Shown in pieces: positions 1 to 64,000 of a DNA stretch of 64,000 nt. The stretch spans positions 2,391-66,390 of the forward strand of contig JAEZTF010000007.1 in the NCBI GenBank assembly GCA_023443725.1. Reading direction: 5' to 3'. The position numbers and the translations under genes were made by a program. The notes under the pieces were generated by a model that made no database searches, was not told the origin of the DNA, and worked only from the letters and a program-made list of their open reading frames with translations. The DNA comes from Candidatus Parcubacteria bacterium. GTDB lineage: Bacteria; Patescibacteriota; Microgenomatia; UBA12405. Each line of letters begins with the position of its first letter. The stretch's first letter is position 1.

Positions 1-18
1 CTAGCTATTAACTAATTG

Positions 19-432
19 CTAATTAACTTCTTTTGAAAAAAACTTATTAACTTTTATATTTTTTCCATCGGCCCAATTAACCGTTATTATTGCTGTAACA
101 CATTCATTAATATCACAACCATTACCGTTATATTCACTATAACCGACATCGTAAGAATAACCAGAAAAATTAGGTAAAGTTTCTCCAGTTTTAATATTTT
201 TTTCCCAAAAATAAGTACTATTATTTTTCTTTTGGTCAATTAAATCTTCCATCACTATTTCAGCCATTTCCATAGCTTTTTTTCGATCAAAAGTACGACT
301 TTTAACTCCAATAGAATTAGCTATTAAAACTACTGCCCCTGTAATCACCAACGCTACAACTGTAATAGCAAATACCATTTCCACCATACTTTGTCCTTTT
401 TGATTTTTTTTAATTACAATTATTTTTTTCAT
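19..432 (-). CDS. Pilin-like protein with atypical prepilin leader (KG|QSMVE followed by a hydrophobic helix)
   Basis: The N-terminus MKKIIVIKKNQKGQSMVEMVFAITVVALVITGAV has Gly at -1 and Glu at +5 relative to a putative PilD cleavage site, then a hydrophobic segment. It is the last member of the pilin gene array, but lacks the canonical GFTLxE motif. Confidence 0.45.
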   Translation of the reverse strand: MKKIIVIKKNQKGQSMVEMVFAITVVALVITGAVVLIANSIGVKSRTFDRKKAMEMAEIVMEDLIDQKKNNSTYFWEKNIKTGETLPNFSGYSYDVGYSEYNGNGCDINECVTAIITVNWADGKNIKVNKFFSKEVN

Positions 433-910
433 AGATCAAACCAGTAGTTTCTATATAAATATATTTTTTATCGTCAGTATCATTATCTAAAGACAAAGAA
501 AGACACAATGGGGTACTAGTCAAAATGCCATTTCCATCAGTTAAACGGCCATTTTCTATCGAAAATCCAAACGAATTATTAGTTGTTATCGCTTTGTTAT
601 TTTTAACAAAATAAGGTTGTGCGCCACTATCAATAGTTACTGCATCCGTTCTCAAACTGGTTCCAACTGTCATTGTAACTAAAACAAATTTCAATGAATC
701 ATTAATACCATTTGGTAACTGATTAGTTAACGCCATGCTTCTAGACAAATTTAAACTATTAATCATTTCGTTTTTTAAACTATCCAGTTCTTGACTATTA
801 TTTAATTTATTTAAAGCAGCGGCTCCTATACCAGTTAAAATTATCATTACCGCCACTACCACCATTAATTCCACTAGAGTAAAGCCAAAAATATTTTTTA
901 TTTTTTTCAT
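410..910 (-). CDS. Type IV prepilin-type pseudopilin (GspG/ComGC-like)
   Basis: N-terminal GFTLVELMVVVAVMIIL matches the class III signal G|FTLxE plus a hydrophobic helix. It sits in a tandem array with the other pilins. Confidence 0.75.
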   Translation of the reverse strand: MKKIKNIFGFTLVELMVVVAVMIILTGIGAAALNKLNNSQELDSLKNEMINSLNLSRSMALTNQLPNGINDSLKFVLVTMTVGTSLRTDAVTIDSGAQPYFVKNNKAITTNNSFGFSIENGRLTDGNGILTSTPLCLSLSLDNDTDDKKYIYIETTGLIYEKNNCN

Positions 911-1314
911 TAAGGGTTAACCACTTTATAATTACAACTTCCACCTCCACAACTAAATGAGCTATTGTTAGTTGATCCTAAATCTTCCATGCTCGCTCCA
1001 ATTTGATAGGTATAATTTGTACCCGTATAAGGATAAGTCGATCCAGTTTTTGGATCCTTTGGAATTTGTGGTAATAAACTACTACCAATTAGAGAATTGC
1101 TAAAATTACTAGTTGACGGATAAGTTGATCCAATCTGTTTTAAAGACTCCAAAGCAATTCTCATTTTTTCTAAATCAGCCATTCTTCTAGAATCTCTAGC
1201 TTTTTTAGTCATTCCTCCAAAACTAACCACCGCCACTGCTGTCAATACGGCAATAATTGAAATTGTTACTAATAATTCAAAAAGAGTAAATCCATCTGTC
1301 CTTTTTTCTTTCAT
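910..1314 (-). CDS. Type IV prepilin-type pseudopilin (GspG-like)
   Basis: DGFTLFELLVTISIIAVL leader, followed by the RDSRRMADLEKMRIALE GspG-like helix motif. Confidence 0.75.
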   Translation of the reverse strand: MKEKRTDGFTLFELLVTISIIAVLTAVAVVSFGGMTKKARDSRRMADLEKMRIALESLKQIGSTYPSTSNFSNSLIGSSLLPQIPKDPKTGSTYPYTGTNYTYQIGASMEDLGSTNNSSFSCGGGSCNYKVVNP

Positions 1315-1389
1315 AATTAATTCTATCCTTTTTTTAAATAAATTTCCCCTTTTTCACTAAAAGGAGATACCTGAAGGAAAGGGAATTTC

Positions 1390-1827
1390 TTATTGTTGAT
1401 TTTTAACACAAAAATAATTAGTTATATTCACAAAATCACTACAATCTATAGCCGAATTAGCATTTTTTGAATCTTCCATTAAAGCACAAATACAATAATT
1501 CGAACTACTAAGGGTATTTGCCGTATAAACATAACTACCAGTATTTTTAGGATCAACTGGAAACTTAGCTAAAATCATTTGATTGTCCGGACCAGTCCAT
1601 CCAACATTAATCAAAGTTGGGTATTCATTGTTCAACAAATGATATTGTTCTGCTGCCGATTGAACCGATTTTAAGTCATTAATTCTACGTTGATCTCGAC
1701 CATTTTTTTGAGCTTTAGAAAAACTTAATGAAGCCAAAACAGTTAATATCGCAATTATAGAAATTGAAACTAATAATTCAATCAAAGTAAAACCTGTCTG
1801 CCAGCAGGCACAGCCATTTTTTTTCAT
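1390..1827 (-). CDS. Type IV prepilin-type pseudopilin
   Basis: TGFTLIELLVSISIIAIL leader, followed by RDQRRINDLKSV. The leader is longer than usual (MKKNGCACWQ). Confidence 0.7.
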   Translation of the reverse strand: MKKNGCACWQTGFTLIELLVSISIIAILTVLASLSFSKAQKNGRDQRRINDLKSVQSAAEQYHLLNNEYPTLINVGWTGPDNQMILAKFPVDPKNTGSYVYTANTLSSSNYCICALMEDSKNANSAIDCSDFVNITNYFCVKNQQ

Positions 1828-2378
1828 AACAAGTCGTCTCCTATTTTAATATTTGAACTACTAACTCCATAAACACACCCATTACTAACAGAATAATCAT
1901 CAACATCAGTTAGACAACTGCTGTCGTTCGTATTTTCTAAATTAGCAAACAATTTAAAAGATTTTCCTGTTGTACCACTAATATAACTATAACCTTGAAC
2001 ACTATTTGTAGTTTCTGTTGGTATTTCCACCATATAAGTTACAACTTTGCCACCAACACTTGCCGAAAAACCCACTCCCGCCATTGTTAAATCTAAATTA
2101 GTAGATCCATATGGAAAACTTCCAACATCATTGTAATACATGTTTAAAGCTTTAGAAATTGAATTTAAATCATTTTTTCTTCTGACATCTCTTGATTTTG
2201 TTTGTGCCGTCCTAAAAGAAGAAATTGCTACTACCGTCAACACACTCATGATTGAAATTACCACCAACAGTTCTACTAAAGTAAACCCTTTTTGTTTTAA
2301 GATTGCTCCCTTTTTTAAGGGGAGCTGTTTCGATTTTAATCGAAACTGAGGGGTTTGTTCATTAAATTTATTTTTCAT
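1824..2378 (-). CDS. Type IV prepilin-type pseudopilin with a long (~30 aa) leader
   Basis: KGFTLVELLVVISIMSVL is preceded by a 30-residue basic leader. It is followed by SRDVRRKNDLNSISKALNMYYND, a GspG-like motif. The true start may be internal or non-ATG. Confidence 0.7.
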   Translation of the reverse strand: MKNKFNEQTPQFRLKSKQLPLKKGAILKQKGFTLVELLVVISIMSVLTVVAISSFRTAQTKSRDVRRKNDLNSISKALNMYYNDVGSFPYGSTNLDLTMAGVGFSASVGGKVVTYMVEIPTETTNSVQGYSYISGTTGKSFKLFANLENTNDSSCLTDVDDYSVSNGCVYGVSSSNIKIGDDLL

Positions 2379-2380
2379 TT

Positions 2381-2797
2381 TTAATTAGTACACACAGCAT
2401 AGACACCTGGTGTGGGAGTTAAATTACAATTAATTTGAGACTCGTTTGAATTATTAGAACCACTTTCCAAAGGTACTGTTAATATAAATCCATCACCACT
2501 ATCTAATTGACTATAAGTATAGCCAATACTAGATATATTTGGTAAATAACTAGAACCTATAGCAGTATTTAAACAATCGAAGCAATTAGTTCCTGTTGGA
2601 TAAGATTGATTGTCGTTATAATACATTCTCAAGGCATTTTTAATCGAATTAAGATCTTGAACTTTTTTGGAATCATTGGCTTTTTCTCTAGTTCCTACAA
2701 AATTTACCATCAACAAAGTTGTTAATATTCCTATAATCGAAATCACCACTAACAATTCCACCAATGTAAATCCTTTATTTAATTTACTTTTTTTCAT
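2381..2797 (-). CDS. Type IV prepilin-type pseudopilin (GspG-like)
   Basis: KGFTLVELLVVISIIGIL leader, followed by NDSKKVQDLNSIKNALRMYYND. Confidence 0.75.
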   Translation of the reverse strand: MKKSKLNKGFTLVELLVVISIIGILTTLLMVNFVGTREKANDSKKVQDLNSIKNALRMYYNDNQSYPTGTNCFDCLNTAIGSSYLPNISSIGYTYSQLDSGDGFILTVPLESGSNNSNESQINCNLTPTPGVYAVCTN

Positions 2798-2808
2798 TTT
2801 TTATTTTA

Positions 2809-3231
2809 CTAATTACTAACAACTGCTGATATTTTGTTTTCATAGCAATATTTTTTACCATCACAATCAAAAGATTTATCAAAGCAATCAACATCCTTTT
2901 TATTTTCTAAATTAGTCAATAAAGCAAAAGTTTGTTTATCATATTGTTTATAACAATATTGATTATCAATATAATTTTCCTTAGGAACTTGTTTCATATA
3001 AATATAATCTCCATCTTTCCATTCTTTTCCCCATAAACCATTGATCAACTTTTCTTCAGGCAACTTTCCATAATCAGCATAGTATAATCTTATAACTTTT
3101 GATAATTCATGCAAACTTGATTTTCTTTCTACATCTCTTGATTTTTTTTCCGCCAAATCAAATTGGCTCCAAGTAATCCAACTCAAAACGAAAACTACTA
3201 ATACTACAATAAAAAATTCTACTTTCTTCAT
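2809..3231 (-). CDS. Pilin-domain paralog lacking the prepilin cleavage motif (hydrophobic N-terminus only)
   Basis: It has the shared post-helix motif SRDVERKSSLHELSKVIRLYYADYG that matches neighbouring pilins. The N-terminus MKKVEFFIVVLVVFVLSWITW has no G-F-T-L-x-E. Confidence 0.45.
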   Translation of the reverse strand: MKKVEFFIVVLVVFVLSWITWSQFDLAEKKSRDVERKSSLHELSKVIRLYYADYGKLPEEKLINGLWGKEWKDGDYIYMKQVPKENYIDNQYCYKQYDKQTFALLTNLENKKDVDCFDKSFDCDGKKYCYENKISAVVSN

Positions 3232-3309
3232 TAGTTAATGATAATACTTTTTTAACCTAATTACAGCCAGCACCACAATAATCTATCCTAAATTATTACA
3301 AACTTAATT

Positions 3310-3789
3310 TTATATATCTGTATTCCAAGAAATATTAGAGCTAGAAACTCCATAATTAACTTCATTAATATTATAACCATCAATTTCATAAGAAACATCG
3401 TGGTTATACCAACCAGAAGGAATAGATCCATCTTTTTTGTTTTCCAAATTAGTCAAAACTTTAAAATATTTCCCATTATCACTCACCCAAATATAGTAAG
3501 GATTACCATTAGGATCACATGGCCAGGGATTTAAGTATGAATTAAAAATAGAACTTTTACAATTTGTTTTTATATTCCAATTTCCAATATCAATTGGATA
3601 AACTCCTTTGTCATTAAAATATTCTTCAAAAGATTTTCTAATTGCATCCAAATCTCTTTTTCTTCGAGAGTCATTTGTTTTTCCAAGTAAACCAGCTGGA
3701 TTAATGATTCCTACTAAAATAACAATTAAAATCATCAAGATAGCCATCACTATCAACAATTCCATCAAAGTAAAACCTTTATTTTTCAT
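3310..3789 (-). CDS. Type IV prepilin-type pseudopilin
   Basis: NKGFTLMELLIVMAILMIL leader, followed by NDSRRKRDLDAIRKSFEEYFND. The start is placed at the internal ATG (MKNKGFTL) rather than the ORF-track start at 3828. Confidence 0.7.
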   Translation of the reverse strand: MKNKGFTLMELLIVMAILMILIVILVGIINPAGLLGKTNDSRRKRDLDAIRKSFEEYFNDKGVYPIDIGNWNIKTNCKSSIFNSYLNPWPCDPNGNPYYIWVSDNGKYFKVLTNLENKKDGSIPSGWYNHDVSYEIDGYNINEVNYGVSSSNISWNTDI

Positions 3790-3832
3790 AATTAATTTTA
3801 CCTTTTTTCTAAGATCTAACATCAACAATCTA

Positions 3833-4609
3833 TCATCTTATCAAATTAATAATTTGATCACCCCAAATCCAAGCTATTATTGTCCCAAAAATTAAAAATG
3901 GACCAAAAGCAATTTTACTTTTCTTGTTAATTTTTTTTAAAATCATACCAACTACTCCCACAAGTGCTCCGATTATAAAAGCTATATATATAGCCACCAA
4001 TATCTTAGGCCAACCAAGAAACAATCCCATAAAAACAGCTAACTTTACATCACCAAAACCCATTCCTTTTTTTTTAGTAATCAAATATAAAAACAAAAAA
4101 AAGCCACCAGAAATTATTGCTGAAATCAAATAGGGAATTATATTTGGTTCATCAAAAACAACTCCCAAAAAAGAAATAATTATAAGAGTTGCTACCGCAA
4201 AATCCGGCAAAATCATATATTTGAAATCAAATACAGCTAAAAAAACCAACAAAACAATTATTAAAAATCCTGATACTAATTGTAAGGGCGACTCTTGTGG
4301 TCGCCCAAAAAAATAATAAATCAAAAATAAAATTCCTGTCATTATTTCCACAATAGGGTAGAGTGTTGATAATTTTTTAAGACAACATCTTGATTTTCCT
4401 CCTTGTAATAACCAAGAAATTATCGGAACATTTTCATACCAAGATAATTGTTTTCCACAGAAATCACAGTGACTTCTATTGTTATTTTTTACTTTGAATT
4501 TATCTTTTTCCAATTTATATTTCCTAGCTACTCTATAAACTAACATGTTTACAAAACTTCCAAGACACAAACCCAATATAAAAATCATTGTTAATATAAA
4601 CAATTCCAT
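3833..4609 (-). CDS. pilD: Prepilin peptidase (A24 family, PilD/ComC)
   Basis: N-terminal zinc-binding cysteine motif CDFCGKQL...SRCC. It is a multi-TM protein with GFGDVKL, an aspartyl-protease-like motif. It lies between the pilin genes. Confidence 0.85.
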   Translation of the reverse strand: MELFILTMIFILGLCLGSFVNMLVYRVARKYKLEKDKFKVKNNNRSHCDFCGKQLSWYENVPIISWLLQGGKSRCCLKKLSTLYPIVEIMTGILFLIYYFFGRPQESPLQLVSGFLIIVLLVFLAVFDFKYMILPDFAVATLIIISFLGVVFDEPNIIPYLISAIISGGFFLFLYLITKKKGMGFGDVKLAVFMGLFLGWPKILVAIYIAFIIGALVGVVGMILKKINKKSKIAFGPFLIFGTIIAWIWGDQIINLIR

Positions 4610-4620
4610 AAACTAATTCT

Positions 4621-4647
4621 AACAAAAACCCCTCTTTAAAAGAGGGG
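4621..4647 (-). terminator. Rho-independent terminator downstream of the major pilin gene
   Basis: On the minus strand the stem is CCCCTCT..AGAGGGG with a 5-nt loop, followed by TTTTTGTT. It lies between pilA and pilD. Confidence 0.5.
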
Positions 4648-4670
4648 TTCAAAATCAAATCAAAAATATT

Positions 4671-5327
4671 TTATTGTGGTACACATCTAAATAAACTAAC
4701 ATTGTCTGTAACAGTAGCATACGTCGCATCTATAATTTGTTGATCCGTCGCGTCTACAATTGTCGTTGGTAAACCATTAGTTATAGTCAAAGCCTTAAGT
4801 TTAAAACCAGCTGTATTAGTTCTATTAACTTTAGCTTTTGGTACAAAACAAACATAGATATTATTACCAGCAGTAGAGGATTGCTTAATCAAGAAAAGAG
4901 TATTCTCTGGTTTGTAGTTAGCACCTATAATGGTATATTCCTTATTTAAGAAAGATGATTTCAATTCATCTGAGGTAACCAAAGCACCAGGCGTAGTTGA
5001 TGTTGTACATAAATCATTTTTAGTTGTAGCACTAGCATTGGTACATAAACCAAATCCTGCTTCATTAGCCTTACTAAAAAAAGCAGCATCCACTGTATCA
5101 GTCTCATCGTCCATCAAATCTAGCCAAGGATATGAATTTTTACTAGCATAATATCTCTCATAAGCTGATAGAACTTCAGCAGCATCATTTTGGACTTTTG
5201 CATCTCTTGCTTTATTAGTCTGTTCTATAGGATTAATAGTTGCCAATACTGCCACCGACAAAATAGCTATCAAAGCAATAACGATCAACAACTCTACTAA
5301 AGTAAAACCATTTTTATTCATTTTCAT
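4671..5327 (-). CDS. pilA: Major type IV pilin candidate (PilA-like)
   Basis: NGFTLVELLIVIALIAIL leader. Its position between pilC and the terminator is typical of a major pilin. At 218 aa it is the largest pilin in the locus. Confidence 0.7.
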   Translation of the reverse strand: MKMNKNGFTLVELLIVIALIAILSVAVLATINPIEQTNKARDAKVQNDAAEVLSAYERYYASKNSYPWLDLMDDETDTVDAAFFSKANEAGFGLCTNASATTKNDLCTTSTTPGALVTSDELKSSFLNKEYTIIGANYKPENTLFLIKQSSTAGNNIYVCFVPKAKVNRTNTAGFKLKALTITNGLPTTIVDATDQQIIDATYATVTDNVSLFRCVPQ

Positions 5328-5369
5328 TTTTTCAATAAAATTTTAATATCTAACATTCATTATTTACTA

Positions 5370-6581
5370 CTAAAATTGGGATGTCAAGTTGTAGATAGGC
5401 ATTACTACCGCCACCATCAAAAAAGCTACCCCTAAACCCAATACAATCATTATTAAAGGTTCAATTGCAGAAGTTAAAGATTTTACTGATTGTTCAGCCT
5501 CTGTAGCAAAATAATCTGCCACCCTTAACAAAACTTCATCTAATTTTCCTGTGGCTTCTCCGGTTGCCACCATTTGATTAACCACTACAGGGAAAATACC
5601 AGTTTCTTCAAATGAATTAGCAATTGAAAAACCTTTTTGAACTCTTTCAGCAATTTGTAAATAAGCCCGATTAAAAACTTCATTTCCTGATACATTAGCC
5701 ACAATTCTTAAAGTATCTACTAAAGGAATTCCAGCAGACAACAACATCGACATAGTTCTAATCGTGCTAGCTAATATGTTTCTTTGGTTTAATATTCCTA
5801 TTATAGGCAATTTTATCTTAAAATCATCTATTTTAAACCTAAATTTGTCATTTTTATATCCAATTTTAAATAACAAAAATCCTCCTCCAACTAATACTGG
5901 AATAAAAATCCAAAATTTAGTCATAAAATTAGACATCGACATCATTATCTTTGTTGCTGCTGGCATATCAGCTCCAAAATCTCCATATAAACCAAGCAAT
6001 TTCGGAATTACAAATACCATCATTATTACCACCACGACTAACATACCAATAACCACTATAATCGGATAAATCATTGCCCCTTTTACTTTACTTGAAAATT
6101 CATTTTGTTTTTCTAAAGTATCAGCTAATTTTGATAATATTTCTTCTAATACACCACCTTCTTCTCCGGCATCAATAGAAGCAATATATGCTTCACCAAA
6201 AATCTTCTTATATTTATTCAAACCATCAGCCAACGATTGTCCTCCTTGTACAGCAGTTAAAACATGATCAAGTATTTCAAACATTAAACTATTTTTAGTC
6301 GCTTGATTTTTTAATAAATTTAAAGCGTCAGTTAGGGCCAATCCTGAATTCATCATAGTCGATAATTGTCGTGTCAAATTTGACACTTGTTTTACTCCGA
6401 CTTTAGAAAATAAATTTCGAGATATTCCTCCAAGCAATGTCTGACTTTCTTCATTTACAGATAGAGGAATTAGACCACCCTCTCTAATAGATTCAATAAC
6501 TGCTGATTTTTCAGGTAAATCTACTACTCCTTTGATCAATTTTCCATTCCAGTCTTTAGCTCTATAAACAAATCTCGTCAT
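5370..6581 (-). CDS. pilC: Type IV pilus assembly platform protein PilC (GspF family)
   Basis: About 400 aa with two GspF repeats and three TM segments, and pattern matches to PilC/GspF (e.g. the LLxAGIPLVD-like segment). Confidence 0.9.
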   Translation of the reverse strand: MTRFVYRAKDWNGKLIKGVVDLPEKSAVIESIREGGLIPLSVNEESQTLLGGISRNLFSKVGVKQVSNLTRQLSTMMNSGLALTDALNLLKNQATKNSLMFEILDHVLTAVQGGQSLADGLNKYKKIFGEAYIASIDAGEEGGVLEEILSKLADTLEKQNEFSSKVKGAMIYPIIVVIGMLVVVVIMMVFVIPKLLGLYGDFGADMPAATKIMMSMSNFMTKFWIFIPVLVGGGFLLFKIGYKNDKFRFKIDDFKIKLPIIGILNQRNILASTIRTMSMLLSAGIPLVDTLRIVANVSGNEVFNRAYLQIAERVQKGFSIANSFEETGIFPVVVNQMVATGEATGKLDEVLLRVADYFATEAEQSVKSLTSAIEPLIMIVLGLGVAFLMVAVVMPIYNLTSQF

Positions 6582-7648
6582 AATATTTTTTTATTTCTTA
6601 ACCTATTATTAAAATCCAACGGATTTGAAGAAAAATTAACTGCTACCTCTTGAGAAATTTTTCCTTCTAAAACTAATTTTGCTAAATAACTATCCAAACT
6701 AACCATTCCAGCCTCTGCACTAGTTTGAATAATATTATCTATCATAAAAGTTTTACCCTCACGAATAATATTCTTAACGGCCGAATTACTCATTAATATC
6801 TCAAGTGCCGGAATCATTCCACCACCAAGTGCTGGCACTAATCTTTGTGATACTACTGCTGTTATTACCGAAGATAATTGAATTTTAATCTGTTCTTTGG
6901 CTCCCGACGGGAATACATCGATGATTCTATCAATTGTTTGAGCCGCAGAGTTGGTATGTAACACTGAAAAAACTAAATGACCAGTTTCAGCAATTGTCAA
7001 AGCCGACTGAATTGACTCTAAATCTCTCATTTCACCAATAAAAACCACATTTGGATCTTGTCTTAAACAAGATCTCAAAGCTCGACTAAAATCACCAGTA
7101 TCATTACCCAATTCTCTTTGAGAAATAATTGATTTATTAGATTTAATTATATATTCCACCGGATCTTCAATTGTCACAATATGACTATTTCTTGTCTTAT
7201 TTATTTCATCCAAAATTGCTGCCACGGTAGTTGATTTACCATGACCAGTCGGACCAGTAACCAAAACAAATCCTTGCTTTAAATTTGCAAAGTTTCTCAA
7301 TAGATTTGGCAACTGTAATTCTTCAAAAGAGGGAATTCTAGATGCAATTAACCTCAATGAGCAGGCTAAACTATCTTGTTGGTAATAAATATTAGCCCTA
7401 AAACGAGACTCATCAGTTTCAAAAGAAAAATCTATTTCTTTTAAAGAAGTCAATTCAGCTTTTTTCTTTTCATCAAGCAAAGATTCAATCATTTCTTTTA
7501 TTAAAGAATCTTCCATTTGAGTCATATTTGGAGCATTAACCAATTCTCCGTTTAATCTAAATTTAGGTACTACTCCTTTCATTAAGTGAACATCCGAAGT
7601 TTTATTAGCTACTGCCAGTTTTAAAATTTCTTGTAATTTTGTATGCAT
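6578..7648 (-). CDS. pilT: Twitching motility ATPase PilT
   Basis: 356 aa with Walker A GPTGHGKSTT, plus the Asp box and His box, and the PilT signature AIRNLIREGK-like motif (NIIREGK). Confidence 0.85.
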   Translation of the reverse strand: MHTKLQEILKLAVANKTSDVHLMKGVVPKFRLNGELVNAPNMTQMEDSLIKEMIESLLDEKKKAELTSLKEIDFSFETDESRFRANIYYQQDSLACSLRLIASRIPSFEELQLPNLLRNFANLKQGFVLVTGPTGHGKSTTVAAILDEINKTRNSHIVTIEDPVEYIIKSNKSIISQRELGNDTGDFSRALRSCLRQDPNVVFIGEMRDLESIQSALTIAETGHLVFSVLHTNSAAQTIDRIIDVFPSGAKEQIKIQLSSVITAVVSQRLVPALGGGMIPALEILMSNSAVKNIIREGKTFMIDNIIQTSAEAGMVSLDSYLAKLVLEGKISQEVAVNFSSNPLDFNNRLRNKKIL

Positions 7649-7689
7649 TTTATTTTTTGTTTTACTATTTACTACTAACTAATTACTAA

Positions 7690-9429
7690 TTAATATTGGG
7701 CCACTCTAATAACTTCATCAATAGTGGTCACTCCTTCTAATACCTTAACGTAACCATCTTGCTTCATTGTTAACATTCCTTCTTCCATAGCTTGTTTTTG
7801 TATATCCAAAGCAGCTGCTTTTTCAATAATTAATTTACTAATTTTTTCTGATATTGGCATTACCTCATATATAGCTATTCTTCCTAAATAACCAGTATTA
7901 TTACATTTTTCACAGCCTACAATTTTAGGAATAGTCATAGCCTTACCATCTTTTTTAAATTTATCTTCTAACAAATTATAAACAGGCCCTAAAGTTTTTT
8001 TCATATCATCCATTATTTGTGGCGTCATTTCCATTTCTCCAGCACAGTTTTTGCAAACTCTTCTCAAAACTCTCTGTCCAACCACACAATTTAATGAAGA
8101 CACTAATAAAAATGGTTCTGCTCCCATATCTAATAATCTTGGAGGGACTCCAGAAGCATCATTAGTATGTAAAGTTGAAAAAACTAAATGACCAGTCAAA
8201 GCCGCATTAATAGCCAAATCGGCCGTCTCAGTATCACGAATTTCTCCAACCATTATTACATTTGGATCTTGTCGTAAAAATGATCTTAATGCCGAAGCAA
8301 AAGTTAACCCTGCTTGAGTGTTAACTTGCACCTGGTTTACCCCTTTCATTTGATATTCTACTGGATCTTCAATTGTTACTACATTAACCTTTGTTGTTGC
8401 CACAATATCCAAAATAGAATATAAAGTAGTTGTCTTACCAGAACCAGTTGGTCCACAAACAATAATAATTCCATGTGGTCTTTGAATTGAATTCATTAGG
8501 TTCTTCAATGCTAATCCTCGTAAACCCAAGTCTGGCAATGTTGGTACTTTTTGTGATTTTTGAAGCAAACGCATTACCACTTTCTCTCCATAAGTAGTTG
8601 GTAAAGTAGAAACACGTAAATCCACATCACTCCCATCAACAGAAAAAAAGAAACGACCATCTTGAGGCACGCGCTTCTCATCAATTTTTAAGTTTGACAA
8701 AATTTTTATTCTAGAAACCACGGCATCATGGACATTTCTTGGAAGTAAATATTTTTCCTGTAAAATTCCATCAATTCTATATCTTACTCGAACATTTTCT
8801 TCTTGTGGTTCAACATGTACATCAGAAGCTCTAGACTTAACTGCATACTCCAAAATAGTTGATACAATTTTAGCCACTGGTGCTTCAATAGCAACTTCTT
8901 CTTGAACTCTCTTCATCTCCCGTTCTTCATCTTTTCTTTCATTCAATGCTTTGTTTACCTCAGAAGTAATTTTTTTCTCTCTAATATATTTTTCCCTAAC
9001 AAAGGCAGAAATTTGTTTTTCTGTCGACATCGATACATTTATCTTTAAATTAGTTCTTTTTTCTAAAAATTCTATTGTCTCTAAATCAAGTGGGTTAGCC
9101 ATGGTCACAAACAAAATTTTTTCTTTAGGATCAAAACGATAGGGGACTATATTATACTTTTGAGCCACACTTTCGGGTACTAAATTTAAAGCTTCTGGAG
9201 AAAAACCAATATTATCTAAATCCACAAAAGGAACTCTCAAAAAACTTGCTTTTGCTTTTATTAATTCATCTTCTGATACTAACTTTAATTCTTTTATTGC
9301 TTCTTCTTCTGTTTCACCAGTCTTAAGTTGTCGTAAGTTTATTTCTTTAGATTGATCAGAATTGATTAGTTTTAAACCTAACAAAGCTTCAGTTAAGTTC
9401 TTATATATTTTTGGGGCGGCATTATCCAT
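7690..9429 (-). CDS. pilB: Type IV pilus assembly ATPase PilB (GspE family)
   Basis: 579 aa with Walker A GPTGSGKTTT, a tetracysteine zinc motif (CKNC...CEKC) and an N-terminal GspII-like domain. Confidence 0.9.
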   Translation of the reverse strand: MDNAAPKIYKNLTEALLGLKLINSDQSKEINLRQLKTGETEEEAIKELKLVSEDELIKAKASFLRVPFVDLDNIGFSPEALNLVPESVAQKYNIVPYRFDPKEKILFVTMANPLDLETIEFLEKRTNLKINVSMSTEKQISAFVREKYIREKKITSEVNKALNERKDEEREMKRVQEEVAIEAPVAKIVSTILEYAVKSRASDVHVEPQEENVRVRYRIDGILQEKYLLPRNVHDAVVSRIKILSNLKIDEKRVPQDGRFFFSVDGSDVDLRVSTLPTTYGEKVVMRLLQKSQKVPTLPDLGLRGLALKNLMNSIQRPHGIIIVCGPTGSGKTTTLYSILDIVATTKVNVVTIEDPVEYQMKGVNQVQVNTQAGLTFASALRSFLRQDPNVIMVGEIRDTETADLAINAALTGHLVFSTLHTNDASGVPPRLLDMGAEPFLLVSSLNCVVGQRVLRRVCKNCAGEMEMTPQIMDDMKKTLGPVYNLLEDKFKKDGKAMTIPKIVGCEKCNNTGYLGRIAIYEVMPISEKISKLIIEKAAALDIQKQAMEEGMLTMKQDGYVKVLEGVTTIDEVIRVAQY

Positions 9430-9456
9430 AATTGTATATATAATAATAGTACCAAA

Positions 9457-10098
9457 ATGAAATTATTTCCGTCTACTATAATTGTTTCTCGATCAATTGA
9501 TCAATCTATTAATTACACTATTGAAACGTGCCAGTCATTAGGCCATAAATCCATAATAAATAATCCTGATCTTTTTTTGATTAACCAAGAAACAGGTTGG
9601 ACTATTGATCTTGTTCGATCATTAAAAAAATTTATTTCCCAAAAACCATTTTGCCACCAAAACAAAGTCGTTATAATATCTCAAGCCGACAATCTTAATA
9701 TAGAATCACAAAATGCTCTTTTAAAAACCCTTGAAGAACCAGGAGAGAATAACTATATTTTTTTAATTACTGCTAGACCATCAAAATTATTAAATACTAT
9801 AACATCACGATGTCATTTAATAAAAATTACTAATTTGGACAACAAAAAATCTTCAAAAGAGATTATTAAAATAACTGGAAATTTTCTTAAAGACACCTCA
9901 GGGTTAGAAGAACTTTATAAAAATAAGGACCAAATTCTACCTTTTTTAAAAGAACAATTAGCCTTATTACAACAAGACTTAATTAACAAACCAAGTACAA
10001 GAACTAGTCAAATTATTCAAAGAATTATTAAATCAATTAGTATGATTGAATCAAACGTCGACCCACGTTCAGCCTTAGATTTTGTTTTTTTGGCCTAA
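9457..10098 (+). CDS. holB: DNA polymerase III delta-prime subunit (short form)
   Basis: KTLEEPGENNYIFLITARPSKLLNTITSRCHL matches the delta-prime KTLEEP / SRC motifs. Confidence 0.7.
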   Translation: MKLFPSTIIVSRSIDQSINYTIETCQSLGHKSIINNPDLFLINQETGWTIDLVRSLKKFISQKPFCHQNKVVIISQADNLNIESQNALLKTLEEPGENNYIFLITARPSKLLNTITSRCHLIKITNLDNKKSSKEIIKITGNFLKDTSGLEELYKNKDQILPFLKEQLALLQQDLINKPSTRTSQIIQRIIKSISMIESNVDPRSALDFVFLA

Positions 10099-10156
10099 TT
10101 TATTTTCCGCATTTTCCCCTTAAAAAAAGACTAAAAAGTGTTATAATGACACTAGA

Positions 10157-11284
10157 ATGTTTTCTCCGTTATTTTCAATCAATAATAAAGTTTTAAAAAA
10201 TATTGCCATCATCGAAGGTGCTAAAGCAATTATCGATGAAGCTCCTTTAATACCTGCTTACGAAAAACAATTTCAACAAGATGCAGTTGTCAGAACGGTC
10301 CATTACGGTACTAGAATTGAAGGTAACGATTTAACTTTTCAAGAAGTTGCCAAACTTGTTGAAGGTCAAAAAATAACTGCTGGAGAAAGGGACATCCAAG
10401 AGGTTATCAACTATCGAAATGTTATGAGTTATTTAGAAGAACTTTGGTCTGTTTATGATGCTGGTCTTCCACTTCCAGAAGAAAAATCAATTGATAGTAG
10501 CGATAAAAGTCGACCTTTCTTTTATAGTGAAACCATAATTAAAAAAATTCATTCTTTCACCACCAATAAAATTATTCCAGATAGTGAAGTTGGCAAATAT
10601 CGTCATCAACAAGTAGTTTTAAAAAACACTAAAACCGGCGAGATTGCCCATCGACCTCCAGCCGCAATTGAAGTTCCATATCTTATCGCTGATTTTATTG
10701 ATTGGATTAATTATCCTGAATCTCGCGAAATTCACCCAGCCATTCGTGCTGCTATCTCACAATATATTTTAGTTGCCATTCATCCTTTTATTGAAGGTAA
10801 TGGTCGTGTTAGTCGAGCTTTTGCCATGTTACCTCTTTATTCAGAAGGTTATGATATTCGTCGTTTATTTTCTCTAGAAGAATATTTTGATCGAAATGCC
10901 GAAGATTACTACAATACCCTTCAATTAACTCACCAAAAATCATCTGATATTTTCAAACGAGATATGACCGAATGGATCGAATATTTTACTCAAGCATTAG
11001 CTATTGAACTTTCTCGTGTTAAAGAAAAAGTTCAAAGTCTTTCTCGAGATATTAAACTCAAACAGAAACTTGGTGGTAAACAAGTTCATTTAAGCGAACG
11101 ACAAATTAAACTAGTCGAATATATGCAACAATTTGGTGGATTAAGAATGCCTGATGCTCAACAACTTTTACCCATGGTTAGTGATGACACTATCTGGCGA
11201 GATCTCAAAAAATTAGTTGACGATAAAGTTATCGAAAAACGTGGTTCCACCAAAGGTGCCTACTATTGTCTTGTAAATATCTAA
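10157..11284 (+). CDS. Fic family protein (Fido domain, putative AMPylator) with a C-terminal winged-helix
   Basis: Canonical Fic motif HPFIEGNGRVSRAF. N-terminal TRIEGN resembles the inhibitory (S/T)xxxE(G/N) helix. The C-terminal ~70 aa are wHTH-like. Confidence 0.85.
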   Translation: MFSPLFSINNKVLKNIAIIEGAKAIIDEAPLIPAYEKQFQQDAVVRTVHYGTRIEGNDLTFQEVAKLVEGQKITAGERDIQEVINYRNVMSYLEELWSVYDAGLPLPEEKSIDSSDKSRPFFYSETIIKKIHSFTTNKIIPDSEVGKYRHQQVVLKNTKTGEIAHRPPAAIEVPYLIADFIDWINYPESREIHPAIRAAISQYILVAIHPFIEGNGRVSRAFAMLPLYSEGYDIRRLFSLEEYFDRNAEDYYNTLQLTHQKSSDIFKRDMTEWIEYFTQALAIELSRVKEKVQSLSRDIKLKQKLGGKQVHLSERQIKLVEYMQQFGGLRMPDAQQLLPMVSDDTIWRDLKKLVDDKVIEKRGSTKGAYYCLVNI

Positions 11285-11299
11285 ACAAAAAAATACAAT

Positions 11300-11731
11300 T
11301 TGTTAATGCGTCGGTCAAATCTAAAAAATACCTTTATATTTGTTGTTTTTATTATTATTTCTTATTTAATTACATTCTATTGTTTAGCTCATCCAGATAT
11401 TATTTTTAGTTCTATCAGCCTTACTCTTTTTAACTCTCTTTCCAGTCTTATTTTTATTTATCTTTTTAATCACCAAAATTATTTTCCTGCAATTAAAAAT
11501 ATTGAACTATCTAATCAGAAAAAACAAAAAAAATATCTTAAAAAATTCCTTAAATTCGGTAAATTTATTGCCACAATTTTAACGGGTTTAATCGGCGGAC
11601 CAATTTTACTTTCTCTAAGCGTTAAACTTTTATTTCGACAACATCAATATCGATACACTATTATCGCTAGTATCTTAACTAATATAGTTTTTATCATTAT
11701 ATCCAAGGGTCTTCTCCAAATAATTTTCTAG
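11300..11731 (+). CDS. Hypothetical small membrane protein
   Basis: Three or four predicted TM helices and no recognisable motif. Confidence 0.35.
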   Translation: MLMRRSNLKNTFIFVVFIIISYLITFYCLAHPDIIFSSISLTLFNSLSSLIFIYLFNHQNYFPAIKNIELSNQKKQKKYLKKFLKFGKFIATILTGLIGGPILLSLSVKLLFRQHQYRYTIIASILTNIVFIIISKGLLQIIF

Positions 11732-11754
11732 CCTAAGTAAGCTATAATCAACTT

Positions 11755-13704
11755 ATGATCACCCTTGATTCTCCTGAATTAAAAAATATTTCTCCTGAAA
11801 AACTTGGTGAGCTATTAATTGAAGCCAAAAAAGCTTATTTCACTACCGATAAACCAATCATGGATGATCACACTTTTGATGTTTTAGAAGATATTCTTCG
11901 TCAAAAACTGCCATATCATCGAATCTTTACTAAAGCCGGCACAACAAAATTTGTCACCGGATTTGATAAAAAAAAGCATCAAATTTCTATGGGATCTCAA
12001 AATAAAGTCAACACTTTTGACGATTTAGTTCATTATTTTGAATTAAAAAGTGCTGCCGCAGGCAACGTTGATATGCGAAGCATATCTTACGTTGTCCAAC
12101 CAAAATGTGATGGTATTTCTTTAGAGATAGAGTATCAAGATGGAAAACTTGTCGATGCCGTCACTAGAGGAGACGGTAAAACAGGTGATGTAATTACTCA
12201 AAATGTCGTCAAAATGAAAAATTTTGTAATGAATATGCCAAAGGATTTTTCTGGGTCAATTCGTTGCGAGATTGTTATGTTAAATAAAGATTTTGAAAAG
12301 TTAAATCAAATTTCTACCGAGAAATATTCCAATTCTCGCAATGCCACTTCCGGTATTTCTCAAAGATTAGACGGTCAATATTCAGAATATTGTAGTCTTT
12401 ACGCTACAGATCTACTTTTTTCAAATCAATTAATCGAAAAAGAGTCTGAAAAAATAGATTTTCTAAATAAAAATGGTTTTGTCGGTGTTGAAAGTTTTCA
12501 TTGTTCTACTTTTGATGAAATAGAAAATATTTACCAAAAATTTTTATTTAAAAATAGACAAGATTATCCATTTGAAATAGACGGTTTAGTTGTAAAAATA
12601 GAAGACTTAAAAATTCAAACTCAATTAGGAATCAAAAATAATCGCCCTAAAGGTCAAGTTGCTTACAAATTTCCAGCACGTTCAAGTCAAACCAGAATCA
12701 ACAAAATTGATTGGCAAGTCGGACCAATGGGAACAATTACTCCTGTAGCCCAAGTTGACCCCATCGAAGTTTCTGGAGCTGTTATTACATATGCCTCTTT
12801 AGCTAATTACGATTTAATCAAAGAAAAAGACATTAATATTGATGACATAGTCGAGATTCAAAGAAGGGGAGATGTCATTCCTCATATTGAAAAGGTTATT
12901 ACCAAAATAAATTCTGGCCATGTTTTGGCCCCAACTCATTGTCCTTCATGTAAAACACCATTAGTTATCGATAATAAATTCATTCGTTGTCCTAATATCT
13001 CCAAATGCCCTGATCAAATTTTAGGGTCACTAAGACTTTTTTGTGACACTTTAGAAATAAAAGGTATTTCCGATAAAACCATTGCCAAGCTTTATCAATT
13101 AAATTTAATTAAACTACCTGGTGATTTTTATAATCTCAAAGTAACTGATTTTGAAAATATTGCTGGTTTAGGAAACAAATCTGGCAACAATATTGTTAAT
13201 GAAATTCAAGCTAAAAAAAATCTAACTCTTAAACAAGTCTTAGATGCTGCTATTATTCCTAACTTTAGTTCTCAAAGAATTATTCAAATCATCAATGCCG
13301 GTTTTGATACCCCAAAAAAACTTCTAAATATTACTATAGAACAACTTGAAAGTTTACCCGGTGTTCAAATTACTTTAGCCAAAAAAATCTATCAAGGTAT
13401 TCAAGACAGAAAAGATTTTATTGAATCAATATTAAAAAATATTACCTTAAAGTTAACGATTGGTAATCAGAAATCTATCATATCAGGGTTATCATTTGCT
13501 ATTACTGGAGATCTTTCTGTCCCTCGAAAAGTTTTGGAAGAAAAAATAATTTCTCTTGGGGGAAAACTATCTTCATCAGTAACTTCAAATACTGATTATT
13601 TGATTACCAACGAATTAGAGTCTAGTTCAAGCAAATTCAAAAATGCCAAAAAATTCGGCACAAAAATAATTACAGAAGATGAGTTTAATCATTTAGCAGA
13701 ATAA
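11755..13704 (+). CDS. ligA: NAD-dependent DNA ligase
   Basis: KxDG adenylation motif (KCDGIS), an OB fold, a Zn finger (CPSC...C..C), HhH repeats and a C-terminal BRCT-like segment. 649 aa. Confidence 0.9.
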   Translation: MITLDSPELKNISPEKLGELLIEAKKAYFTTDKPIMDDHTFDVLEDILRQKLPYHRIFTKAGTTKFVTGFDKKKHQISMGSQNKVNTFDDLVHYFELKSAAAGNVDMRSISYVVQPKCDGISLEIEYQDGKLVDAVTRGDGKTGDVITQNVVKMKNFVMNMPKDFSGSIRCEIVMLNKDFEKLNQISTEKYSNSRNATSGISQRLDGQYSEYCSLYATDLLFSNQLIEKESEKIDFLNKNGFVGVESFHCSTFDEIENIYQKFLFKNRQDYPFEIDGLVVKIEDLKIQTQLGIKNNRPKGQVAYKFPARSSQTRINKIDWQVGPMGTITPVAQVDPIEVSGAVITYASLANYDLIKEKDINIDDIVEIQRRGDVIPHIEKVITKINSGHVLAPTHCPSCKTPLVIDNKFIRCPNISKCPDQILGSLRLFCDTLEIKGISDKTIAKLYQLNLIKLPGDFYNLKVTDFENIAGLGNKSGNNIVNEIQAKKNLTLKQVLDAAIIPNFSSQRIIQIINAGFDTPKKLLNITIEQLESLPGVQITLAKKIYQGIQDRKDFIESILKNITLKLTIGNQKSIISGLSFAITGDLSVPRKVLEEKIISLGGKLSSSVTSNTDYLITNELESSSSKFKNAKKFGTKIITEDEFNHLAE

Positions 13705-13760
13705 CAAATCGACTGCTAACTGAACTATCAAAAATTATTTTCCCTATCTTTAGGTATATT

Positions 13761-13786
13761 TATATATCAATATATATTGATATATA
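13761..13786. promoter_or_regulatory. 26-bp perfect palindrome TATATATCAATAT|ATATTGATATATA upstream of pth
   Basis: Read directly from the sequence. It sits in the 120-bp ligA-pth intergenic region and is a candidate operator or promoter element. Confidence 0.3.
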
Positions 13787-13823
13787 TCAAATACTATCTA
13801 TGTCTCAATGATAAAATACTTTT

Positions 13824-14378
13824 ATGAAACTCATTTTTGGTTTAGGTAATCCAGATTCAAAATATAAAAACACTCGTCATAACCTTGGGCAGAAAATTAT
13901 TAAAGAATTCGTACTTAAGACATATAATCAAAAATTAAGCGTCAAAAAAAATCTTGATTCTGAAACTTTTGAAACAGGTGCAGACCTGCCTGCCGGCAGA
14001 CAGGGGAGTCAAAAAATAATTTTTGCTATTTCAACAGGTTTCATGAATAATTCAGGTATTCCAGTTAAAAAAATATCTCAATTTTATAAAATTAATCCAT
14101 CTGATATCTATATTCTCCACGACGATCTTGATTTAGGAGTAGGGGATTACCGTATTCAATTTGATCGAGGTCCAGCTGGTCATAATGGGATTAAATCAAT
14201 TATTGAAAATTTTGGTACTCAACAATTTAATCGTATTCGTATCGGTATTGGTAAGCCTCAAAATAATATTCCAGTAGAAGACTATGTTTTAGAACCTTTT
14301 TCAAAAGAAGAATCGAATATAATAAACTCTCTTACTTCAAAAATTTTTGAAGAAATTAAAAATATTATCAATTCATAA
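13824..14378 (+). CDS. pth: Peptidyl-tRNA hydrolase
   Basis: N-terminal LIFGLGNPDSKYKNTRHNLG and the catalytic His and Asp context (HDDLDL) match Pth. Confidence 0.85.
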   Translation: MKLIFGLGNPDSKYKNTRHNLGQKIIKEFVLKTYNQKLSVKKNLDSETFETGADLPAGRQGSQKIIFAISTGFMNNSGIPVKKISQFYKINPSDIYILHDDLDLGVGDYRIQFDRGPAGHNGIKSIIENFGTQQFNRIRIGIGKPQNNIPVEDYVLEPFSKEESNIINSLTSKIFEEIKNIINS

Positions 14379-14379
14379 A

Positions 14380-14450
14380 GGGCTCATAGTTAAACGGTAT
14401 AACGCGTCATTCGCATTGACGTATTCTGGGTCCAATTCCCAGTGGGTCCA
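14380..14450 (+). tRNA. tRNA-Ala (anticodon CGC) candidate
   Basis: Manual fold: acceptor GGGCTCA/TGGGTCC with the G3:U70 wobble that is the tRNA-Ala identity element; D-stem GTTA/TAAC; anticodon stem CGTCA/TGACG; loop TTCGCAT (U33, anticodon CGC, A37). The T-loop TCCAATT is atypical. No encoded CCA. Confidence 0.5.
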
Positions 14451-14455
14451 CTATC

Positions 14456-15997
14456 ATGATTAAAATAATTAAATCAGTTACAAAATCAATTGCTCACAGT
14501 GTTAAACACGACCCAGAAATCACTCGAATAAAAAACAAATATCCAAAAACCTTTAAGTTTATATCTCGTAGATTTACTAAACATCATAAATATGGACTTT
14601 ATCTAACAATTGGTGTTGCTCTAACCATTTTTTTTGCTAGTATTTTTATAAAAATTCTCAAAAATTACTTTAGTCATGCCAAATTAATTCAATTCGATCT
14701 CCGTGTTATCAATCTCTTTAGTACTTTTAGATATGAAAAATTAAATCATCAAGCTCTATTTGTTACTTATCTAGCCAAAGGTGAAATTATTGCAGTTGGA
14801 GTTATTGTTATTAGTTTGATTTTGATTTTAATTAAACAATGGCGTTTTTTAAAAGTCTTATTAATTTCTGTTTTAGGTGGAGAATTATTTGTTTGGATTA
14901 TTAAAAATTTAATTGATCGTCCCCGTCCACCTTTAGTCAGTGCTTTAGTTAATGAAACTACTTATAGTTTTCCTAGTGGGCATACTTTTGTGGCTATCGC
15001 TTTTTATGGACTCTTGGGATATTTGATTATCCAATCAGAAAGAAATAAATTTCTCAAAATCATTAGTCTAGTTTTCATATCCTTCTTAATTGTTTCTATT
15101 GGCTTATCTCGAATTTATTTAGGAGCTCATTGGCCATCAGACGTTCTAGCTAGTTTTGTTTCTGGAGCCGCTTGGTTAAGTATTTTAATTACTTGGTTAA
15201 AAATAAAAAATAAATTTATTCCCTTACCAAAACCAGAAAATCAATTTAAAAAAATAACTATTATTATTTCCAGTTTTTTATTGTTCTTAATCTGGATAAT
15301 TTTTATTATTGGTTTTTATTTTACTCATCCGCTTCAATCCAAATCAGAGATTATAGAAACTAAAACAATTATTGAAACCAAAAATATTCCTCAGCAGCTA
15401 TTTCAAAACCTTCCCAAAGTTAGTGAATCGATTAGTGGTATTGCTGCCGAACCAATAAATATGGTTTTTGTTGGAACAAAAGAAACTATTAATGACGCTT
15501 TCATTAAATCTGGTTGGTATCTCTTAGATGGACCCAGTTTAAAATCTTATTCCAAAATAATAACTTCATTATTGTTTGACCAGGCCTATCCAACTACACC
15601 AGGTTTACCAGTTTTTTGGGATACTCAACCCAGTCAATTTGCTTATGGTAAACCAACTACCCCAAAATCAATTAGTTCTCGAGAACATATTCATTTTTGG
15701 GAAACCGATTTTGTTACCCAAGATTATCAAAACATTTGGGTAGGTACTGCTCATTTTGACCAACAAATTAATAAAAAATTAGGTATGGTTATGCCTTTTC
15801 ACACTACTGAAACAAAAGTTGATATTCAAAGAGAAAACATCAAAAATGAATTAGAAAAAAATGGATTTATTCAAAAGACAGAAAAAATTGATTTAACTGG
15901 ATTATCTTATGGTATTAAAAAAGGGAGTGGTAATAGTTTTCTTACCGATGGTCAAGCCTACATTATATTCATTAAAAATAATAATGAGAAAAGATAG
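14456..15997 (+). CDS. PAP2-family lipid phosphatase fused to a C-terminal LssY_C-like domain
   Basis: Membrane N-terminal half with the PAP2 motifs KX6RP-like, PSGH (FPSGHT) and SRIYLGAHWPSD. The ~250 aa soluble C-terminal domain is of the type commonly fused to PAP2. Confidence 0.7.
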   Translation: MIKIIKSVTKSIAHSVKHDPEITRIKNKYPKTFKFISRRFTKHHKYGLYLTIGVALTIFFASIFIKILKNYFSHAKLIQFDLRVINLFSTFRYEKLNHQALFVTYLAKGEIIAVGVIVISLILILIKQWRFLKVLLISVLGGELFVWIIKNLIDRPRPPLVSALVNETTYSFPSGHTFVAIAFYGLLGYLIIQSERNKFLKIISLVFISFLIVSIGLSRIYLGAHWPSDVLASFVSGAAWLSILITWLKIKNKFIPLPKPENQFKKITIIISSFLLFLIWIIFIIGFYFTHPLQSKSEIIETKTIIETKNIPQQLFQNLPKVSESISGIAAEPINMVFVGTKETINDAFIKSGWYLLDGPSLKSYSKIITSLLFDQAYPTTPGLPVFWDTQPSQFAYGKPTTPKSISSREHIHFWETDFVTQDYQNIWVGTAHFDQQINKKLGMVMPFHTTETKVDIQRENIKNELEKNGFIQKTEKIDLTGLSYGIKKGSGNSFLTDGQAYIIFIKNNNEKR

Positions 15998-16277
15998 ACC
16001 TACGCTTTTAGGTGATCAGCTTGAAAAATTTAAAGAAACTTTAGCCAAAAGACAAAAATACATTAAAAATGATTTTCAAGCCTATGGCTTGGAATTAGCC
16101 CAAGAGTTAGGCGATTGGAAAAATCGTTCTCTCTATATTAGACTTGCCAAAAATACAGACAGAAAAGTTCTAGACAAAGCCCGATATTTTGTAAAAGACC
16201 AAAATCCAGGTGCAATAAAAACTCCATATAAACTTTTTATGTGGAAGTTAAAACAGCTCAAACTCGAACAAAAATAG
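15984..16277 (+). CDS. Hypothetical small basic protein
   Basis: ORF beginning MRKDRPTLLGDQ. It overlaps the PAP2 gene end by 14 nt and has no recognised motif. Confidence 0.35.
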   Translation: MRKDRPTLLGDQLEKFKETLAKRQKYIKNDFQAYGLELAQELGDWKNRSLYIRLAKNTDRKVLDKARYFVKDQNPGAIKTPYKLFMWKLKQLKLEQK

Positions 16278-16292
16278 TATAATAAAGAGTTT

Positions 16293-17354
16293 ATGACCTT
16301 TATCAAAAAACATCTAAAAAAAATAATTATAATTGTTATTGTTCTGTTTATTTCTGGTTTTAGTATTTATAAAGCCAACGCTAGTACCAAAACTTCAGAA
16401 ATTCCTAAATTTAACGAAAAAAAAGAAACTGTTGTTTCACCTAAAAGAGAAACCATAAAAGAAGAAATTACTTTAACAGGTTCGGTTGATGCCTCAACCA
16501 AAGCTAACCTTCAATTTCAAACTAGTGGTCAACTTGCTTGGGTCGGAGTTAAAGTAGGGGATAAGGTCAAAAAATATCAAGCTATTGCCAGTCTTAATAA
16601 AGAAGTCTTAAAAAAACAACTCCAGGCCGATTTTAATACTTATCGATCTGCTTTAGCTACTTTTGATGATACTCAAGACGACTATAAAACTGAAAAAGAC
16701 AATCTTACTTTAACCGATGACATGAAACGAATTTTAGTTCGTTCTCAAAACACTTTAGATAATTCCGTTATTAACTACGAACTTCAAGATTTGGCTATCA
16801 AGTATGCTACTTTAACCAGTCCTATTAATGGCATTGTTACCGATGTAGAACAGCCAAATAGTGGTGTCAATATTACTCCTGCTTCGGCTACTTTTTCTAT
16901 TATTGATCCAACCAGTATTTATTTCAAAGCTCAAATTGATCAGGAAGATGTTACTAGAGTAAAAGTTGGTGATAAAACTACAATTACACTTGATAGTTTT
17001 CCAGATAAAACTTTTGAATCTGAAGTCACTTATATTTCATTTACTCCAGTTTCTGGTCAAACTTCAACCGTTTACGAAATTAAATTTAAATTAGTTGGCA
17101 ACGATAATCAAGATATTTCTTATCGTTTAGGTATGGATGGTGATGCTGTTATTTCTCTTCGTCAAGTTGAAAATGCTCTTACCCTTCCCGCAGATGCTGT
17201 TCGTCAAGATAAAGACGAAACATATGTTCTTATTAAAACCGCCGACAACCAAATTTTAACTAAAAAGACAGTAAAAACTGGGATTGAAACTGATGATACT
17301 ATAGAAATTTTAGAAGGACTTTCCGAAAATGACCAAGTCGTCATCTCAAAATAA
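16293..17354 (+). CDS. Periplasmic adaptor subunit of a tripartite ABC exporter (HlyD/MacA family)
   Basis: N-terminal TM anchor, with coiled-coil and beta-barrel/lipoyl-like segments. It is immediately upstream of an ABC ATPase and an FtsX permease. Confidence 0.75.
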   Translation: MTFIKKHLKKIIIIVIVLFISGFSIYKANASTKTSEIPKFNEKKETVVSPKRETIKEEITLTGSVDASTKANLQFQTSGQLAWVGVKVGDKVKKYQAIASLNKEVLKKQLQADFNTYRSALATFDDTQDDYKTEKDNLTLTDDMKRILVRSQNTLDNSVINYELQDLAIKYATLTSPINGIVTDVEQPNSGVNITPASATFSIIDPTSIYFKAQIDQEDVTRVKVGDKTTITLDSFPDKTFESEVTYISFTPVSGQTSTVYEIKFKLVGNDNQDISYRLGMDGDAVISLRQVENALTLPADAVRQDKDETYVLIKTADNQILTKKTVKTGIETDDTIEILEGLSENDQVVISK

Positions 17355-18042
17355 TTCTAAAGTAATTTTAGAATTAAAAAATATCACCAAAACTTACATT
17401 ACGGGTACTAATCAATTTAATGCTCTAGACAACGTTAGTTTAAAAATATATCAAGGTGAATTTGTTTCTATTACTGGACCATCAGGGTCCGGCAAATCAA
17501 CTTTAATGCATATTGTAGGCCTACTCGATAATCCTACCTCTGGTGAAGTTTTATTAGAAGGTCGTGATATTTCTCAACTTAAAGAACATCAGTTAGCTCA
17601 AATTAGAAATATAACGTTGGGTTTTGTATTTCAACAATTCAACCTTTTGCCAAAAACATCATCTTTAGAAAATGTCTTATTACCATTACTTTATTCTGAT
17701 GTTCCCAAAAAAGATCGTCAAAAAATTGGCACGGATCTTCTAATCAAAGTTGGTTTAGGAGACAAATTTAGCAACACTCCTGCACAACTTTCTGGAGGAC
17801 AACAACAGCGAGTTGCTATTGCCAGAGCTTTAGTTAATAATCCAAAAATTATTTTAGCCGATGAACCTACTGGTAATTTAGACAGTAAATCAGGAGAAGA
17901 AATAATGAAATTTTTTCATCAATTAAATAAAGAAGAGGGTAGAACTATTGTTTTTGTCACTCATGATATGGATTTGGCCAAACAAGCCAATCGAACTATT
18001 ATTATAAAAGACGGCAAAATATCGGAGGAAAAACATGCTTAA
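17329..18042 (+). CDS. ABC transporter ATP-binding protein (MacB/LolD-type)
   Basis: Walker [10 protein letters not shown], signature [15 protein letters not shown] and Walker [12 protein letters not shown]. Confidence 0.9.
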
Positions 18043-19261
18043 ACCCAGCTTTAATGATTTACTAAAATCTAGCTTTCGATCAATATTGAAAAATAAGAGT
18101 CGAACTATTTTAACTTCTTTAGGAATTATTATTGGAGTAACTTCTGTTATTCTTTTAACTTCGATTGGTAATGGTCTTAAAAAATATATCACCGATCAAT
18201 TTGATTCTCTTGGTGCCAATTCAATTTATGTCTCTCCTGGAAAAGTTTTTAACGACAATGGCGGCTTTGCCCAAGGTGGTATGGCATCTATGATGACTAC
18301 TAGTTTCACCCAAAAGGATTTTTCCTATCTAGAAAGAAAAATAAAAGATGTTGAAATTATCCCTGCTAGTGCCGTTTTCGCCAATATAAGTTCTTCTTTT
18401 AGTACTCAAAAAAATATTGAGATTGACGGGTCAACTGAAAATTTTGGAATTATCAACAATGTTGAGCCGTCTGCTGGTAATGGTCGTTGGTTTACTACAG
18501 AAGAAAATGATAAAAAAACACCAGTAATAGTTTTAGGTTATCAACTAGCTCAAGACTTATTTCCAAAGTCAAGCGCAGTTGGTAAAAAAGTTATTGTTAA
18601 AGGAAAAACTTTAAAAGTTATTGGTGTTAGTGATAAAAAAGGATCTTCTTTTGGTGGCCCAAGTTTTGACAAGCAAGCATATATTCCAATTGAAGTTGCT
18701 TATGATTTATCAGGCAAAACTGATATTCAAAGCATAATTGTAAAAGTTAAAAATAAAGACTCAATTGAATCTACAAAAAAAGAAATTACAAATGTAATGC
18801 TTGAGCGTTATGACGATAAAGATGCTTTTTCTGTTTTCGACAGCTCACAACTTCTTAGTTCAATTAATTCCATTATCAGCATGCTCACTATTGGTCTTAC
18901 CGGAATTGCGGCTATATCTTTAGTTGTCGGTGGAATTGGAATTATGAATATTATGTTAGTGTCAGTCACTGAAAGAACTAGGGAAATTGGTCTTCGAAAA
19001 GCCATTGGCGCTTACCCTCGAGCTATTTTAATTCAATTTTTAATTGAGGCTGTTATTTTATCTTGTATTGGTGGGGCAACTGGGGTCATTTTAGGATACC
19101 TAGGCACCTTAACCATAAAGCCATTCTTTCCAGCTCAAGTTACTATTTCTTCTGTTATTTTAGCTTTTGGAGTTTCTTCAATGGTTGGAATAATTTTTGG
19201 AGTTGCTCCAGCTCGTAAAGCCTCTAAATTATCTCCAATTGAAGCTTTAAGGTACGAATAG
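18035..19261 (+). CDS. ABC transporter permease, FtsX/MacB family
   Basis: N-terminal TM, a large periplasmic domain, then three C-terminal TMs, the typical FtsX-like topology. Confidence 0.85.
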   Translation: MLKPSFNDLLKSSFRSILKNKSRTILTSLGIIIGVTSVILLTSIGNGLKKYITDQFDSLGANSIYVSPGKVFNDNGGFAQGGMASMMTTSFTQKDFSYLERKIKDVEIIPASAVFANISSSFSTQKNIEIDGSTENFGIINNVEPSAGNGRWFTTEENDKKTPVIVLGYQLAQDLFPKSSAVGKKVIVKGKTLKVIGVSDKKGSSFGGPSFDKQAYIPIEVAYDLSGKTDIQSIIVKVKNKDSIESTKKEITNVMLERYDDKDAFSVFDSSQLLSSINSIISMLTIGLTGIAAISLVVGGIGIMNIMLVSVTERTREIGLRKAIGAYPRAILIQFLIEAVILSCIGGATGVILGYLGTLTIKPFFPAQVTISSVILAFGVSSMVGIIFGVAPARKASKLSPIEALRYE

Positions 19262-19278
19262 TCTGATATTATTAATTA

Positions 19279-19842
19279 GTGAAATATAAATTTCTTAATT
19301 ATCTGGTTCCAGCGGTCATTGTATCAATAATAATTTCATTGTTTTGGGTCATTTCTAATGTTAATAATTTACAAATCATATATTTATTTCTCGGACTAAT
19401 TATTGGCATATTCGTTCTTGATGTTGATTACTTAATCTTTTGGTTTTTTATCAAACCAAACAACGAAGAAAGTCGTTTAATTAAATTAGCTTTTGAAAAT
19501 AAACAATTTAAATCTATTATTAAAATAATCCAAAACTCACACCAAAATCACTATAATCTTATTTTTCATCATTATTTTTTTCAGGTTATTTTAACCTTAT
19601 TTTCTTTATTTATTTTTACATCTACCACTAATACTTTTGCTTCAGCACTAACATTTGGTCTTAATCTACATCTTATTATCGACGAAATAATCGGATATAA
19701 AACTGATCCAAAAATAGTTCAAAAATGGCTTTTTGCTCGTGAACCAAAACAACTTCCTGTTGTTTTTTTGAAAAAATATATCACTGTTTTTGTAGTTTTT
19801 AATATTCTATTTACTTATATTTTAATTCAGTCCAAAATATAA
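19279..19842 (+). CDS. Hypothetical polytopic membrane protein
   Basis: Four predicted TM helices. It lies downstream of the ABC permease and upstream of the HEPN-like ORF. Confidence 0.4.
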   Translation: MKYKFLNYLVPAVIVSIIISLFWVISNVNNLQIIYLFLGLIIGIFVLDVDYLIFWFFIKPNNEESRLIKLAFENKQFKSIIKIIQNSHQNHYNLIFHHYFFQVILTLFSLFIFTSTTNTFASALTFGLNLHLIIDEIIGYKTDPKIVQKWLFAREPKQLPVVFLKKYITVFVVFNILFTYILIQSKI

Positions 19843-19845
19843 AAT

Positions 19846-20340
19846 ATGGTTTTTTCTTTTCCAGAAATTTTTAAACAAGCTGATCAATATTTATCTTCTC
19901 ATCAACAAGAGCTCTTAAAAGATACTCAAACTATATTTAATAGATTAGAATTGCGCGATGGCATAAGTGATTATTCTTTTTTAGTTTCTCCAGTAGCTAA
20001 GTTATATGAAGGTTTTTTAAAAGATTTCTTTCTAAAAATAGGTATTATTTCAGAAGTAGAATACGAAAGTGATCGTTTCCGAGTTGGTAAAACATTAAAC
20101 CCTTCACTTCGATATAAACGATTTTCTGTATTTCAAAAATTATCTGATTCTCACGAAAAAGGAGAAGAGCTTGCTGAAACTCTTTGGGACGCTTGGAAAT
20201 TTGGACGAAATGAAATCTTTCATTATTTTCCTGGTAATTACAAAAATTTGACCAAACAAGAAGCCGAAGATAGGATTGCTCTTTTATTAAAAGCTATTAT
20301 TCAAGCTGGCGAGTTTCTCAGTGAAAATAAAACTATTTAA
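19846..20340 (+). CDS. HEPN-like domain protein (putative RNase toxin-like)
   Basis: C-terminal motif GRNEIFHYF fits the HEPN R-x4-H (RN-x3-H) signature, and the protein is helical. This is a single-motif inference. Confidence 0.35.
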   Translation: MVFSFPEIFKQADQYLSSHQQELLKDTQTIFNRLELRDGISDYSFLVSPVAKLYEGFLKDFFLKIGIISEVEYESDRFRVGKTLNPSLRYKRFSVFQKLSDSHEKGEELAETLWDAWKFGRNEIFHYFPGNYKNLTKQEAEDRIALLLKAIIQAGEFLSENKTI

Positions 20341-21259
20341 ATTCTTTTATTACATCGGTACAAGAATTTAATTTCAACTCTTTTTTATATCCACACAAAA
20401 AATCCTTATCACTGCACCCACCACAAATATTTTTTTGATCACAATTAGAACAACCATTTAAAGAATCAACAAAACTTTTAATTAATTTTTCTGGTTTGTC
20501 AGATATTTTTCCAATCGAGTTTGATGATTCACAACAACCATAAATTAATCCATTAGATTGTAAAGAAATTTGGCTACAACCAAAGTTTTTAGGAGGTATA
20601 GTACGATAATTTCGTTTAATATTCAAAATCTGTTCTTTTGTTAAAGATTCCATATTATTTTCTATTGCCAATAAATGATTTTCTGTAAACGGTTTTGATT
20701 TTTGAGTTATAAAATTTATTACTATTTTTTGTCCTGTTAATTTAAATAAATAGTTATTAAAATTTTTCACAAAATCATAAGAATCTGGTGTAACCAAAAA
20801 CATTATTTCCAGATGAAAACCCAATTTTATTCCATGTTTTAAAAACTTTATTGTTCTATTAAAATTTCCCTTACCTCGATTTTTATCATGAATTTTTTCT
20901 GGACCATCTAAAGAAACTAACAATTGACAATTATTTGGGTTCTTAATTTTATCCAAATTATCAATAGTTCCATTGGTAATTATTGAAACAAAAATATTCT
21001 GATCAGATAAACAGTTTATTAAACCTATAAAATCTGGCATTATAAACACTTCACCACCACAAAAAGTAATCGATTTTAAACTTTTATCCAAAGAATTAAG
21101 GTAGGTATTGTATCTTTTTATAAAATCAAGTATTTGTTCATTTGTTAAGATACTTTCAATCTTTTTGGTGTAACAATACTTACAGTTTAAATTACAAATT
21201 TCTAGTGGTGAAATATAAATATTTTCTATAGAAGTAACCATTTTAATCTTATTGATCAA
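20333..21259 (-). CDS. Radical SAM enzyme with a C-terminal SPASM/twitch auxiliary Fe-S domain
   Basis: CNLNCKYC (CxxxCxxC) at residues 22-29. The C-terminus carries about 9 Cys, including CSNCDQKNICGGC and FLCG...C, which is SPASM-like. Confidence 0.8.
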   Translation of the reverse strand: MINKIKMVTSIENIYISPLEICNLNCKYCYTKKIESILTNEQILDFIKRYNTYLNSLDKSLKSITFCGGEVFIMPDFIGLINCLSDQNIFVSIITNGTIDNLDKIKNPNNCQLLVSLDGPEKIHDKNRGKGNFNRTIKFLKHGIKLGFHLEIMFLVTPDSYDFVKNFNNYLFKLTGQKIVINFITQKSKPFTENHLLAIENNMESLTKEQILNIKRNYRTIPPKNFGCSQISLQSNGLIYGCCESSNSIGKISDKPEKLIKSFVDSLNGCSNCDQKNICGGCSDKDFLCGYKKELKLNSCTDVIKEFK

Positions 21260-21289
21260 TAAAGCTACAGATTATACAATATATACAAT

Positions 21290-22309
21290 ATGTTTTCCCA
21301 ATTTAAAGGCCAATTTATAAAAGAATTTGTTGTTCAATATATTCGTGAGTTCTTTATTAGTAAAAATTTTCATGAAATTGAAACTCCAACTCTTCTGCCA
21401 AAAATACCAATAGAACCAAATTTATATCCATTAAAAACTGTCTGGCAAGAAAGAAAAATTGATTTTTATTTACCAACTTCACCAGAAAGTTCACTTAAGA
21501 AAGTTATTACTAAAGGAGTAGGGAATTGTTTTACTATTTCCAAAGTTTTCAGAGATCTGGAAAATATTGGGCCCACCCACAATTTAGAATTCTCTATGCT
21601 TGAATGGTATGAAATGAATAAGACCCATCACGATATTGCCAAGACTACTCAAGAACTAATTTTAAATTGTTATCATTCTGTTCTCAAAAAACAAAACAAA
21701 AAACTGACATCTATTCTTAATTATCAAAATCAAAATATTGATTTATCATCTCCTTGGTATGAGTTCACCTTATCTCAACTTTTTCGGGAATACGCTAATA
21801 TCGATTTATCAAAAAATCTAGACACTAATAGTATTCTTAAAACAGCAAAGAATAAAGGCTATAATATTGACGGTATTAATACATGGGAACCACTTTATAC
21901 TCAAATTTTTATTAATGAAGTTGAATCAAAACTACCATTAGATAAGCCAGTAATAATTTTCGACTACCCAACACAACTTTCACCTCTCTGTAAGAAATGT
22001 CCAGATTCTCCTGGATTTAGTCAAAGATTTGAGTTTTATATTGGAGGTATGGAAATAGGTAACGCTTATACTGAACTTACTGACAGTCAAGAGTTAGAAA
22101 GAAATTTTATTGAAGAAACAAAAAATCGAAAAGAAAATAATCTTCCAGTTCATCCATATGACAAAGAATTTGTTGATGCAGTTGGGAAAATGCCTGAGTG
22201 TGCCGGCATTGGACTTGGTGTCGATCGACTGGCCATGCTTTTCAATAATTCTCAAAATATTGAAGATGTTCTTTATTTTTCAACATCTCAACTCATAAAG
22301 TCCGAATAA
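21290..22309 (+). CDS. epmA: EF-P--(R)-beta-lysine ligase EpmA (PoxA/GenX; class II LysRS catalytic-core paralog)
   Basis: Strong pattern matches to E. coli EpmA: TSPE, FRDLE, HNLEFSMLEWY, RFEFYIGGMEIGNAYTELTD and GIGLGVDRLAML. At 339 aa it lacks an anticodon-binding domain. Confidence 0.8.
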   Translation: MFSQFKGQFIKEFVVQYIREFFISKNFHEIETPTLLPKIPIEPNLYPLKTVWQERKIDFYLPTSPESSLKKVITKGVGNCFTISKVFRDLENIGPTHNLEFSMLEWYEMNKTHHDIAKTTQELILNCYHSVLKKQNKKLTSILNYQNQNIDLSSPWYEFTLSQLFREYANIDLSKNLDTNSILKTAKNKGYNIDGINTWEPLYTQIFINEVESKLPLDKPVIIFDYPTQLSPLCKKCPDSPGFSQRFEFYIGGMEIGNAYTELTDSQELERNFIEETKNRKENNLPVHPYDKEFVDAVGKMPECAGIGLGVDRLAMLFNNSQNIEDVLYFSTSQLIKSE

Positions 22310-22348
22310 ACCATTTGACATGAATTTCAAATCGGGTAATATATAGTC

Positions 22349-22546
22349 ATGTCTAAAAAAGTAATTCTCGATCAAAACAAATGTATTGGATGTAATACAT
22401 GTCCACTTTTAAACCCTGATGTTTTTGAAATGGACACCACTATTTATAAAGCTAAAGTTAAAGCTCAACCAGCTGAAATTGATCAAGCCACTCAAACAGC
22501 TATTGATTCATGTCCAGTTGGAGCTATATCAATACTAGAAGAATAA
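22349..22546 (+). CDS. Small ferredoxin (single [4Fe-4S]/[3Fe-4S] type)
   Basis: CIGCNTCP ... CPVG in 65 aa. Confidence 0.75.
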   Translation: MSKKVILDQNKCIGCNTCPLLNPDVFEMDTTIYKAKVKAQPAEIDQATQTAIDSCPVGAISILEE

Positions 22547-22565
22547 TTATTAATTAATCAAACAA

Positions 22566-23603
22566 ATGAAAAAAATTGTTAAAAAGAAAATTAAACTTCC
22601 AGAAGTTAAATTACCTCAAATTGATACTTCAAAAAGTGTCCAGATTCCATTAGTTGGAGTTATCGTTTTTTGTTTACTATTAGCTGCTTCTTCATTTTTT
22701 GCAGGTATTTCTTGGATAAAAATAAAGGGCAGTACCACTAGCGCTACTAATGCAAAGAACGTATTTGCAGCAGTTAAAAATAGTAAACCAGAATTTAATT
22801 TCTTTGTTATGAGTTTTTGTCCATATGGTAATCAAATTGAAACAGTCATAAAACCAATTGCTGATTTATTAAAAAATAATGCTGATATCCATCCTCGCTA
22901 TATTTTTGAAAAAATAGCAGATTTAGAAGGTTATTGTAAACAGACCAGTGGTGATGTTAATCAATGTGCCGCTTATGTCAAATCTGGCTATTTTGCTACC
23001 GAATCAGAATGTCAAAAAACCGTTAATGAATACAGTAAATCGTGTCTTGATGAAAAGAATTATCTAAAAATAGGTAATGTTTTTTATTCATCACTTCACG
23101 GCAGGATAGAAGCTAATCAAAATGTTAGAGAAATTTGTGCTTTTAACATGAATGAAGATAAAACCAATTGGTGGAATTTTGTCTCCAATGTTAATACTAA
23201 TTGTACTTCCGAAAATGCCGATACCTGTTGGGAAGAGCAAGCCAAAAAAGCTGGTTTCGACACTAATAAAATTACCGAATGTTTTAATACCCAAGCTAGT
23301 GATTTAATTGAAAAAGAAATTGCCTTGACCACTCAATACAAAGTAACCGGCTCTCCAACACTTATTATCAATGGTGTCAATTTTCCACCTGAAACCGCCT
23401 ATACTGAATCTGGCGATGGTACTTTAAAAGTTGGTGATAAAGTTATTAAACAAGCCGATTTCAGGACTTCTAACGCTGTAAAAGAAGCTGTTTGTGCTTC
23501 ATTCAAAAAAGCACCTAAAGAATGTAAAACTGAGCTAAAGGAAACTACAGCTAATGCTAGTGCAAACACTGCCACTGCTAATGCAGGTGGTAGTTGCAAC
23601 TAA
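22566..23603 (+). CDS. Membrane-anchored, Cys-rich secreted protein with a thioredoxin-like (DsbA-like) segment and a degenerate CPYG site
   Basis: Signal anchor, then FFVMSFCPYGNQ in a DsbA-like context where the second Cys is replaced by Gly. About 14 Cys in total and an Ala/Thr/Asn-rich C-terminus. Confidence 0.45.
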   Translation: MKKIVKKKIKLPEVKLPQIDTSKSVQIPLVGVIVFCLLLAASSFFAGISWIKIKGSTTSATNAKNVFAAVKNSKPEFNFFVMSFCPYGNQIETVIKPIADLLKNNADIHPRYIFEKIADLEGYCKQTSGDVNQCAAYVKSGYFATESECQKTVNEYSKSCLDEKNYLKIGNVFYSSLHGRIEANQNVREICAFNMNEDKTNWWNFVSNVNTNCTSENADTCWEEQAKKAGFDTNKITECFNTQASDLIEKEIALTTQYKVTGSPTLIINGVNFPPETAYTESGDGTLKVGDKVIKQADFRTSNAVKEAVCASFKKAPKECKTELKETTANASANTATANAGGSCN

Positions 23604-23624
23604 AAAAATATTCAATCAAAATTT

Positions 23625-23660
23625 CCCCTCTCCGATAGTCGTCGGAGAGGGTTTTTGTTG
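23625..23660 (+). terminator. Rho-independent terminator
   Basis: CCCCTCTCCGA-TAGTCG-TCGGAGAGGGG followed by TTTTTGTTG. Confidence 0.6.
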
Positions 23661-23727
23661 ATAAAATATCATCAATGAAACTTAACTCACATCAAAGAAA
23701 AAATTTATTTTTATTTTATTATTAACC

Positions 23728-24264
23728 ATGAAACTTAATTCTCATCAAATCAGACAGAGTAGGGAAGTGGATGCCAAAAAAATGCAAACAAATATTAAAC
23801 GTAACCCTATTGTTTTAGTCCTTGATAATGTTTTAGACACTTACAATATTGGTTCTTTTTTTAGACTTGCTGATGCTATTGCTGCTGAAAAAATCTGTCT
23901 TTGTGGACCAGTTGTTACTCCTCCCAATATTAAAATTCATCGAGCTTCAATCGGTACTTGGAAATGGATCCCCTGGGAACATTTTGAAAATACCATTGAT
24001 TGTATAAATCAACTCAAAAAGGATGGCTATCAAATAGTTGCCTGTGAACAGGATAAAACTAGTGTTGATTACAAATCAGCTAAATATAAATTTCCTGTCG
24101 CCATTATTGCTGGTAGTGAAAGTTATGGTGTTTCACCAGAAATTTTAGCCAAAACCGATAAAATAATTGAAATTCCTATGTATGGTATTAATGTTTCTCT
24201 TAATGTTTTAGTCGCTACCTCAATTATTAGCTACGACGTCATCTCAAAAATACCCTTAAAATAG
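23728..24264 (+). CDS. SpoU/TrmH-family RNA 2'-O-methyltransferase
   Basis: SPOUT motifs: NIGSFFRLADAIAA, IIAGSESYGVS and NVSLNVLVATSI. Confidence 0.8.
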   Translation: MKLNSHQIRQSREVDAKKMQTNIKRNPIVLVLDNVLDTYNIGSFFRLADAIAAEKICLCGPVVTPPNIKIHRASIGTWKWIPWEHFENTIDCINQLKKDGYQIVACEQDKTSVDYKSAKYKFPVAIIAGSESYGVSPEILAKTDKIIEIPMYGINVSLNVLVATSIISYDVISKIPLK

Positions 24265-24346
24265 GCCAAAAAAAAGTCAAAAATTTTGTCATTTTTATCA
24301 CTTTTTCTTATATTTATTTAACGTATCTTTCCAATAAATTTGCTTA

Positions 24347-24375
24347 TTGTAAAGCTATTTTACCTCTGTTAGAAT
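24347..24375 (+). promoter_or_regulatory. Candidate sigma70-type promoter for gyrBA (TTGTAA-17 nt-TAGAAT)
   Basis: Hexamers read from the sequence with 17-nt spacing, about 70 nt upstream of the gyrB ATG. Confidence 0.3.
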
Positions 24376-24435
24376 GAAAATGTTCCTAAAACAGGTACAA
24401 AATTTATTTTTTAGTAATATTTAAAAAAGATTTAG

Positions 24436-26388
<1,953 letters not shown>

Positions 26389-26392
26389 TAAT

Positions 26393-29065
26393 ATGACTGA
26401 AGAAAAAAATACCATTGTTAATGATGTTATAAGAACCAATAATAATATTGGCAAGATTCTAGAAGTTGATATTGTTCCAGAAATGGAAACATCATATTTA
26501 GACTATGCCATGTCAGTCATTGTTTCCAGAGCCTTACCTGATGTCAGAGATGGTTTAAAACCAGTTCATCGCCGTATCATTTATGCCATGAATCAACTTG
26601 GCCTTTCAGTTACTGGAAAGAATGTAAAATCTGCCGCTGTTGTCGGTGATGTTATGAAATCTTATCATCCACATGGTGACAGTTCTATCTACGGTGCTTT
26701 AGTTCGTATGGCTCAGGATTTTTCCATGCGTTATCTTTTAGTCCAAGGACAGGGAAATTTTGGTTCTATTGACGGAGACCCTCCAGCTGCTATGCGTTAT
26801 ACCGAAGTTCGTATGGCCAAAATGACTCCTGAAATGGTAGCTGATATTAACAAAGACACAATAGAAATGGTGGACAACTACGATGCTTCTACTAAGGAAC
26901 CATCAGTTTTACCTGTTAGAATTCCTAATCTCTTACTAAATGGTGCTGATGGTATTGCTGTCGGTATGGCCACTCGTATTCCACCACACAATTTAAAAGA
27001 ATTATGTGCTGCAATTGATATCATTCTCGATAAAGGTAATTTAGAAAAAGTTGAAGCAGAAATTGAGTTAAATAATATTCTCACCCCACCAAAAAACACT
27101 CAAGAAATGGTTCTTAGACCAGTTTTTGAATTAGAAAAACAGAAATATAACTTTGAAACTAATGCTACCATTGAAGATTTAGTCAAAGTTGTTCAAGGAC
27201 CAGACTTCCCAACATTTGGAGAAATTTACGGCAAAACTGGTATTTTAGAAATGTATAATACTGGTCGAGGAAAATTTTCTGTTCGAGGTAAAACTAATAT
27301 TGAAGAAACGAAGTCAGGAAAAATTAGAATTATTATTACTGAAATACCTTATCAAGTTAATAAAGCTGAATTTGTCAAAAAAATTGCTGACCTTGTTCGA
27401 GATAAAAAAATTATTGGTATTTCGGATCTTCGCGACGAATCTGATCGTCATGGTATTCGAGTTGTAGTTGAAATTAAAAAGAACGGTAAACCAAAATCTA
27501 TTCTTAATAAACTTTTCAAATATACTGCTCTCCAATCATCATATTCAGCCAATATGTTGGCCTTAGTTGATGGTGTTCCTCAAACTCTAAATTTACGCCA
27601 AATGCTACTTCTTTTCATCCGTCACCGCGAATCTATAATTCGTCGTCGTAGTCTCTTTGATCTAAAAGGCGCCATGATGAGAGCTCATATTTTAGAAGGA
27701 CTTAAAAAAGCATTAGATGTCATTGATGAAGTTATCAAAACCATTAGAACTACCAAACCAGACGAAGATGCTAAAACTCGTCTTATGGAAAAATTTGAAT
27801 TTACCGATCTTCAAGCTCAGGCTATTCTAGAAATGCAACTTAAAAAACTTTCTGGTCTTGAACGTCAAAAACTTGATGAAGAATATTCTCAAGTAGAACA
27901 AACCATCAATTATTTAACTTCCATTATTACTAAATCAGATGTCATGATTAATGTCTTAAAATCTGAAAATAAAGAAATTACCGAAAAATATGGAGATAAT
28001 CGTCGAACTAAAATTTATACTAGGGGATTAGAAGATTTTAGTGAAGAAGATCTCATACCTAATGAAAACGTTCTTATAACTATAACCAAAACTGGTTATA
28101 TTAAACGAGTTCCCAAAGAAACTTATCATTCTCAAAAACGAGGAGGAATTGGCGTCGTTGGTATGACTACCAAATTAGAAGATGAAATTGAATGTATGCT
28201 TTCAGCTGATACTCATGATGATCTTCTTTTCTTTACCAATCGAGGTCGTGTTTTTAAAACCAAAGTTTGGGATATTCAAGAAGGAACTCGTCAGGCCAAA
28301 GGTCAAGCTGTGGTTAATTTAATCAATATTCTTCAAGGAGAAACTGTTCACACTGTCTTAACTGTTAGTAAAGATAGTCAATCAAAATATATTCTTTTAG
28401 CCACCAAAAAAGGTGTTATTAAAAAAACTTCAATTGATAAATTTAAAAATATTCGTCAAACCGGATTAGCCGCCATTAAATTAGATAACAACGATCAATT
28501 AGCCTGGGCTAAATTAACTGATGGTTCTAATCAAATCTTTTTAGTTACTAAAAACGGTAAATGTATTCGATTTAACGAATCAGATACTCGACCAATGGGT
28601 CGACACACTCGAGGTGTTAGAGGAATTCTTTTAAAAGAAAATGACTATTTAGTTAGTCTTGGTATTGTCCCTCAGACTATTGAACAAAAAAGTAAACAAG
28701 ATAAATCATTCCGTCATTTATTGGTAGTTACCGAAAATGGAGTAGGTAAGAGAACTGATGTTTATCAGTACCCTCTTCAAAAACGTGGTGGTATTGGTGT
28801 TAAGGTTGCTAATTTAACCCCAAAAACCGGCAACATTGCTTCTGCTCAAGTTGTTTCTGAAGAAGATGATCAAGTAGTTTTAATCTCTAAAAAAGCCGTT
28901 ACTATAAAGTTGCCTCTTAAAAATATTCCTACTTTAAATCGAAACACAAAAGGAGTTATTCTCATGAGATTCAAGAATGATGAAGATAAACTTAACGCCA
29001 TGACAATTCTCAAAAAAAACGATGAAGATAATTCTTTAGAAGAATCTGTAAAAGAGAAAAAATAA
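26393..29065 (+). CDS. gyrA: DNA gyrase subunit A
   Basis: Active-site region [10 protein letters not shown], the GyrA-box-like beta-pinwheel C-terminal domain and the QRGGIGV motif. 890 aa. Confidence 0.95.
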
Positions 29066-29289
29066 ATTTAAGATATTTTTATAGTGATTAAGCGTAAACT
29101 TGCGACATTATAGGAGATACATCAACGATAAGTATAAATTAGCAGTCAGAAAACAAGCTTGCTAAGGAACTATAAAATATTAGTTTATCCCTAAATTAGG
29201 GTAAAAAAGACTTGTCAAGTTGGGTAGAGAATAGGGTATTATTACTTTCTAGAAAAACTGAGAAAATTTGGCCTACTATAGGTCATAAA

Positions 29290-30222
29290 CTATTGTTTGT
29301 TTCCACTATGAAATTTTTCATGAATTTCTCTTAATCTAGCATCAGTTACATGCGTATATATTTGAGTTGTGGCAATATTTTTGTGACCTAAAATTTCTTG
29401 GACTGATCGAAGATCAGCTCCACTTCGGAGTAGGTCAGTAGCCATTGAATGTCTTAATGTATGAGGAGTTGCCATCACTGGTAAATTAGCTTGTCTTACA
29501 TATTTTTTTACCAATCTTTGAACAGATCTCGAAGTCAACCTAACTTTTTCATCTTCTAAAGCAATTTCTTTTGGTCTTAAATCTCTAATAAATAAAGGTT
29601 TATATTGATCCACCCTAGATTTTATATATTTATCTATCCATTCGGCAGCTTGTTTAGAAATAAATACGACTCTTGATCTACCTCCTTTTCCTATAACCCC
29701 AAATTCACGAGTTCTTAAATTTATCTGTTCCCTATTAAGGGAGACTAGTTCAGACACCCGCAAACCAGTCGAAAATAATAATTCCAAAATCGACCTATCT
29801 CTCAATCCATTTTTTTCAGAATTAAGTGGTTGATTTAACAATCTATGCATTTGCATTTCATCTAAAAACTTAAGAGAATGATCTTTCACTTTTGGCACAT
29901 CTAATTTTTCCGGCTGCATCACTTCCATATCATTTTTTATTAACCATTTTAAAAACGATCTTAAAGCAATTACATAATATCCTTGAGTTACCAATTTCAT
30001 TTCTCCATTAACTCCCAAACACCTTGAAAGATACAATCTAAATTTTCTTACTGTTTCAGAATTAATATCATCAATTGTTGGTTTTTTGTTTCCTTCAGAT
30101 AAAAAGTTTATTAAAACATTTAAATAATGTTCATAATTTCTAACCGTTAATCTAGAACAATTTTTTTCAATTTCCAAATGTTCTAGGAATCTTCTTGTCA
30201 AAACGACTAAATCTTTTTCCAT
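29290..30222 (-). CDS. Tyrosine recombinase, XerC/XerD family
   Basis: C-terminal catalytic motifs HTLRHSMATDLL...GHKNIATTQIYTHV (R-H-R-Y) and the N-terminal core-binding domain. 310 aa. Confidence 0.85.
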   Translation of the reverse strand: MEKDLVVLTRRFLEHLEIEKNCSRLTVRNYEHYLNVLINFLSEGNKKPTIDDINSETVRKFRLYLSRCLGVNGEMKLVTQGYYVIALRSFLKWLIKNDMEVMQPEKLDVPKVKDHSLKFLDEMQMHRLLNQPLNSEKNGLRDRSILELLFSTGLRVSELVSLNREQINLRTREFGVIGKGGRSRVVFISKQAAEWIDKYIKSRVDQYKPLFIRDLRPKEIALEDEKVRLTSRSVQRLVKKYVRQANLPVMATPHTLRHSMATDLLRSGADLRSVQEILGHKNIATTQIYTHVTDARLREIHEKFHSGNKQ

Positions 30223-31034
30223 ACTTAAATCTTAGCAGATTAAAGCTAAAAGTAATCGACTAAAACAAAAACATTCGTTTTAGAGGCTCTGGTGAAGTCT
30301 TAGGTTCAAATTGCCTATCTTTAGGTTAAAACATCTACAGGAGGGGACTTGGATCAATTAAGGGGAGTCAATTTATTAAAAATAAAGCTGGCTAATAAAT
30401 TTAAAGGAGAAAACAAAACCAGGTGATAAAAGTCATTTTTTTAAATATAAAAATAATTAAAAACTAATAAGGGTAATTAAAAACCAAAAATTAGAAAAAA
30501 TTATTTTTCTTAAAACTCCCATCCCCTCGCTTCAAAACTTTAACAGAGTCGTAAAAGATACATTGTGCGACATAGTATATAAGCTCACCCACCATCAGGC
30601 GATAGCAGTCATTGTTTGTTTAACAATTACTCTAATTAATCCTTTAATACTTTATTAATCCTTTTAATTATTAACCATCAACTCTACTTCCACCCCTTCT
30701 CTAGGCGTACAGTTTGATATACTTACCAGGCATAAACTTATCCACAGAGACTATATCATACTATATCAACTCTCTACCCGTGAAAATTATAGGATATATT
30801 GTGAAAATAATTATAGGATATATATTATAGGACTCTCCCCTTCTTCATCCATCTACTATTATTTTTTATTAGCCAATAATCCTTTTATTCTTAAATCATC
30901 AACTACACTTCATAAGTTATTACATCTAATTTGTGACTATCAACAATAGTAATCAAATATTCAATCAATTCCCTAGTCTCCCCTTTCTAAAATAGAAGAA
31001 AATTATACCTAAAGATTGGCAAAATTCACCTATT
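30223..31034. other. ~810 bp ORF-free, repeat-rich non-coding region (function unknown)
   Basis: No ORF of 60 aa or more in any frame. It contains a perfect DnaA-box 9-mer TTATCCACA (30738-30746), a tandem ~24-bp repeat tgaaaat(a)attataggatatat x2.5 (30781-30833), a degenerate ~36-bp direct repeat at 30657 and 30878, and recurrent CTCCCCTT-type motifs. Confidence 0.5.
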
Positions 31035-32792
31035 TCATATAAATCCACCTACTTGAATACCCCAAAGTTTCTTATATATACCACTTTTAATCTTTATTAA
31101 AGTTGTATGTTTACCATCTTCTACTATTTTCTTATCATGAATAACCACTATTCTGTCTACTTTTCTAATAGTTGATAATCTATGAGCTATTACTATCACT
31201 GTTTTGTCTCTCATTAACTTATCTAAAGATGCTTGAATATATTTTTCTGATTCTGAATCAAGACTAGATGTTGCCTCATCCAACACTAAAATTGGCGCAT
31301 TGCGTAATATTGCCCTAGCAATTGCTACTCTTTGTCTTTCTCCTCCAGACAGTTTAATACCCCTTTCACCAACAAAAGTTTGATAACCTAATTCCAACTT
31401 ACTAATAAATTCATCGCAATGAGCTAATTTTGAAGCTTCAATTACTTCATCATCAGTTGCTTCTGGCCTACCATATCGAATGTTTTCCATTAAACTTCTA
31501 TGAAACAAGACTGGATCTTGTGGAACCATACTAATTGCTTCTCTTAAGCTTTGCTGAGTAACTTTAGAGATATCTTGTCCATCAATCAATATCTTTCCAT
31601 CTTTTAAGTCATACAATCTCAATAATAATTTGATTAGAGTTGTTTTACCTGATCCAGATGTACCTACCAAGGCTACAGTTTCTTTAGCTTTGATTTTTAG
31701 ACTAAAATTATCAATCACATTTTCGCCATTTTCATAACCAAAACATACTTTATCAAAATCTATCTCTCCATTCCTGATTATCAAATCATTAGCATCAAAA
31801 GCATCAGCAATTTCATGTGGTGTGTCAAAAATAATTGTCATTTCTTCTGCTTCTGCCAATCTTTCGTAAATTTTACTGATGATTCTACCAAAATCCCAGA
31901 CCATCATCATTACTGTCAAAATATATGATTGTATCAATACAAAATCTCCAATAGTTAAAATACCTTTATTCCAAAGTTTAATCGCAAAATAAAAAATTCC
32001 TACTTCTAAGATCATCAATAAAAAAGATTGAATACCGTAGAAAAGAGCACTTAAATTCCAAGTAAATCGTCTTAGCTTATGCAAATTTTCAACTAAATTG
32101 AAATAGTTTTTAACTTCATTCTTTAGACCGTTAAACAATTTAATGTTTGTATTATTAGTCACGGTATCTGCTAAACAACTACTAGTAGCTGTTTCCGCTT
32201 CACTTCGTTGTATATCGTATTTCAACTTATATCTAGTGAAACCCCAATTAATCATTAAAAATATTCCGATCCAGACCAACATACCTAAACCCAAATAAAT
32301 ATTAACTCTTCCCAAGATTATGGTAATTACTAAAATCGTTACCAAAGCCGGGATTAATTCATAAAACAGTTGGTCCGCTAAAACTTCAAAAGCTGAGACA
32401 AAACTTTTGACTTTTTTAACTAAAGAACCGGTAAAATTATTAGAAAAATAAGCAAAAGAATGATCATGTATATAAGTAAAACATTTAACATTTAAATCAG
32501 CCATTAGTCTTGATTCGTAAAAATTCAAAATATAAAAAGCCAATCTCCAAAAGATCCACCTGATTAGTTTTAAAATGGCAATTGTTAATAGTATTCCCAA
32601 TAATGCTTGAACTATTACATCTTTTGGTTTGTTTTCAGCTAAAATATTAAAAAAATTCTTAAAATATACCGGAACAATAGATTCAATTATTGTTGCACTA
32701 ATTATAGAAAAAACCATTATCGATCCTATCAGATGATATTTCTTCATGCTTTGCCAGTAGTACCATAGTGTTCTTTTAGTTTTATTTTTCAT
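31035..32792 (-). CDS. ABC exporter, fused permease and ATPase (MsbA/type I exporter family)
   Basis: Six-TM N-terminal half. The C-terminus has Walker A GTSGSGKTT, signature [14 protein letters not shown] and Walker B LVLDEATSSLD. Confidence 0.85.
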   Translation of the reverse strand: MKNKTKRTLWYYWQSMKKYHLIGSIMVFSIISATIIESIVPVYFKNFFNILAENKPKDVIVQALLGILLTIAILKLIRWIFWRLAFYILNFYESRLMADLNVKCFTYIHDHSFAYFSNNFTGSLVKKVKSFVSAFEVLADQLFYELIPALVTILVITIILGRVNIYLGLGMLVWIGIFLMINWGFTRYKLKYDIQRSEAETATSSCLADTVTNNTNIKLFNGLKNEVKNYFNLVENLHKLRRFTWNLSALFYGIQSFLLMILEVGIFYFAIKLWNKGILTIGDFVLIQSYILTVMMMVWDFGRIISKIYERLAEAEEMTIIFDTPHEIADAFDANDLIIRNGEIDFDKVCFGYENGENVIDNFSLKIKAKETVALVGTSGSGKTTLIKLLLRLYDLKDGKILIDGQDISKVTQQSLREAISMVPQDPVLFHRSLMENIRYGRPEATDDEVIEASKLAHCDEFISKLELGYQTFVGERGIKLSGGERQRVAIARAILRNAPILVLDEATSSLDSESEKYIQASLDKLMRDKTVIVIAHRLSTIRKVDRIVVIHDKKIVEDGKHTTLIKIKSGIYKKLWGIQVGGFI

Positions 32793-32832
32793 TTAAGTAA
32801 TTCTAATTATACCCTATTCTATCCACTTATCT

Positions 32833-33789
32833 TTGTATATAATCAAAATAGTGAACTCAATAATAGATAAAATTTATCAACAAGCTAAAACTAGTATTAA
32901 AAAAATAGTTTTAGTTGAACCAGAGGACGAACGAATAATTAAAGCTATTCAAATTGCCAAAAAAGAAAAGTTGGCCGACATCACTCTATTAGACATCTTG
33001 CCTAAAAAACACCCCATGTTTAATCAATTTGTTGAACAATTTTATGAATTACGAAAAGATAAAGGTATTACCATTGATCAAGCCAAAGAAATAATCTCTC
33101 ATCCATTATATTTTGGAACTATGATGGTTAAAAATAAGATTGTCGATGGTATGGTCGCTGGAGCTAATAATACTAGTTTAGAAACATTTCGTCCTGCCCT
33201 ACAAATCATTAAAACAAAACCAGGAGAATCAATTGCTTCTAGTTTTTTTATTATTCATGTCCCAAATACTGATTTTGGTCACCAAGGAACTTTTATTTTT
33301 GCTGACTGTGGTCTTAATATTAACCCAAACGCCGAAGAATTAGCTCAAATTGCTATTCAATCGAGTCATTCATTTCAACAACTAATAGGTGGTCAACCAA
33401 AAATTGCCATGCTTTCCTACTCTACAAATAGCAGTGGTGCGGGAGAATCTGTAGATAAAGTCAAAAAAGCGACTCAAATAGTCAAAAATAATTATCCCAA
33501 CTTAATTATCGAAGGAGAAATTCAATCTGACGCCGCTATTATTCCCGAAATAGCTATTCGCAAAAATTCTCATAGCCAACTTCAGGGTCAAGCCAATATC
33601 TTAATATTTCCTAATTTAGACTCTGGCAATATCGCCTATAAATTAGTTGAAAGACTTAGTCATGCACAAGCTTTTGGTCCTCTACTCCAAGGTATTAACC
33701 AACCAATAAACGACCTTTCTCGTGGTTGTAATGTTGACGATATAGTTACCACTATAGCCATTACCAGTATTCAGGCTACTTCCAACTAG
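32833..33789 (+). CDS. pta: Phosphate acetyl/butyryl-transferase
   Basis: 318 aa with PTA_PTB-like motifs (DGMVAGA, SRGCNVDDIV). Confidence 0.75.
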   Translation: MYIIKIVNSIIDKIYQQAKTSIKKIVLVEPEDERIIKAIQIAKKEKLADITLLDILPKKHPMFNQFVEQFYELRKDKGITIDQAKEIISHPLYFGTMMVKNKIVDGMVAGANNTSLETFRPALQIIKTKPGESIASSFFIIHVPNTDFGHQGTFIFADCGLNINPNAEELAQIAIQSSHSFQQLIGGQPKIAMLSYSTNSSGAGESVDKVKKATQIVKNNYPNLIIEGEIQSDAAIIPEIAIRKNSHSQLQGQANILIFPNLDSGNIAYKLVERLSHAQAFGPLLQGINQPINDLSRGCNVDDIVTTIAITSIQATSN

Positions 33790-34561
33790 TTGTCAAAATA
33801 ATTCCCAATATTATTGCCACTAGTACCCAAACAAACACTAACCAAGATTTTTTAAATAATCTATCTCTTAAATCCAACTGAATTAGACTACTTAAAACAT
33901 AGATAATCGCCACCAAATAAACTGATCCTTTGAAAATTCCAACCGGCCAAAAACTAAAAACTAATGCTAATTGAGATAATATAAAAGCCGGAACTAATGA
34001 ATAATACCAAATGTTTTTGTTTTCTCCATCATCAGGTAACTCAATCGTTACACTATAAAATAGATATAAAAATACTAAAAACGATATCCCAAATACTCCT
34101 AATGCATTTATCCAATAATTAAACTTAAACGAAAATAAACTGTCAAATAAAGAAAATGACATTAAAAGCCACAAAATAAAACCAACGGTATAAGCTGCTC
34201 TATATAATGGTGGAGTCCTATTACCTATAGAAACTAAAAAAACATTTTCTACTAGAAAAATTACATAAGCTATTAATCCAAACAAAGCACTAGCCAAAAA
34301 AACTGTTAAAAAATTTTGTGGCAGCAAGGCCGAAAAAAGTCCAAAACCAACAAAAAAACCCACCGGTAAAATAATAGACATTAATCTAATATAAATACTT
34401 TTTTCAAAAATAATCCCCAATCCAAACCAAAAACAAAAAGATACTAAAACTATTCCTACTGATAAACCATAATAATGAGAGTCATAAGGTAAACTAATAA
34501 AAAAATAAAAACCTATTGCCGATAATATAGATGAAATCAAATATCTGATTTTTTTAGACAT
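33776..34561 (-). CDS. Hypothetical polytopic membrane protein
   Basis: About 8 predicted TM helices and no motif recognised. Confidence 0.35.
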   Translation of the reverse strand: MSKKIRYLISSILSAIGFYFFISLPYDSHYYGLSVGIVLVSFCFWFGLGIIFEKSIYIRLMSIILPVGFFVGFGLFSALLPQNFLTVFLASALFGLIAYVIFLVENVFLVSIGNRTPPLYRAAYTVGFILWLLMSFSLFDSLFSFKFNYWINALGVFGISFLVFLYLFYSVTIELPDDGENKNIWYYSLVPAFILSQLALVFSFWPVGIFKGSVYLVAIIYVLSSLIQLDLRDRLFKKSWLVFVWVLVAIILGIILTTSWK

Positions 34562-34571
34562 AAACTATAGT

Positions 34572-35291
34572 CTAATTATAATCAAAACCAGCATAAACAC
34601 CAATCACATCATCATTATCTTCTAGTTCTCCTATAAAATCCATTATTTTATTTAATTGATCTTCATTTTCCAATTTAATTGGATTAATAGCTCTATAAAC
34701 TATTTCCGATCCTACTACGACTATTCCACTGTTCTTAGCCTTATTAACTAAATCATTCATTTTTTCAACTTTAACCAAAACTAAATTATTATCAAAATCT
34801 TCAGCTCCCATGTCGATTAATCCCAATTGTTTATTTTCATCAATTTGATTTTTATCTTCAACTTCAATCTCCACTTCTCCTATTTTTTGAAACTGAAACA
34901 TCACTGAATTAGATTCACCTAAAACTCCTTCGTAATTTCTAAAGATAAGTTTAATTTCACTTAATATTCTGTTTTTATTATCCGTCTCTGCTTCTATTAT
35001 TAGCGGTACTCCAAAAGGACCATAGCCTTCTAATAGAATCGACACTAAATTCGTTTTTCTTTCTTCAAATCTAGTGATTAATCTTTCTATATTTTCTTTG
35101 GGCATATTAACTGCTTTAGCTTTATCTATAGCAATCTTTAAACTCAAATTTGAATCTGGATTAGTATTTCCACCATTAGACCTAATGGACGTTAAAATAT
35201 CTTTTGACAATTTAGTAAAAGCTTCGCTTCTTTTTTTATCTTGAGCTCCTTTTCTATTTTTGATATTAGCCCATTTGGAATGACCTGACAT
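34572..35291 (-). CDS. yebC: YebC/PmpR family transcriptional regulator
   Basis: N-terminal MSGHSKWANIKNRKGAQDKKR is diagnostic of this family. Confidence 0.9.
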   Translation of the reverse strand: MSGHSKWANIKNRKGAQDKKRSEAFTKLSKDILTSIRSNGGNTNPDSNLSLKIAIDKAKAVNMPKENIERLITRFEERKTNLVSILLEGYGPFGVPLIIEAETDNKNRILSEIKLIFRNYEGVLGESNSVMFQFQKIGEVEIEVEDKNQIDENKQLGLIDMGAEDFDNNLVLVKVEKMNDLVNKAKNSGIVVVGSEIVYRAINPIKLENEDQLNKIMDFIGELEDNDDVIGVYAGFDYN

Positions 35292-35294
35292 AGT

Positions 35295-36119
35295 TTATAT
35301 ATTATTGTAACTAGGGTATTTTATCATTGAAGAAAAGTTATTCCCAAAATAAAATTCAATTTCCTTTTCATTTAAGTTTTCATCATATTCTTTTTGACAA
35401 TTATTAGTTAATTTGTTAAGCATCTTCCAACCCAAACTCTTATTTATATCCAACCTATATTTCACTAAACAATTTTCCACATTATAATCATCCACCAAAG
35501 TTTCAGTAGAAATAACCGAAAAACCCATCCACTCCAATCTTCTAGCCATAAAATTAGCTAAACCACTAATATTAGTCAAATTAAAAACAGATAACTTTAA
35601 GTCTTCTTTAATGACCGCTGTTTCCGCAAAATCTCTAACCATTAATTCATCCAATAAATCTTCTTCTTCTTTAATACTTTTATCCAAAACTTCCTCTTTA
35701 AACAACATTTTATTGGACCACCAATAATATTTTACCCAACACTTATTTTTCCAACCATCAATTTTATCTAAGATTAACACCCTGTCAGCTTTAAAACCAA
35801 AATTATAAAAAAACAATTCATCAACCTTGTCAAGTTGTCTTTCTTGTTTAAGTAAATTTTTAATTGCTTCATTGCGATACCATCCTAAACCACCGGGAAT
35901 CCATAATTTTGACTCTTTATCCAACCTCAAAACATTTATCATTTTTCTTTCAGGAGAGAAAGATATTAACGCTAATCCGTCATCAGCTAAAACACCAATT
36001 CTATAATCTTCTCCCTTAAGATTATTTTTTTTCCAAATAAATAGTAACAAAAGCAATATTAATATTAAAACTGGACCAATAAAAAACCAAATGCCAAATT
36101 TTCTTTTAAACTTCTTCAT
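35295..36119 (-). CDS. Hypothetical N-terminally membrane-anchored protein
   Basis: A single N-terminal TM and no confident family assignment. LCP-like architecture was considered but the motifs are absent. Confidence 0.35.
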   Translation of the reverse strand: MKKFKRKFGIWFFIGPVLILILLLLLFIWKKNNLKGEDYRIGVLADDGLALISFSPERKMINVLRLDKESKLWIPGGLGWYRNEAIKNLLKQERQLDKVDELFFYNFGFKADRVLILDKIDGWKNKCWVKYYWWSNKMLFKEEVLDKSIKEEEDLLDELMVRDFAETAVIKEDLKLSVFNLTNISGLANFMARRLEWMGFSVISTETLVDDYNVENCLVKYRLDINKSLGWKMLNKLTNNCQKEYDENLNEKEIEFYFGNNFSSMIKYPSYNNI

Positions 36120-36777
36120 ATAAGTTCAAAATTGATAATAAATCCTGGGACAGTTCAGACTTAAAACTGATAGTTTCTCCAGAATTAGGATGTCTAAATT
36201 GAACAAAAGTAGCATGTAAAAATGGTCTTTTCAAAAAAGTACTATCCCCTCCGTAAAGTTTATCACCAACTAATGGCCAACCTAAATAATTCATATGGAC
36301 TCGAATTTGATGAGTTCTACCAGTTTTTAAAGTAATTTCTAATAAGCTAAAATATCTTTCATCTTTTTTATATTTTTTAATCAATCTAAAAATAGTCCAA
36401 GCCTCTTTTCCTTCTAAACTTATACCAAATTTACCAAAACCAAATTTCGATCTTCCAATCGGCATTTGTATTTCTCCATCAATAGAAGCATTGCCAGAAA
36501 CTAAACAAATATATTTTTTAACTACTTGTCTATTTTTAAATTGAGCTTTTAAATTAATCAAACTAGATTCATTTTTTGCTATCAATACTAAACCAGAAGT
36601 TCCTTTGTCCAATCGATGCACTATCCCATTTCTAGATAAACCATTTGGTCGAATAGTTTTTAATTCATCTTCAAAGGTCCAACTTTCACCATTTCTTTCT
36701 CGAGTAGTAGTTAACCCAGTTGGTTTTTCTACAACCATTAAATAGTCATCTTCAAAAATTATTTTTATTTTTTCCAT
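36106..36777 (-). CDS. Pseudouridine synthase, RluA family
   Basis: HRLDKGTSGLVLIAKN catalytic Asp motif. The start is trimmed to the internal ATG (MEKIKIIFEDDYLMVVEKP). Confidence 0.8.
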   Translation of the reverse strand: MEKIKIIFEDDYLMVVEKPTGLTTTRERNGESWTFEDELKTIRPNGLSRNGIVHRLDKGTSGLVLIAKNESSLINLKAQFKNRQVVKKYICLVSGNASIDGEIQMPIGRSKFGFGKFGISLEGKEAWTIFRLIKKYKKDERYFSLLEITLKTGRTHQIRVHMNYLGWPLVGDKLYGGDSTFLKRPFLHATFVQFRHPNSGETISFKSELSQDLLSILNLYEEV

Positions 36778-37145
36778 AAAACATCTAATAAAAATAATGA
36801 TACCCCTAAACCTATTAACCAATCATTTAAATTATTAATTAATATTCCACCAAGAGTCCAATAATCCCTAACATAACCAAATATCAACCTATCAATCATA
36901 TTTACTATTCCTCCTATTAAAATTAGACCAAAAAAATAAGATTCATTTTTTAAATAAAACCAACCAATAAAAATCACAAATAAAATGTTCAAAACCAAAG
37001 GATTAAACCAATTCATAGAGAAACTTACTCCATAGTTTTTAGTAATAAAATCAGTTTTACTACTGACCCAAAAATGAACCACTATTTCTAGTAGTACTCC
37101 CAAAAATAAAAATATTATATTTTTAAGCTTCACTTTCCTTTTCAC
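36765..37145 (-). CDS. lspA: Lipoprotein signal peptidase (signal peptidase II)
   Basis: Four TMs, with the GGIVNMIDRLIFGYVRDY Asn/Asp box typical of LspA. Adjacent to rluA as in the conserved lspA-rluD arrangement. Confidence 0.7.
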   Translation of the reverse strand: MKRKVKLKNIIFLFLGVLLEIVVHFWVSSKTDFITKNYGVSFSMNWFNPLVLNILFVIFIGWFYLKNESYFFGLILIGGIVNMIDRLIFGYVRDYWTLGGILINNLNDWLIGLGVSLFLLDVLWKK

Positions 37146-37542
37146 ACTTTACACAAGTTGTTGCTTCTGGGTTAGCTGTCAATCTCGCAGTATCAATCAT
37201 CTTTCCACATTTTTCACAAATCCCATATTTTCCCAATTTAACCATAGTTAAAGCTTTTCTTAATTGAATTGTCCTTTTTGTCAAAAAATTCATTTTTACT
37301 TCTGTATCAAAATGACCAATTTGTTCATCCACATCTTCTTCTAAAGAATTTTCAGATGTTCGATTTACATCTGAAAAAGGATCAGATTTTTTCAATTCTT
37401 TCTTATTTCTTTTAATTTTAACTAACTCTGACTCTAAAAAACTTTTAATTTTATCTAAAAATCTCATTGGTAAATTCGTTTTTAACTTATCCATTTTCAT
37501 TTTTTCTCCTTTTATTAATTGATAAAGACTGAAAAACTTCAC
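37123..37542 (-). CDS. DksA/TraR-family C4 zinc-finger protein
   Basis: C-terminal CEKCGKMIDTARLTANPEATTCVKCE matches CxxC-x17-CxxC, with a coiled-coil N-terminus. Confidence 0.75.
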   Translation of the reverse strand: MKFFSLYQLIKGEKMKMDKLKTNLPMRFLDKIKSFLESELVKIKRNKKELKKSDPFSDVNRTSENSLEEDVDEQIGHFDTEVKMNFLTKRTIQLRKALTMVKLGKYGICEKCGKMIDTARLTANPEATTCVKCEKESEA

Positions 37543-38164
37543 CTAATATAAACAATCCAACTAATGAAATCAAACTAATCAGACCAGATAAAATTAACAA
37601 AAACAACCTGTTTTTAAACCATAATAAAACTCCTAGATTTAACAAAAATATTAAAGCAGTTGTTGCTAAAAATACAAAACCTTTTTTACCACTCTTATAC
37701 CAGACAAAAGATCTGTACCTTTTAGATAACCAAACACTGAATAAATAAGCAATTATTATTACTAATATATAAGATAAAATCTCAATACTTAATTTATTTC
37801 TAATTAATTCATCAATCATTAAAAATGATACAAGTATTAAAAAATTCTTTAAATTATCTTCCATAAATGAAAAGAATTTCCATTGGTTAATCTTACTTAA
37901 CCAAAAAGCAGCTAGAACAAAACCAATTGTAGCTATCAAATAATCCATTCCTGGTTTTTGCCAAACAGATATCCAATCAAACCAATTTTTCCAAACACCC
38001 CAATTTAACAAACCAAAACCAATCCTGCCAAAAATCAAAAAAAAGATAATAGATATCCAACCAAAAGAAATAAGCTTTTCTTCAGGATAATCCCCTCTTA
38101 AATTTCGCCAAGTCAGATACAAAAATAAAACAATACCGATAACTCTAATAATTGCTAAACTCAT
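37487..38164 (-). CDS. Hypothetical polytopic membrane protein (possible Lgt-like)
   Basis: About 7 TMs. The GRIGFGLLN segment loosely resembles the Lgt signature. Low confidence. Confidence 0.3.
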   Translation of the reverse strand: MSLAIIRVIGIVLFLYLTWRNLRGDYPEEKLISFGWISIIFFLIFGRIGFGLLNWGVWKNWFDWISVWQKPGMDYLIATIGFVLAAFWLSKINQWKFFSFMEDNLKNFLILVSFLMIDELIRNKLSIEILSYILVIIIAYLFSVWLSKRYRSFVWYKSGKKGFVFLATTALIFLLNLGVLLWFKNRLFLLILSGLISLISLVGLFILGEVFQSLSINKRRKNENG

Positions 38165-38222
38165 ACTTCTAATTTTAACATCTTAAAACTTACTTAATTA
38201 GGTTATAATATAATCTACTTAA

Positions 38223-38307
38223 GCCGAAATGGCGGAACTGGCAGACGCGCACGACTCAAAATCGTGTGGTAGCAATACCATGGGGGTTCGATTCCCTCTT
38301 TCGGCAC
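38223..38307 (+). tRNA. tRNA-Leu (anticodon CAA)
   Basis: Acceptor GCCGAAA/TTTCGGC, anticodon loop CTCAAAA, long variable arm, T-loop GGTTCGATTCC, discriminator A. 85 nt. Confidence 0.85.
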
Positions 38308-38315
38308 AAAAGATA

Positions 38316-39623
38316 TTATGCTTTCTTTTCCACATCAAAGAAACTGACTTGTTTTCCATTAAAATACAAATTAAAACTTCCAGTTGGACCATTACGGTGC
38401 TTTTCGATACTACAAGTAACCATTTCTCTTATTTCTTCATCATCTCGATACAAAAACATAACTACGTCTGCATCTTGTTCAATACTTCCTGATTCTCTTA
38501 AATCAGACAATCGTGGCTTCCCTCCTCTAGCTTCCATTGCTCGAGACAATTGAGCTAATGCCAACACTGGTACTTTTAATTCTCTAGCTAAATTTTTTAA
38601 ACCTTGAGAAATTTCTGATACTTCTTGTACTCTATTATCTCGAGTGTTTCCATGCATTAGTTGTAAATAATCAACAACTATGAGTTTAATCCCTTTTTCC
38701 ACCTGCAATCTCCTAGCTTTAGTTCTCAACTCTGTCACAGTTAAACCAGGAGTGTCATCTATATATAAAGGTGCTTCAGCTAAAACTCCCATAGCTTCCG
38801 ATAAAGAGTCAAAATCACCAGATGATAATTGGCCTGTCTTTAGTTTCCAAGCATCAATCAAACCTTGTCTAACTAATAAACGATCAACTAATTCTTCTTT
38901 ACTCATTTCTAATGAAAAAACACACACTGGCATTTTATTCTCTACTGCCACCGCCCGAGCCACGTTTAAAGCAAAAGCTGTTTTACCAACCCCTGGTCTA
39001 GCAGCCAAAATTATCAAATTGCTATTTTGCATTCCAGCCAACACGTGATCTAATCCTTTAAAACCAGTTGGTACTCCTCTTAAGCCAGTTCCTAATTTTT
39101 GCAACTCATCTAATCTATCAAAACTAGCAGTCAAAACTTCTTTTAAAGAAGATGGAACCGATTTTAAATGCTTTTGTGATAAAGAAAAGATTTCTTGTTC
39201 TGCCATATCCAAAAGCTGATCAGCAGGCAAACCAGAATCAAAAGATTTTTCAGTTATTTTTGCTGCTGCTGTTATTAATTCTCTTTTAGCTGATAAGGCT
39301 TTTATAATTCTTCCATAACTCTCTACATTAGCTGCTGTAGGTACTTCACTAGCCAATTTTGATAAAAAAGCTTTTCCGCCAATTTTTTTTAAAAGTTTAC
39401 TTTCTGTCAATTTTTCAGAAACTGTCACAATATCTATAGGCATTCTATCCTCATACAAATCCATCATTGCCTTATAAACTTTACCGTAATTTTGATTATA
39501 AAAATGTTCTGCTCTTAAAAAATCGGAAACATTCAACACCGCATCATTATCAATCAAAATCGATCCTAAAACACAAACCTCCGCCTCTGGAGAATTTGGC
39601 GGTAATCTTAACACCTCTTCCAT
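38316..39623 (-). CDS. dnaB: Replicative DNA helicase DnaB
   Basis: Walker A ARPGVGKTAF and the DnaB N-terminal domain. 435 aa with no intein. Confidence 0.9.
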   Translation of the reverse strand: MEEVLRLPPNSPEAEVCVLGSILIDNDAVLNVSDFLRAEHFYNQNYGKVYKAMMDLYEDRMPIDIVTVSEKLTESKLLKKIGGKAFLSKLASEVPTAANVESYGRIIKALSAKRELITAAAKITEKSFDSGLPADQLLDMAEQEIFSLSQKHLKSVPSSLKEVLTASFDRLDELQKLGTGLRGVPTGFKGLDHVLAGMQNSNLIILAARPGVGKTAFALNVARAVAVENKMPVCVFSLEMSKEELVDRLLVRQGLIDAWKLKTGQLSSGDFDSLSEAMGVLAEAPLYIDDTPGLTVTELRTKARRLQVEKGIKLIVVDYLQLMHGNTRDNRVQEVSEISQGLKNLARELKVPVLALAQLSRAMEARGGKPRLSDLRESGSIEQDADVVMFLYRDDEEIREMVTCSIEKHRNGPTGSFNLYFNGKQVSFFDVEKKA

Positions 39624-39630
39624 ATATTTA

Positions 39631-40218
39631 TTATACTATTTTCAATAATTTCAATTCTAACCCATCAGGTAAGTTTTCTTTATCTACTTTTAGAGATTCT
39701 ATTGCTTCGATTCCCTCTTCATCCGCTTCATCCAAAAATCCCTTTAAATTTTCTTTATCGCCAACAGGAATCAAATAATTAACTCCCCATTTTTTTGACC
39801 AATCTTTTATTAATTTAAAATTAACCTTACCACCAATAGCTGTCGGAGCTAAAAGTACATCTATTCCTTGAAACCTTTCTATTTTTTTATCGCTTAAAGA
39901 TTCATTTAATTCACCAAGTATCAACACTGAAATTCCATCAACTTTAATATCATAAATTGTTTTATTTGATTCAACATCCGAACCCCAAATTTCAACACCT
40001 CCAATTTCATATTCTCCAGCCCCAGCTACCACTATTTTATCTCCCAAAAAATTACTTATATTTAAATTATTATCAGTAAATATTACTATCCTAGAAACTT
40101 TGTCTTTTTCTAATAAATCACTACTAGGATTAATCAATATATTTTCTTTTTTACCCTTAATAAGGGCACTATATTTATCTAACAACTTAATCTCCATATG
40201 TAACAATAATATCACCAT
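39631..40218 (-). CDS. Hypothetical protein, possibly MBL-fold (Lactamase_B_3-like)
   Basis: Weak resemblance only, with no His motif confirmed. Confidence 0.3.
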   Translation of the reverse strand: MVILLLHMEIKLLDKYSALIKGKKENILINPSSDLLEKDKVSRIVIFTDNNLNISNFLGDKIVVAGAGEYEIGGVEIWGSDVESNKTIYDIKVDGISVLILGELNESLSDKKIERFQGIDVLLAPTAIGGKVNFKLIKDWSKKWGVNYLIPVGDKENLKGFLDEADEEGIEAIESLKVDKENLPDGLELKLLKIV

Positions 40219-40252
40219 TTTTCTCTTTTTGTGATATCATCTAGGTTAGTTT

Positions 40253-40708
40253 ATGTTAAAAGAATTATTTTTGGCCATAGTTTTAGGAGCTTTATTGGGA
40301 TTTGGTATCACTGGTGGTTATCTAGCTATCAATAAAAAAAATAGTCAAAATAATAACTCAGTCGTTATAGTTACTCCAACAATTAAACCAGATCAAGAAA
40401 TTTCTACATTAGAAAATACTACAACAACTAAAAAAGAAGATGGTCTTACTATCAATTCTATTGATGATATGGATATCGTTTCTAAAGAAATTTTAGAAAT
40501 TAATGGGATTACCAATACTCCTAATAATACTATTATTGCTATTTCTGGAGATCAAATAATCAATTCCACTAGCGATCAAGAAGGTAAATTCTCTTTCCAA
40601 ATCAAACTTATTAGTGGTCTAAATAATATTAAAATTACTGCTATAGATAGCAATAATAATCAATTTGAAAAAGAATTAAATATTACTTATTCCACTGCCA
40701 CTATTTAA
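40253..40708 (+). CDS. Hypothetical membrane-anchored extracytoplasmic protein
   Basis: N-terminal TM followed by an Ig-like beta-rich C-terminus. Confidence 0.4.
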   Translation: MLKELFLAIVLGALLGFGITGGYLAINKKNSQNNNSVVIVTPTIKPDQEISTLENTTTTKKEDGLTINSIDDMDIVSKEILEINGITNTPNNTIIAISGDQIINSTSDQEGKFSFQIKLISGLNNIKITAIDSNNNQFEKELNITYSTATI

Positions 40709-40712
40709 AAAT

Positions 40713-41372
40713 ATGACTTTTATTTTACTTATTTTTTTATTTTTATCTTCATTTAAACCTGCTGTAGCTATAGAAGCCTCCTCCTCTGCTAATGATGTTC
40801 AAAGTATTCGAGAAGTTGTTCAACAAAAAGTAAAAGAAAAGCTTAATATAATTACTACTCCTTCTAGTAAAGCAAAAAGTTTTTTTGGATCCATTAAAGA
40901 GATTAAAAATCAACAAATAATTATCAGTCAAAACAATGAGAATAAAACTATTATTATCACTGATGAAACTATTTTTATTAATCTAAAAAAAACTAAAATT
41001 AGTTTTAAAGATATGAAAGTTGGTGATGAAATTTTAGCTATGGGATACATTGATGCCCAAGGTCAGCTTGAAACCAAAAGGATTGTTTTAATTGAATTAA
41101 AAAAAATTAAAAATACTACCCAAGTAATTAATGGACAAATAGTTGACATTTCTCAAAATTCTCCAGTTTTTATTGTTGTTCCATTTAATAATAAGAATAA
41201 TCAATATCAAGTTAAAACTGATTCAAATAATATAAAAAAAATCAGTACTGGTCAAAAAATAATTGCCATTATTAAACCGGATGAAAAAATAGCCAACACT
41301 TTCAATCTTGTAAAGATAATTTCCTCGACATCAACTTCTACAAGTTCGGCAACATCTACCTCAAAACAATAA
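40713..41372 (+). CDS. Hypothetical secreted protein with Ser/Thr-rich tail
   Basis: Signal peptide, with a C-terminal STSTSSATSTS. Confidence 0.4.
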   Translation: MTFILLIFLFLSSFKPAVAIEASSSANDVQSIREVVQQKVKEKLNIITTPSSKAKSFFGSIKEIKNQQIIISQNNENKTIIITDETIFINLKKTKISFKDMKVGDEILAMGYIDAQGQLETKRIVLIELKKIKNTTQVINGQIVDISQNSPVFIVVPFNNKNNQYQVKTDSNNIKKISTGQKIIAIIKPDEKIANTFNLVKIISSTSTSTSSATSTSKQ

Positions 41373-41380
41373 GATATAAT

Positions 41381-42085
41381 CTATTTTAACGGTTCTATCG
41401 TTTGAGTACACTCTAAAAATCCTAATCCAGAAAGATTATTATTTTCTTTATCTAAAAAACCTTGTATTTCCAATGATGGTTCAACGCAAAAATATTTTCG
41501 ATCATATATTTTCCGACCTTCCATCTCTTTAAAAGAAGTCCAAAATTGTCCATACTTAAAACCACTCAAACTCCATTTGTATTTCAACTTACTTGAAATT
41601 TCCAAGATATTTACATTAGATATTATTTTAGACGAATCAGATTTTATTAGCTTATCTATTTTTTTGCCATTTAATTTTACCCCCTGCCAATTATTATTTG
41701 CATTCCAATAATTATGTATTGCTATATTAATTATTCTAGATTTATTACTAAGATTTTTAATCTTAACTATTTGTTTAAAATCATCACCAATTTCAAAAAC
41801 TTGTTTAATATTAAGATCTAAACTTTCTACTTCTATTTCCAATTTTGTTTTATTTTTAAAAACTAACTTCCATTCCATACTTCTAAAAGGACCATGAAAG
41901 GGTAAACCAAACTTTTCCATTCCTTCACTTCCAAAATTCGGACAACAAACATGAGTATTACCTGCTTTTCCATCAATTCTTTCATAAGTCCCCAACACTA
42001 TTTCATTTTTATATTTTAATTCTCTTATTCTTCCCCCATTCAAATCAATTGTTAATTTCCAATCATTATTTTGTATTATTTCCAT
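41381..42085 (-). CDS. Aldose 1-epimerase-like (hexose-6-phosphate mutarotase-like) protein
   Basis: The HGPFRSMEW segment and beta-sandwich character. Low-confidence family call. Confidence 0.4.
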   Translation of the reverse strand: MEIIQNNDWKLTIDLNGGRIRELKYKNEIVLGTYERIDGKAGNTHVCCPNFGSEGMEKFGLPFHGPFRSMEWKLVFKNKTKLEIEVESLDLNIKQVFEIGDDFKQIVKIKNLSNKSRIINIAIHNYWNANNNWQGVKLNGKKIDKLIKSDSSKIISNVNILEISSKLKYKWSLSGFKYGQFWTSFKEMEGRKIYDRKYFCVEPSLEIQGFLDKENNNLSGLGFLECTQTIEPLK

Positions 42086-42187
42086 AAATCCATTTTATCT
42101 GATATAATCCCATTAATGTTGAATATAGTTTGTAAATCAAACCATCACCACACCAATTAAGTTGGTGGATTTCAACAGATAATCAAT

Positions 42188-42212
42188 CCGCCAACTTGGC
42201 GGGTTTTTGTTT
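42188..42212 (+). terminator. Terminator-like hairpin (CCGCC-aactt-GGCGG plus GTTTTTGTTTG) upstream of tRNA-His
   Basis: Read from the sequence. It is preceded by a second hairpin CACCAA-ttaag-TTGGTG at 42148-42168, with no plus-strand CDS upstream. Confidence 0.35.
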
Positions 42213-42235
42213 GATATAATCAAACGAAGTTACAT

Positions 42236-42313
42236 GGTGGTATTAGCTCAATTGGTTAGAGCGCAGCTCTGTGAAAGCTGAGGTTACCGGTTCAAGTCCG
42301 GCATACCACCCCA
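42236..42313 (+). tRNA. tRNA-His (anticodon GUG) with encoded G-1 and 3' CCA
   Basis: G-1 plus acceptor GTGGTAT/ATACCAC, discriminator C73, anticodon loop CTGTGAA, T-arm CCGGTTCAAGTCCGG, then CCA. Confidence 0.85.
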
Positions 42314-42417
42314 AAAAATATGAAAAATAAAATTAATTTTATTAAAAACCATCGACATACCGTGGGCACCAACACCGCGGGGTTCTTGGCCGCCTAAAAA
42401 CTTTTTTATTATTAATC

Positions 42418-42452
42418 AAATCCCCGCTTCCCCGCGGGGATTTTTAATTTTT
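42418..42452 (+). terminator. Rho-independent terminator after tRNA-His
   Basis: 10-bp stem AAATCCCCGC/GCGGGGATTT with loop TTCCCC, followed by TTAATTTTT. Confidence 0.55.
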
Positions 42453-42465
42453 AATAAAAAACAAA

Positions 42466-43860
42466 ATGAAAGAAATGTTAAACAATCAAGAAATCAATAG
42501 TAACGATTTCGATAATTATCAATTTAATATCATTAAACCAGGTGGAAACGACACTTGTATTATCACAAGTGCAGTTAATGATCAGGTAGAAAGAAAAAGA
42601 CTAAATGATCTAATCATGAGTAATTATTCTAATGTAGAACAAGTCGGTTTTTTATCTGACGATCAACTCAATATGGCTGGCGGAGAATTTTGTGGTAATG
42701 CCACCAGAAGTTCTGCTTTTTTAATTCTTAATGGTAAACCAGGAGAAATAAAATTAAACGTGTCTGGAGTCAAAGACGCTTTAGTTTGTGGTGTCAATCA
42801 AAATCTCGAAGCTTATGCTCAAATGCCAATTTATTCAGACCCTGAAAAAATAACACCAATTAGACAACCAAATGGTTTGCCTGATTACTTAGTAGAAATA
42901 GAAGGGATTTCTCACCTAATTACTTTTAATACTGAATCAATAGACGGCTTATCTGAAGAAAAAATTAAACAACTTGCTAAAAATAGAATAGATGAACTAA
43001 GTCTAGATAAACTACCTGCAGCAGGAGTAATTTTTACTCAAAAACAAGAAAGCTCATATCAAATTACTCCAGTAGTTTATGTTAGAGATATTGATACTCT
43101 ATTTTACGAGACAGCCTGCGGTAGTGGTACTACTGCTCTCGGTCTAGTTTTATCAAAAATAAATAATCAGTCTATTGATGACATTCCAGTTATTCAACCA
43201 TCTGGAATGGATATAAAAGTATCAGTCGATTTTGATGGTCAAAAATTTAGAACGGCCTTCATAAAAGGAAAAATTGAATCGTTGTCAAAAGGCGAAATAT
43301 ATCGCAATACAATCATTGAAAAAATTTCCGACGAAAGCCAATTAAATGATGCTTTTGATAAAGGATTAATTGATCTATATATAGACGTTTTCAGCCAACC
43401 TCCATATGAAGAAAAATTTTCAACAGACGAGGTAAAAGATTTCTTTAAAGATTACCTTAGTCTAGGAAATATTTTTATTTGTCGAGACAAAAATACTATT
43501 ATTGGTTTTTGTGCCTCACTACCACTTTCAAATGAACCAGAATTATGTAAATTATTAAGCTCAAAAGGAATAGATATTAAAAATACTATATATTTTGCCG
43601 AACTTGGAGTATCTTCAAACTTTAGACAAAAAGGTATTGGCAAAAAATTAACTCAATCACTTTTGAATTCTACTGGTAATCAGTCAGCCATATTAAGAAC
43701 ATCGGAAAATAATATTAAAGCGATATCTTTATATCAAAAAATTGGTTTTCAAAAACTTCCTGTAGTTCAAGAAGTAACCCAAATGAGAACTAGTGGAGAA
43801 ATGACAACCGATCGTCGTGTATTTTATATATTTAAAAAAAATTATGCTAGTCAAATATAA
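42466..43860 (+). CDS. Fusion protein: DapF-fold (diaminopimelate-epimerase-like) domain plus C-terminal GNAT acetyltransferase
   Basis: N-terminal domain has GND (IKPGGNDTCII), FCGNATRSS (Ser in place of DapF Cys73, relative to CGNGARC) and ACGSGTTAL (matching DapF ACGSGACA). C-terminal GNAT motif A FAELGVSSNFRQKGIGKKL. Confidence 0.55.
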   Translation: MKEMLNNQEINSNDFDNYQFNIIKPGGNDTCIITSAVNDQVERKRLNDLIMSNYSNVEQVGFLSDDQLNMAGGEFCGNATRSSAFLILNGKPGEIKLNVSGVKDALVCGVNQNLEAYAQMPIYSDPEKITPIRQPNGLPDYLVEIEGISHLITFNTESIDGLSEEKIKQLAKNRIDELSLDKLPAAGVIFTQKQESSYQITPVVYVRDIDTLFYETACGSGTTALGLVLSKINNQSIDDIPVIQPSGMDIKVSVDFDGQKFRTAFIKGKIESLSKGEIYRNTIIEKISDESQLNDAFDKGLIDLYIDVFSQPPYEEKFSTDEVKDFFKDYLSLGNIFICRDKNTIIGFCASLPLSNEPELCKLLSSKGIDIKNTIYFAELGVSSNFRQKGIGKKLTQSLLNSTGNQSAILRTSENNIKAISLYQKIGFQKLPVVQEVTQMRTSGEMTTDRRVFYIFKKNYASQI

Positions 43861-44446
43861 AGATTTAATTAAGATTGATGTTATTGATAATGGTGAAAAA
43901 TTAGTTAGTTTTCAAGACAATTTTTTACTTAGAGAAAATGTAGTTATAAAACTTAAACAAATTGAAATACAACTGCAATCAATAAACCCAAATTATGTTA
44001 TTCAAGTTTTATCTGGACTTAGAGATATGCCAAAACAAATTAAAATGTTCAAAAAACAACTAAGTCTTATTAGTCAAAAACGTTTTTATCAAAACTCTGT
44101 TGATCTTTATGAAAAAGTTCACCAATATATTGCTGTTCCCTCAGTAGCTGGACACCCTACCGGAGGAGCAGTTGACTTATTAATAATTGATAAAAACACT
44201 AATAAACCAATTGAGTTTGGTAGTGATTATTTAGATTTTAACAATCCAAATATTAAATACTTTTCAAAATCAATTAGTTTTGAATCAAGAAAAAATAGAA
44301 AATTGCTTCGCCAATTAATGTTAAAAAATGGATTTGCTCCATACGATGGTGAATGGTGGCACTTTTCTTATGGAGATAAAGAATGGGCTTTTTATTATAA
44401 AAAATCAAATGCCATCTACAACCAATTATTAAATGTTAAAATCTAA
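43844..44446 (+). CDS. M15-family zinc D-Ala-D-Ala dipeptidase (VanX-like)
   Basis: HPTGGAVDL (HxxGxAxD) and EWWHFSY (ExxH), about 200 aa as in VanX. Start trimmed to MLVKYKDL. Confidence 0.65.
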   Translation: MLVKYKDLIKIDVIDNGEKLVSFQDNFLLRENVVIKLKQIEIQLQSINPNYVIQVLSGLRDMPKQIKMFKKQLSLISQKRFYQNSVDLYEKVHQYIAVPSVAGHPTGGAVDLLIIDKNTNKPIEFGSDYLDFNNPNIKYFSKSISFESRKNRKLLRQLMLKNGFAPYDGEWWHFSYGDKEWAFYYKKSNAIYNQLLNVKI

Positions 44447-44448
44447 CT

Positions 44449-45693
44449 ATGAATCAACCAAAAATTAAACCTCAAACCCTAAAAGGTTTTCGAGATTTTT
44501 TACCTGTCGATATGACAGTCAGAAATTATGTCAAAAATACTTTAACTAGTCTTTTTGAAACTTGCGGTTTTCAACCTCTAGAAACTCCAGCCCTTGAATA
44601 TGGCTCGGTTTTAAAAGGCAAATATGGGAGTGAAACCGATGACAAACTTGGCTATTTCTTTAAAGACAATGGTGATCGTGAAGTTGGTCTTCGATACGAT
44701 TTGACCGTTCCTACAGCCAAAATATTAGCTATTTATAACAACCAATTATCATTACCATTTCGTCGTTACCAAATTCAACCAGTTTGGCGCGCTGAAAACA
44801 CTCAAAAAGGTCGTTATCGTGAATTTATTCAGTGTGATATAGATATTTTTGGTACCGACTCCCCCATTGCAGATGCCGAAATAATTTCTATCATTTACCA
44901 AGGTACTCAAAAATTCGGTTTTAAAGATGCTGTTATTAAAATTAATAGCCGCCAGATTTTAGCTTCTATATTAAGTCAAAGTGGTATCGAAACTAATCAA
45001 AATTCAGTACTTCAATCACTCGATAAATTAGACAAAATTGGTGAAGATGGAGTAAAAAATGAAATCATTTCCAAAGGCCTTAATACCACTCAAATTGATA
45101 AGTTGTTGAACAATATCAAAATAGCTCAACCTGATGATAAACTTTCTCAAATTCTAAATTCTTTAAATGATTTTAATATCCCTAAGTCAGCTTTTGTTTT
45201 TGATCCATCATTAGTTCGTGGTTGTGATTATTACACCAGTACTATCTTTGAAATCCAAGTACCACAGGCCAATGGTTCTATTGGAGGTGGTGGTCGTTAT
45301 GACAATCTTATCGAAACTCTTGGTGGTCCAAGTATTCCAGCTGTTGGTTTTTCATTTGGTTTTGAAAGATTAGTTGATGTTATTCAAGATCTTCAACTTG
45401 TTCCAAAAGAAAATCAAAACAATATTAAAATATTAATTGCCAATTTAGGAACAGAAACTCAAAAAGAAATTATAAATTTAACCAATCAACTTCGTCAAAA
45501 CAATATTTCTTCAATCATTTATCCCGATAATGAGAAACTTGGTAAACAAATTAAATACGCTTTATCTTTAGGTATTTCCTATTTGGCCATTATTGGAACC
45601 AACGAGGCCAAAAATAATACTATTACTCTCAAAAATTTAAACACTACCGAGCAACAAACAGTTAGCCTAAAAGAATTAGTTGATATGCTATAA
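44449..45693 (+). CDS. hisS: Histidyl-tRNA synthetase
   Basis: N-terminal LKGFRDFLP, class II motifs and a C-terminal anticodon-binding domain. 414 aa. Confidence 0.85.
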   Translation: MNQPKIKPQTLKGFRDFLPVDMTVRNYVKNTLTSLFETCGFQPLETPALEYGSVLKGKYGSETDDKLGYFFKDNGDREVGLRYDLTVPTAKILAIYNNQLSLPFRRYQIQPVWRAENTQKGRYREFIQCDIDIFGTDSPIADAEIISIIYQGTQKFGFKDAVIKINSRQILASILSQSGIETNQNSVLQSLDKLDKIGEDGVKNEIISKGLNTTQIDKLLNNIKIAQPDDKLSQILNSLNDFNIPKSAFVFDPSLVRGCDYYTSTIFEIQVPQANGSIGGGGRYDNLIETLGGPSIPAVGFSFGFERLVDVIQDLQLVPKENQNNIKILIANLGTETQKEIINLTNQLRQNNISSIIYPDNEKLGKQIKYALSLGISYLAIIGTNEAKNNTITLKNLNTTEQQTVSLKELVDML

Positions 45694-45701
45694 TAAGCCT
45701 T

Positions 45702-45956
45702 ATGAAACAACAAACTCATCCACAATATTACGATAATTGCCAAGTCACTTGTGCTTGCGGCAATAAATTTACCACTGGTTCAACTGTTGAAAAAATCGAA
45801 GTTGACGTTTGTTCAAAATGTCATCCTTTCTTTACTGGTCAACAAAAATTCGTCGACATCAAAGGTAGAATCGATAAATTTAAAGAAAAAGTTGCTAAAG
45901 GTCAAGCTACTGCTGCTACTAAAGCTGCCAAAAAATCTACTAAAAAATCAAATTAG
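45702..45956 (+). CDS. rpmE: 50S ribosomal protein L31 (Zn-ribbon type) with Lys/Ala-rich C-terminal tail
   Basis: CxC...CxxC, HPFFTGQQKFVDIKGRIDKF. Confidence 0.85.
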   Translation: MKQQTHPQYYDNCQVTCACGNKFTTGSTVEKIEVDVCSKCHPFFTGQQKFVDIKGRIDKFKEKVAKGQATAATKAAKKSTKKSN

Positions 45957-46038
45957 CTACTTCAAAACCGCTTCATTTTTATCCAAAAATTGGCGGTTTT
46001 TTGTTTATAATTAAAATTATTATCAACTCATTTAAAAA

Positions 46039-46761
46039 ATGCCAAACATTAATCCAAATATCGCCATAATGGAATTCTACCCCGGTCCAGGTGGCCAAGA
46101 AGCTACTATTTGGGCCAATGATCTAATGAATATGTATGTTCGTTATGCCAACAAAGTTGGTTGGAAAGTTTCTCAAATCGATGATCATATTATTCAAATT
46201 TCTGGATACGATGCTTATAGTCAATTAAAACATGAAGCTGGAACCCATCGGGTTCAACGCATTCCTATTACCGAAAAAAGAGGCCGTCTGCAAACGTCCA
46301 CTGCCTCTATTGCTGTCATGCCTCAAATCGAGTCTAAAGAGATTAATTTTAGTATGGATGATGTTGTTATTACCGCCTCTAGGGCTGGTGGTAATGGTGG
46401 TCAGAATGTTAATAAAGTTTCTACTGCTGTTCACTTAGTTCACAAACCTACCGGACTTATGTTTGATGTTCGCACCGAAAGATATCAACAACAAAATCGA
46501 GAAATCGCTCTTAAGCTGCTTCAAAATAAACTTTGGCAAATTGAAGAAGAAAAAAAAGCCTCTCAAATTGCTGGTGGCCGATCAAATGTCAGCCAATCAA
46601 CTCGAGCCGACAAAATTCGTACCTACAATTATCCTCGAAATCAAGTCAAAGATCATCGTGTTGAAAAATCTTTCAATAATCTTGACAAAATCATGGCCGG
46701 AGATTTAGATGATCTCTTTCTTGAGCTCACCATCCTCGACGAACCTATTGAAAAGAAATAA
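46039..46761 (+). CDS. Class I peptide chain release factor lacking N-terminal domain 1 (RF1-like, PIT/GGQ)
   Basis: GGQ motif [21 protein letters not shown]1-type tripeptide region [13 protein letters not shown] (PxT) and a C-terminal RTYNYP. It is only 240 aa, with just 82 nt between the rpmE stop and this start. Confidence 0.7.
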
Positions 46762-46762
46762 T

Positions 46763-47566
46763 TTATTTTTCCTTATTAATCAATCGCCACAACAGCTCAA
46801 ATCTCATTCTCTCAAAACTAGCGATTTCTTGGTCTTCAATCACCACCCCTGCAAACTTCCCTTTCATAAAAGAAATAAATGCCACTTTATTATTCCAAAG
46901 CATATAATCTGTTTCTGTACTATTTTTTTGAGGAATAGATATTATGGTGTTTATCTTTGTTGAATATTTTCTTCGATATTCTGTATCCCATTCAGAATCC
47001 GTCACTATTTCTTTTGTTTCTATTCCTTTGGCAATTAATTTCTTTTCATAATAATCAATAAAATTCTCAAAGTCTTTATTTTCAATTTTTGTCAAACAAA
47101 AAACTAAAATTTTATCTGCTTCTAAAGTTTCTAAATAAATCTGTTTTATTGACTCCAAACCTTCATAAAATCTAACCTTAGTATTAACGTCGATACTAGA
47201 ATAAATCCCGATTTCTGGCAAAACAGTTTTTGCTAACTCAAACGCCTTTAAGGAATTCTCTTTTTTCTTCTCTATTAGAGAGATTAATTTTTCTGGTGGC
47301 TCTGCCAACAAACTTCTCTTTTTACCAAATGGAGTTTCTAATACCAAACCCAAAGCTTTTAATTTTTCCAAAATCAAATAACAAGTACTTCTAGCCACTC
47401 CGATATTTTTAGATATTTGATTTATGGTTGTTTTTCCATTGACCAAACAATTTAAATAAAATTCAGCCGACTTTTGATCCAAATCTAAACTTTTAAAAAT
47501 TTCTGACAGTTGGTCTTTTAGTTTATCTTTTTCTATCATGACAAATATTAACACAAATGTCGACAC
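46763..47566 (-). CDS. TrmB-family transcriptional regulator
   Basis: N-terminal wHTH (TINQISKNIGVARSTCYLILEKLKALGLV) with a C-terminal TrmB-like domain. Confidence 0.65.
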   Translation of the reverse strand: MSTFVLIFVMIEKDKLKDQLSEIFKSLDLDQKSAEFYLNCLVNGKTTINQISKNIGVARSTCYLILEKLKALGLVLETPFGKKRSLLAEPPEKLISLIEKKKENSLKAFELAKTVLPEIGIYSSIDVNTKVRFYEGLESIKQIYLETLEADKILVFCLTKIENKDFENFIDYYEKKLIAKGIETKEIVTDSEWDTEYRRKYSTKINTIISIPQKNSTETDYMLWNNKVAFISFMKGKFAGVVIEDQEIASFERMRFELLWRLINKEK

Positions 47567-47637
47567 ATGTGACGATTTTTGTATTAATTAAAAGACAGAG
47601 GTATATTCAACAGAATTAATATTTAAAAATTAATTAT

Positions 47638-48411
47638 ATGACCGAAAATCAAACAACATTTACTCAAGAAATTAATTGGGCAGGAGCATTTAGAGAATCT
47701 CTAGATAGTACTGTTTCTCATCAAGCAGTTGGTATGCCTTCCTCTGTTGAAGTTACCCCAATTGATTTAAAAGAGTTATCAAAAACAATTGAAATAACTT
47801 CCAAAGAAGATATTGCAAAAGCCTTGGACTATGCAGTTGAATTAACACCTGTTTACTCAGGAATAACTGCTGATGAATTCTACGAAGCCAATGGAATGGA
47901 TAAGAATATTCCAAAAAGAAGTGCTCAAGAATTAACTGATATTTTATCGATGATTATTGATGGCAGTGCTCAAGAAAATTTAAATTTACCAAAAGGTGTT
48001 GCTAAATTAATTACCAAACTTAAGGCACCCCTTACACCTCATGACGTAAAAAGAGGAACCATAAGAGGTATTCTTACTGCCAAACAATGTGCCGCTTGTG
48101 AACAAGTTGATCCTGTTGTTGGAGCTCAAATTCATATTGCTTCTGGGATAATTAATAGAATTTATCAAAATCCAAACATTAACGACTTTTGGAATGAAAC
48201 CTATTTGGAAGGAAGTATTGGTGATATCAACAATCCTCAAACAATTGGTATCGTTGACCTTTTAATACTTGTTGTTGAAAATAATAAAGAAAAATTCCCA
48301 GAATTAGACAGATTCTTCGGTTCCAATCTTGTTTTGGGAGAAGGTGAAGGTAAATTTGAAGGAACTTATTATGACATGGTCGACTTACCTGAATATAAAG
48401 ATTCAGAATAA
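47638..48411 (+). CDS. Hypothetical protein
   Basis: No motif recognised. Divergent from the TrmB-family gene. Confidence 0.35.
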   Translation: MTENQTTFTQEINWAGAFRESLDSTVSHQAVGMPSSVEVTPIDLKELSKTIEITSKEDIAKALDYAVELTPVYSGITADEFYEANGMDKNIPKRSAQELTDILSMIIDGSAQENLNLPKGVAKLITKLKAPLTPHDVKRGTIRGILTAKQCAACEQVDPVVGAQIHIASGIINRIYQNPNINDFWNETYLEGSIGDINNPQTIGIVDLLILVVENNKEKFPELDRFFGSNLVLGEGEGKFEGTYYDMVDLPEYKDSE

Positions 48412-48413
48412 TT

Positions 48414-49124
48414 ATGATAATTGATCAAAACAAATTAGAAGAAAAAAAGATAATTGAGCTAATCAATCCAAAAAACAAGACCGTTTTGGAGATTGGTTGT
48501 GGTAATGGTAATGTAGCTAAATTTTTAGCTCCTCTTTGCTCTCAATATATTGGTATTGATGTCGACAGAAAGGCAATTAATCAAGCCAAAAAAAATACAA
48601 AAAGTTTACCTAATATATCTTTCTTGGTTAGATCAGGTGACAATACTAAATTTAAAGATAGATCATTTGATACTGTCTTAATGCATCTCTGCTTACATGA
48701 AATCCCTCCTCAAATACAAGGTTTAGTTTTGAGAGAAATTCATCGAGTACTTAAAGACAAAGGTCAATTATTGATTATTGACCCAACCGAACCGCCAGGA
48801 CAAGTCCAATCATTGTACAATGTCGGTTATAAATTTTTATTTTTTGATCATTCAACAGTTGTCAAACATTCTATTGATGTTATCCAACAATCTATATCTG
48901 CTAATTTATATGAAGTGATCAAGAAATCAAGTTTAAAAATAGATTTTTCTTTTAAAGATTTAGAAGAATTACAAAATCTTATTCAAAATGATTTCTATGA
49001 AATCAATTGGGATTTAAAAAATAAAAAAATATTGACCAATGAGTTATTAAAAATAACAAAGAATAAGACCAAAAATATCATTCTTATTGATGATTTAACT
49101 ATTACTAATTTAGTTAAAATATAA
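48414..49124 (+). CDS. Class I SAM-dependent methyltransferase
   Basis: Motif I VLEIGCGNGNVAKFL and motif post-I IGIDVD. Confidence 0.75.
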   Translation: MIIDQNKLEEKKIIELINPKNKTVLEIGCGNGNVAKFLAPLCSQYIGIDVDRKAINQAKKNTKSLPNISFLVRSGDNTKFKDRSFDTVLMHLCLHEIPPQIQGLVLREIHRVLKDKGQLLIIDPTEPPGQVQSLYNVGYKFLFFDHSTVVKHSIDVIQQSISANLYEVIKKSSLKIDFSFKDLEELQNLIQNDFYEINWDLKNKKILTNELLKITKNKTKNIILIDDLTITNLVKI

Positions 49125-49128
49125 ATTC

Positions 49129-49725
49129 ATGCCTCCAATAATTAATTTCAAAATTTGTGATAACGCCCCAGAGTGTGGCGGTATTGAAGTTTGTCCTACT
49201 AAAGCCATCAGCTGGAACGAATCTAAAAAAACATTAGAAATTGATGATTCAAAATGTATTAATTGTGGTTTGTGTGTCAAAAACTGTCCTGTTGGAGCTA
49301 TCAAAGTAGCCACTGGCAAAAAGCTTGAATTAATTAAACAAGAATACGAAAAAGATCAAAGACGAACCTCTGATTTATTTATAGAACGTTACGGCGCCTC
49401 TTCGATGGATCCAACCGCTCTTGTATCCCCTATTTTTTTAAAAAACCAAATTGATAAAAAATTAACTTTGGTTGGTGAAATTTATGATAATGATTTGGCT
49501 ATGTGTTTACTTAAATCAATTCCTATAAAAGACCTCTTCAAAAACAAAATTTTATATTACAAAATCAATATCAAATTTGCTCCAAATTTAATTAAAGAAT
49601 ATAAAATAAAAAAACTGCCTTGTCTTTTATTCTTCAAAAATGGCCAATTAACAGGCAAAATAGAAGGCTATTACGGATTAGAAAATAAGACCGAATTATT
49701 AACTAAGATTTCTCAACTATCTTAG
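49129..49725 (+). CDS. Ferredoxin-domain (2 x Fe-S Cys motifs) protein fused to a thioredoxin-fold-like C-terminal domain lacking CxxC
   Basis: CDNAPECGGIEVCP and CINCGLCVKNCP. The C-terminal KKLPCLLFFKNGQLTGKIEGY resembles a Trx fold with a single Cys. Confidence 0.5.
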   Translation: MPPIINFKICDNAPECGGIEVCPTKAISWNESKKTLEIDDSKCINCGLCVKNCPVGAIKVATGKKLELIKQEYEKDQRRTSDLFIERYGASSMDPTALVSPIFLKNQIDKKLTLVGEIYDNDLAMCLLKSIPIKDLFKNKILYYKINIKFAPNLIKEYKIKKLPCLLFFKNGQLTGKIEGYYGLENKTELLTKISQLS

Positions 49726-50577
49726 TTTATCTATCAAAAACTCTAGCATTTGATTTACACCTTTTAGCTCTGGTTCACTAGATATCAACCCAGGTTTTTC
49801 TCCAGAAGAGACCAATTTTTTAATAACTTCATGACTATTAGCCGGTACCAAGTTAATTTTAACTTTTCTATTTCTCATTGATGTTTCATCATTTTTACCA
49901 TCACCCAAATAAATGACATCAAAACCTCCAACTAGAGCTTCCATTGCTGTCATTTTGTCTACTCCTATAGGAGTAATATCTACCGCAGTTGACGAATTAG
50001 TAATTACTAACCCATTAAGTAAGTCCTTGTCTATTTTATTTTTTAATAATTCTTTAAAAGTATCGGTATCTCTTTTTCCATCTAAACCAACCGGTGGATT
50101 AAAAGATATACCTAAAACTTTTCCTTCTTCAACTGCTCCACCACAACTAATCCCTAAATCAATTATTTTATCTCTATTATTTCTAAGTAAATTTGCACTT
50201 TCTTTATCAACACAACTTGGTACTTCTTCTATTCCACTCAATCCATCATAAATTATTAATCCACCTTCAACAATATTTTTATCTAAAATTATTCCATTTT
50301 TTTTAGGAAGAAGAACTTCTATTAATCTTTTTGAAAACTCCACTCCTCTCCCAGTTGATAATCCCAAACTTAACCCCATTTTTTTTAATGACACAATATT
50401 TTGCCGAAATAATTGAATTTCTTCTTTATTTTCCCAACTCCATTCTTCCAATGTTTTTTGATTACCTACTGTTTCTAATCCCCCTTCTATCAAACAACCA
50501 TCTACATCCATCAATAAATAACCACCATTATTTTTTAGATTTTCTATTTCCAATTCTAGTTTCCCAAATAGTTTCAT
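49717..50577 (-). CDS. HAD-superfamily hydrolase (Cof/phosphatase-like)
   Basis: DVDGCL (motif I DxDG) and GDGKNDETSM (motif III/IV). Confidence 0.6.
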   Translation of the reverse strand: MKLFGKLELEIENLKNNGGYLLMDVDGCLIEGGLETVGNQKTLEEWSWENKEEIQLFRQNIVSLKKMGLSLGLSTGRGVEFSKRLIEVLLPKKNGIILDKNIVEGGLIIYDGLSGIEEVPSCVDKESANLLRNNRDKIIDLGISCGGAVEEGKVLGISFNPPVGLDGKRDTDTFKELLKNKIDKDLLNGLVITNSSTAVDITPIGVDKMTAMEALVGGFDVIYLGDGKNDETSMRNRKVKINLVPANSHEVIKKLVSSGEKPGLISSEPELKGVNQMLEFLIDKLR

Positions 50578-51641
50578 TATATTTTCTTTTCTAATTTAAC
50601 TACTATTTCTATTTTTTGTTTGTCTCTTACTAATTTCATTTTCACTTCATCCCCTATTTTTCTTTGACTAATAGTTTTAGCAATGGAAACTTTATCATCA
50701 CCCATAATTTTTTGGGCATCAATTTCAATCACAACATCACCAGATTTTATTCCAGCTTTCTCAGCTGGACTATTTTTAGCCACTGACTGTATATAATCAC
50801 CAACTGATATGTTATTTTTTTTGGCTATTTCTTCTGTTACCGTTTGATACATTACTCCCAAATACGGTCGATCAAACTCACCTGTTTTTCTAAAATTATC
50901 CACTGAATTTTTAACTAAATTTATCGGTAAGGCAAAACCAATATTTTGTCCATTCTGAGATACTGCCACATTTACTCCAATCACTTGGCCAATTATGTTA
51001 AACAACGGACCCCCTGAATTACCTGAATTTATGGCTGCATCAGTTTGAATCACACCTTCAAGTTTTTCTGATGCCACTCCTACTCCACCGGCTGTAATTC
51101 CCCTACCTAAACCAGAGATTACCCCTTTTGTTACAGTCGACCTAAACTCTCCCAATGCTGTTCCAATTGCAATTACTGTTTGGCCTACTTTTAATTGATC
51201 AGAGTCACCTAAAATTACTGGTATTAGATTGGTTTGATCAATTTTTAAAATTGCTAAATCATTTATTGGATCACGATAAATATTTTTAACTTCAAAAGTT
51301 TCTTCTCCAATAATTACTTTATACTTGGCTTCGATATCACTTACCACATGTTTATTAGTCACTATTAAACCATCGCTACTAATAATAAAACCCGTCCCCA
51401 CATCCTGTTCAATATTTTTTGTATCTAAACTCAAATTATCGACAATATCTTTATTAATTGAGACAGTCACCACACTTTTAGAAGATTTTTCCACTACTCC
51501 AATCGTTGTCGATTCTTCTTCAATTAATTGACTAATTAATTTAGCATTTTTTTTATTTAATTTCAGTCCAAAAAATATTCCACTTTCAAATATTAATATC
51601 AATAAAATTATTATTAAAATTAAGTTTTTTTTATTTTTCAT
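50577..51641 (-). CDS. htrA: HtrA/DegP-family serine protease with PDZ domain
   Basis: Trypsin-like catalytic triad context (TNKHV, D, GNSGGPL) plus a C-terminal PDZ domain. Confidence 0.85.
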   Translation of the reverse strand: MKNKKNLILIIILLILIFESGIFFGLKLNKKNAKLISQLIEEESTTIGVVEKSSKSVVTVSINKDIVDNLSLDTKNIEQDVGTGFIISSDGLIVTNKHVVSDIEAKYKVIIGEETFEVKNIYRDPINDLAILKIDQTNLIPVILGDSDQLKVGQTVIAIGTALGEFRSTVTKGVISGLGRGITAGGVGVASEKLEGVIQTDAAINSGNSGGPLFNIIGQVIGVNVAVSQNGQNIGFALPINLVKNSVDNFRKTGEFDRPYLGVMYQTVTEEIAKKNNISVGDYIQSVAKNSPAEKAGIKSGDVVIEIDAQKIMGDDKVSIAKTISQRKIGDEVKMKLVRDKQKIEIVVKLEKKI

Positions 51642-52821
51642 TCAAAACTTCCATGGCCTTTTCTAATTGCAAATCTTTACTGGCATCAGTTCCTGCTTCA
51701 ACTTCTATATCAGCAGCTACCCCTTCTCCATGAATATTTTTTCCACTTGGCAACAACCATTTAGCAATAGTTACATGTAATCCACTTCCATCACTAAAAT
51801 CTTCTGGTTGTTGAACTGTCCCCTTACCAAAAGTTTTTTTGCCTACCAATTTGGATCGATTATATTCTTTTAATGCTCCAGCCAAAATTTCTGATGCCGA
51901 AGCACTACCTTCATTAACTAAAACCACTAATTTTTCCTTTAATAAATTTCTTCTAGATTGATCCACTTTATATTCCTGAGTTAAGCCAGTAGTTGAATCC
52001 TGTTTCACAACTACTCCATCAGAAATCAAATCTGAGGCTACAAAAACACTAGCTTCTAAATAACCGCCAGGATTATTTCTCAAGTCCAACACAATTCCTC
52101 CAAAATTATTTCCTTCATTATTTTTGATTTCATTAACTACTATTGGCCATTCTTTAAAAACATTTTCTGAAAATTTATTCAATTTTACCCAAGCTATTTT
52201 TTTACCATTTAACTCTTTCCATTCTAATTCCACACTTTTAACCACAATATTATCTCTTTTTAAAACGACATCAAATTTACCTTTATCTTCTCGATACATT
52301 GTTAAAATAACCTCACTGCCTATTTTCCCCCTAATAAGCTTAACCGCTTCAGCTAAACTGATTCCGGTTGTATCTTTATCAACTTTATTACCTTTATCCA
52401 CAATCTTTAAAATCAAATCATTTGTTTTTAATCCAGCTCTTTCAGCTGGTGTATCTGATAAAGTCGTCATTACTGCCAAAGTTCCATCTTTATAACCCAA
52501 AGATATTCCGACTCCTCCAAACTCACCTTCCAACTCTTCATTAGAACTCTTGTTTTCTTCTGGTGTTAAATAAACTGTATACGGATCACCAATAGACGCT
52601 ACCATACCTTTTATCGCTCCATATTCCATTGATTTCTTGTCTATTTTATTTTTATCCAAATATAACGATGATAGTCGATCTTTTACTTTCCACATCATTG
52701 ATAAGTCCAACTCGTTTTTGTCAATAATTTTATATCCTTGGCCAACCCTAAAACTAACTAAAGAAACAACCGAAAGTATGGCTAAAACCAAAAAAATATT
52801 TCTTATTTTCTTAAACTGCAT
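51631..52821 (-). CDS. C-terminal processing peptidase (S41, CtpA-like) with PDZ
   Basis: PDZ domain, S41 catalytic Ser context (GSASASEIL) and a Lys downstream. Confidence 0.8.
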   Translation of the reverse strand: MQFKKIRNIFLVLAILSVVSLVSFRVGQGYKIIDKNELDLSMMWKVKDRLSSLYLDKNKIDKKSMEYGAIKGMVASIGDPYTVYLTPEENKSSNEELEGEFGGVGISLGYKDGTLAVMTTLSDTPAERAGLKTNDLILKIVDKGNKVDKDTTGISLAEAVKLIRGKIGSEVILTMYREDKGKFDVVLKRDNIVVKSVELEWKELNGKKIAWVKLNKFSENVFKEWPIVVNEIKNNEGNNFGGIVLDLRNNPGGYLEASVFVASDLISDGVVVKQDSTTGLTQEYKVDQSRRNLLKEKLVVLVNEGSASASEILAGALKEYNRSKLVGKKTFGKGTVQQPEDFSDGSGLHVTIAKWLLPSGKNIHGEGVAADIEVEAGTDASKDLQLEKAMEVLNEK

Positions 52822-52824
52822 TAT

Positions 52825-53565
52825 TTATTCTAACACTAATAATAATCTTCCCATATTGGAATTTAATAAAAATCGATTTTCACCTATTTTCATTTTTAAT
52901 AATTCTTCCCAGGTATCATTATTTAAATACAAAGACGGTATTTTTATTTTTAATTCATCCACTTTAGTATTAGTTATTATTCCAACCACTCCAACCACTT
53001 CCGCTTTCAACAAAAAAGTATTTTCCAAATTATTAGTAAATAATATTTTACCGTCCATGTTTGGACCTAACTGTTCCAATCTATTTATAATATTTAAATT
53101 ACCATCACCCCAAGTTTTACCTTCAACCAAAGTTTCACCATTAAACTCTTTAACCCAAAAATCTAGAATTATTTTACCATCTTCAATCTTGGAGATTTTG
53201 GATTTTACTGGTGCTTTTATTTCTTTTTTATTACCCAAATCAATTTCTATTTTTAAACTTCCAAATTCATTTAACTCCAAAAACTTACCTGATATAGGAA
53301 AACAAATTTTTTTCTTTAAAAAACCACCTTTAACGCAAAAAAGATCTCCTTGATTTATTAATTCATTCTTAAATTTAGAATTTAAATCATTTATAACTTC
53401 TAAACCTATATTTTTAAATATTTCTCCATAGTTATAACTTTTTATATCTAAATTTTCAGATTCAGCCAAAATTTGGTCTTTTTCCACCACATCTCCAACA
53501 CTTACCATAATTTTGGACCTTTCTGGTAGTTTTATTATCCACTTTGTTTTAATCTTATCTTTCAT
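52825..53565 (-). CDS. Hypothetical protein
   Basis: No motif recognised. There is a possible N-terminal lipoyl/barrel-sandwich-like segment. Confidence 0.3.
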   Translation of the reverse strand: MKDKIKTKWIIKLPERSKIMVSVGDVVEKDQILAESENLDIKSYNYGEIFKNIGLEVINDLNSKFKNELINQGDLFCVKGGFLKKKICFPISGKFLELNEFGSLKIEIDLGNKKEIKAPVKSKISKIEDGKIILDFWVKEFNGETLVEGKTWGDGNLNIINRLEQLGPNMDGKILFTNNLENTFLLKAEVVGVVGIITNTKVDELKIKIPSLYLNNDTWEELLKMKIGENRFLLNSNMGRLLLVLE

Positions 53566-53640
53566 CTATCTATTATAACCAAAAATCTCCTTGAGAAACA
53601 CCCAAGGAGATTTCAAAATCTATTTTAGTTTTGTTGAAAA

Positions 53641-53895
53641 TTACTGAGTCACAAAAGGTAATAAAGCCAAATGTCTTGCTTGTTTTATGGCTGCAGCTAA
53701 TTTTCTTTGATGTTTAGCACAAGTGCCATTATAAATTCCAGCAATTATTCTTCCTCTAGGAGACAAGAAATCATAAAACTTATCGTAATCTTGCCACTTA
53801 GGATCATTACCAGACTTGCAAAAAGAACAGCCTTTTTCTTTACCTTTTCTTTTAGCTATCAATAAATTGTCTTTTTTACCTTTTTTCTTAATCAT
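53641..53895 (-). CDS. rpsR: 30S ribosomal protein S18
   Basis: YDKFYDFLSPRGRI...KHQRKLAAAIKQARHLALLP. Confidence 0.85.
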   Translation of the reverse strand: MIKKKGKKDNLLIAKRKGKEKGCSFCKSGNDPKWQDYDKFYDFLSPRGRIIAGIYNGTCAKHQRKLAAAIKQARHLALLPFVTQ

Positions 53896-53903
53896 AAAAA
53901 CTA

Positions 53904-54437
53904 TTAGAAGGGCATTTCCTCCCCTTTGTTATCATCATTAGTAACTTGATTTGATGGTACGGTTTGATCTGTATTAATATCATCTGGAATAACTATATCA
54001 TCTATACTTCCAGTTTCTTCCATAGCAGGAGCCTCACTTTGTCCCTCTAGATCTGCGTCCATAGATTGGTGATCACCATTACCCTTATTATCCAAAATAA
54101 TCATATCGTCAATAATAATTTCAGTTATTTGTTTTTTATTATTTTCATTGTCAGTAAATTCTCTATATTGAATTCTACCGTCAACATAAATTCTTCGACC
54201 TTTAGATAAAAGTTGAGAACACAACTCGGCTAATTTATTCCAAGCCACTATTCGATGAAATTGAGCATCTTCCTTTCGTTCACCTTGTTTGGTTACCCAA
54301 ACTCTATTAGTAGCCAATCCGAAAGAAGCTACAGCCATACCACCTGGGGTATATCTTAACTCTGGGTCACGAGTCAAATTACCAATTAACATTACCCTAT
54401 TCAGACATCTGCTAGGCATATTCTTTTTTACTCCCAC
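53904..54437 (-). CDS. ssb: Single-stranded DNA-binding protein
   Basis: OB-fold N-terminus RVMLIGNLTRDPELRYTPGG and an acidic C-terminal tail ending EEMPF. Confidence 0.85.
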   Translation of the reverse strand: MGVKKNMPSRCLNRVMLIGNLTRDPELRYTPGGMAVASFGLATNRVWVTKQGERKEDAQFHRIVAWNKLAELCSQLLSKGRRIYVDGRIQYREFTDNENNKKQITEIIIDDMIILDNKGNGDHQSMDADLEGQSEAPAMEETGSIDDIVIPDDINTDQTVPSNQVTNDDNKGEEMPF

Positions 54438-54461
54438 ACTTGTGGAAATCCTCCATATTCT

Positions 54462-54752
54462 TTAAATTTTTAAAATTAAATAACGAATAATATTATTTTC
54501 TCGATTTAATAAGACATTTAATTCATTTAGTTTTAATGTAGACGAAGAAACCAAATCTAAAATCCAAAAATCACCAGTTTTATTACCTTTAATCTCATAA
54601 ACCAACTCTTTAATTCCCATATGGTCTTTCTTTTCAACTTCAACTTCTCGACCCGAAAGCCAATCAGTTACTTTTTTAAAAGCGTTTTCTTTTTCTTCAG
54701 TCTTTGGGTTTAAAACCAAAACTAATTGATATTTATATTTTTTTTCTTTCAT
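54462..54752 (-). CDS. rpsF: 30S ribosomal protein S6
   Basis: Conserved rpsF-ssb-rpsR arrangement, with YQLVLVLNP at the N-terminus. Confidence 0.8.
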   Translation of the reverse strand: MKEKKYKYQLVLVLNPKTEEKENAFKKVTDWLSGREVEVEKKDHMGIKELVYEIKGNKTGDFWILDLVSSSTLKLNELNVLLNRENNIIRYLILKI

Positions 54753-54794
54753 GAACTCAATAGATTAACATAAATTGTTTTTTTTAACAATATT

Positions 54795-56177
54795 TTATTT
54801 ATTAATTTTCCTTATTTTACACTCATCTTGTAAATCTTCAACCAGATATCCTTTATTTTTTATCTCCTCTCTAAGTCTATCAGACTCTAACCAATTTTTC
54901 TCTTCCCTAACCTTTTTTCTTTTATCTACCAAATCCCAAATTTCTTGGGGTATTTTCTCATCTTCTATTTTCTTGTTTAAATCTAAATCCAAAACTTTAT
55001 CAAAATCTGCAATTGTCGCTTTTTTATCTTCATTTTTAATATTCTCATCTTTAGTTAATTTCCAAATCAATGCCAAGGCCTCTGAAGTTAATAGATCATT
55101 AGACATTAGTTCAATAAATTGATTTTTATAATCTTGATTAATTTGTCCATTGTCTCCCCAATTACTCAATAAATTTCTTAATTTGAATAAGGCTGTCTGA
55201 CTAGATTTTAAAGAATCAATTGAAAATTCCAAGCCTTTTCTATAATGTGAAGTCAATACTAGATATTTATGAGCCAAAGGATCATAACCCATTTCTACTA
55301 ATTGTTGTGCCGTATAACCATTACCTAGGCTTTTACTCATTTTTTCTCCACCTTTTAAAGTTAACCAAGCATTATGAATCCAATAATTTGCTGTTTGATG
55401 ACCAAAAGCACCATAACCTTGAGCAATTTCATTTGTGTGATGAACTCCAATGTGTTCAATTCCACCAGTATGGATATCAAAAGTTTCTCCTAAATATTTA
55501 GTTGACATTGCCGTACATTCTAAATGCCAACCCGGGAAACCTTCTCCCCAGGGTGAGTTCCATTTCATTATATGATTTGGTTGATTCGTCACCCACAACA
55601 AAAAATCCCAAGGGTTTTTTTTCTCGATATCAATTTTTACTCTATTGCCCACATCCATCTCTGTCAGTTTCAAATTAGCAAATTTTGCATAATCTTTGAA
55701 CTTTGAAGTATCAAAAACTAAACCAGTTTCTGTTTTATAACTAAAACCATTGGCTTCAATTTTTTTAGCCAATTCAATTTGTTCATTTATATGTTCTGTA
55801 GCTCGACATAAAATATCAGGTTTTTGAATATTGAATAAATCGAGGCTTTCAATAAATTGTTTTTCATATTTTTTAGCAATTTCCCATGGCGTTAAACCTT
55901 CACGAGCAGCTCCTTTTTCCATTTTATCTTCTCCGGTATCTGCATCCGATGTTAAATGACCAACATCTGTTAAATTCATCACCCATTTAACTTTATATCC
56001 AACATATCTTAAGAAATTAACCAAAGTCCCCCATTGTGTATAAGCATACATATGACCAATATGTTGATTCCAATAAACTGTCGGACCACAAGAATAAATT
56101 CCTACTTCATTTTCTTTAACAGGTACGAGTTCTTCCTTTTGTCTAGAAGCTGTATTATATAAAAAAACTTTTTGCAT
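54795..56177 (-). CDS. cysS: Cysteinyl-tRNA synthetase
   Basis: Class I motifs HIGH (NQHIGHM) and KMSKS, with Zn-binding Cys residues. Start trimmed to MQKVFLYNT. Confidence 0.9.
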
Positions 56178-56195
56178 ACAGACCAATTATACCAA

Positions 56196-56696
56196 CTAAT
56201 TCACTTTTCCCTTAAACTCTTGTGTTTGTGACATTTGCGATTGATCTGGTTGTGATTTTTTCTTATGAGCCAAAGCACTTCCTCTAGATTTTTTTTGTTT
56301 GGCTGGATTAGTTGATTCCATCATTAAATTATTATTATTTTCCGCAATTTGCTGTGCTTCCATTTCTTTTTGTTGTTTTTCTTGTTCAAAATATTTTTCT
56401 TTTTCTTCCTCTTCTTTTTCCTTCTGTTGTCTAATTTGTTCTATTTCATCCTCAACTTTTCTACCTAAACCCATTTCTGATTTTATTTTTCTAATTTCTT
56501 CTTGTCTTTTGATTTCATCTTCTTGTTGTTCATGGGCCAATTGATTATTATCTACTCCTCCTTCTAGTCCTAACAGTTCTTTACCAGTAATAGTTGTCTC
56601 CAATATCCTTTGGCTTTCTTCACCTAATTTCTCTACTGTTTCATCAGCTAATTTTTTAAAACCCTTACCAATTCCTTTTATTATTTGATTATTCAT
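56196..56696 (-). CDS. Hypothetical E/K/Q-rich coiled-coil protein
   Basis: Low-complexity charged repeats. Confidence 0.3.
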   Translation of the reverse strand: MNNQIIKGIGKGFKKLADETVEKLGEESQRILETTITGKELLGLEGGVDNNQLAHEQQEDEIKRQEEIRKIKSEMGLGRKVEDEIEQIRQQKEKEEEEKEKYFEQEKQQKEMEAQQIAENNNNLMMESTNPAKQKKSRGSALAHKKKSQPDQSQMSQTQEFKGKVN

Positions 56697-57124
56697 AATT
56701 GATCTGAAAATATTTTTTTTAAATCTTTTATATTTTGATAATTAAACACTAACACTCCTGGACAACCAGATATCATAGCTGATAATTTTCTACCTTCAAT
56801 TTTTCTGTATATACAAATTACCTTCTTTTTGAATTCCGTTGCTCGAGCAATTTCTATTCCTACTCCAAAACTCGGATGAGTTACCTCAGCTATTAACACA
56901 TCACTCATTTTTACCCAATTAATATCTCGTTTATAAATTTCTTTATCACTAATCTTTTCTCCAAATTGAGTTAATTTATCACTACCAATATGTTCAGTCA
57001 AAACCTTACCATATTCTTTTAATTCATTAATTATTTCCAAATAAATTTCTTTATCATCTCTACCTCCAGTAATCGATCCAGCAAAATATATCTTCATAAA
57101 ACTATTATATATCTCTTCTTCCAT
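56693..57124 (-). CDS. Nucleoside 2-deoxyribosyltransferase-like / DNPH1-like protein
   Basis: KIYFAGSITGGRD N-terminal motif and a Rossmann-like fold typical of the PF05014 family. Confidence 0.45.
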   Translation of the reverse strand: MEEEIYNSFMKIYFAGSITGGRDDKEIYLEIINELKEYGKVLTEHIGSDKLTQFGEKISDKEIYKRDINWVKMSDVLIAEVTHPSFGVGIEIARATEFKKKVICIYRKIEGRKLSAMISGCPGVLVFNYQNIKDLKKIFSDQL

Positions 57125-57716
57125 CTAAAGCCCGACTTAAGGTAGCTTGATCGGCATATTCTAAATCTGCCCCCATTGGTAAACCACTACCAATTCTAGT
57201 TATTTTTAAATTTTTTATTTTTAAATCTTCTAATTTCTTTTTTATATACAAAGCGGTCGCTTCACCTTCCATTGTTGGATTTGTAGCCAAAATAATTTCC
57301 ATTTCTTTATCAAAATTCTTTACTCTTTCAGCTAATTCATTAATTTTTAAGTCATCAGGACCAACGTGATCTAACGGATTTATCACCCCTCCTAGAACAT
57401 GATAAGTCCCTTTAAAACCACCCATATTTTCAATCGCCATCACATCTATAGCTCTTTCAACAACACAAATTAATAAATGATTTCTCTTTTCATCATTACA
57501 AATAGTACAAACATCTTTTTCACTAACCGAAAAACAAGTTCGACAAATTTTAATTTCATCTTTCATTTTGACTAAACAATCAGCTAATTCTTTTACATAT
57601 GTTTTTGGCGTGTTCATCAGATAAAAAGCTAACCTTGCCGCTCCTTTTGGACCAATTCCTGGCAACCTCTCAAAAGAAGTAATTACATCTTTAATTGCCT
57701 TTGGAAAATCCGCCAT
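57105..57716 (-). CDS. recR: Recombination protein RecR
   Basis: HhH N-terminus, C4 zinc finger CRTC...CTIC and a Toprim domain. Confidence 0.9.
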   Translation of the reverse strand: MADFPKAIKDVITSFERLPGIGPKGAARLAFYLMNTPKTYVKELADCLVKMKDEIKICRTCFSVSEKDVCTICNDEKRNHLLICVVERAIDVMAIENMGGFKGTYHVLGGVINPLDHVGPDDLKINELAERVKNFDKEMEIILATNPTMEGEATALYIKKKLEDLKIKNLKITRIGSGLPMGADLEYADQATLSRALDGRRDI

Positions 57717-57718
57717 AT

Positions 57719-57967
57719 TTAAAACAAACCTTCAAGTCCACCCATATCCTTCATTCTTTTTGCTGCCATTTCCTGAGATTTTTTCATCGCTTTGTTTATA
57801 GTATCTACCAATATTTTATTTTCTCCTCCATTAATCGATAGAGATTTTATTTTTTGATCACCGCTAACCACTACTTTTATTCCACTTTCTTCTACTTCTA
57901 TAGTTTCTGCTTCTATTGCCTTTTTTAATTTATAAGCTTGAGCCAACATTTTTGCTTTATCAAACAT
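57719..57967 (-). CDS. ybaB: YbaB/EbfC nucleoid-associated protein (short)
   Basis: Conserved dnaX-ybaB-recR synteny. 82 aa, helical. Confidence 0.75.
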   Translation of the reverse strand: MFDKAKMLAQAYKLKKAIEAETIEVEESGIKVVVSGDQKIKSLSINGGENKILVDTINKAMKKSQEMAAKRMKDMGGLEGLF

Positions 57968-58008
57968 AAATATTTTTAATTATTAATTTTAATTATTAAT
58001 TGTATCAT

Positions 58009-59535
58009 TTAACCAAATATATCCTTTGCCACATCATACAAATCTTTTTTTTCATCTTTAGCGTCATTTACCAATTCTTGACTAATACTTTCTATAGGAG
58101 TGTCATTATTAATAACTAATGGTTTTTTCTTATCTTTGGTTAAAACACACTCAAAAGTCATATCTGTTCCCAAAACGCATTTTAAACCATCTTCAACAAT
58201 TTTTTTATTTTTTATTTCTTCCAATCTATCTTTGTGAAACGGATAAAAAACCTCTACTATCAAACATCTACCTTCAACTGATTTTGGTTGGGTCGCTCTC
58301 AAAAAAGCCTCCACTGAATGATTAAATGGTTTTACTGTCATCAATAAATTTCCCCAAACTTGTTTAACTTTATCTATATCAACCTCCATATCCGATTTTA
58401 TTTCTATTTTCTGACTTTCAACTATTCTTGGTTTTTCTGTCTTAGTTTCCAATTTTTCTTCACTTTTATCTTTTTCTTTGACCTCACTAATCCCTTCTTC
58501 TTTGTCTAAAAAATCAATTACCGCTAATTCTATAGGTAATTGTTCTATTTCAACATCTTTGCTTTGTTTTATAGCTCTAATAAGTAGATCAATTAGTCTT
58601 TCTAATTCTTTTAACTCAAACTTACTTTTATTTCCCTCTCCAATATCAAAGTTAAGCAATAATTTATTCTGAAAATATTCTAATAATCTATCGGTAAAAT
58701 TTTTAATATCCACTCCCTTATTAGTCAAATGTTCGATCTTCTCTAAAATCGGTTTTGTATCACCTATTAATAGATCTAATTCAAATTGATCTTCTGTATA
58801 TTCACCTCCAATACTATTATAAAAACTTTCCACTGACCCCAAACTTATTTCATTTCCAATATTTAAATAAATTTCATTAAAAATTCGATGTAAATTACGA
58901 AAACTTCCATCACTCTTACTAACTATCAAATCTATAACCTCATTTTCTACTTTTAAATTTTCTCCTAAAATAACTCGTTCTAAAGACTTAGTTAGTTCCT
59001 TTTTAGTTCCTTTTTTAAAATCTAATCTCATCAACCTTGATAAGACTGTCTCTGGAATTTTTTCTGGATCAGTAGTACATAAAACAAAAATAGTATGTTT
59101 TGGCGGTTCCTCTATCAATTTTAATAATGCATTAAAAGCATCTTTAGTCAGCATATGAACCTCATCAATAATAAAAACTTTCTTTTTTAAATTACTCGGC
59201 ATCAAATATGCTTTATCTTTTAATTCTCGAATATTTTCTATTCCTCTATTTGAGGCTGCATCAATTTCTATAATATCCATATCTCTACCTTCCAGTATCA
59301 TTCGACAGTTTTCACATTTTCCACAAGGTTCTCCGTTTTTTAAATCAGAACAATTTACCGCTCTAGCTAAAATTCTAGCAGCAGAAGTTTTACCAGAACC
59401 TTTTGGTCCAACAAACAAAAATGACTGAGGCATTTCTTTAGCCATTAAAATTTTCCTCAAACCATCAGCTGCTTGTATTGAATCTAAGTCTGAAATAAAA
59501 ACTGGTCTATATTTTAAATAAAAAACGGACATCAA
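58009..59535 (-). CDS. dnaX: DNA polymerase III subunit gamma/tau
   Basis: Walker A GPKGSGKTS, Zn module CSDLKNGEPCGKCENC and SRC-like box. Confidence 0.9.
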   Translation of the reverse strand: MMSVFYLKYRPVFISDLDSIQAADGLRKILMAKEMPQSFLFVGPKGSGKTSAARILARAVNCSDLKNGEPCGKCENCRMILEGRDMDIIEIDAASNRGIENIRELKDKAYLMPSNLKKKVFIIDEVHMLTKDAFNALLKLIEEPPKHTIFVLCTTDPEKIPETVLSRLMRLDFKKGTKKELTKSLERVILGENLKVENEVIDLIVSKSDGSFRNLHRIFNEIYLNIGNEISLGSVESFYNSIGGEYTEDQFELDLLIGDTKPILEKIEHLTNKGVDIKNFTDRLLEYFQNKLLLNFDIGEGNKSKFELKELERLIDLLIRAIKQSKDVEIEQLPIELAVIDFLDKEEGISEVKEKDKSEEKLETKTEKPRIVESQKIEIKSDMEVDIDKVKQVWGNLLMTVKPFNHSVEAFLRATQPKSVEGRCLIVEVFYPFHKDRLEEIKNKKIVEDGLKCVLGTDMTFECVLTKDKKKPLVINNDTPIESISQELVNDAKDEKKDLYDVAKDIFG

Positions 59536-59613
59536 TTAGGATTAAACCATTGTTATCATTTCTTTACAATAACATTTTCTATATCAACAAATTTTTTTAA
59601 TATATCAAACCAT

Positions 59614-59979
59614 CTATCCTTTTAATAAATTTTCCACCCCATGAACCAACCAGCTATATAGTACTTTTTCTAAAGTTGATTTTTGAAATTTGACTTCATA
59701 TTTTAGTTTTTGAGTACAAATCACGATATCTCCCAACCTAATCATTCCATCAGCATCTTTTTTTATCGACATTGGAAATCCCAAAACCTGAGGAATATAA
59801 CCCATATTTCTATATCTCAAATTTAAATCTTTTGCTTTTTTCCGACCAACAAAAAAAATACTTAATTCCACCCCATCATTAAATCCCTTACTTTTTAAGG
59901 CTTTTAATGACAATTTTTCGACTAAATGTTCACTTAATCCCCAACTTTCTGGATGATTAATCAAGATTATATTAGACAT
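59614..59979 (-). CDS. YbeY-like protein with truncated or degenerate metal-binding motif
   Basis: LGDIVICTQ and VLYSWLVHGVENLL align with the YbeY LGDIVIS...VHGxLHLxGYDH region, but the ORF stops after the first His. The H-x3-H-x5-H triad is incomplete. Confidence 0.45.
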   Translation of the reverse strand: MSNIILINHPESWGLSEHLVEKLSLKALKSKGFNDGVELSIFFVGRKKAKDLNLRYRNMGYIPQVLGFPMSIKKDADGMIRLGDIVICTQKLKYEVKFQKSTLEKVLYSWLVHGVENLLKG

Positions 59980-60409
59980 TAGATAATTTTTCTCTGACTA
60001 TTCTCGATACTAGACTTCCATCAACTGCCCCTCCTAATTGAGCCATTGCTTCTTTCATCACCAAACCAAAATTGTTTCCTTTATCAAGAATAATTTTCTC
60101 TACTACTTCTATAACTTGGTTTTCTTCAATCGCTTGAGGTAAATATGTTTTTAAAACTTCAATTTCATAGTTCAGTTGTTCAACTAAATCATTCCTATTA
60201 CCTTTTAAAAACATTTCTTTTGATTCCTCTTTATTTTTTAATTCCTTTCGCAAAACCACCAATTCATCAGACTCAGTCATCTGACCCACTGGTAATTGCA
60301 TCTCTTTTTTATCAATTAAAGAAATTAAAAACCGCAAAATATCCACTTTGGTATTTTCGTGTTTTTTTAGTGCTTCAACACTATCTATTTTTAATTTATC
60401 TTTGATCAT
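59972..60409 (-). CDS. GatB/YqeY domain protein
   Basis: Family-typical helical repeats, positioned between rpsU and ybeY-like as in Firmicutes-like operons. Confidence 0.7.
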   Translation of the reverse strand: MIKDKLKIDSVEALKKHENTKVDILRFLISLIDKKEMQLPVGQMTESDELVVLRKELKNKEESKEMFLKGNRNDLVEQLNYEIEVLKTYLPQAIEENQVIEVVEKIILDKGNNFGLVMKEAMAQLGGAVDGSLVSRIVREKLSNV

Positions 60410-60614
60410 GTCTTCTGGAATTTTTAGCTCGTCTGCGACATTTATCTCGCCAAACGATTATTTTTTTCTTAGCATATCTTTTTTCAGATGGTTTAACATA
60501 AGCAGTTCTTTTCTTAACCTCTTCTGTTATATCTTCTTCAAGACACAACCTTCTGAATTTACCGATAATATCGTCTTTTGATTCACCTTTTTTCTTTTTA
60601 ACTATAATTGGCAT
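60396..60614 (-). CDS. rpsU: 30S ribosomal protein S21
   Basis: MPIIVKKKKGESKDDIIGKFRRLC...KPSEKR and a basic C-terminus. Confidence 0.75.
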   Translation of the reverse strand: MPIIVKKKKGESKDDIIGKFRRLCLEEDITEEVKKRTAYVKPSEKRYAKKKIIVWRDKCRRRAKNSRRHDQR

Positions 60615-60663
60615 GTAAAAATTGCCACCTCCTTTTAATTTAACAATCGCTTATTTTACCTTA

Positions 60664-61353
60664 TTAGTCAGCACTTTGTAAACAATTGACTCGATCCAAA
60701 CTATTAATCACTCCATCGCTATTATAGTCGGCAACTGTTCCACTACATTTAGAAGCAGCCGAAGACGTAATTTTGGGAGTAGGAATAGTCGTATTTGTTA
60801 TCGGTGCAATTTTTCCACCTTGCTGTCGACAATAAATCATATCTACTGAATTAATTGTTCCATCTTTATTATAATCGTTACCATTTTTACATTCAGTTCC
60901 AGTATTTACTAACGGAGTCGAAGTTACTATTGGAGATGGTGTTGTTGTTGCCACTGTATTTTCACCTTTAGTTTTAAAAGTATAAGGAATGCCTCCATTA
61001 TCAAACACATCTTCACCAATTCGAATTCTATAATAATAAGTTGTACTAGGTCTTAAAGAAGTCAATAAAATTTTATGATTTGTGGTTGAATCACTTTCGA
61101 CCGACATCAGTACTAAATTAGCCGCAGTTGTTCCGTATTCTACTTTTGAAATAGATGCTTTATCAGAGATCCAAGATATAGTTGCTGTTTTTCCATCATC
61201 AGACGAAGTCGCAACTACTCCCGACGGCTCTACATCACTAGTAGCACCACTCATAAACGTTTTGATAGTTTTGATTCCAAATACACCCAAAACAGTCACT
61301 ACTAATAATACAACTAATATAACAACAGTCTTAACGTTTAACTTTCCCTTCAT
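60664..61353 (-). CDS. Membrane-anchored surface protein: FN3-like domain plus two Cys-bracketed dockerin-like Ca-binding repeats
   Basis: N-terminal signal anchor. FN3-like ISWISDKASISKVEYGTT...STTYYYRI. Repeats CKNGNDYNKDGTINSVDMIYC and CSGTVADYNSDGVINSLDRVNC match the DxNxDGxINxxD dockerin/EF-hand-like pattern. Confidence 0.5.
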   Translation of the reverse strand: MKGKLNVKTVVILVVLLVVTVLGVFGIKTIKTFMSGATSDVEPSGVVATSSDDGKTATISWISDKASISKVEYGTTAANLVLMSVESDSTTNHKILLTSLRPSTTYYYRIRIGEDVFDNGGIPYTFKTKGENTVATTTPSPIVTSTPLVNTGTECKNGNDYNKDGTINSVDMIYCRQQGGKIAPITNTTIPTPKITSSAASKCSGTVADYNSDGVINSLDRVNCLQSAD

Positions 61354-62042
61354 AAGAATTTCAAGAAAACTGCCGAAAATAAACTCATTAAGCCAACTGC
61401 AATTAAACCTACGGTCACTCCAGTGCTACCAGTTTGAGGTAGTGAGGTACTAACAGCAGTAGGAACAGCTGTCGATGAAGACGAAGTTGGTGTTGGAGTA
61501 TTAGAACTACCTGAGCCAATGACATATGAACCTGTCTGATTAGAGCTACAAGTAATAATATCCACAATAGAAGAAACTCCAATAATATTGGAATCTTTTG
61601 TTGATGTACTACAAGTATAAGATAGAGTTGCAGTCCCAGTATTAGTTGCTTTAAAAGTTAATTTAACCAAAGAACCATTAACCGTAGAATCACCAACAGT
61701 ATCATTAGCCCAACAACTATAACTTATAGTACCAGTTTCTTTTTTAATACTACACGAACCACCTCCTTCAACATTTGAAAAAACCATATCTTCCGCTTGT
61801 ACAGCTGATGTTAATTCTAATTTTGAAGAGTCATAAACCACTATACCATCAACTCCTCCAGTAGCTTCACTTCCAGAGTTAACACCCAAAGTTACATTAA
61901 AAGTATCATTAACATTGTAATTTCCAGTTGTAGGGTTGACAGTTAAATATGCTGTCGCATTCACTGCTTTCACCCCTACGGCTAAAAAAGCAAAACATAA
62001 AAATAAAATTAAGGCAGCTTTTTTCATTTTATTTAGTAACAT
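61350..62042 (-). CDS. Cohesin-like domain surface protein with LPQTG sortase anchor
   Basis: Signal peptide, a cohesin-like beta-sandwich pattern (GVDGIVVYDSSKLEL), a Ser/Thr-rich linker and a C-terminal LPQTG followed by a hydrophobic segment and basic residues. Confidence 0.55.
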   Translation of the reverse strand: MLLNKMKKAALILFLCFAFLAVGVKAVNATAYLTVNPTTGNYNVNDTFNVTLGVNSGSEATGGVDGIVVYDSSKLELTSAVQAEDMVFSNVEGGGSCSIKKETGTISYSCWANDTVGDSTVNGSLVKLTFKATNTGTATLSYTCSTSTKDSNIIGVSSIVDIITCSSNQTGSYVIGSGSSNTPTPTSSSSTAVPTAVSTSLPQTGSTGVTVGLIAVGLMSLFSAVFLKFL

Positions 62043-62646
62043 TAATATCTAACTTTCCACCAGTCCAACCTAATGATTTAGATGTACCAGTTTCTACTAT
62101 CAGAGTGTCATACTTCTTATCGAGACTATCATTACTCAACTCTAAGTTGTAATTCCCTTCTTCAAGTAGAGTTATATTAAAACTCAACACATTAACCTCT
62201 TTACCGCTCTCTAAGATTAATCCTTCTTTTTCTTCTATTAATAAAACATTGCTTAACATACCAGTCTCGTTATCTATTTTACTTATTTCTGGTTTTACTA
62301 ATTTAGAGTTGGAAACCAAATTAGTAATTTTAAATATTTCTGGATCATATTTAATATATGTCTCTAATCCATCAATAGTTTTGTTTTCAATCGAATTCAA
62401 AACTAAATCAATTTTATAAGTTTTTCCAAGTTTCATTTCAGTAGGAGTTTTAGAGTTCACTTTAAAGCCAAAATTAATCACTGGATCTTCTACAACCACT
62501 TCTTCTGTTGGATTTTTTTCTTCCACTTTACTACTTTGATCAACTTCAGTAGGCTTTTCTAAATTATTAACCAAAACAATACTCTCAAAAACTACTACTA
62601 TGGCAACTAATGGAATCAAAAACTTAATTAATTTATTGTTATTCAT
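62029..62646 (-). CDS. Cohesin-like domain protein, N-terminally membrane-anchored
   Basis: Signal anchor, with the IDGLETYIKYDPEIFKITN cohesin hallmark (x-YD-P-x-x-L). Confidence 0.45.
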   Translation of the reverse strand: MNNNKLIKFLIPLVAIVVVFESIVLVNNLEKPTEVDQSSKVEEKNPTEEVVVEDPVINFGFKVNSKTPTEMKLGKTYKIDLVLNSIENKTIDGLETYIKYDPEIFKITNLVSNSKLVKPEISKIDNETGMLSNVLLIEEKEGLILESGKEVNVLSFNITLLEEGNYNLELSNDSLDKKYDTLIVETGTSKSLGWTGGKLDINVTK

Positions 62647-62675
62647 ATTTTAATTATAAACATAATAATTTAAAT

Positions 62676-63929
62676 TTATTCATCATACTTTGCTTCTAAA
62701 GCAACTTTAAATAATTTAACATCAAATTCATTAACAATTCCATCACCATTTAAATCAGTATTAATACCACAGCCAGTTGTAAATAAAGCGGTTTTAATCA
62801 CCGAGAAATCAGCTGTATTTACTATTCCATTTTGATCAACATCTCCCGCTAGAACTGGATATTCATAGAAATTATTAACTGTTCCATCTAAAGACAGATT
62901 ACAAATCTGGCTAGTGTTCTTAGATGATTGACTCTTAACACAATAATACATTCTGGCATGAACTTGACCTTTTATTTTTACATAAATATTACTCGCTCCA
63001 GAAAAACCAGTTCCTAAAGCCACATTATCAGCTCCAAAAATAGCATAACCTTTACTATTAGTTAAATCTGTTTTTGTTACATCTGCAGACATTTCTTGAA
63101 CTAAAGTCGTTCCTACTTTACCCACTGTCAGAGTTACTTTTTTAAAATTATCTAGACAACTAAGATTTGCAGGAGCCACTCCGTCAAAAGCAAACTTAAA
63201 TGAAAGTTTAGCTCCTACTCCACCACAAACACCATTTTGACAAGCTTGATTAAAAGCACATTGATCACCTTGTATCCAAGCCGTACCATCACTATTACAT
63301 TTCTTTAAGTGAGTAGAGTCATAACATTCTGTTGTAGAAACAGTGTCAGCTGTACAAATTATTGAAGGTCCTGGGCCTGGGCCTGGGCCTGGGCCACCAC
63401 CAGATTTACAATCTCCAGTAGCCATTACACAAACACCAGAACTACAAGTTGTAGGACTTCCCCATTTACTATCATCGCCACAAATTTGTGTTTGTGATGA
63501 TGAGTAACATCTTTTTGTACCTTTAGTGCATTTTGTAGTATCAATAGGAGCAGTACAAGAATTATTAGTACATTTTCCAGATGCACATTGATTATCAGCA
63601 ATACAAGAACAACCTACAGGTTTATTAGCAACCATACTACTACAAATAGAAGAACATAATCCACCAGCATTACATGCACCAGATGCACATTGAGAAGCAC
63701 TACTACAAGAACAACCATCAGCTCTCCCAGTTGTACCAGTACAACTAGATCCTCCAGATTTTGGACACAAACTATCAGTCGCTGTCCCTTGACAAGCTGA
63801 AATACTATCATATCCAGTACCAGAATTGTTAATAGTACAATCGTAAAGACCTGTACTCGTATCACATCCACTTCGATTATATGTTGCAGGAATAATAGGT
63901 GAAATACATTTATCAGTAGATTTTTGCAT
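62676..63929 (-). CDS. Cys-rich extracellular protein with (GP)n linker and a C-terminal dockerin domain; N-terminus or signal peptide not resolved
   Basis: More than 50 Cys in an EGF/knot-like N-terminal region, GPGPGPGPGPG at the linker, and C-terminal duplicated dockerin repeats GDVDQNGIVNTADFSVIKTAL and DLNGDGIVNEFDVKLFKVAL. There is an in-frame stop 11 codons upstream of the ATG and no signal peptide at the annotated start. Confidence 0.5.
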   Translation of the reverse strand: MQKSTDKCISPIIPATYNRSGCDTSTGLYDCTINNSGTGYDSISACQGTATDSLCPKSGGSSCTGTTGRADGCSCSSASQCASGACNAGGLCSSICSSMVANKPVGCSCIADNQCASGKCTNNSCTAPIDTTKCTKGTKRCYSSSQTQICGDDSKWGSPTTCSSGVCVMATGDCKSGGGPGPGPGPGPSIICTADTVSTTECYDSTHLKKCNSDGTAWIQGDQCAFNQACQNGVCGGVGAKLSFKFAFDGVAPANLSCLDNFKKVTLTVGKVGTTLVQEMSADVTKTDLTNSKGYAIFGADNVALGTGFSGASNIYVKIKGQVHARMYYCVKSQSSKNTSQICNLSLDGTVNNFYEYPVLAGDVDQNGIVNTADFSVIKTALFTTGCGINTDLNGDGIVNEFDVKLFKVALEAKYDE

Positions 63930-64000
63930 CGTTCCAGAAACACAAATGTAAAAATATCCATCTATACATGATTTTTGACCAGGATCACTACATCCAATAA

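Follow-up and report, generated by a model that had tools for sequence, protein, structure and literature searches.

A putative histidine racemase-GNAT fusion and a predicted VanX/VanY-fold amidase in a conserved operon with hisS of a Parcubacteria bacterium

In a Candidatus Parcubacteria bacterium, a gene encoding a predicted racemase with a C-terminal GNAT acetyltransferase domain, a gene encoding a predicted M15 metallo-amidase and hisS constitute a widely conserved, uncharacterised operon. The window, i.e., the whole stretch of 64,000 nts of contig JAEZTF010000007.1, was analysed entirely in silico. The genes of the locus abut or overlap one another, and the succession of a first leader and attenuator, tRNA-His, a second leader and attenuator, the racemase-GNAT fusion, the M15 zinc amidase and histidyl-tRNA synthetase (HisRS) is best explained as one operon (Table 1). 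The M15 gene starts at ATG 43844 according to the database protein and gene calls, instead of GTG 43817 in a program-made ORF list, and the hisS product scored 410 bits on TIGR00442 (cut-off 286.75). The conserved context is entirely histidine-related, with hisS, tRNA-His, His leaders, hisZ/hisG/hisIE, hutH and TrpR-family genes. The general idea of an uncharacterised D-amino-acid pathway, put forward in the original prediction, stands; the substrates named there (DAP, D-Ala and peptidoglycan fragments) are unsupported, the domain being predicted as CntK/HisR-type and its surroundings being those of histidine. Similarly, tRNA-His and hisS do flank the cassette, but they had been read as an insertion site and not as a functional clue.

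Table 1. Features of the locus, in positions of the window
Feature	Position	Strand	Remarks
Promoter-like site, TTTCCA-18-TATAAT, extended -10 (TGATATAAT)	42079..42108	+	consensus match only, 10/12 plus TG; just 5′ of leader 1
Predicted leader peptide 1, MLNIVCKSNHHHTN then stop	42116..42160	+	three His codons in a row, 42143-42151
Predicted attenuator 1	42149..42210	+	hairpin CACCAA/TTGGTG(G); terminator CCGCCAA-CTT-GGCGGG then T-run
tRNA-His (GUG)	42237..42313	+	ARAGORN; Rfam tRNA 63.9 bits
Predicted leader peptide 2, MKNKINFIKNHRHTVGTNTAGFLAA then stop	42320..42397	+	two His codons around one variable codon
Predicted attenuator 2	42360..42453	+	hairpin CCGUGG/CCGCGG; terminator AAATCCCCGC-TTCCCC-GCGGGGATTT then T-run
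Fusion ORF, racemase domain plus C-terminal GNAT	42466..43860	+	464 aa
Predicted histidine-racemase domain (CntK/HisR-type, DapF-fold)	42514..43323	+	aa 17-286; Cys76, Cys218, Glu58, Glu74, Glu215
GNAT N-acetyltransferase domain	43333..43833	+	aa about 290-456; AcCoA loop R387-x-x-G-x-G392, N416, Y423
Predicted M15 (VanX/VanY-fold) zinc amidase	43844..44446	+	200 aa; 17-nt overlap with fusion gene
hisS, histidine--tRNA ligase	44449..45693	+	full length, anticodon-binding domain present; start 2 nt past M15 stop

The N-terminal domain of the fusion is predicted, from sequence profiles and a structural model, to be a cofactor-independent racemase of the CntK/HisR family, with a DapF-like fold but not DapF itself. 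The NCBIfam profiles of HisR (E 6.4e-30) and CntK (6.4e-26) matched it far better than that of DapF (1.3e-3), sequence matches in the PDB included HisR (3.4e-21) and CntK (1.8e-16), and its precomputed Pfam family is CntK_N. With the AF2 model (pLDDT 91.8), Foldseek returned CntK (6jis, 1.3e-21, TM on target 0.78) and HisR (9cr6, 2.4e-20) ahead of DapF (3.7e-12). The score on the DapF model TIGR00652 was 18.2 bits (cut-off 114.65), and PF01678 (DAP_epimerase) did not match the fusion protein at E values up to 1. The earlier assignment to DapF was right for the fold class and wrong for the family, as the HisR and DapF profile scores illustrate. Scores lie far below the NCBIfam equivalog cut-offs (NF052224, 104.7 bits vs 400; NF033599, 91.4 bits vs 300), and the domain is best regarded as a distant member of the CntK/HisR family, not an equivalog.

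The landmarks GND, CGNxxR and ACGSG, by which the domain had been recognised, are present in the ORF (GGND, aa 26-29; CGNATR, aa 76-81; ACGSG, aa 217-221). It had been claimed that the first catalytic Cys is replaced by the Ser of GNATRSS while the second, in ACGSG, is kept. Profile-based alignment with DapF of H. influenzae bears out the latter, with Cys218 opposite Cys217, and contradicts the former: this Ser (Ser82) aligns with the non-catalytic Cys79, while Cys76 is intact and aligns with Cys73 (QCGNGAR). In the DapF sequence used, the two catalytic cysteines do fall at positions 73 and 217. In addition, GGEFCGNATRSS of the query aligned opposite GGEFCGNASRAF of F. nucleatum HisR, and the Ser of the crystallised HisR C67S mutant (9cr1) falls exactly opposite Cys76. 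These residue-level alignments to HisR and DapF rule out a one-base DapF variant. Since the supposed Ser is an alignment artefact, an outcome named beforehand as refuting the claim, and the two predicted catalytic cysteines, Cys76 (in FCGNATR) and Cys218, are both present, the proposed conversion to a dehydratase or isomerase by one-sided substitution loses its basis.

The counterparts of Cys76 and Cys218 are Cys67 and Cys209 in HisR and Cys72 and Cys211 in CntK. Furthermore, Glu58, Glu74 and Glu215 align with HisR Glu49, Glu65 and Glu206 (CntK Glu46 and Glu208), for which a role in imidazole binding is proposed; all five HisR residues are named in PMC11602996. Both cysteines and the equivalents of the three glutamates are invariant in 43/43 fusion homologues and 81/81 racemase homologues, an invariance that is partly ascertained for the residues of GGEFCGNA and CGSGT.., because the 80 loci compared below were retrieved with these motifs.

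The GNAT fusion was confirmed by a match to PF00583 (E 6.8e-11; 42.9 bits vs a cut-off of 20.7; aa 311-428). The C-terminal domain is predicted, from sequence and model alike, to be an N-alpha-acetyltransferase-like GNAT that is catalytically equipped. Its AcCoA-binding loop (R/Q-x-x-G-x-G/A) reads RQKGIG at aa 387-392, N416 is invariant, and conservation is 90% or more for R387, G392 and Y423. Its closest relatives of known structure are Naa30, Naa50 and RimI. All that PDB searches with this domain returned, by single sequence or by profile, were generic N-alpha-acetyltransferases whose alignment covers the AcCoA-binding half; such structural matches say nothing on substrate or stereospecificity.

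The overlapping downstream gene does encode a VanX-like M15 protein as claimed (PF01427, E 6.4e-16; motifs GHPTGGAVD and EWWH). Its best structural match is VanX (E 5.7e-10, 20% identity), and its His104, Asp111, Glu170 and His173 correspond to the Zn ligands and catalytic Glu of VanX (His116, Asp123, Glu181 and His184), as named in bioRxiv 10.1101/2023.10.13.562161. This set is invariant across 36 homologues. Scores on the equivalog models are low (VanX NF033115, 54.1 bits vs 320; NF007557, 44.6 bits vs 176), and the product is most readily described as a divergent VanX/VanY-fold metallo-amidase, predicted to have a complete Zn/Glu catalytic set. Invariant residues specific to the clade are D168 and G169, near the catalytic Glu (S179 and L180 in VanX), and A102 (S114 in VanX). 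The protein also keeps the equivalent of VanX Asp142, which we take to bind the free N-terminal ammonium of the dipeptide. To our knowledge, all characterised M15 enzymes cut before a D-residue. M15 enzymes are amidases, and the ester D-Ala-D-Lac is not a substrate for VanX.

The neighbourhood proved to be conserved. The racemase and M15 genes occur together in 31 of the 80 loci, in distant phyla (Patescibacteria, Clostridia, predatory Proteobacteria, an actinobacterium and a DPANN archaeon), and reciprocally all four M15 homologues chosen, only for the length of their surrounding sequence record, have a CntK_N gene immediately upstream. hisS is absent from these four loci and present in 23 of the 80, tRNA-His in several; linkage to hisS is frequent, not universal. 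A GNAT is found in 19 of the 31 loci with the pair, as a racemase-GNAT fusion, a GNAT-racemase fusion or a separate adjacent gene, and none is nearby in the other 12. Fusions of the racemase to a GNAT alone account for more than 100 clusters at 90% identity among those listed.

Other histidine genes recur. Two genomes (L017 and L045) encode an M15-HisG fusion, and a third (L014) has the order hisZ-hisG-[racemase-GNAT]-hisIE-hisS-M15. hutH is found in 6 loci, a stand-alone racemase is immediately preceded by histidine-type ABC transporters in 11, and a Micrarchaeota archaeon (L036) carries racemase, GNAT, M15 and hutH genes. A TrpR-family gene occurs in 15 loci, and the histidine repressor described in PMC9413887 is a member of this family. 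In other loci the M15 position is taken by ArgE/DapE-type M20 deacylases, or by an S12 D-aminopeptidase-like enzyme with an M29 peptidase. What looked like a second racemase ORF in each of L009, L011, L050, L068 and L078 is such an M20 deacylase, and what looked like a second VanX in L014 and L021 is a HisG short form, clustered as VanX because of single linkage via the VanX-HisG fusions. An uncharacterised family adjoining the racemase in variant loci had no Pfam, NCBIfam or PDB-profile match.

A one-Cys DapF-like enzyme acting on DAP, D-Ala or peptidoglycan-derived compounds beside a genuine D-Ala-D-Ala dipeptidase is hardly credible. The fold is indeed DapF-like, the neighbour VanX-like and peptidoglycan present in most host lineages; however, both catalytic cysteines are in place, and the TIGR00652, PF01678 and VanX equivalog results all point elsewhere, as do the M15-HisG fusions, the occurrence of the module in the Micrarchaeota archaeon and the absence of mur, ddl and van genes from the conserved neighbourhood. 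The names "diaminopimelate epimerase", "GNAT family N-acetyltransferase" and "D-Ala-D-Ala dipeptidase" are probably wrong for thousands of the database entries that bear them.

To judge from the sequence, histidine starvation seems to induce the operon. Two predicted His-codon leaders with terminators are conserved in relatives (L082, L084 and L086), as ...LNHHH(T/A)... for leader 1 and NH(R/C)HTV for leader 2, implying induction when charged tRNA-His is scarce. The DNA of leader 2 has a mean column identity of 88%, whereas the downstream proteins are merely 60-81% identical. In attenuator 1 (RNA fold z = -4.8), a terminator scan places the terminator at 42185-42205, and TTGGTGG could pair alternatively with CCGCCAA; in attenuator 2 (z = -3.8; terminator at 42418-42443), GCGGGG could pair with CCCCGC, both alternatives being found by inspection only. 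A compensatory change is present in attenuator 1 of L084 (CGCTAAC/GTTGGCG), covariation support being thin with four close sequences only. Short His-run ORFs upstream of module genes were observed 11 times for about 1.1 expected and once on the opposite strand, and HHH leaders analogous to that of the window occur in 9 further loci. A T-box or other known RNA leader was ruled out by an Rfam E-value scan of 41900-42600, in which only tRNA-His exceeded the threshold, while rnk, L10-leader and Phe_leader (a weak 24.5 bits, on attenuator 2) fell below their gathering scores. The operator of the TrpR-type HisR repressor, TTTA-N6-TAAA, has no site in 42086-42466 and is not enriched across the window, in which no TrpR-like gene was found.

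The predicted co-transcription with hisS and tRNA-His under the control of His attenuators would also suit chiral quality control of HisRS, in which the accessory enzymes would act as trans-editing factors, removing D-His or adducts (D-His-tRNA(His), D-His-AMP) that threaten at low L-His. HisRS has no editing domain and, as Takayama and colleagues reportedly found in 2005, esterifies tRNA with D-His in vitro; non-homologous D-aminoacyl-tRNA deacylases exist as a precedent. Nevertheless, we consider this role highly improbable: the racemase-M15 pair is often found where hisS is lacking and also accompanies hutH or hisG, M15 enzymes are amidases, VanX leaving the ester D-Ala-D-Lac uncut, and the racemase would itself generate D-His.

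The reading that we prefer, plausible while falling just short of probable, is that the module serves histidine supply, providing HisRS with L-His made from amide-linked D-His under a starvation-induced operon. When charged tRNA-His is scarce, ribosomes would stall on the leader His codons, antiterminators would form and the operon would be read through. The M15 enzyme would free D-His from an X-D-His amide (a dipeptide or N-acyl-D-His), a specificity suggested by the cleavage before D-residues common to characterised M15 enzymes. The racemase would then turn D-His into L-His, HisRS drawing the equilibrium as it charges tRNA-His. The GNAT would belong to the same pathway and most likely N-alpha-acetylate the surplus enantiomer or a co-released D-amino acid; of all the steps, the choice of its substrate is the least certain. 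Two points count against histidine supply. L-His would be wasted by a starvation-induced racemase of free histidine unless D-His is a real input, and we know of no abundant natural X-D-His amides in groundwater or gut habitats. The GNAT moreover has no necessary role in such salvage, while its fusion to the racemase in both orders argues for a chemical link tighter than "auxiliary".

Alternatively, the GNAT would acetylate D-His, the racemase would interconvert N-acetyl-D-His and N-acetyl-L-His and the amidase would free L-His, a net irreversible, acetyl-CoA-driven route from D to L. The same triad of acyltransferase, racemase and amidohydrolase reportedly makes up the D-to-L pathway of N-succinylamino acid racemase. 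Fusion in both orders is expected of consecutive steps, M20 deacylases of the ArgE/DapE type, typically L-specific, adjoin the racemase in the five loci listed above, and induction by histidine starvation suits an irreversible route. We regard it as improbable all the same, given that the amidase of the window is an M15 enzyme, whose characterised relatives cut before D- and not L-residues, that no GNAT is nearby in 12 of the 31 loci, and that HisR, whose active-site motifs are those found here, accepted no backbone-modified histidine according to PMC11602996.

An equally low probability attaches to the production of N-acetyl-D-histidine, in which the racemase would make D-His, the fused GNAT would trap it as a sink, a store or a secreted product, and the M15 enzyme would recover D-His. 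Each step has a precedent in family specificity (racemase on free His, a GNAT close to N-alpha-acetyltransferases, M15 on acyl-D-amino acid bonds), yeast Hpa3 is a D-amino-acid N-acetyltransferase, and a fusion suits D-His channelling. However, L-His would be drained just when a shortage of His-tRNA induces the operon, co-expressed synthesis and hydrolysis would form a futile cycle, and the retained equivalent of VanX Asp142, the presumed ammonium binder, makes an N-acetyl substrate less likely. In the literature searched, N-acetyl-D-histidine did not turn up, nor did any paper on the fusion or on the racemase-M15-hisS cluster.

A broader proposal, which we hold to be unlikely but less so than either acetylation scheme, is a wide, previously unrecognised three-enzyme system (thiol histidine racemase, N-alpha-acetyltransferase and M15 or M20/S12 amidase) for the stereochemistry of one amino acid, tied to HisRS, tRNA-His and HisG through His-codon attenuators or TrpR-family repressors. 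It would either convert D-His irreversibly into L-His at the expense of acetyl-CoA, with enzyme families other than those of the N-succinyl pathway, or act as a chiral safeguard for HisRS. In both cases this would be, if true, a rare metabolic investment for genome-reduced Patescibacteria and DPANN symbionts and the first physiological role of HisR-type racemases beyond metallophore synthesis; the role of HisR is stated as unknown in PMC11602996.

More generally, the histidine-racemase family is far larger than its characterised members, and its association with an amidase and an acetyltransferase recurs. Its ties to the histidine regulon take several routes, i.e., His attenuators, TrpR-family genes, hisS, tRNA-His, hisZ/hisG/hisIE, hutH and histidine transporters. 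We know of only two characterised cofactor-independent histidine racemases. The locus suggests a dedicated route for one D-amino acid kept by genome-reduced, amino-acid-scavenging Patescibacteria, in which leader-peptide attenuation is thereby documented as a prediction, the control of a tRNA gene included. What D-histidine is for becomes a directly testable question.

The closest known systems are HisR of Fusobacterium nucleatum (PDB 9CR1/9CR6) and CntK of Staphylococcus aureus (6JIS/6JIW), the best sequence and structure matches to the query domain. They have in common with it a two-domain DapF-like fold, catalytic Cys in GGEFCGNA and C(G/A)SGTTALG and three glutamates near the imidazole, but identity is only 24-30% and the GNAT fused here is absent from the characterised enzymes. 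Their contexts differ as well, with staphylopine genes (cntLM) for CntK and folate genes for hisR, in contrast to hisS, tRNA-His and the M15 amidase. The similarity network of the HisR paper admitted only proteins of 250-308 aa, hence GNAT fusions would be left out. DapF belongs to the same superfamily and has the fold, the two-thiol mechanism and the GND, CGN..R and ACGSG motifs in common with the query, but is 14-17% identical to it in structural alignment, and the query has glutamates at side-chain-contact positions. Similarly, VanX/DdpX (M15D) and VanY/VanXY have the fold, Zn ligands, catalytic Glu and EWWH of the M15 protein, which differs from VanX/DdpX in having no van (vanH/vanA) or ddp genes nearby and in being coupled to the histidine racemase, GNAT, hisS and HisG.

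At the level of the pathway, the D-to-L route of N-succinylamino acid racemase (due to Sakai et al. 2006, after PMC12006748) and the locus are both operons of a GNAT acyl-CoA N-acyltransferase, a racemase and an amidohydrolase, the known one making D-amino acids usable. It reportedly relies on an enolase-superfamily racemase, N-succinyl hydrophobic amino acids and an M20 enzyme, whereas the locus encodes a predicted DapF-fold thiol racemase of a free-histidine family and an M15 enzyme. For regulation, the counterpart is hisL-type attenuation, represented also by the new Firmicutes attenuators in PMC9413887, with a His-run short ORF, alternative hairpins and an intrinsic terminator ahead of histidine-related genes. 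The locus departs from this scheme in having only three (leader 1) or two (leader 2) His codons and two attenuators in tandem, the first before a tRNA-His gene, in targeting hisS, racemase-GNAT and amidase genes instead of biosynthetic ones, and in its Patescibacteria-like host.

Each object named in the original prediction was located by ORF, domain and tRNA evidence, namely the fusion ORF, its GNAT domain, the overlapping M15 gene (Peptidase_M15, E 6.4e-16, Pfam), tRNA-His and hisS, and all are therefore present. Two further genes lie nearby. The release-factor gene 3′ of rpmE encodes only 240 aa, with PCRF and RF-1 domains, GGQ and the P-I-T tripeptide but without about 100 N-terminal residues of canonical RF1, and the database gene call has the same length. 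Divergent from the leader, a gene encodes a small 234-aa aldose-1-epimerase-like protein (PF01263, 27.8 bits, barely over the cut-off); a 233-aa gene is called at this position in the relatives L082 (faint Aldose_epim match) and L084 (no Pfam match on record).

Features in and around the racemase module in the window and in numbered homologous loci of other genomes (L handles; figures after a colon are positions within the locus)
Feature	Location	Strand	Remarks
Aldose-1-epimerase-like gene	41381-42085	-	
Predicted leader-peptide attenuator 1 (MLNIVCKSNHHHTN)	42079-42210		hairpin, alternative pairing, terminator
tRNA-His	42237-42313	+	
Predicted leader-peptide attenuator 2 (MKNKINFIKNHRHTVGTNTAGFLAA), in tandem	42320-42453		hairpin, alternative pairing, terminator
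Racemase-GNAT fusion	ORF 42466-43860	+	464 aa
M15 gene	ATG 43844	+	200 aa; annotated start; 17-nt overlap with fusion gene
hisS	start 2 nt past M15 stop codon	+	
Release-factor gene	46039-46761		
M15-HisG fusion	L017:7795-9582, L045:6803-8569		one ORF; long-form HisG (ATP phosphoribosyltransferase and HisG_C)
hisS paralogues	L014:2255-3586, L014:8143-9462		full length
HisRS beside GNAT-racemase fusion	L029:3871-5958		
M20 ArgE/DapE-family deacylase adjoining racemase	L009:2333-3472, L011:4633-5847, L078:6838-7884, also L050, L068		
Variant Patescibacteria module	L012:6804-11540, L013:6810-8920, L027:6743-11220, L030:6828-9155, L040:3781-6232		unfused racemase
Stand-alone Clostridia racemases behind SBP-permease-ATPase transporter	L048, L052, L055, L057, L058, L060, L064, L072, L073, L079, L080		racemase at ~6001 in most

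Within the fusion, Pfam matches the C-terminal GNAT only. The N-terminal 260 aa match both histidine-racemase models of NCBIfam (F. nucleatum HisR, 6.4e-30, and S. aureus CntK, 6.4e-26), far under their equivalog cut-offs, while the DapF model reaches only 1.3e-3 (18.2 bits versus a cut-off of 114.65). An identical database protein carries the precomputed Pfam label CntK_N (PF26317). The AF2 model of the fusion is confident (pLDDT 91.8, pTM 0.85). In structure it comes closest to CntK (1.3e-21) and HisR (2.4e-20, 30% identity), after which DapF ranks at 3.7e-12 with 14-17% identity. In the racemase HisR, Cys67 and Cys209 are catalytic, and Glu65, Glu206 and, following work on CntK, Glu49 are likely imidazole contacts (PMC11602996). 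The equivalent Glu74, Glu215 and Glu58 of the fusion are all invariant among homologues (43 fusion proteins and 81 racemases).

The domain had been proposed to be DapF-like, with its first catalytic Cys replaced by Ser. Both catalytic positions are occupied by Cys, at residues 76 and 218. In the alignment to solved HisR sequences, GGEFCGNATRSS of the query pairs with GGEFCGNASRAF, and the Ser of the HisR mutants C67S (9cr1) and C209S (9cr6) faces Cys76 and Cys218, respectively. A profile of the 43 fusion proteins aligns Cys76 with Cys73 (QCGNGAR) and Cys218 with Cys217 of H. influenzae DapF, and Ser82 with Cys79, a non-catalytic residue; the numbering of this DapF sequence gives Cys73 and Cys217 as expected. 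Evidently, the DapF motif CGNGARC was read with its second Cys, not its first, as the catalytic one. Cys76 and Cys218 are invariant in 43/43 fusion homologues and in 81/81 racemase homologues from genome contigs, the latter figure being partly ascertained since that set was retrieved by motifs that include both Cys. Because of the sequence and structure matches and the invariant Cys and Glu equivalents, the domain is filed as a predicted distant member of the CntK/HisR family; judged by its residues, its two-base active site is intact, and it is probably specific for histidine.

The GNAT domain (PF00583, E 6.8e-11, aa 311-428) conserves the acetyl-CoA loop RQKGIG (aa 387-392), Asn416 and Tyr423. 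By profile, the solved proteins nearest to it are N-alpha-acetyltransferases, namely Naa30, Naa50, archaeal NAT and RimI, in alignments that span the cofactor-binding half only and do not reveal the acceptor. The AF2 model of the M15 protein (pLDDT 93.4) has VanX as its top structural match (5.7e-10, 20% identity), ahead of VanY and VanXY. The Zn ligands His104, Asp111 and His173 and the catalytic Glu170, which correspond to VanX His116, Asp123, His184 and Glu181, are aligned and invariant in 36 homologues, and the equivalent of VanX Asp142 is retained. Against the VanX model it reaches just 54 bits (cut-off 320), and Asp168 and Gly169, beside the catalytic Glu, are clade-specific and invariant. 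Although an amidase of VanX fold, the protein is no orthologue of VanX itself. With the first domain matching DapF poorly and the amidase scoring low against VanX, the pathway first envisaged, acting on DAP or D-Ala compounds, is essentially excluded.

Upstream of tRNA-His, an extended -10 promoter-like site precedes a 14-codon ORF with His codons (MLNIVCKSNHHHTN, leader 1), a hairpin and a terminator. The stretch from tRNA-His to the fusion gene holds a second His-codon ORF (MKNKINFIKNHRHTVGTNTAGFLAA, leader 2), with a hairpin and a strong terminator behind it. Each leader would allow an alternative fold in which the 3′ arm of its first hairpin pairs with the terminator's 5′ arm (leader 1, TTGGTGG with CCGCCAA; leader 2, GCGGGG with CCCCGC), and with these pairings, predicted by inspection, the layout is the classical attenuator arrangement. 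Both leaders are kept in L082, L084 and L086, three relatives with fusion-protein identities of 81%, 77% and 60%; among relatives, leader 2 DNA shows 88% mean column identity and the first stem of leader 1 a compensatory change. HHH or HHHH is likewise encoded by short ORFs situated 100-250 nt 5′ of the module's first gene in L004, L011, L012, L014, L020, L021, L022, L033 and L048; such ORFs number 11, versus 1.1 expected and a single one on the opposite strand, and one of these 11 is the end of a TrpR-family gene and no leader. Hence, the operon is quite likely induced by low charged tRNA-His. To our knowledge, control of a tRNA gene by a leader-peptide attenuator has not been described before in a Patescibacteria-like genome.

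Almost all of the best 120 of 998 matches to the fusion are 417-511 aa long with CntK_N and GNAT, and their sources are Gottesman-, Roizman-, Microgenomates- and Peribacteria-type genomes. Scanning one genome per species gave 80 loci, hosted by Patescibacteria, Clostridia, Micavibrio, Bdellovibrionales, Nitriliruptoraceae and one Micrarchaeota archaeon. An M15 homologue adjoins the racemase in 31 of them, and reciprocally a CntK_N gene lies immediately upstream of 4/4 M15 homologues, picked solely for long contigs. Where it accompanies the racemase-M15 pair, GNAT occurs as a racemase-GNAT fusion, as a GNAT-racemase fusion (L029, L044, L063, L067, L076) or as a separate neighbour gene (L011, L017, L032, L036, L047). 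A TrpR-family gene is found upstream in 15/80 loci and hutH (histidine ammonia-lyase) in 6/80. The racemase lies within 6 kb of hisS in 23/80 loci, and tRNA-His is next to the module in several; chiral quality control for HisRS, which such proximity to hisS would suit, is a very unlikely alternative reading.

In L014 (Clostridia), the gene order is hisZ-hisG-[racemase-GNAT]-hisIE-hisS-M15; two hisS paralogues, plus hisZ, flank the racemase-GNAT gene. The M15-HisG ORFs, from two Clostridia MAGs (Lachnospiraceae, Oscillospiraceae), stand downstream of tRNA-His, hisS and racemase, with GNAT additionally in L017. The HisRS of a Micavibrio MAG (L029) has an N-terminal extension of ~265 aa without a Pfam match. 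In other Patescibacteria, the M15 position holds one of two replacements, an M20 ArgE/DapE-type deacylase or a set made up of an S12 D-aminopeptidase-like enzyme, an M29-like peptidase and an uncharacterised family; M20 deacylases next to the racemase either replace the M15 amidase or accompany it. The variant module runs from an optional TrpR-like gene through the racemase, the A3 family, the S12 beta-lactamase/D-aminopeptidase-like and M29-like genes and hisS to an EamA transporter, and A3, a conserved family with the motifs WNCIGFxW, PSNE and YxGEG, has no match in Pfam, NCBIfam or PDB. In Clostridia, 11 stand-alone racemase genes lie directly 3′ of a polar-amino-acid ABC transporter, some with a His leader peptide or TrpR-family gene upstream.

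Two features, regulation by His-tRNA shortage and a place in clusters that include hisS, hisG and transporters, suggest that the module serves to supply L-His. The racemase is useful under starvation only with D-His as input, and the M15 enzymes characterised so far are all known to cut the bond that precedes a D-residue; the simplest scheme therefore runs from X-D-His through D-His to L-His. The M15 enzyme would cleave an X-D-His amide to give D-His, the racemase would turn it into L-His, and HisRS would charge tRNA-His with the product, steps that we infer beyond domain identity and residue conservation. Racemase and amidase form the core pair, to which GNAT is added in 19 of the 31 loci that have both. 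The role of GNAT is the weak point of this scheme: its fusion to the racemase in both orders indicates that it acts in the same pathway, but an acetylation that uses up histidine would do harm during starvation. With M20 deacylases beside some racemases, the substrate might be acetylated, racemised and deacetylated, by analogy with the N-succinylamino-acid-racemase pathway (Sakai et al. 2006, as cited in PMC12006748), a route we consider unlikely. A shunt producing N-acetyl-D-His is just as improbable.

A literature search turned up no publication that describes the fusion or the gene cluster. The similarity network of the study of the racemase HisR was restricted to proteins of 250-308 aa (PMC11602996), therefore the fusions would not have been included. 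A TrpR-family repressor, also named HisR, controls histidine biosynthesis and uptake genes (PMC9413887), and the transporter-linked racemases of Clostridia seem to be an overlooked component of the operons for histidine uptake that this work reports.

Follow-up and report, generated by a model that had tools for sequence, protein, structure and literature searches.

Why would an uncultured, ultra-small bacterium carry, in four adjacent genes, protein modules better known from cellulose-degrading bacteria? The question is raised by one end of a 64,000-nt stretch of DNA (hereafter the window), in which four consecutive ORFs on the minus strand, here termed g1 to g4 from the window edge inwards, combine two cohesin 'socket' proteins with two dockerin 'plug' proteins. 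This combination probably makes the locus a device for surface display and attachment. We favour, with a probability of roughly 60%, the reading of the four genes as a non-enzymatic cohesin-dockerin surface-display cassette that would work by the mechanism proposed below.

The ORFs are located at 62676 to beyond 64000, 62029-62646, 61350-62042 and 60664-61353. Between g1 and g2 lie 29 nt, g2 overlaps g3 by 14 nt and g3 overlaps g4 by 4 nt, and no terminator-like site was found inside the cluster. This tight, co-oriented packing bears out the preliminary description, which had listed four consecutive minus-strand genes, and the genes are probably co-transcribed. Relatives bearing g3 orthologues are labelled Candidatus Shapirobacteria at NCBI, and this is the source lineage (Microgenomates, CPR/Patescibacteria). 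In three of them (L005, L007 and L010; g3 orthologues 55-59% identical) the four-gene order is kept between rseP and rpsU-yqeY-ybeY-dnaX, and the short contigs recovered (L001, L008, L009) all have the four genes in this order as well. Identity to the closest strain amounts to 92% for g2 and to 97% for both g3 and g4. Co-inheritance of exactly these four genes is strict, which argues that their products work together. The modules named earlier, i.e. two cohesins, two dockerins, an LPXTG substrate and an FN3-like domain, were recovered by Pfam, by profile searches against the PDB and, for g2, by a fold search.

The g3 product (61350..62042, minus strand; 230 aa) consists of a Sec-type signal peptide, a cohesin, a Ser/Thr/Pro linker, LPQTG, a hydrophobic segment and a terminal KFL. 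It scores 34.1 bits against Pfam Cohesin (PF00963; cut-off 24.1 bits), and its profile (A3) matches the cellulosomal cohesins 4ums, 2vn5 and 1g1k at 5.5e-4 to 2e-3, with 4ums at 5.5e-4, so that the cohesin assignment, as judged from these matches, holds up. Direct homologues with 46-59% identity (P0096, P0134) already bear the name; the entries at NCBI/JGI read 'cohesin domain-containing protein [Candidatus Shapirobacteria bacterium]' or 'LPXTG-motif cell wall-anchored protein', the former being an automatic domain label. The sorting motif (61428..61442, minus strand), together with its hydrophobic tail, was found as previously reported. It persists through 52 homologues, the most distant with 27% identity: L201, P202 and G205 never vary, and T204 is kept in at least 90%. 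LPQTG is followed by 22 mostly hydrophobic residues before KFL, and the single Lys in this tail explains why the LPXTG-anchor HMMs stay slightly under their cut-offs (PF00746: 15.1 versus 20; TIGR01167: 14.8 versus 15.9). The protein has the layout of a sortase substrate, with signal peptide, LPXTG, hydrophobic stretch and positively charged tail. No ORF of the 64-kb window contains a TLxTC-type sortase motif; sortase has been described as 'near ubiquitous in Microgenomates' (PMC6744442).

The second socket, g2 (62029..62646, minus strand; 205 aa, no Cys), combines a hydrophobic segment, an acidic linker and a cohesin-fold domain at about residues 56-205. Its N-terminal hydrophobic segment, KFLIPLVAIVVVFESIVLV, contains an invariant Glu21; the transmembrane residues are conserved in the alignment (A2), and no AXA-like cleavage site is present. 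The Pfam Cohesin score of 22.4 bits is under the cut-off, several orthologues carry a precomputed PF00963 match, and homologues are named 'hypothetical' in the databases. The AlphaFold (AF2) model has a core pLDDT above 90, and the top 44 Foldseek matches in the PDB are all cohesins, including those of Clostridium perfringens. The best match is 6kgf_C (E 6.5e-10, target-normalised TM 0.77, rmsd 2.7), and identity to solved cohesins is only 10-16%. Profile searches agree with the fold, yielding the ScaC cohesin 5lxv at E 0.011 and, in a comparison of the g2 and g3 families by hhalign, E 1.5e-5. A generic Ig or fibronectin fold, which the preliminary description had set against its cohesin-like assignment of both proteins, does not apply to g2, and despite the low Pfam score the protein has, by its model, a cohesin fold, next to the predicted membrane anchor.

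Turning to the plugs, of the 633 codons of the Cys-rich g1, only the last 440 lie in the window (62676..64000, minus strand); the first 193, which encode the N-terminus with a hydrophobic leader, are located outside. Judged by its sequence, the product is predicted to be secreted or anchored. The translation of 62676-63998 is open up to the window end, and an intact 633-aa product (P0001), recorded on a 202-kb contig, is 100% identical over all 440 in-window residues. Another 633-aa protein of its 90%-identity cluster is recorded on a 77-kb contig, and orthologues of 548-754 aa have an identical architecture. These records bear on the possibility that g1 is damaged or mis-assembled by a frameshift, a split or a non-canonical start, as had been proposed for its unplaced N-terminus. 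In its favour, no signal peptide precedes the first in-window ATG (63929), and an internal duplication of about 80 aa straddles the window edge. The open frame and the intact P0001 with its leader, however, speak against a frameshift, an assembly problem and a non-canonical start, and this explanation is ruled out for practical purposes. What stands of the earlier claim is that the gene continues past the edge, although it is not split. The in-frame stop reported 11 codons upstream is absent, a TAG at 63964-63962 being out of the g1 frame. Likewise, the more than 50 Cys attributed to the protein compare with 50 counted in the complete protein, of which 36 fall inside the window and 33 into the ORF from the ATG. 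Position 63961, formerly given as the end of the cluster, marks where a spurious ORF starts in a frame different from that of g1.

The conserved C-terminus of g1 begins with a six-Cys module of 45 aa (ICTADTVSTTECYD...NGVCGG; 63225..63359, minus strand; alignments A1 and A4), the only part of the C-terminal model that was predicted with confidence (pLDDT 81-94). It is followed by a beta-rich domain (KLSFKFAF...VHARMYYC...NNFYEYP; 62844..63209, minus strand) with many invariant columns in A4, which is always found immediately before the dockerin and also occurs in distant relatives (L002, L005, L007). With a pLDDT of only about 40-69, the model of this domain, a candidate for the Ig-like X module of an X-module-dockerin (XDoc) dyad, gave nothing below E 0.03 in a fold search. 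The dockerin itself (62697..62849, minus strand) contains two F-hand repeats with the Ca loops DVDQNGIVNTAD and DLNGDGIVNEFD, spaced by 29 residues. It scores 29.4 bits against Pfam Dockerin_1 (PF00404; cut-off 22.9 bits) over profile positions 1-56 of 57, the full-length P0001 reaching 28.4 bits, and the g1 profile (A4) matches the solved dockerins 8x39 (6.8e-6) and CelS 2mte (3.4e-5). Because the predicted model of this region is of low confidence (pLDDT below 40), the fold is assigned from sequence, which identifies a canonical two-repeat dockerin covering the whole Pfam model. A Cys-rich protein with a GP run and a duplicated dockerin segment at its end had been correctly recognised.

Upstream of this C-terminus, conservation ends sharply. 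As seen in the alignments, g1 is a mosaic, in which the leader and the C-terminal 227 aa are conserved and the Cys-rich middle is swapped between strains. The in-window part of the variable cassette (63360..64000, minus strand) comprises two GCSCxxxxQCASGxC modules and part of the internal duplication, contains a 51-nt direct repeat (D1) and has no match in Pfam or NCBIfam. It cannot be aligned by blastn to the closest strains L009 and L010, whose nucleotide identity outside the cassette is 94% and 78%, respectively. In these two independent relatives, homology starts abruptly at position 63358/9, where the six-Cys module forms the first conserved element. A GPGPGPGPGP linker, (GP)5, found by regular expression at residues 202-211 of the in-window translation (63366..63395, minus strand), lies directly upstream of this boundary. 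Compared with the closest strain, the leader is 93%, the middle 30% and the C-terminus 95% identical; between orthologues, the middle region ranges from 17 to 32% and the C-terminus from 56 to 95%. The Cys modules of the g1 heads are shared with upstream paralogues that lack a dockerin, for example with 56% over 223 aa in one genome. These paralogues flank rseP and have a common, putatively lineage-specific export leader (a TM helix plus LVQxNQENRSxA).

The leader of g1 also allows for a different reading, according to which g1 would belong to the type IV pilus, as a modular pilin or an associated adhesin. The prepilin peptidase encoded in the window would cut it at ..RQKG|FSQIILLVIISFLAIALP.., and g1 would be shown on the pilus, with the dockerin serving some other purpose. 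A similar leader, KGFTL(V/M)ELL, is found in the true pilins at 1827-3837, a PilD gene is located at 3833-4609, and pili are thought to mediate contact between CPR bacteria and their hosts (PMC7143001). Against this, P0001 does not match N_methyl (PF07963) even at E 0.1, while a scan of ten ORFs from the pilus locus (19-5327) gave nine matches at 21.8-33.9 bits, eight of them to ORFs of pilin size. Moreover, g1 has Ile in place of Glu at position 5, and no G-F junction is present in the paralogues that share LVQxNQENRSxA downstream. The gene also keeps its synteny with the cohesin genes, some 50 kb away from the pilus genes. We therefore regard a pilus-borne g1 as very improbable. For the surface-display reading, the leader matters in another respect: should it stay uncleaved, g1 would already be membrane-anchored and its dockerin would have another role.

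The second plug, g4 (60664..61353, minus strand; 229 aa), carries a hydrophobic leader with a conserved FMSGATS, an FN3-like domain, a Thr/Pro linker and two dockerin-type Ca loops. Pfam matches to Pur_ac_phosph_N (FN3-like, 38.8 bits) and Dockerin_1 (26.9 bits) agree with the earlier view of an FN3-containing protein with two Cys-bracketed loops, and the g4 profile (A5) matches FN3 domains as well as dockerins (2y3n at 2.2e-4, and 4fl4 spanning both loops). The atypical dockerin-like region (60682..60891, minus strand) is built of a first loop, C155-x4-DYNKDGTINSVD-x3-C175, a variable linker and a second loop, C203-x5-DYNSDGVINSLD-x3-C224, with a start-to-start spacing of about 37-49 residues. 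All four bracketing Cys are invariant in 21 orthologues (38-58% identity), as are the loop positions D160, D164, G165, D171 and D209, and at least 90% of the sequences also keep G214, N217 and D220. While the loops as such are canonical, a predicted disulfide pair closes each of them three residues past D12. With its truncated, disulfide-closed helices and the long variable linker, this region may not be a cohesin-binding module.

This bears on the question of whether the modules bind each other at all. Alternatively, the four genes might be neighbours only because all encode envelope proteins, with the cohesin folds acting as beta-sandwich spacers and the dockerin repeats as Ca-binding stabilisers that do not plug into them; such roles are suspected for a good number of cohesin-like and dockerin-like modules outside cellulosomes. 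The low identity of 10-16% to characterised cohesins, the sub-threshold Pfam score of g2 and the atypical arrangement of the g4 loops are compatible with such a view, and a review considers the role of these modules outside cellulosomes unclear (PMC9012536). Yet chance hardly accounts for two cohesins plus two dockerins in a conserved operon-like unit, the dockerin of g1 matches the entire Pfam model in canonical form, and archaeal non-cellulosomal pairs bind specifically, according to work cited in that review. Co-location without mutual binding is therefore unlikely.

A further possibility is that g2 and g3 serve partners encoded elsewhere. They would then be the surface anchors of a minimal cellulosome- or amylosome-like system, holding dockerin-bearing glycoside hydrolases or proteases from other parts of the genome, with g1 and g4 as accessory passengers. 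ScaE-type cohesins do take many dockerin proteins (PMC5301203), Microgenomates are reported to have more glycoside hydrolases than other CPR bacteria (PMC7143001), and 64 kb of the genome are in view. On the other hand, no further dockerin motif was found elsewhere in the 64-kb window, no dockerin protein recovered from related loci matched a Pfam enzyme family, and the strict co-inheritance of exactly four genes suggests a joint function. CAZyme and carbohydrate-binding module families of Pfam had no match in g1-g4 or their orthologues at this locus, in accordance with the preliminary description of the content as non-cellulolytic, and none in seven other dockerin-bearing homologues of g1. 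An enzyme-anchoring role thus appears to us improbable.

For the preferred surface-display cassette, the analysis shows which domains are present, the anchoring motifs, the conserved gene order and the mosaic build of g1; each step of binding, processing and function in what follows is inferred. Sec would export g3, and a sortase would link its LPQTG covalently to peptidoglycan, leaving a single cohesin on the wall. A second, divergent cohesin would be shown by g2, held in the membrane by its uncleaved N-terminal helix. After export, g1 and g4 would bind these cohesins in a Ca-dependent manner via their C-terminal dockerins and so be retained on the cell surface. As the functional cargo, g1 would connect a conserved plug (six-Cys module, beta domain and dockerin) via (GP)5 to a disulfide-rich head, which may be exchanged between strains through recombination with the neighbouring dockerin-less paralogues. 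Such a head would most plausibly serve in adhesion or ligand recognition, with a partner cell or a substrate as its target. CPR bacteria are enriched in an MdbA/VKOR-type system for extracellular disulfide formation (PMC6744442).

A bolder version, which we put forward tentatively and consider doubtful, takes the cassette as a lineage-wide 'plug-and-socket' host-recognition organelle of Shapirobacteria, in which a conserved cohesin socket, bound to the wall or the membrane, holds a receptor-binding protein with an exchangeable disulfide-rich head. The neighbouring paralogues without a dockerin would serve as a bank, and recombination with them would replace the head, always at the (GP)n junction. 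If so, the g1 head would set the specificity for the partner or host, or evade phage or host defences, and an episymbiont would possess a programmed-variation system built on cohesin-dockerin chemistry.

In targeted literature searches, we found no description of this four-gene unit. A cellulosome was considered and rejected, as each cohesin protein has one cohesin and g1-g4 contain no carbohydrate-active domain at this locus. By analogy, the closest known logic is that of ScaE and its dockerin-bearing partners in Ruminococcus flavefaciens, where the single-cohesin, LPXTG-anchored ScaE binds ScaB and the adhesion protein CttA through the dockerins at their C-termini (PMC5301203). The build of g3 is that of ScaE, with a single cohesin between a signal peptide and a linker that leads to an LPXTG sortase signal; like CttA, g1, the presumed partner of g3, is a putative non-catalytic binding protein with a conserved module directly before its C-terminal dockerin; and the sca genes are clustered, as here. 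In contrast to the sca cluster of this Firmicute, the CPR locus is devoid of a multi-cohesin scaffoldin and of any detected CAZyme or CBM, carries a hypervariable disulfide-rich head as the cargo of g1, and adds, with g2, a further cohesin that has a membrane anchor and, with g4, a dockerin variant stapled by disulfides. Within the Patescibacteria, the dockerin-domain envelope protein SEML1_0315 of Southlakia epibionticum (Saccharibacteria) is essential by Tn-seq, and a role in host adhesion was speculated on in a paper that does not mention cohesins (PMC10633639). By its description, it is alike in being a dockerin-bearing cell-envelope protein, but it stems from a different CPR lineage than g1 and g4. 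Non-cellulosomal cohesin and dockerin modules have been described before (Peer et al. 2009, FEMS Microbiol Lett 291:1, as cited in PMC9012536), with examples in the Archaeoglobus fulgidus pairs, the C. perfringens cohesin 2jh2/2vo8 and ANME archaea, and a role in surface-complex assembly or cell-cell contact has been proposed (PMC9012536). As here, single cohesins and dockerins reside on proteins unrelated to plant cell-wall degradation. What sets the present locus apart is its compact operon of two cohesin and two dockerin genes, conserved in position amid housekeeping genes across the lineage, together with explicit anchors to wall and membrane and a variable cargo of the cassette type. The non-cellulosomal cohesin-dockerin kind, to which this cassette belongs, is known already; new in this analysis is the mosaic structure of g1, with its sharp boundary and modules common to the upstream dockerin-less paralogues.

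Four co-oriented ORFs on the minus strand fill the last 3.3 kb of the window. ORF calling placed g1, which encodes a Cys-rich protein with a dockerin, at 62676 to beyond 64000, followed by the two cohesin genes g2 (62029-62646, 205 aa) and g3 (61350-62042, 230 aa) and by g4 (60664-61353, 229 aa), which combines an FN3-like domain with a dockerin-like region. From g1 to g4, the first two genes are 29 nt apart, and the next two pairs overlap by 14 nt and by 4 nt (ATGA). A promoter/terminator scan found no terminator-like sites between g1 and g4 and was itself uninformative, with promoter-like sites fewer than in shuffles and no terminators found; the G+C content of the window is about 30 %. Downstream of g4 lie rpsU, yqeY, ybeY, dnaX, ybaB, recR, a nucleoside deoxyribosyltransferase-like gene and cysS, named by the Pfam labels of orthologous genes in related loci. 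The four consecutive minus-strand genes with cohesin/dockerin modules and an LPQTG motif, as listed in the preliminary description, were confirmed by ORF calls, Pfam and profiles, and the finding is real and well supported at the domain level, mostly as first described.

GC skew is strongly negative (-0.2 to -0.44) at 30001-42000 and 50001-64000, where the genes lie on the minus strand, and about 0 to -0.12 at 10001-30000, where they lie on the plus strand; the skew thus does not mirror gene orientation symmetrically. For a Microgenomates genome, a disparity in strand composition was described (PMC7143001). Plus-strand genes at 10157-11284 and 14456-19261 encode a Fic/DOC-family protein with a DeoR-like HTH, a PAP2 and LssY_C membrane protein and a HlyD/ABC/MacB-FtsX export system.

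The g3 product matches Pfam Cohesin with 34.1 bits (cut-off 24.1) and the g2 product stays just below the cut-off with 22.4 bits. Therefore, we collected 51 homologues of g2, aligned 36 of them and modelled the protein. Residues 56-205 form a domain with a pLDDT mostly above 90, and the best 44 Foldseek matches of this model in the PDB are all cohesin modules, led by CohA2 of C. acetobutylicum in a dockerin complex (E-value 6.5e-10, TM-score 0.77 for the target, rmsd 2.7 Å). Single g2 or g3 sequences gave no matches in PDB searches; profiles alone worked and retrieved the ScaB cohesin 4ums for the g3 family (5.5e-4) and the ScaC cohesin 5lxv for the g2 family (0.011). Both families are remote homologues of each other (hhalign E-value 1.5e-5). 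A generic Ig or FN3 fold, which had been named as the finding that would speak against cohesins, does not apply to g2, as its model is a cohesin; for g3, the assignment comes from sequence matches only. NCBI lists the homologues of g2 and g3 under Candidatus Shapirobacteria bacterium, with the names 'cohesin domain-containing protein' or 'hypothetical protein'; the NCBI taxonomy places this taxon in the Microgenomates group within the Patescibacteria. The g3 homologues already carry the cohesin label.

Each of the two cohesin proteins has its own envelope anchor. In g3, a Sec-type signal peptide, one cohesin and a Ser/Thr/Pro linker are followed by LPQTG, 22 hydrophobic residues and KFL. Scores of the LPXTG-anchor models are slightly lower than the cut-offs; among 52 homologues with identities down to 27 %, L, P and G of the sorting motif are invariant and T is nearly so. 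A sortase-like TLxTC motif is absent from every ORF of the 64-kb window, and the sortase family is reported to be near ubiquitous in Microgenomates (Meheust et al., PMC6744442). The g2 protein contains no Cys and starts with an N-terminal helix with ten invariant positions in the alignment (K8, L10, I11, P12, A15, E21, S22, L25, V26, L29) and no obvious cleavage site, and an acidic linker comes next. From these features we infer a membrane signal-anchor. The conservation of the helix (residues 8-27, window 62566-62625) exceeds the needs of a mere anchor, and Pro12 and Glu21 in the hydrophobic stretch are invariant in 36 orthologues down to 36 % identity. This high conservation hints that the helix may have an intramembrane partner. 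It is conceivable, but unlikely, that g2 and g3 serve to anchor enzymes whose genes lie elsewhere. The same unit encodes two dockerin proteins, each with an export leader.

The g1 protein matches Pfam Dockerin_1 with 29.4 bits (cut-off 22.9) over model positions 1-56 of 57, and a profile of its C-terminus retrieves solved dockerins from the PDB with both repeats spanned (best 6.8e-6). With two 12-residue loops that are 29 residues apart and a helix-length segment after each, the g1 dockerin is canonical as judged by sequence. For the last 227 aa, which include the pre-dockerin domain as a possible X-module analogue, the structure model was of low quality (pLDDT 54.7), and the fold search on it carries no meaning. 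For g4, Pfam detected Pur_ac_phosph_N, an FN3-like sandwich (38.8 bits), and Dockerin_1 (26.9 bits), and the family profile found dockerins (2.2e-4) as well as FN3 domains in the PDB. Both loops of g4 are Cys-paired (C155...C175 and C203...C224), with the second Cys just 3 residues past loop position 12, and are joined by a low-complexity linker of varying length. All four loop Cys are invariant in 21 orthologues with 38-58 % identity, and the region is best described as a conserved variant of the dockerin with putative cohesin binding. Searched against a library of 1.84 billion proteins, the FN3-like domain of g4 (window 60970-61227) gave 5,808 matches (E-value ≤0.001) and recurs as the repeat unit of giant proteins, which are 1,000-6,300 aa long and contain up to 39 matching stretches.

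The N-terminus of g1 had been reported as unresolved, with an in-frame stop 11 codons upstream. This stop (TAG, 63964-63962) is in a different frame from g1, g1 itself reads through without a stop from 62676 to the final complete codon of the window, and the ATG at 63929 encodes an internal Met. Searching proteins identified an intact product of 633 aa (P0001), recorded on a 202-kb contig, which is 100 % identical across all 440 in-window g1 residues; a second 633-aa protein of the same 90 %-identity cluster is located on a 77-kb contig. P0001 starts with MIYFFIRSIFSEIKMNKVNRQKGFSQIILLVIISFLAIALPITIRLVQQNQENRSSAAT, in which a charged n-region precedes a hydrophobic helix and a possible S-x-A cleavage site. 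The open frame together with this intact, leader-bearing product therefore excludes a frameshift, an assembly error or an odd start, and the idea of a damaged gene is refuted. What looked like a gene defect is caused by the window edge only, which cuts g1 in the second of two copies of an internally duplicated stretch (about 80 aa); the exact 60-nt edge sequence had no matches in genome or metagenome contigs. A spurious 115-aa ORF (63614-63961, minus strand) overlaps g1 in another frame, and its ATG explains why the cluster was first described as ending at 63961. The Cys count does not exceed 50; it is 50 for the full-length protein, 36 for the part inside the window and 33 when counted from the ATG at 63929.

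A reading of g1 as a pilin-like protein, based on its leader, was rejected and is very improbable, because g1 lacks an N_methyl match, whereas the pilin-like ORFs of the pilus locus of the window have one. This complete type IV pilus locus (19-9429, minus strand) shows N_methyl matches in nine of ten ORFs scanned at 19-5327, with one more matching T2SSG only, PilD at 3833-4609 and, by position and size only, putative PilC, PilT and PilB in three ORFs at 5370-9429.

The g1 leader and its Cys-rich modules have no Pfam or NCBIfam match. In related genomes, the variable heads of g1 share Cys modules with dockerin-less paralogues upstream around rseP (for example, 56 % identity over 223 aa in one genome), and these paralogues have the leader motif of g1, in which a TM helix precedes LVQxNQ(E/D)NRS(S/K/Q)A. 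This motif occurs in no frame of the window. It stands at the N-terminus of a local family of secreted Cys-rich proteins, some with a dockerin and some without one, whose genes flank the site-2 protease gene rseP (L005:3027-7671, L007:504-9350, L010:6355-12253 and L002:4372-8594 in related loci; residues 15-59 of P0001, outside the window). The motif may serve as a sorting or processing signal specific to the lineage.

Comparison of eleven g1 orthologues revealed a mosaic protein: the leader, a six-Cys module of 45 aa and a beta-rich domain with the dockerin behind it are conserved, and the 315-530 aa between these parts are essentially unalignable. Relative to the orthologue of the closest strain (P0003 on contig L009), g1 is 93 % identical in the leader, 30 % in the middle and 95 % in the last 177 aa, and the values for g2, g3 and g4 are 92 %, 97 % and 97 %. 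The DNA of L009 (94 % identity) and of the second close strain L010 (78 % nucleotide identity) aligns with the window only from 63358/9 downward, and the g1 sequence upstream of this position has no nucleotide alignment in either of them. The breakpoint lies directly after the (GP)5 linker (63366-63395). As this sharp breakpoint at the 3' side of the (GP)5 run is seen in two independent relatives, the low-complexity linker is probably the junction at which g1 cassettes are exchanged by recombination. With its roughly 40 Cys, the head depends on disulfide formation outside the cell, and an MdbA/VKOR-type system was reported to be enriched in CPR (PMC6744442).

In three relatives (L005, L007 and L010), the gene order is kept as frr, small leader-bearing Cys-rich proteins, rseP, one or two large Cys-rich dockerin proteins, g2, g3, g4, rpsU, yqeY, ybeY, dnaX, ybaB and recR, with 56 % (L005) and 59 % (L007, GCA_028710865.1) identity of the g3 orthologues. 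All short contigs recovered (L001, L008 and L009) show the same adjacency, and the four-gene unit is therefore not an island but belongs stably to the genome backbone and is inherited vertically. Only one contig encoding g2 and g3 was found, an identical contig of 2.6 kb. A search for related loci in GTDB genomes yielded only three distant loci (L002, CAZWUG010000023.1; L003, CAYSVP010000002.1; L004, CAZPDN010000013.1), titled 'uncultured Gammaproteobacteria bacterium'. L002 encodes a protein with leader, Cys-rich region and dockerin beside rpsB, frr and rseP, as in the Shapirobacteria loci, and the label of these MAG records is probably wrong.

The unit is marked by operon-like packing, lineage-wide co-inheritance and a cassette-variable cargo. 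The best explanation as a whole, to which we assign a probability of about 0.6, is a cohesin-dockerin display of the variable g1 head: through Ca-dependent binding, the dockerins of g1 and g4 would attach to the g3 and g2 cohesins, and the head would be displayed on the wall, where it might act as an adhesin or recognition surface. We consider it improbable that the cohesin and dockerin modules of the locus do not bind each other, in which case it would merely be one more annotated cohesin/dockerin occurrence. The modules themselves are unsurprising to a specialist. CPR/Patescibacteria are thought to live attached to other cells, and to our knowledge almost nothing is known about their mode of attachment and partner specificity besides type IV pili. 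A conserved two-plus-two operon with a swappable head is a concrete, testable lead on this attachment, with the strain-variable, disulfide-rich g1 head as a candidate specificity determinant. As cohesin, dockerin and sortase signal are individually well understood, Ca-dependent pairing and wall anchoring are testable predictions.

The locus is not a cellulosome: a scaffoldin with several cohesins is absent, and CAZyme or CBM matches were not detected, in agreement with the non-cellulolytic content proposed in the preliminary description. It falls into a class that is already established, that of cohesin and dockerin modules outside cellulosomes (Peer et al. 2009, as cited in PMC9012536). A role in cell-cell contact was suggested for such modules in ANME archaea (PMC9012536), and a dockerin-domain envelope protein was found to be essential in an epibiotic Patescibacterium (PMC10633639). 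A limited keyword search of the open-access literature found no papers on the four-gene unit or on cohesin-dockerin pairs in CPR. By analogy, the closest working counterpart is the ScaE system of R. flavefaciens, in which ScaE, a protein with one cohesin, is fixed to the wall by sortase through LPXTG and captures CttA, a non-catalytic adhesion protein, and ScaB by their C-terminal XDoc (PMC5301203). The locus would extend this logic of a sortase-anchored single cohesin beyond Firmicutes and beyond polysaccharide degradation. Should binding be demonstrated, it may count as a distinct variant by virtue of its membrane-anchored second cohesin, disulfide-stapled dockerin and cassette-variable cargo.
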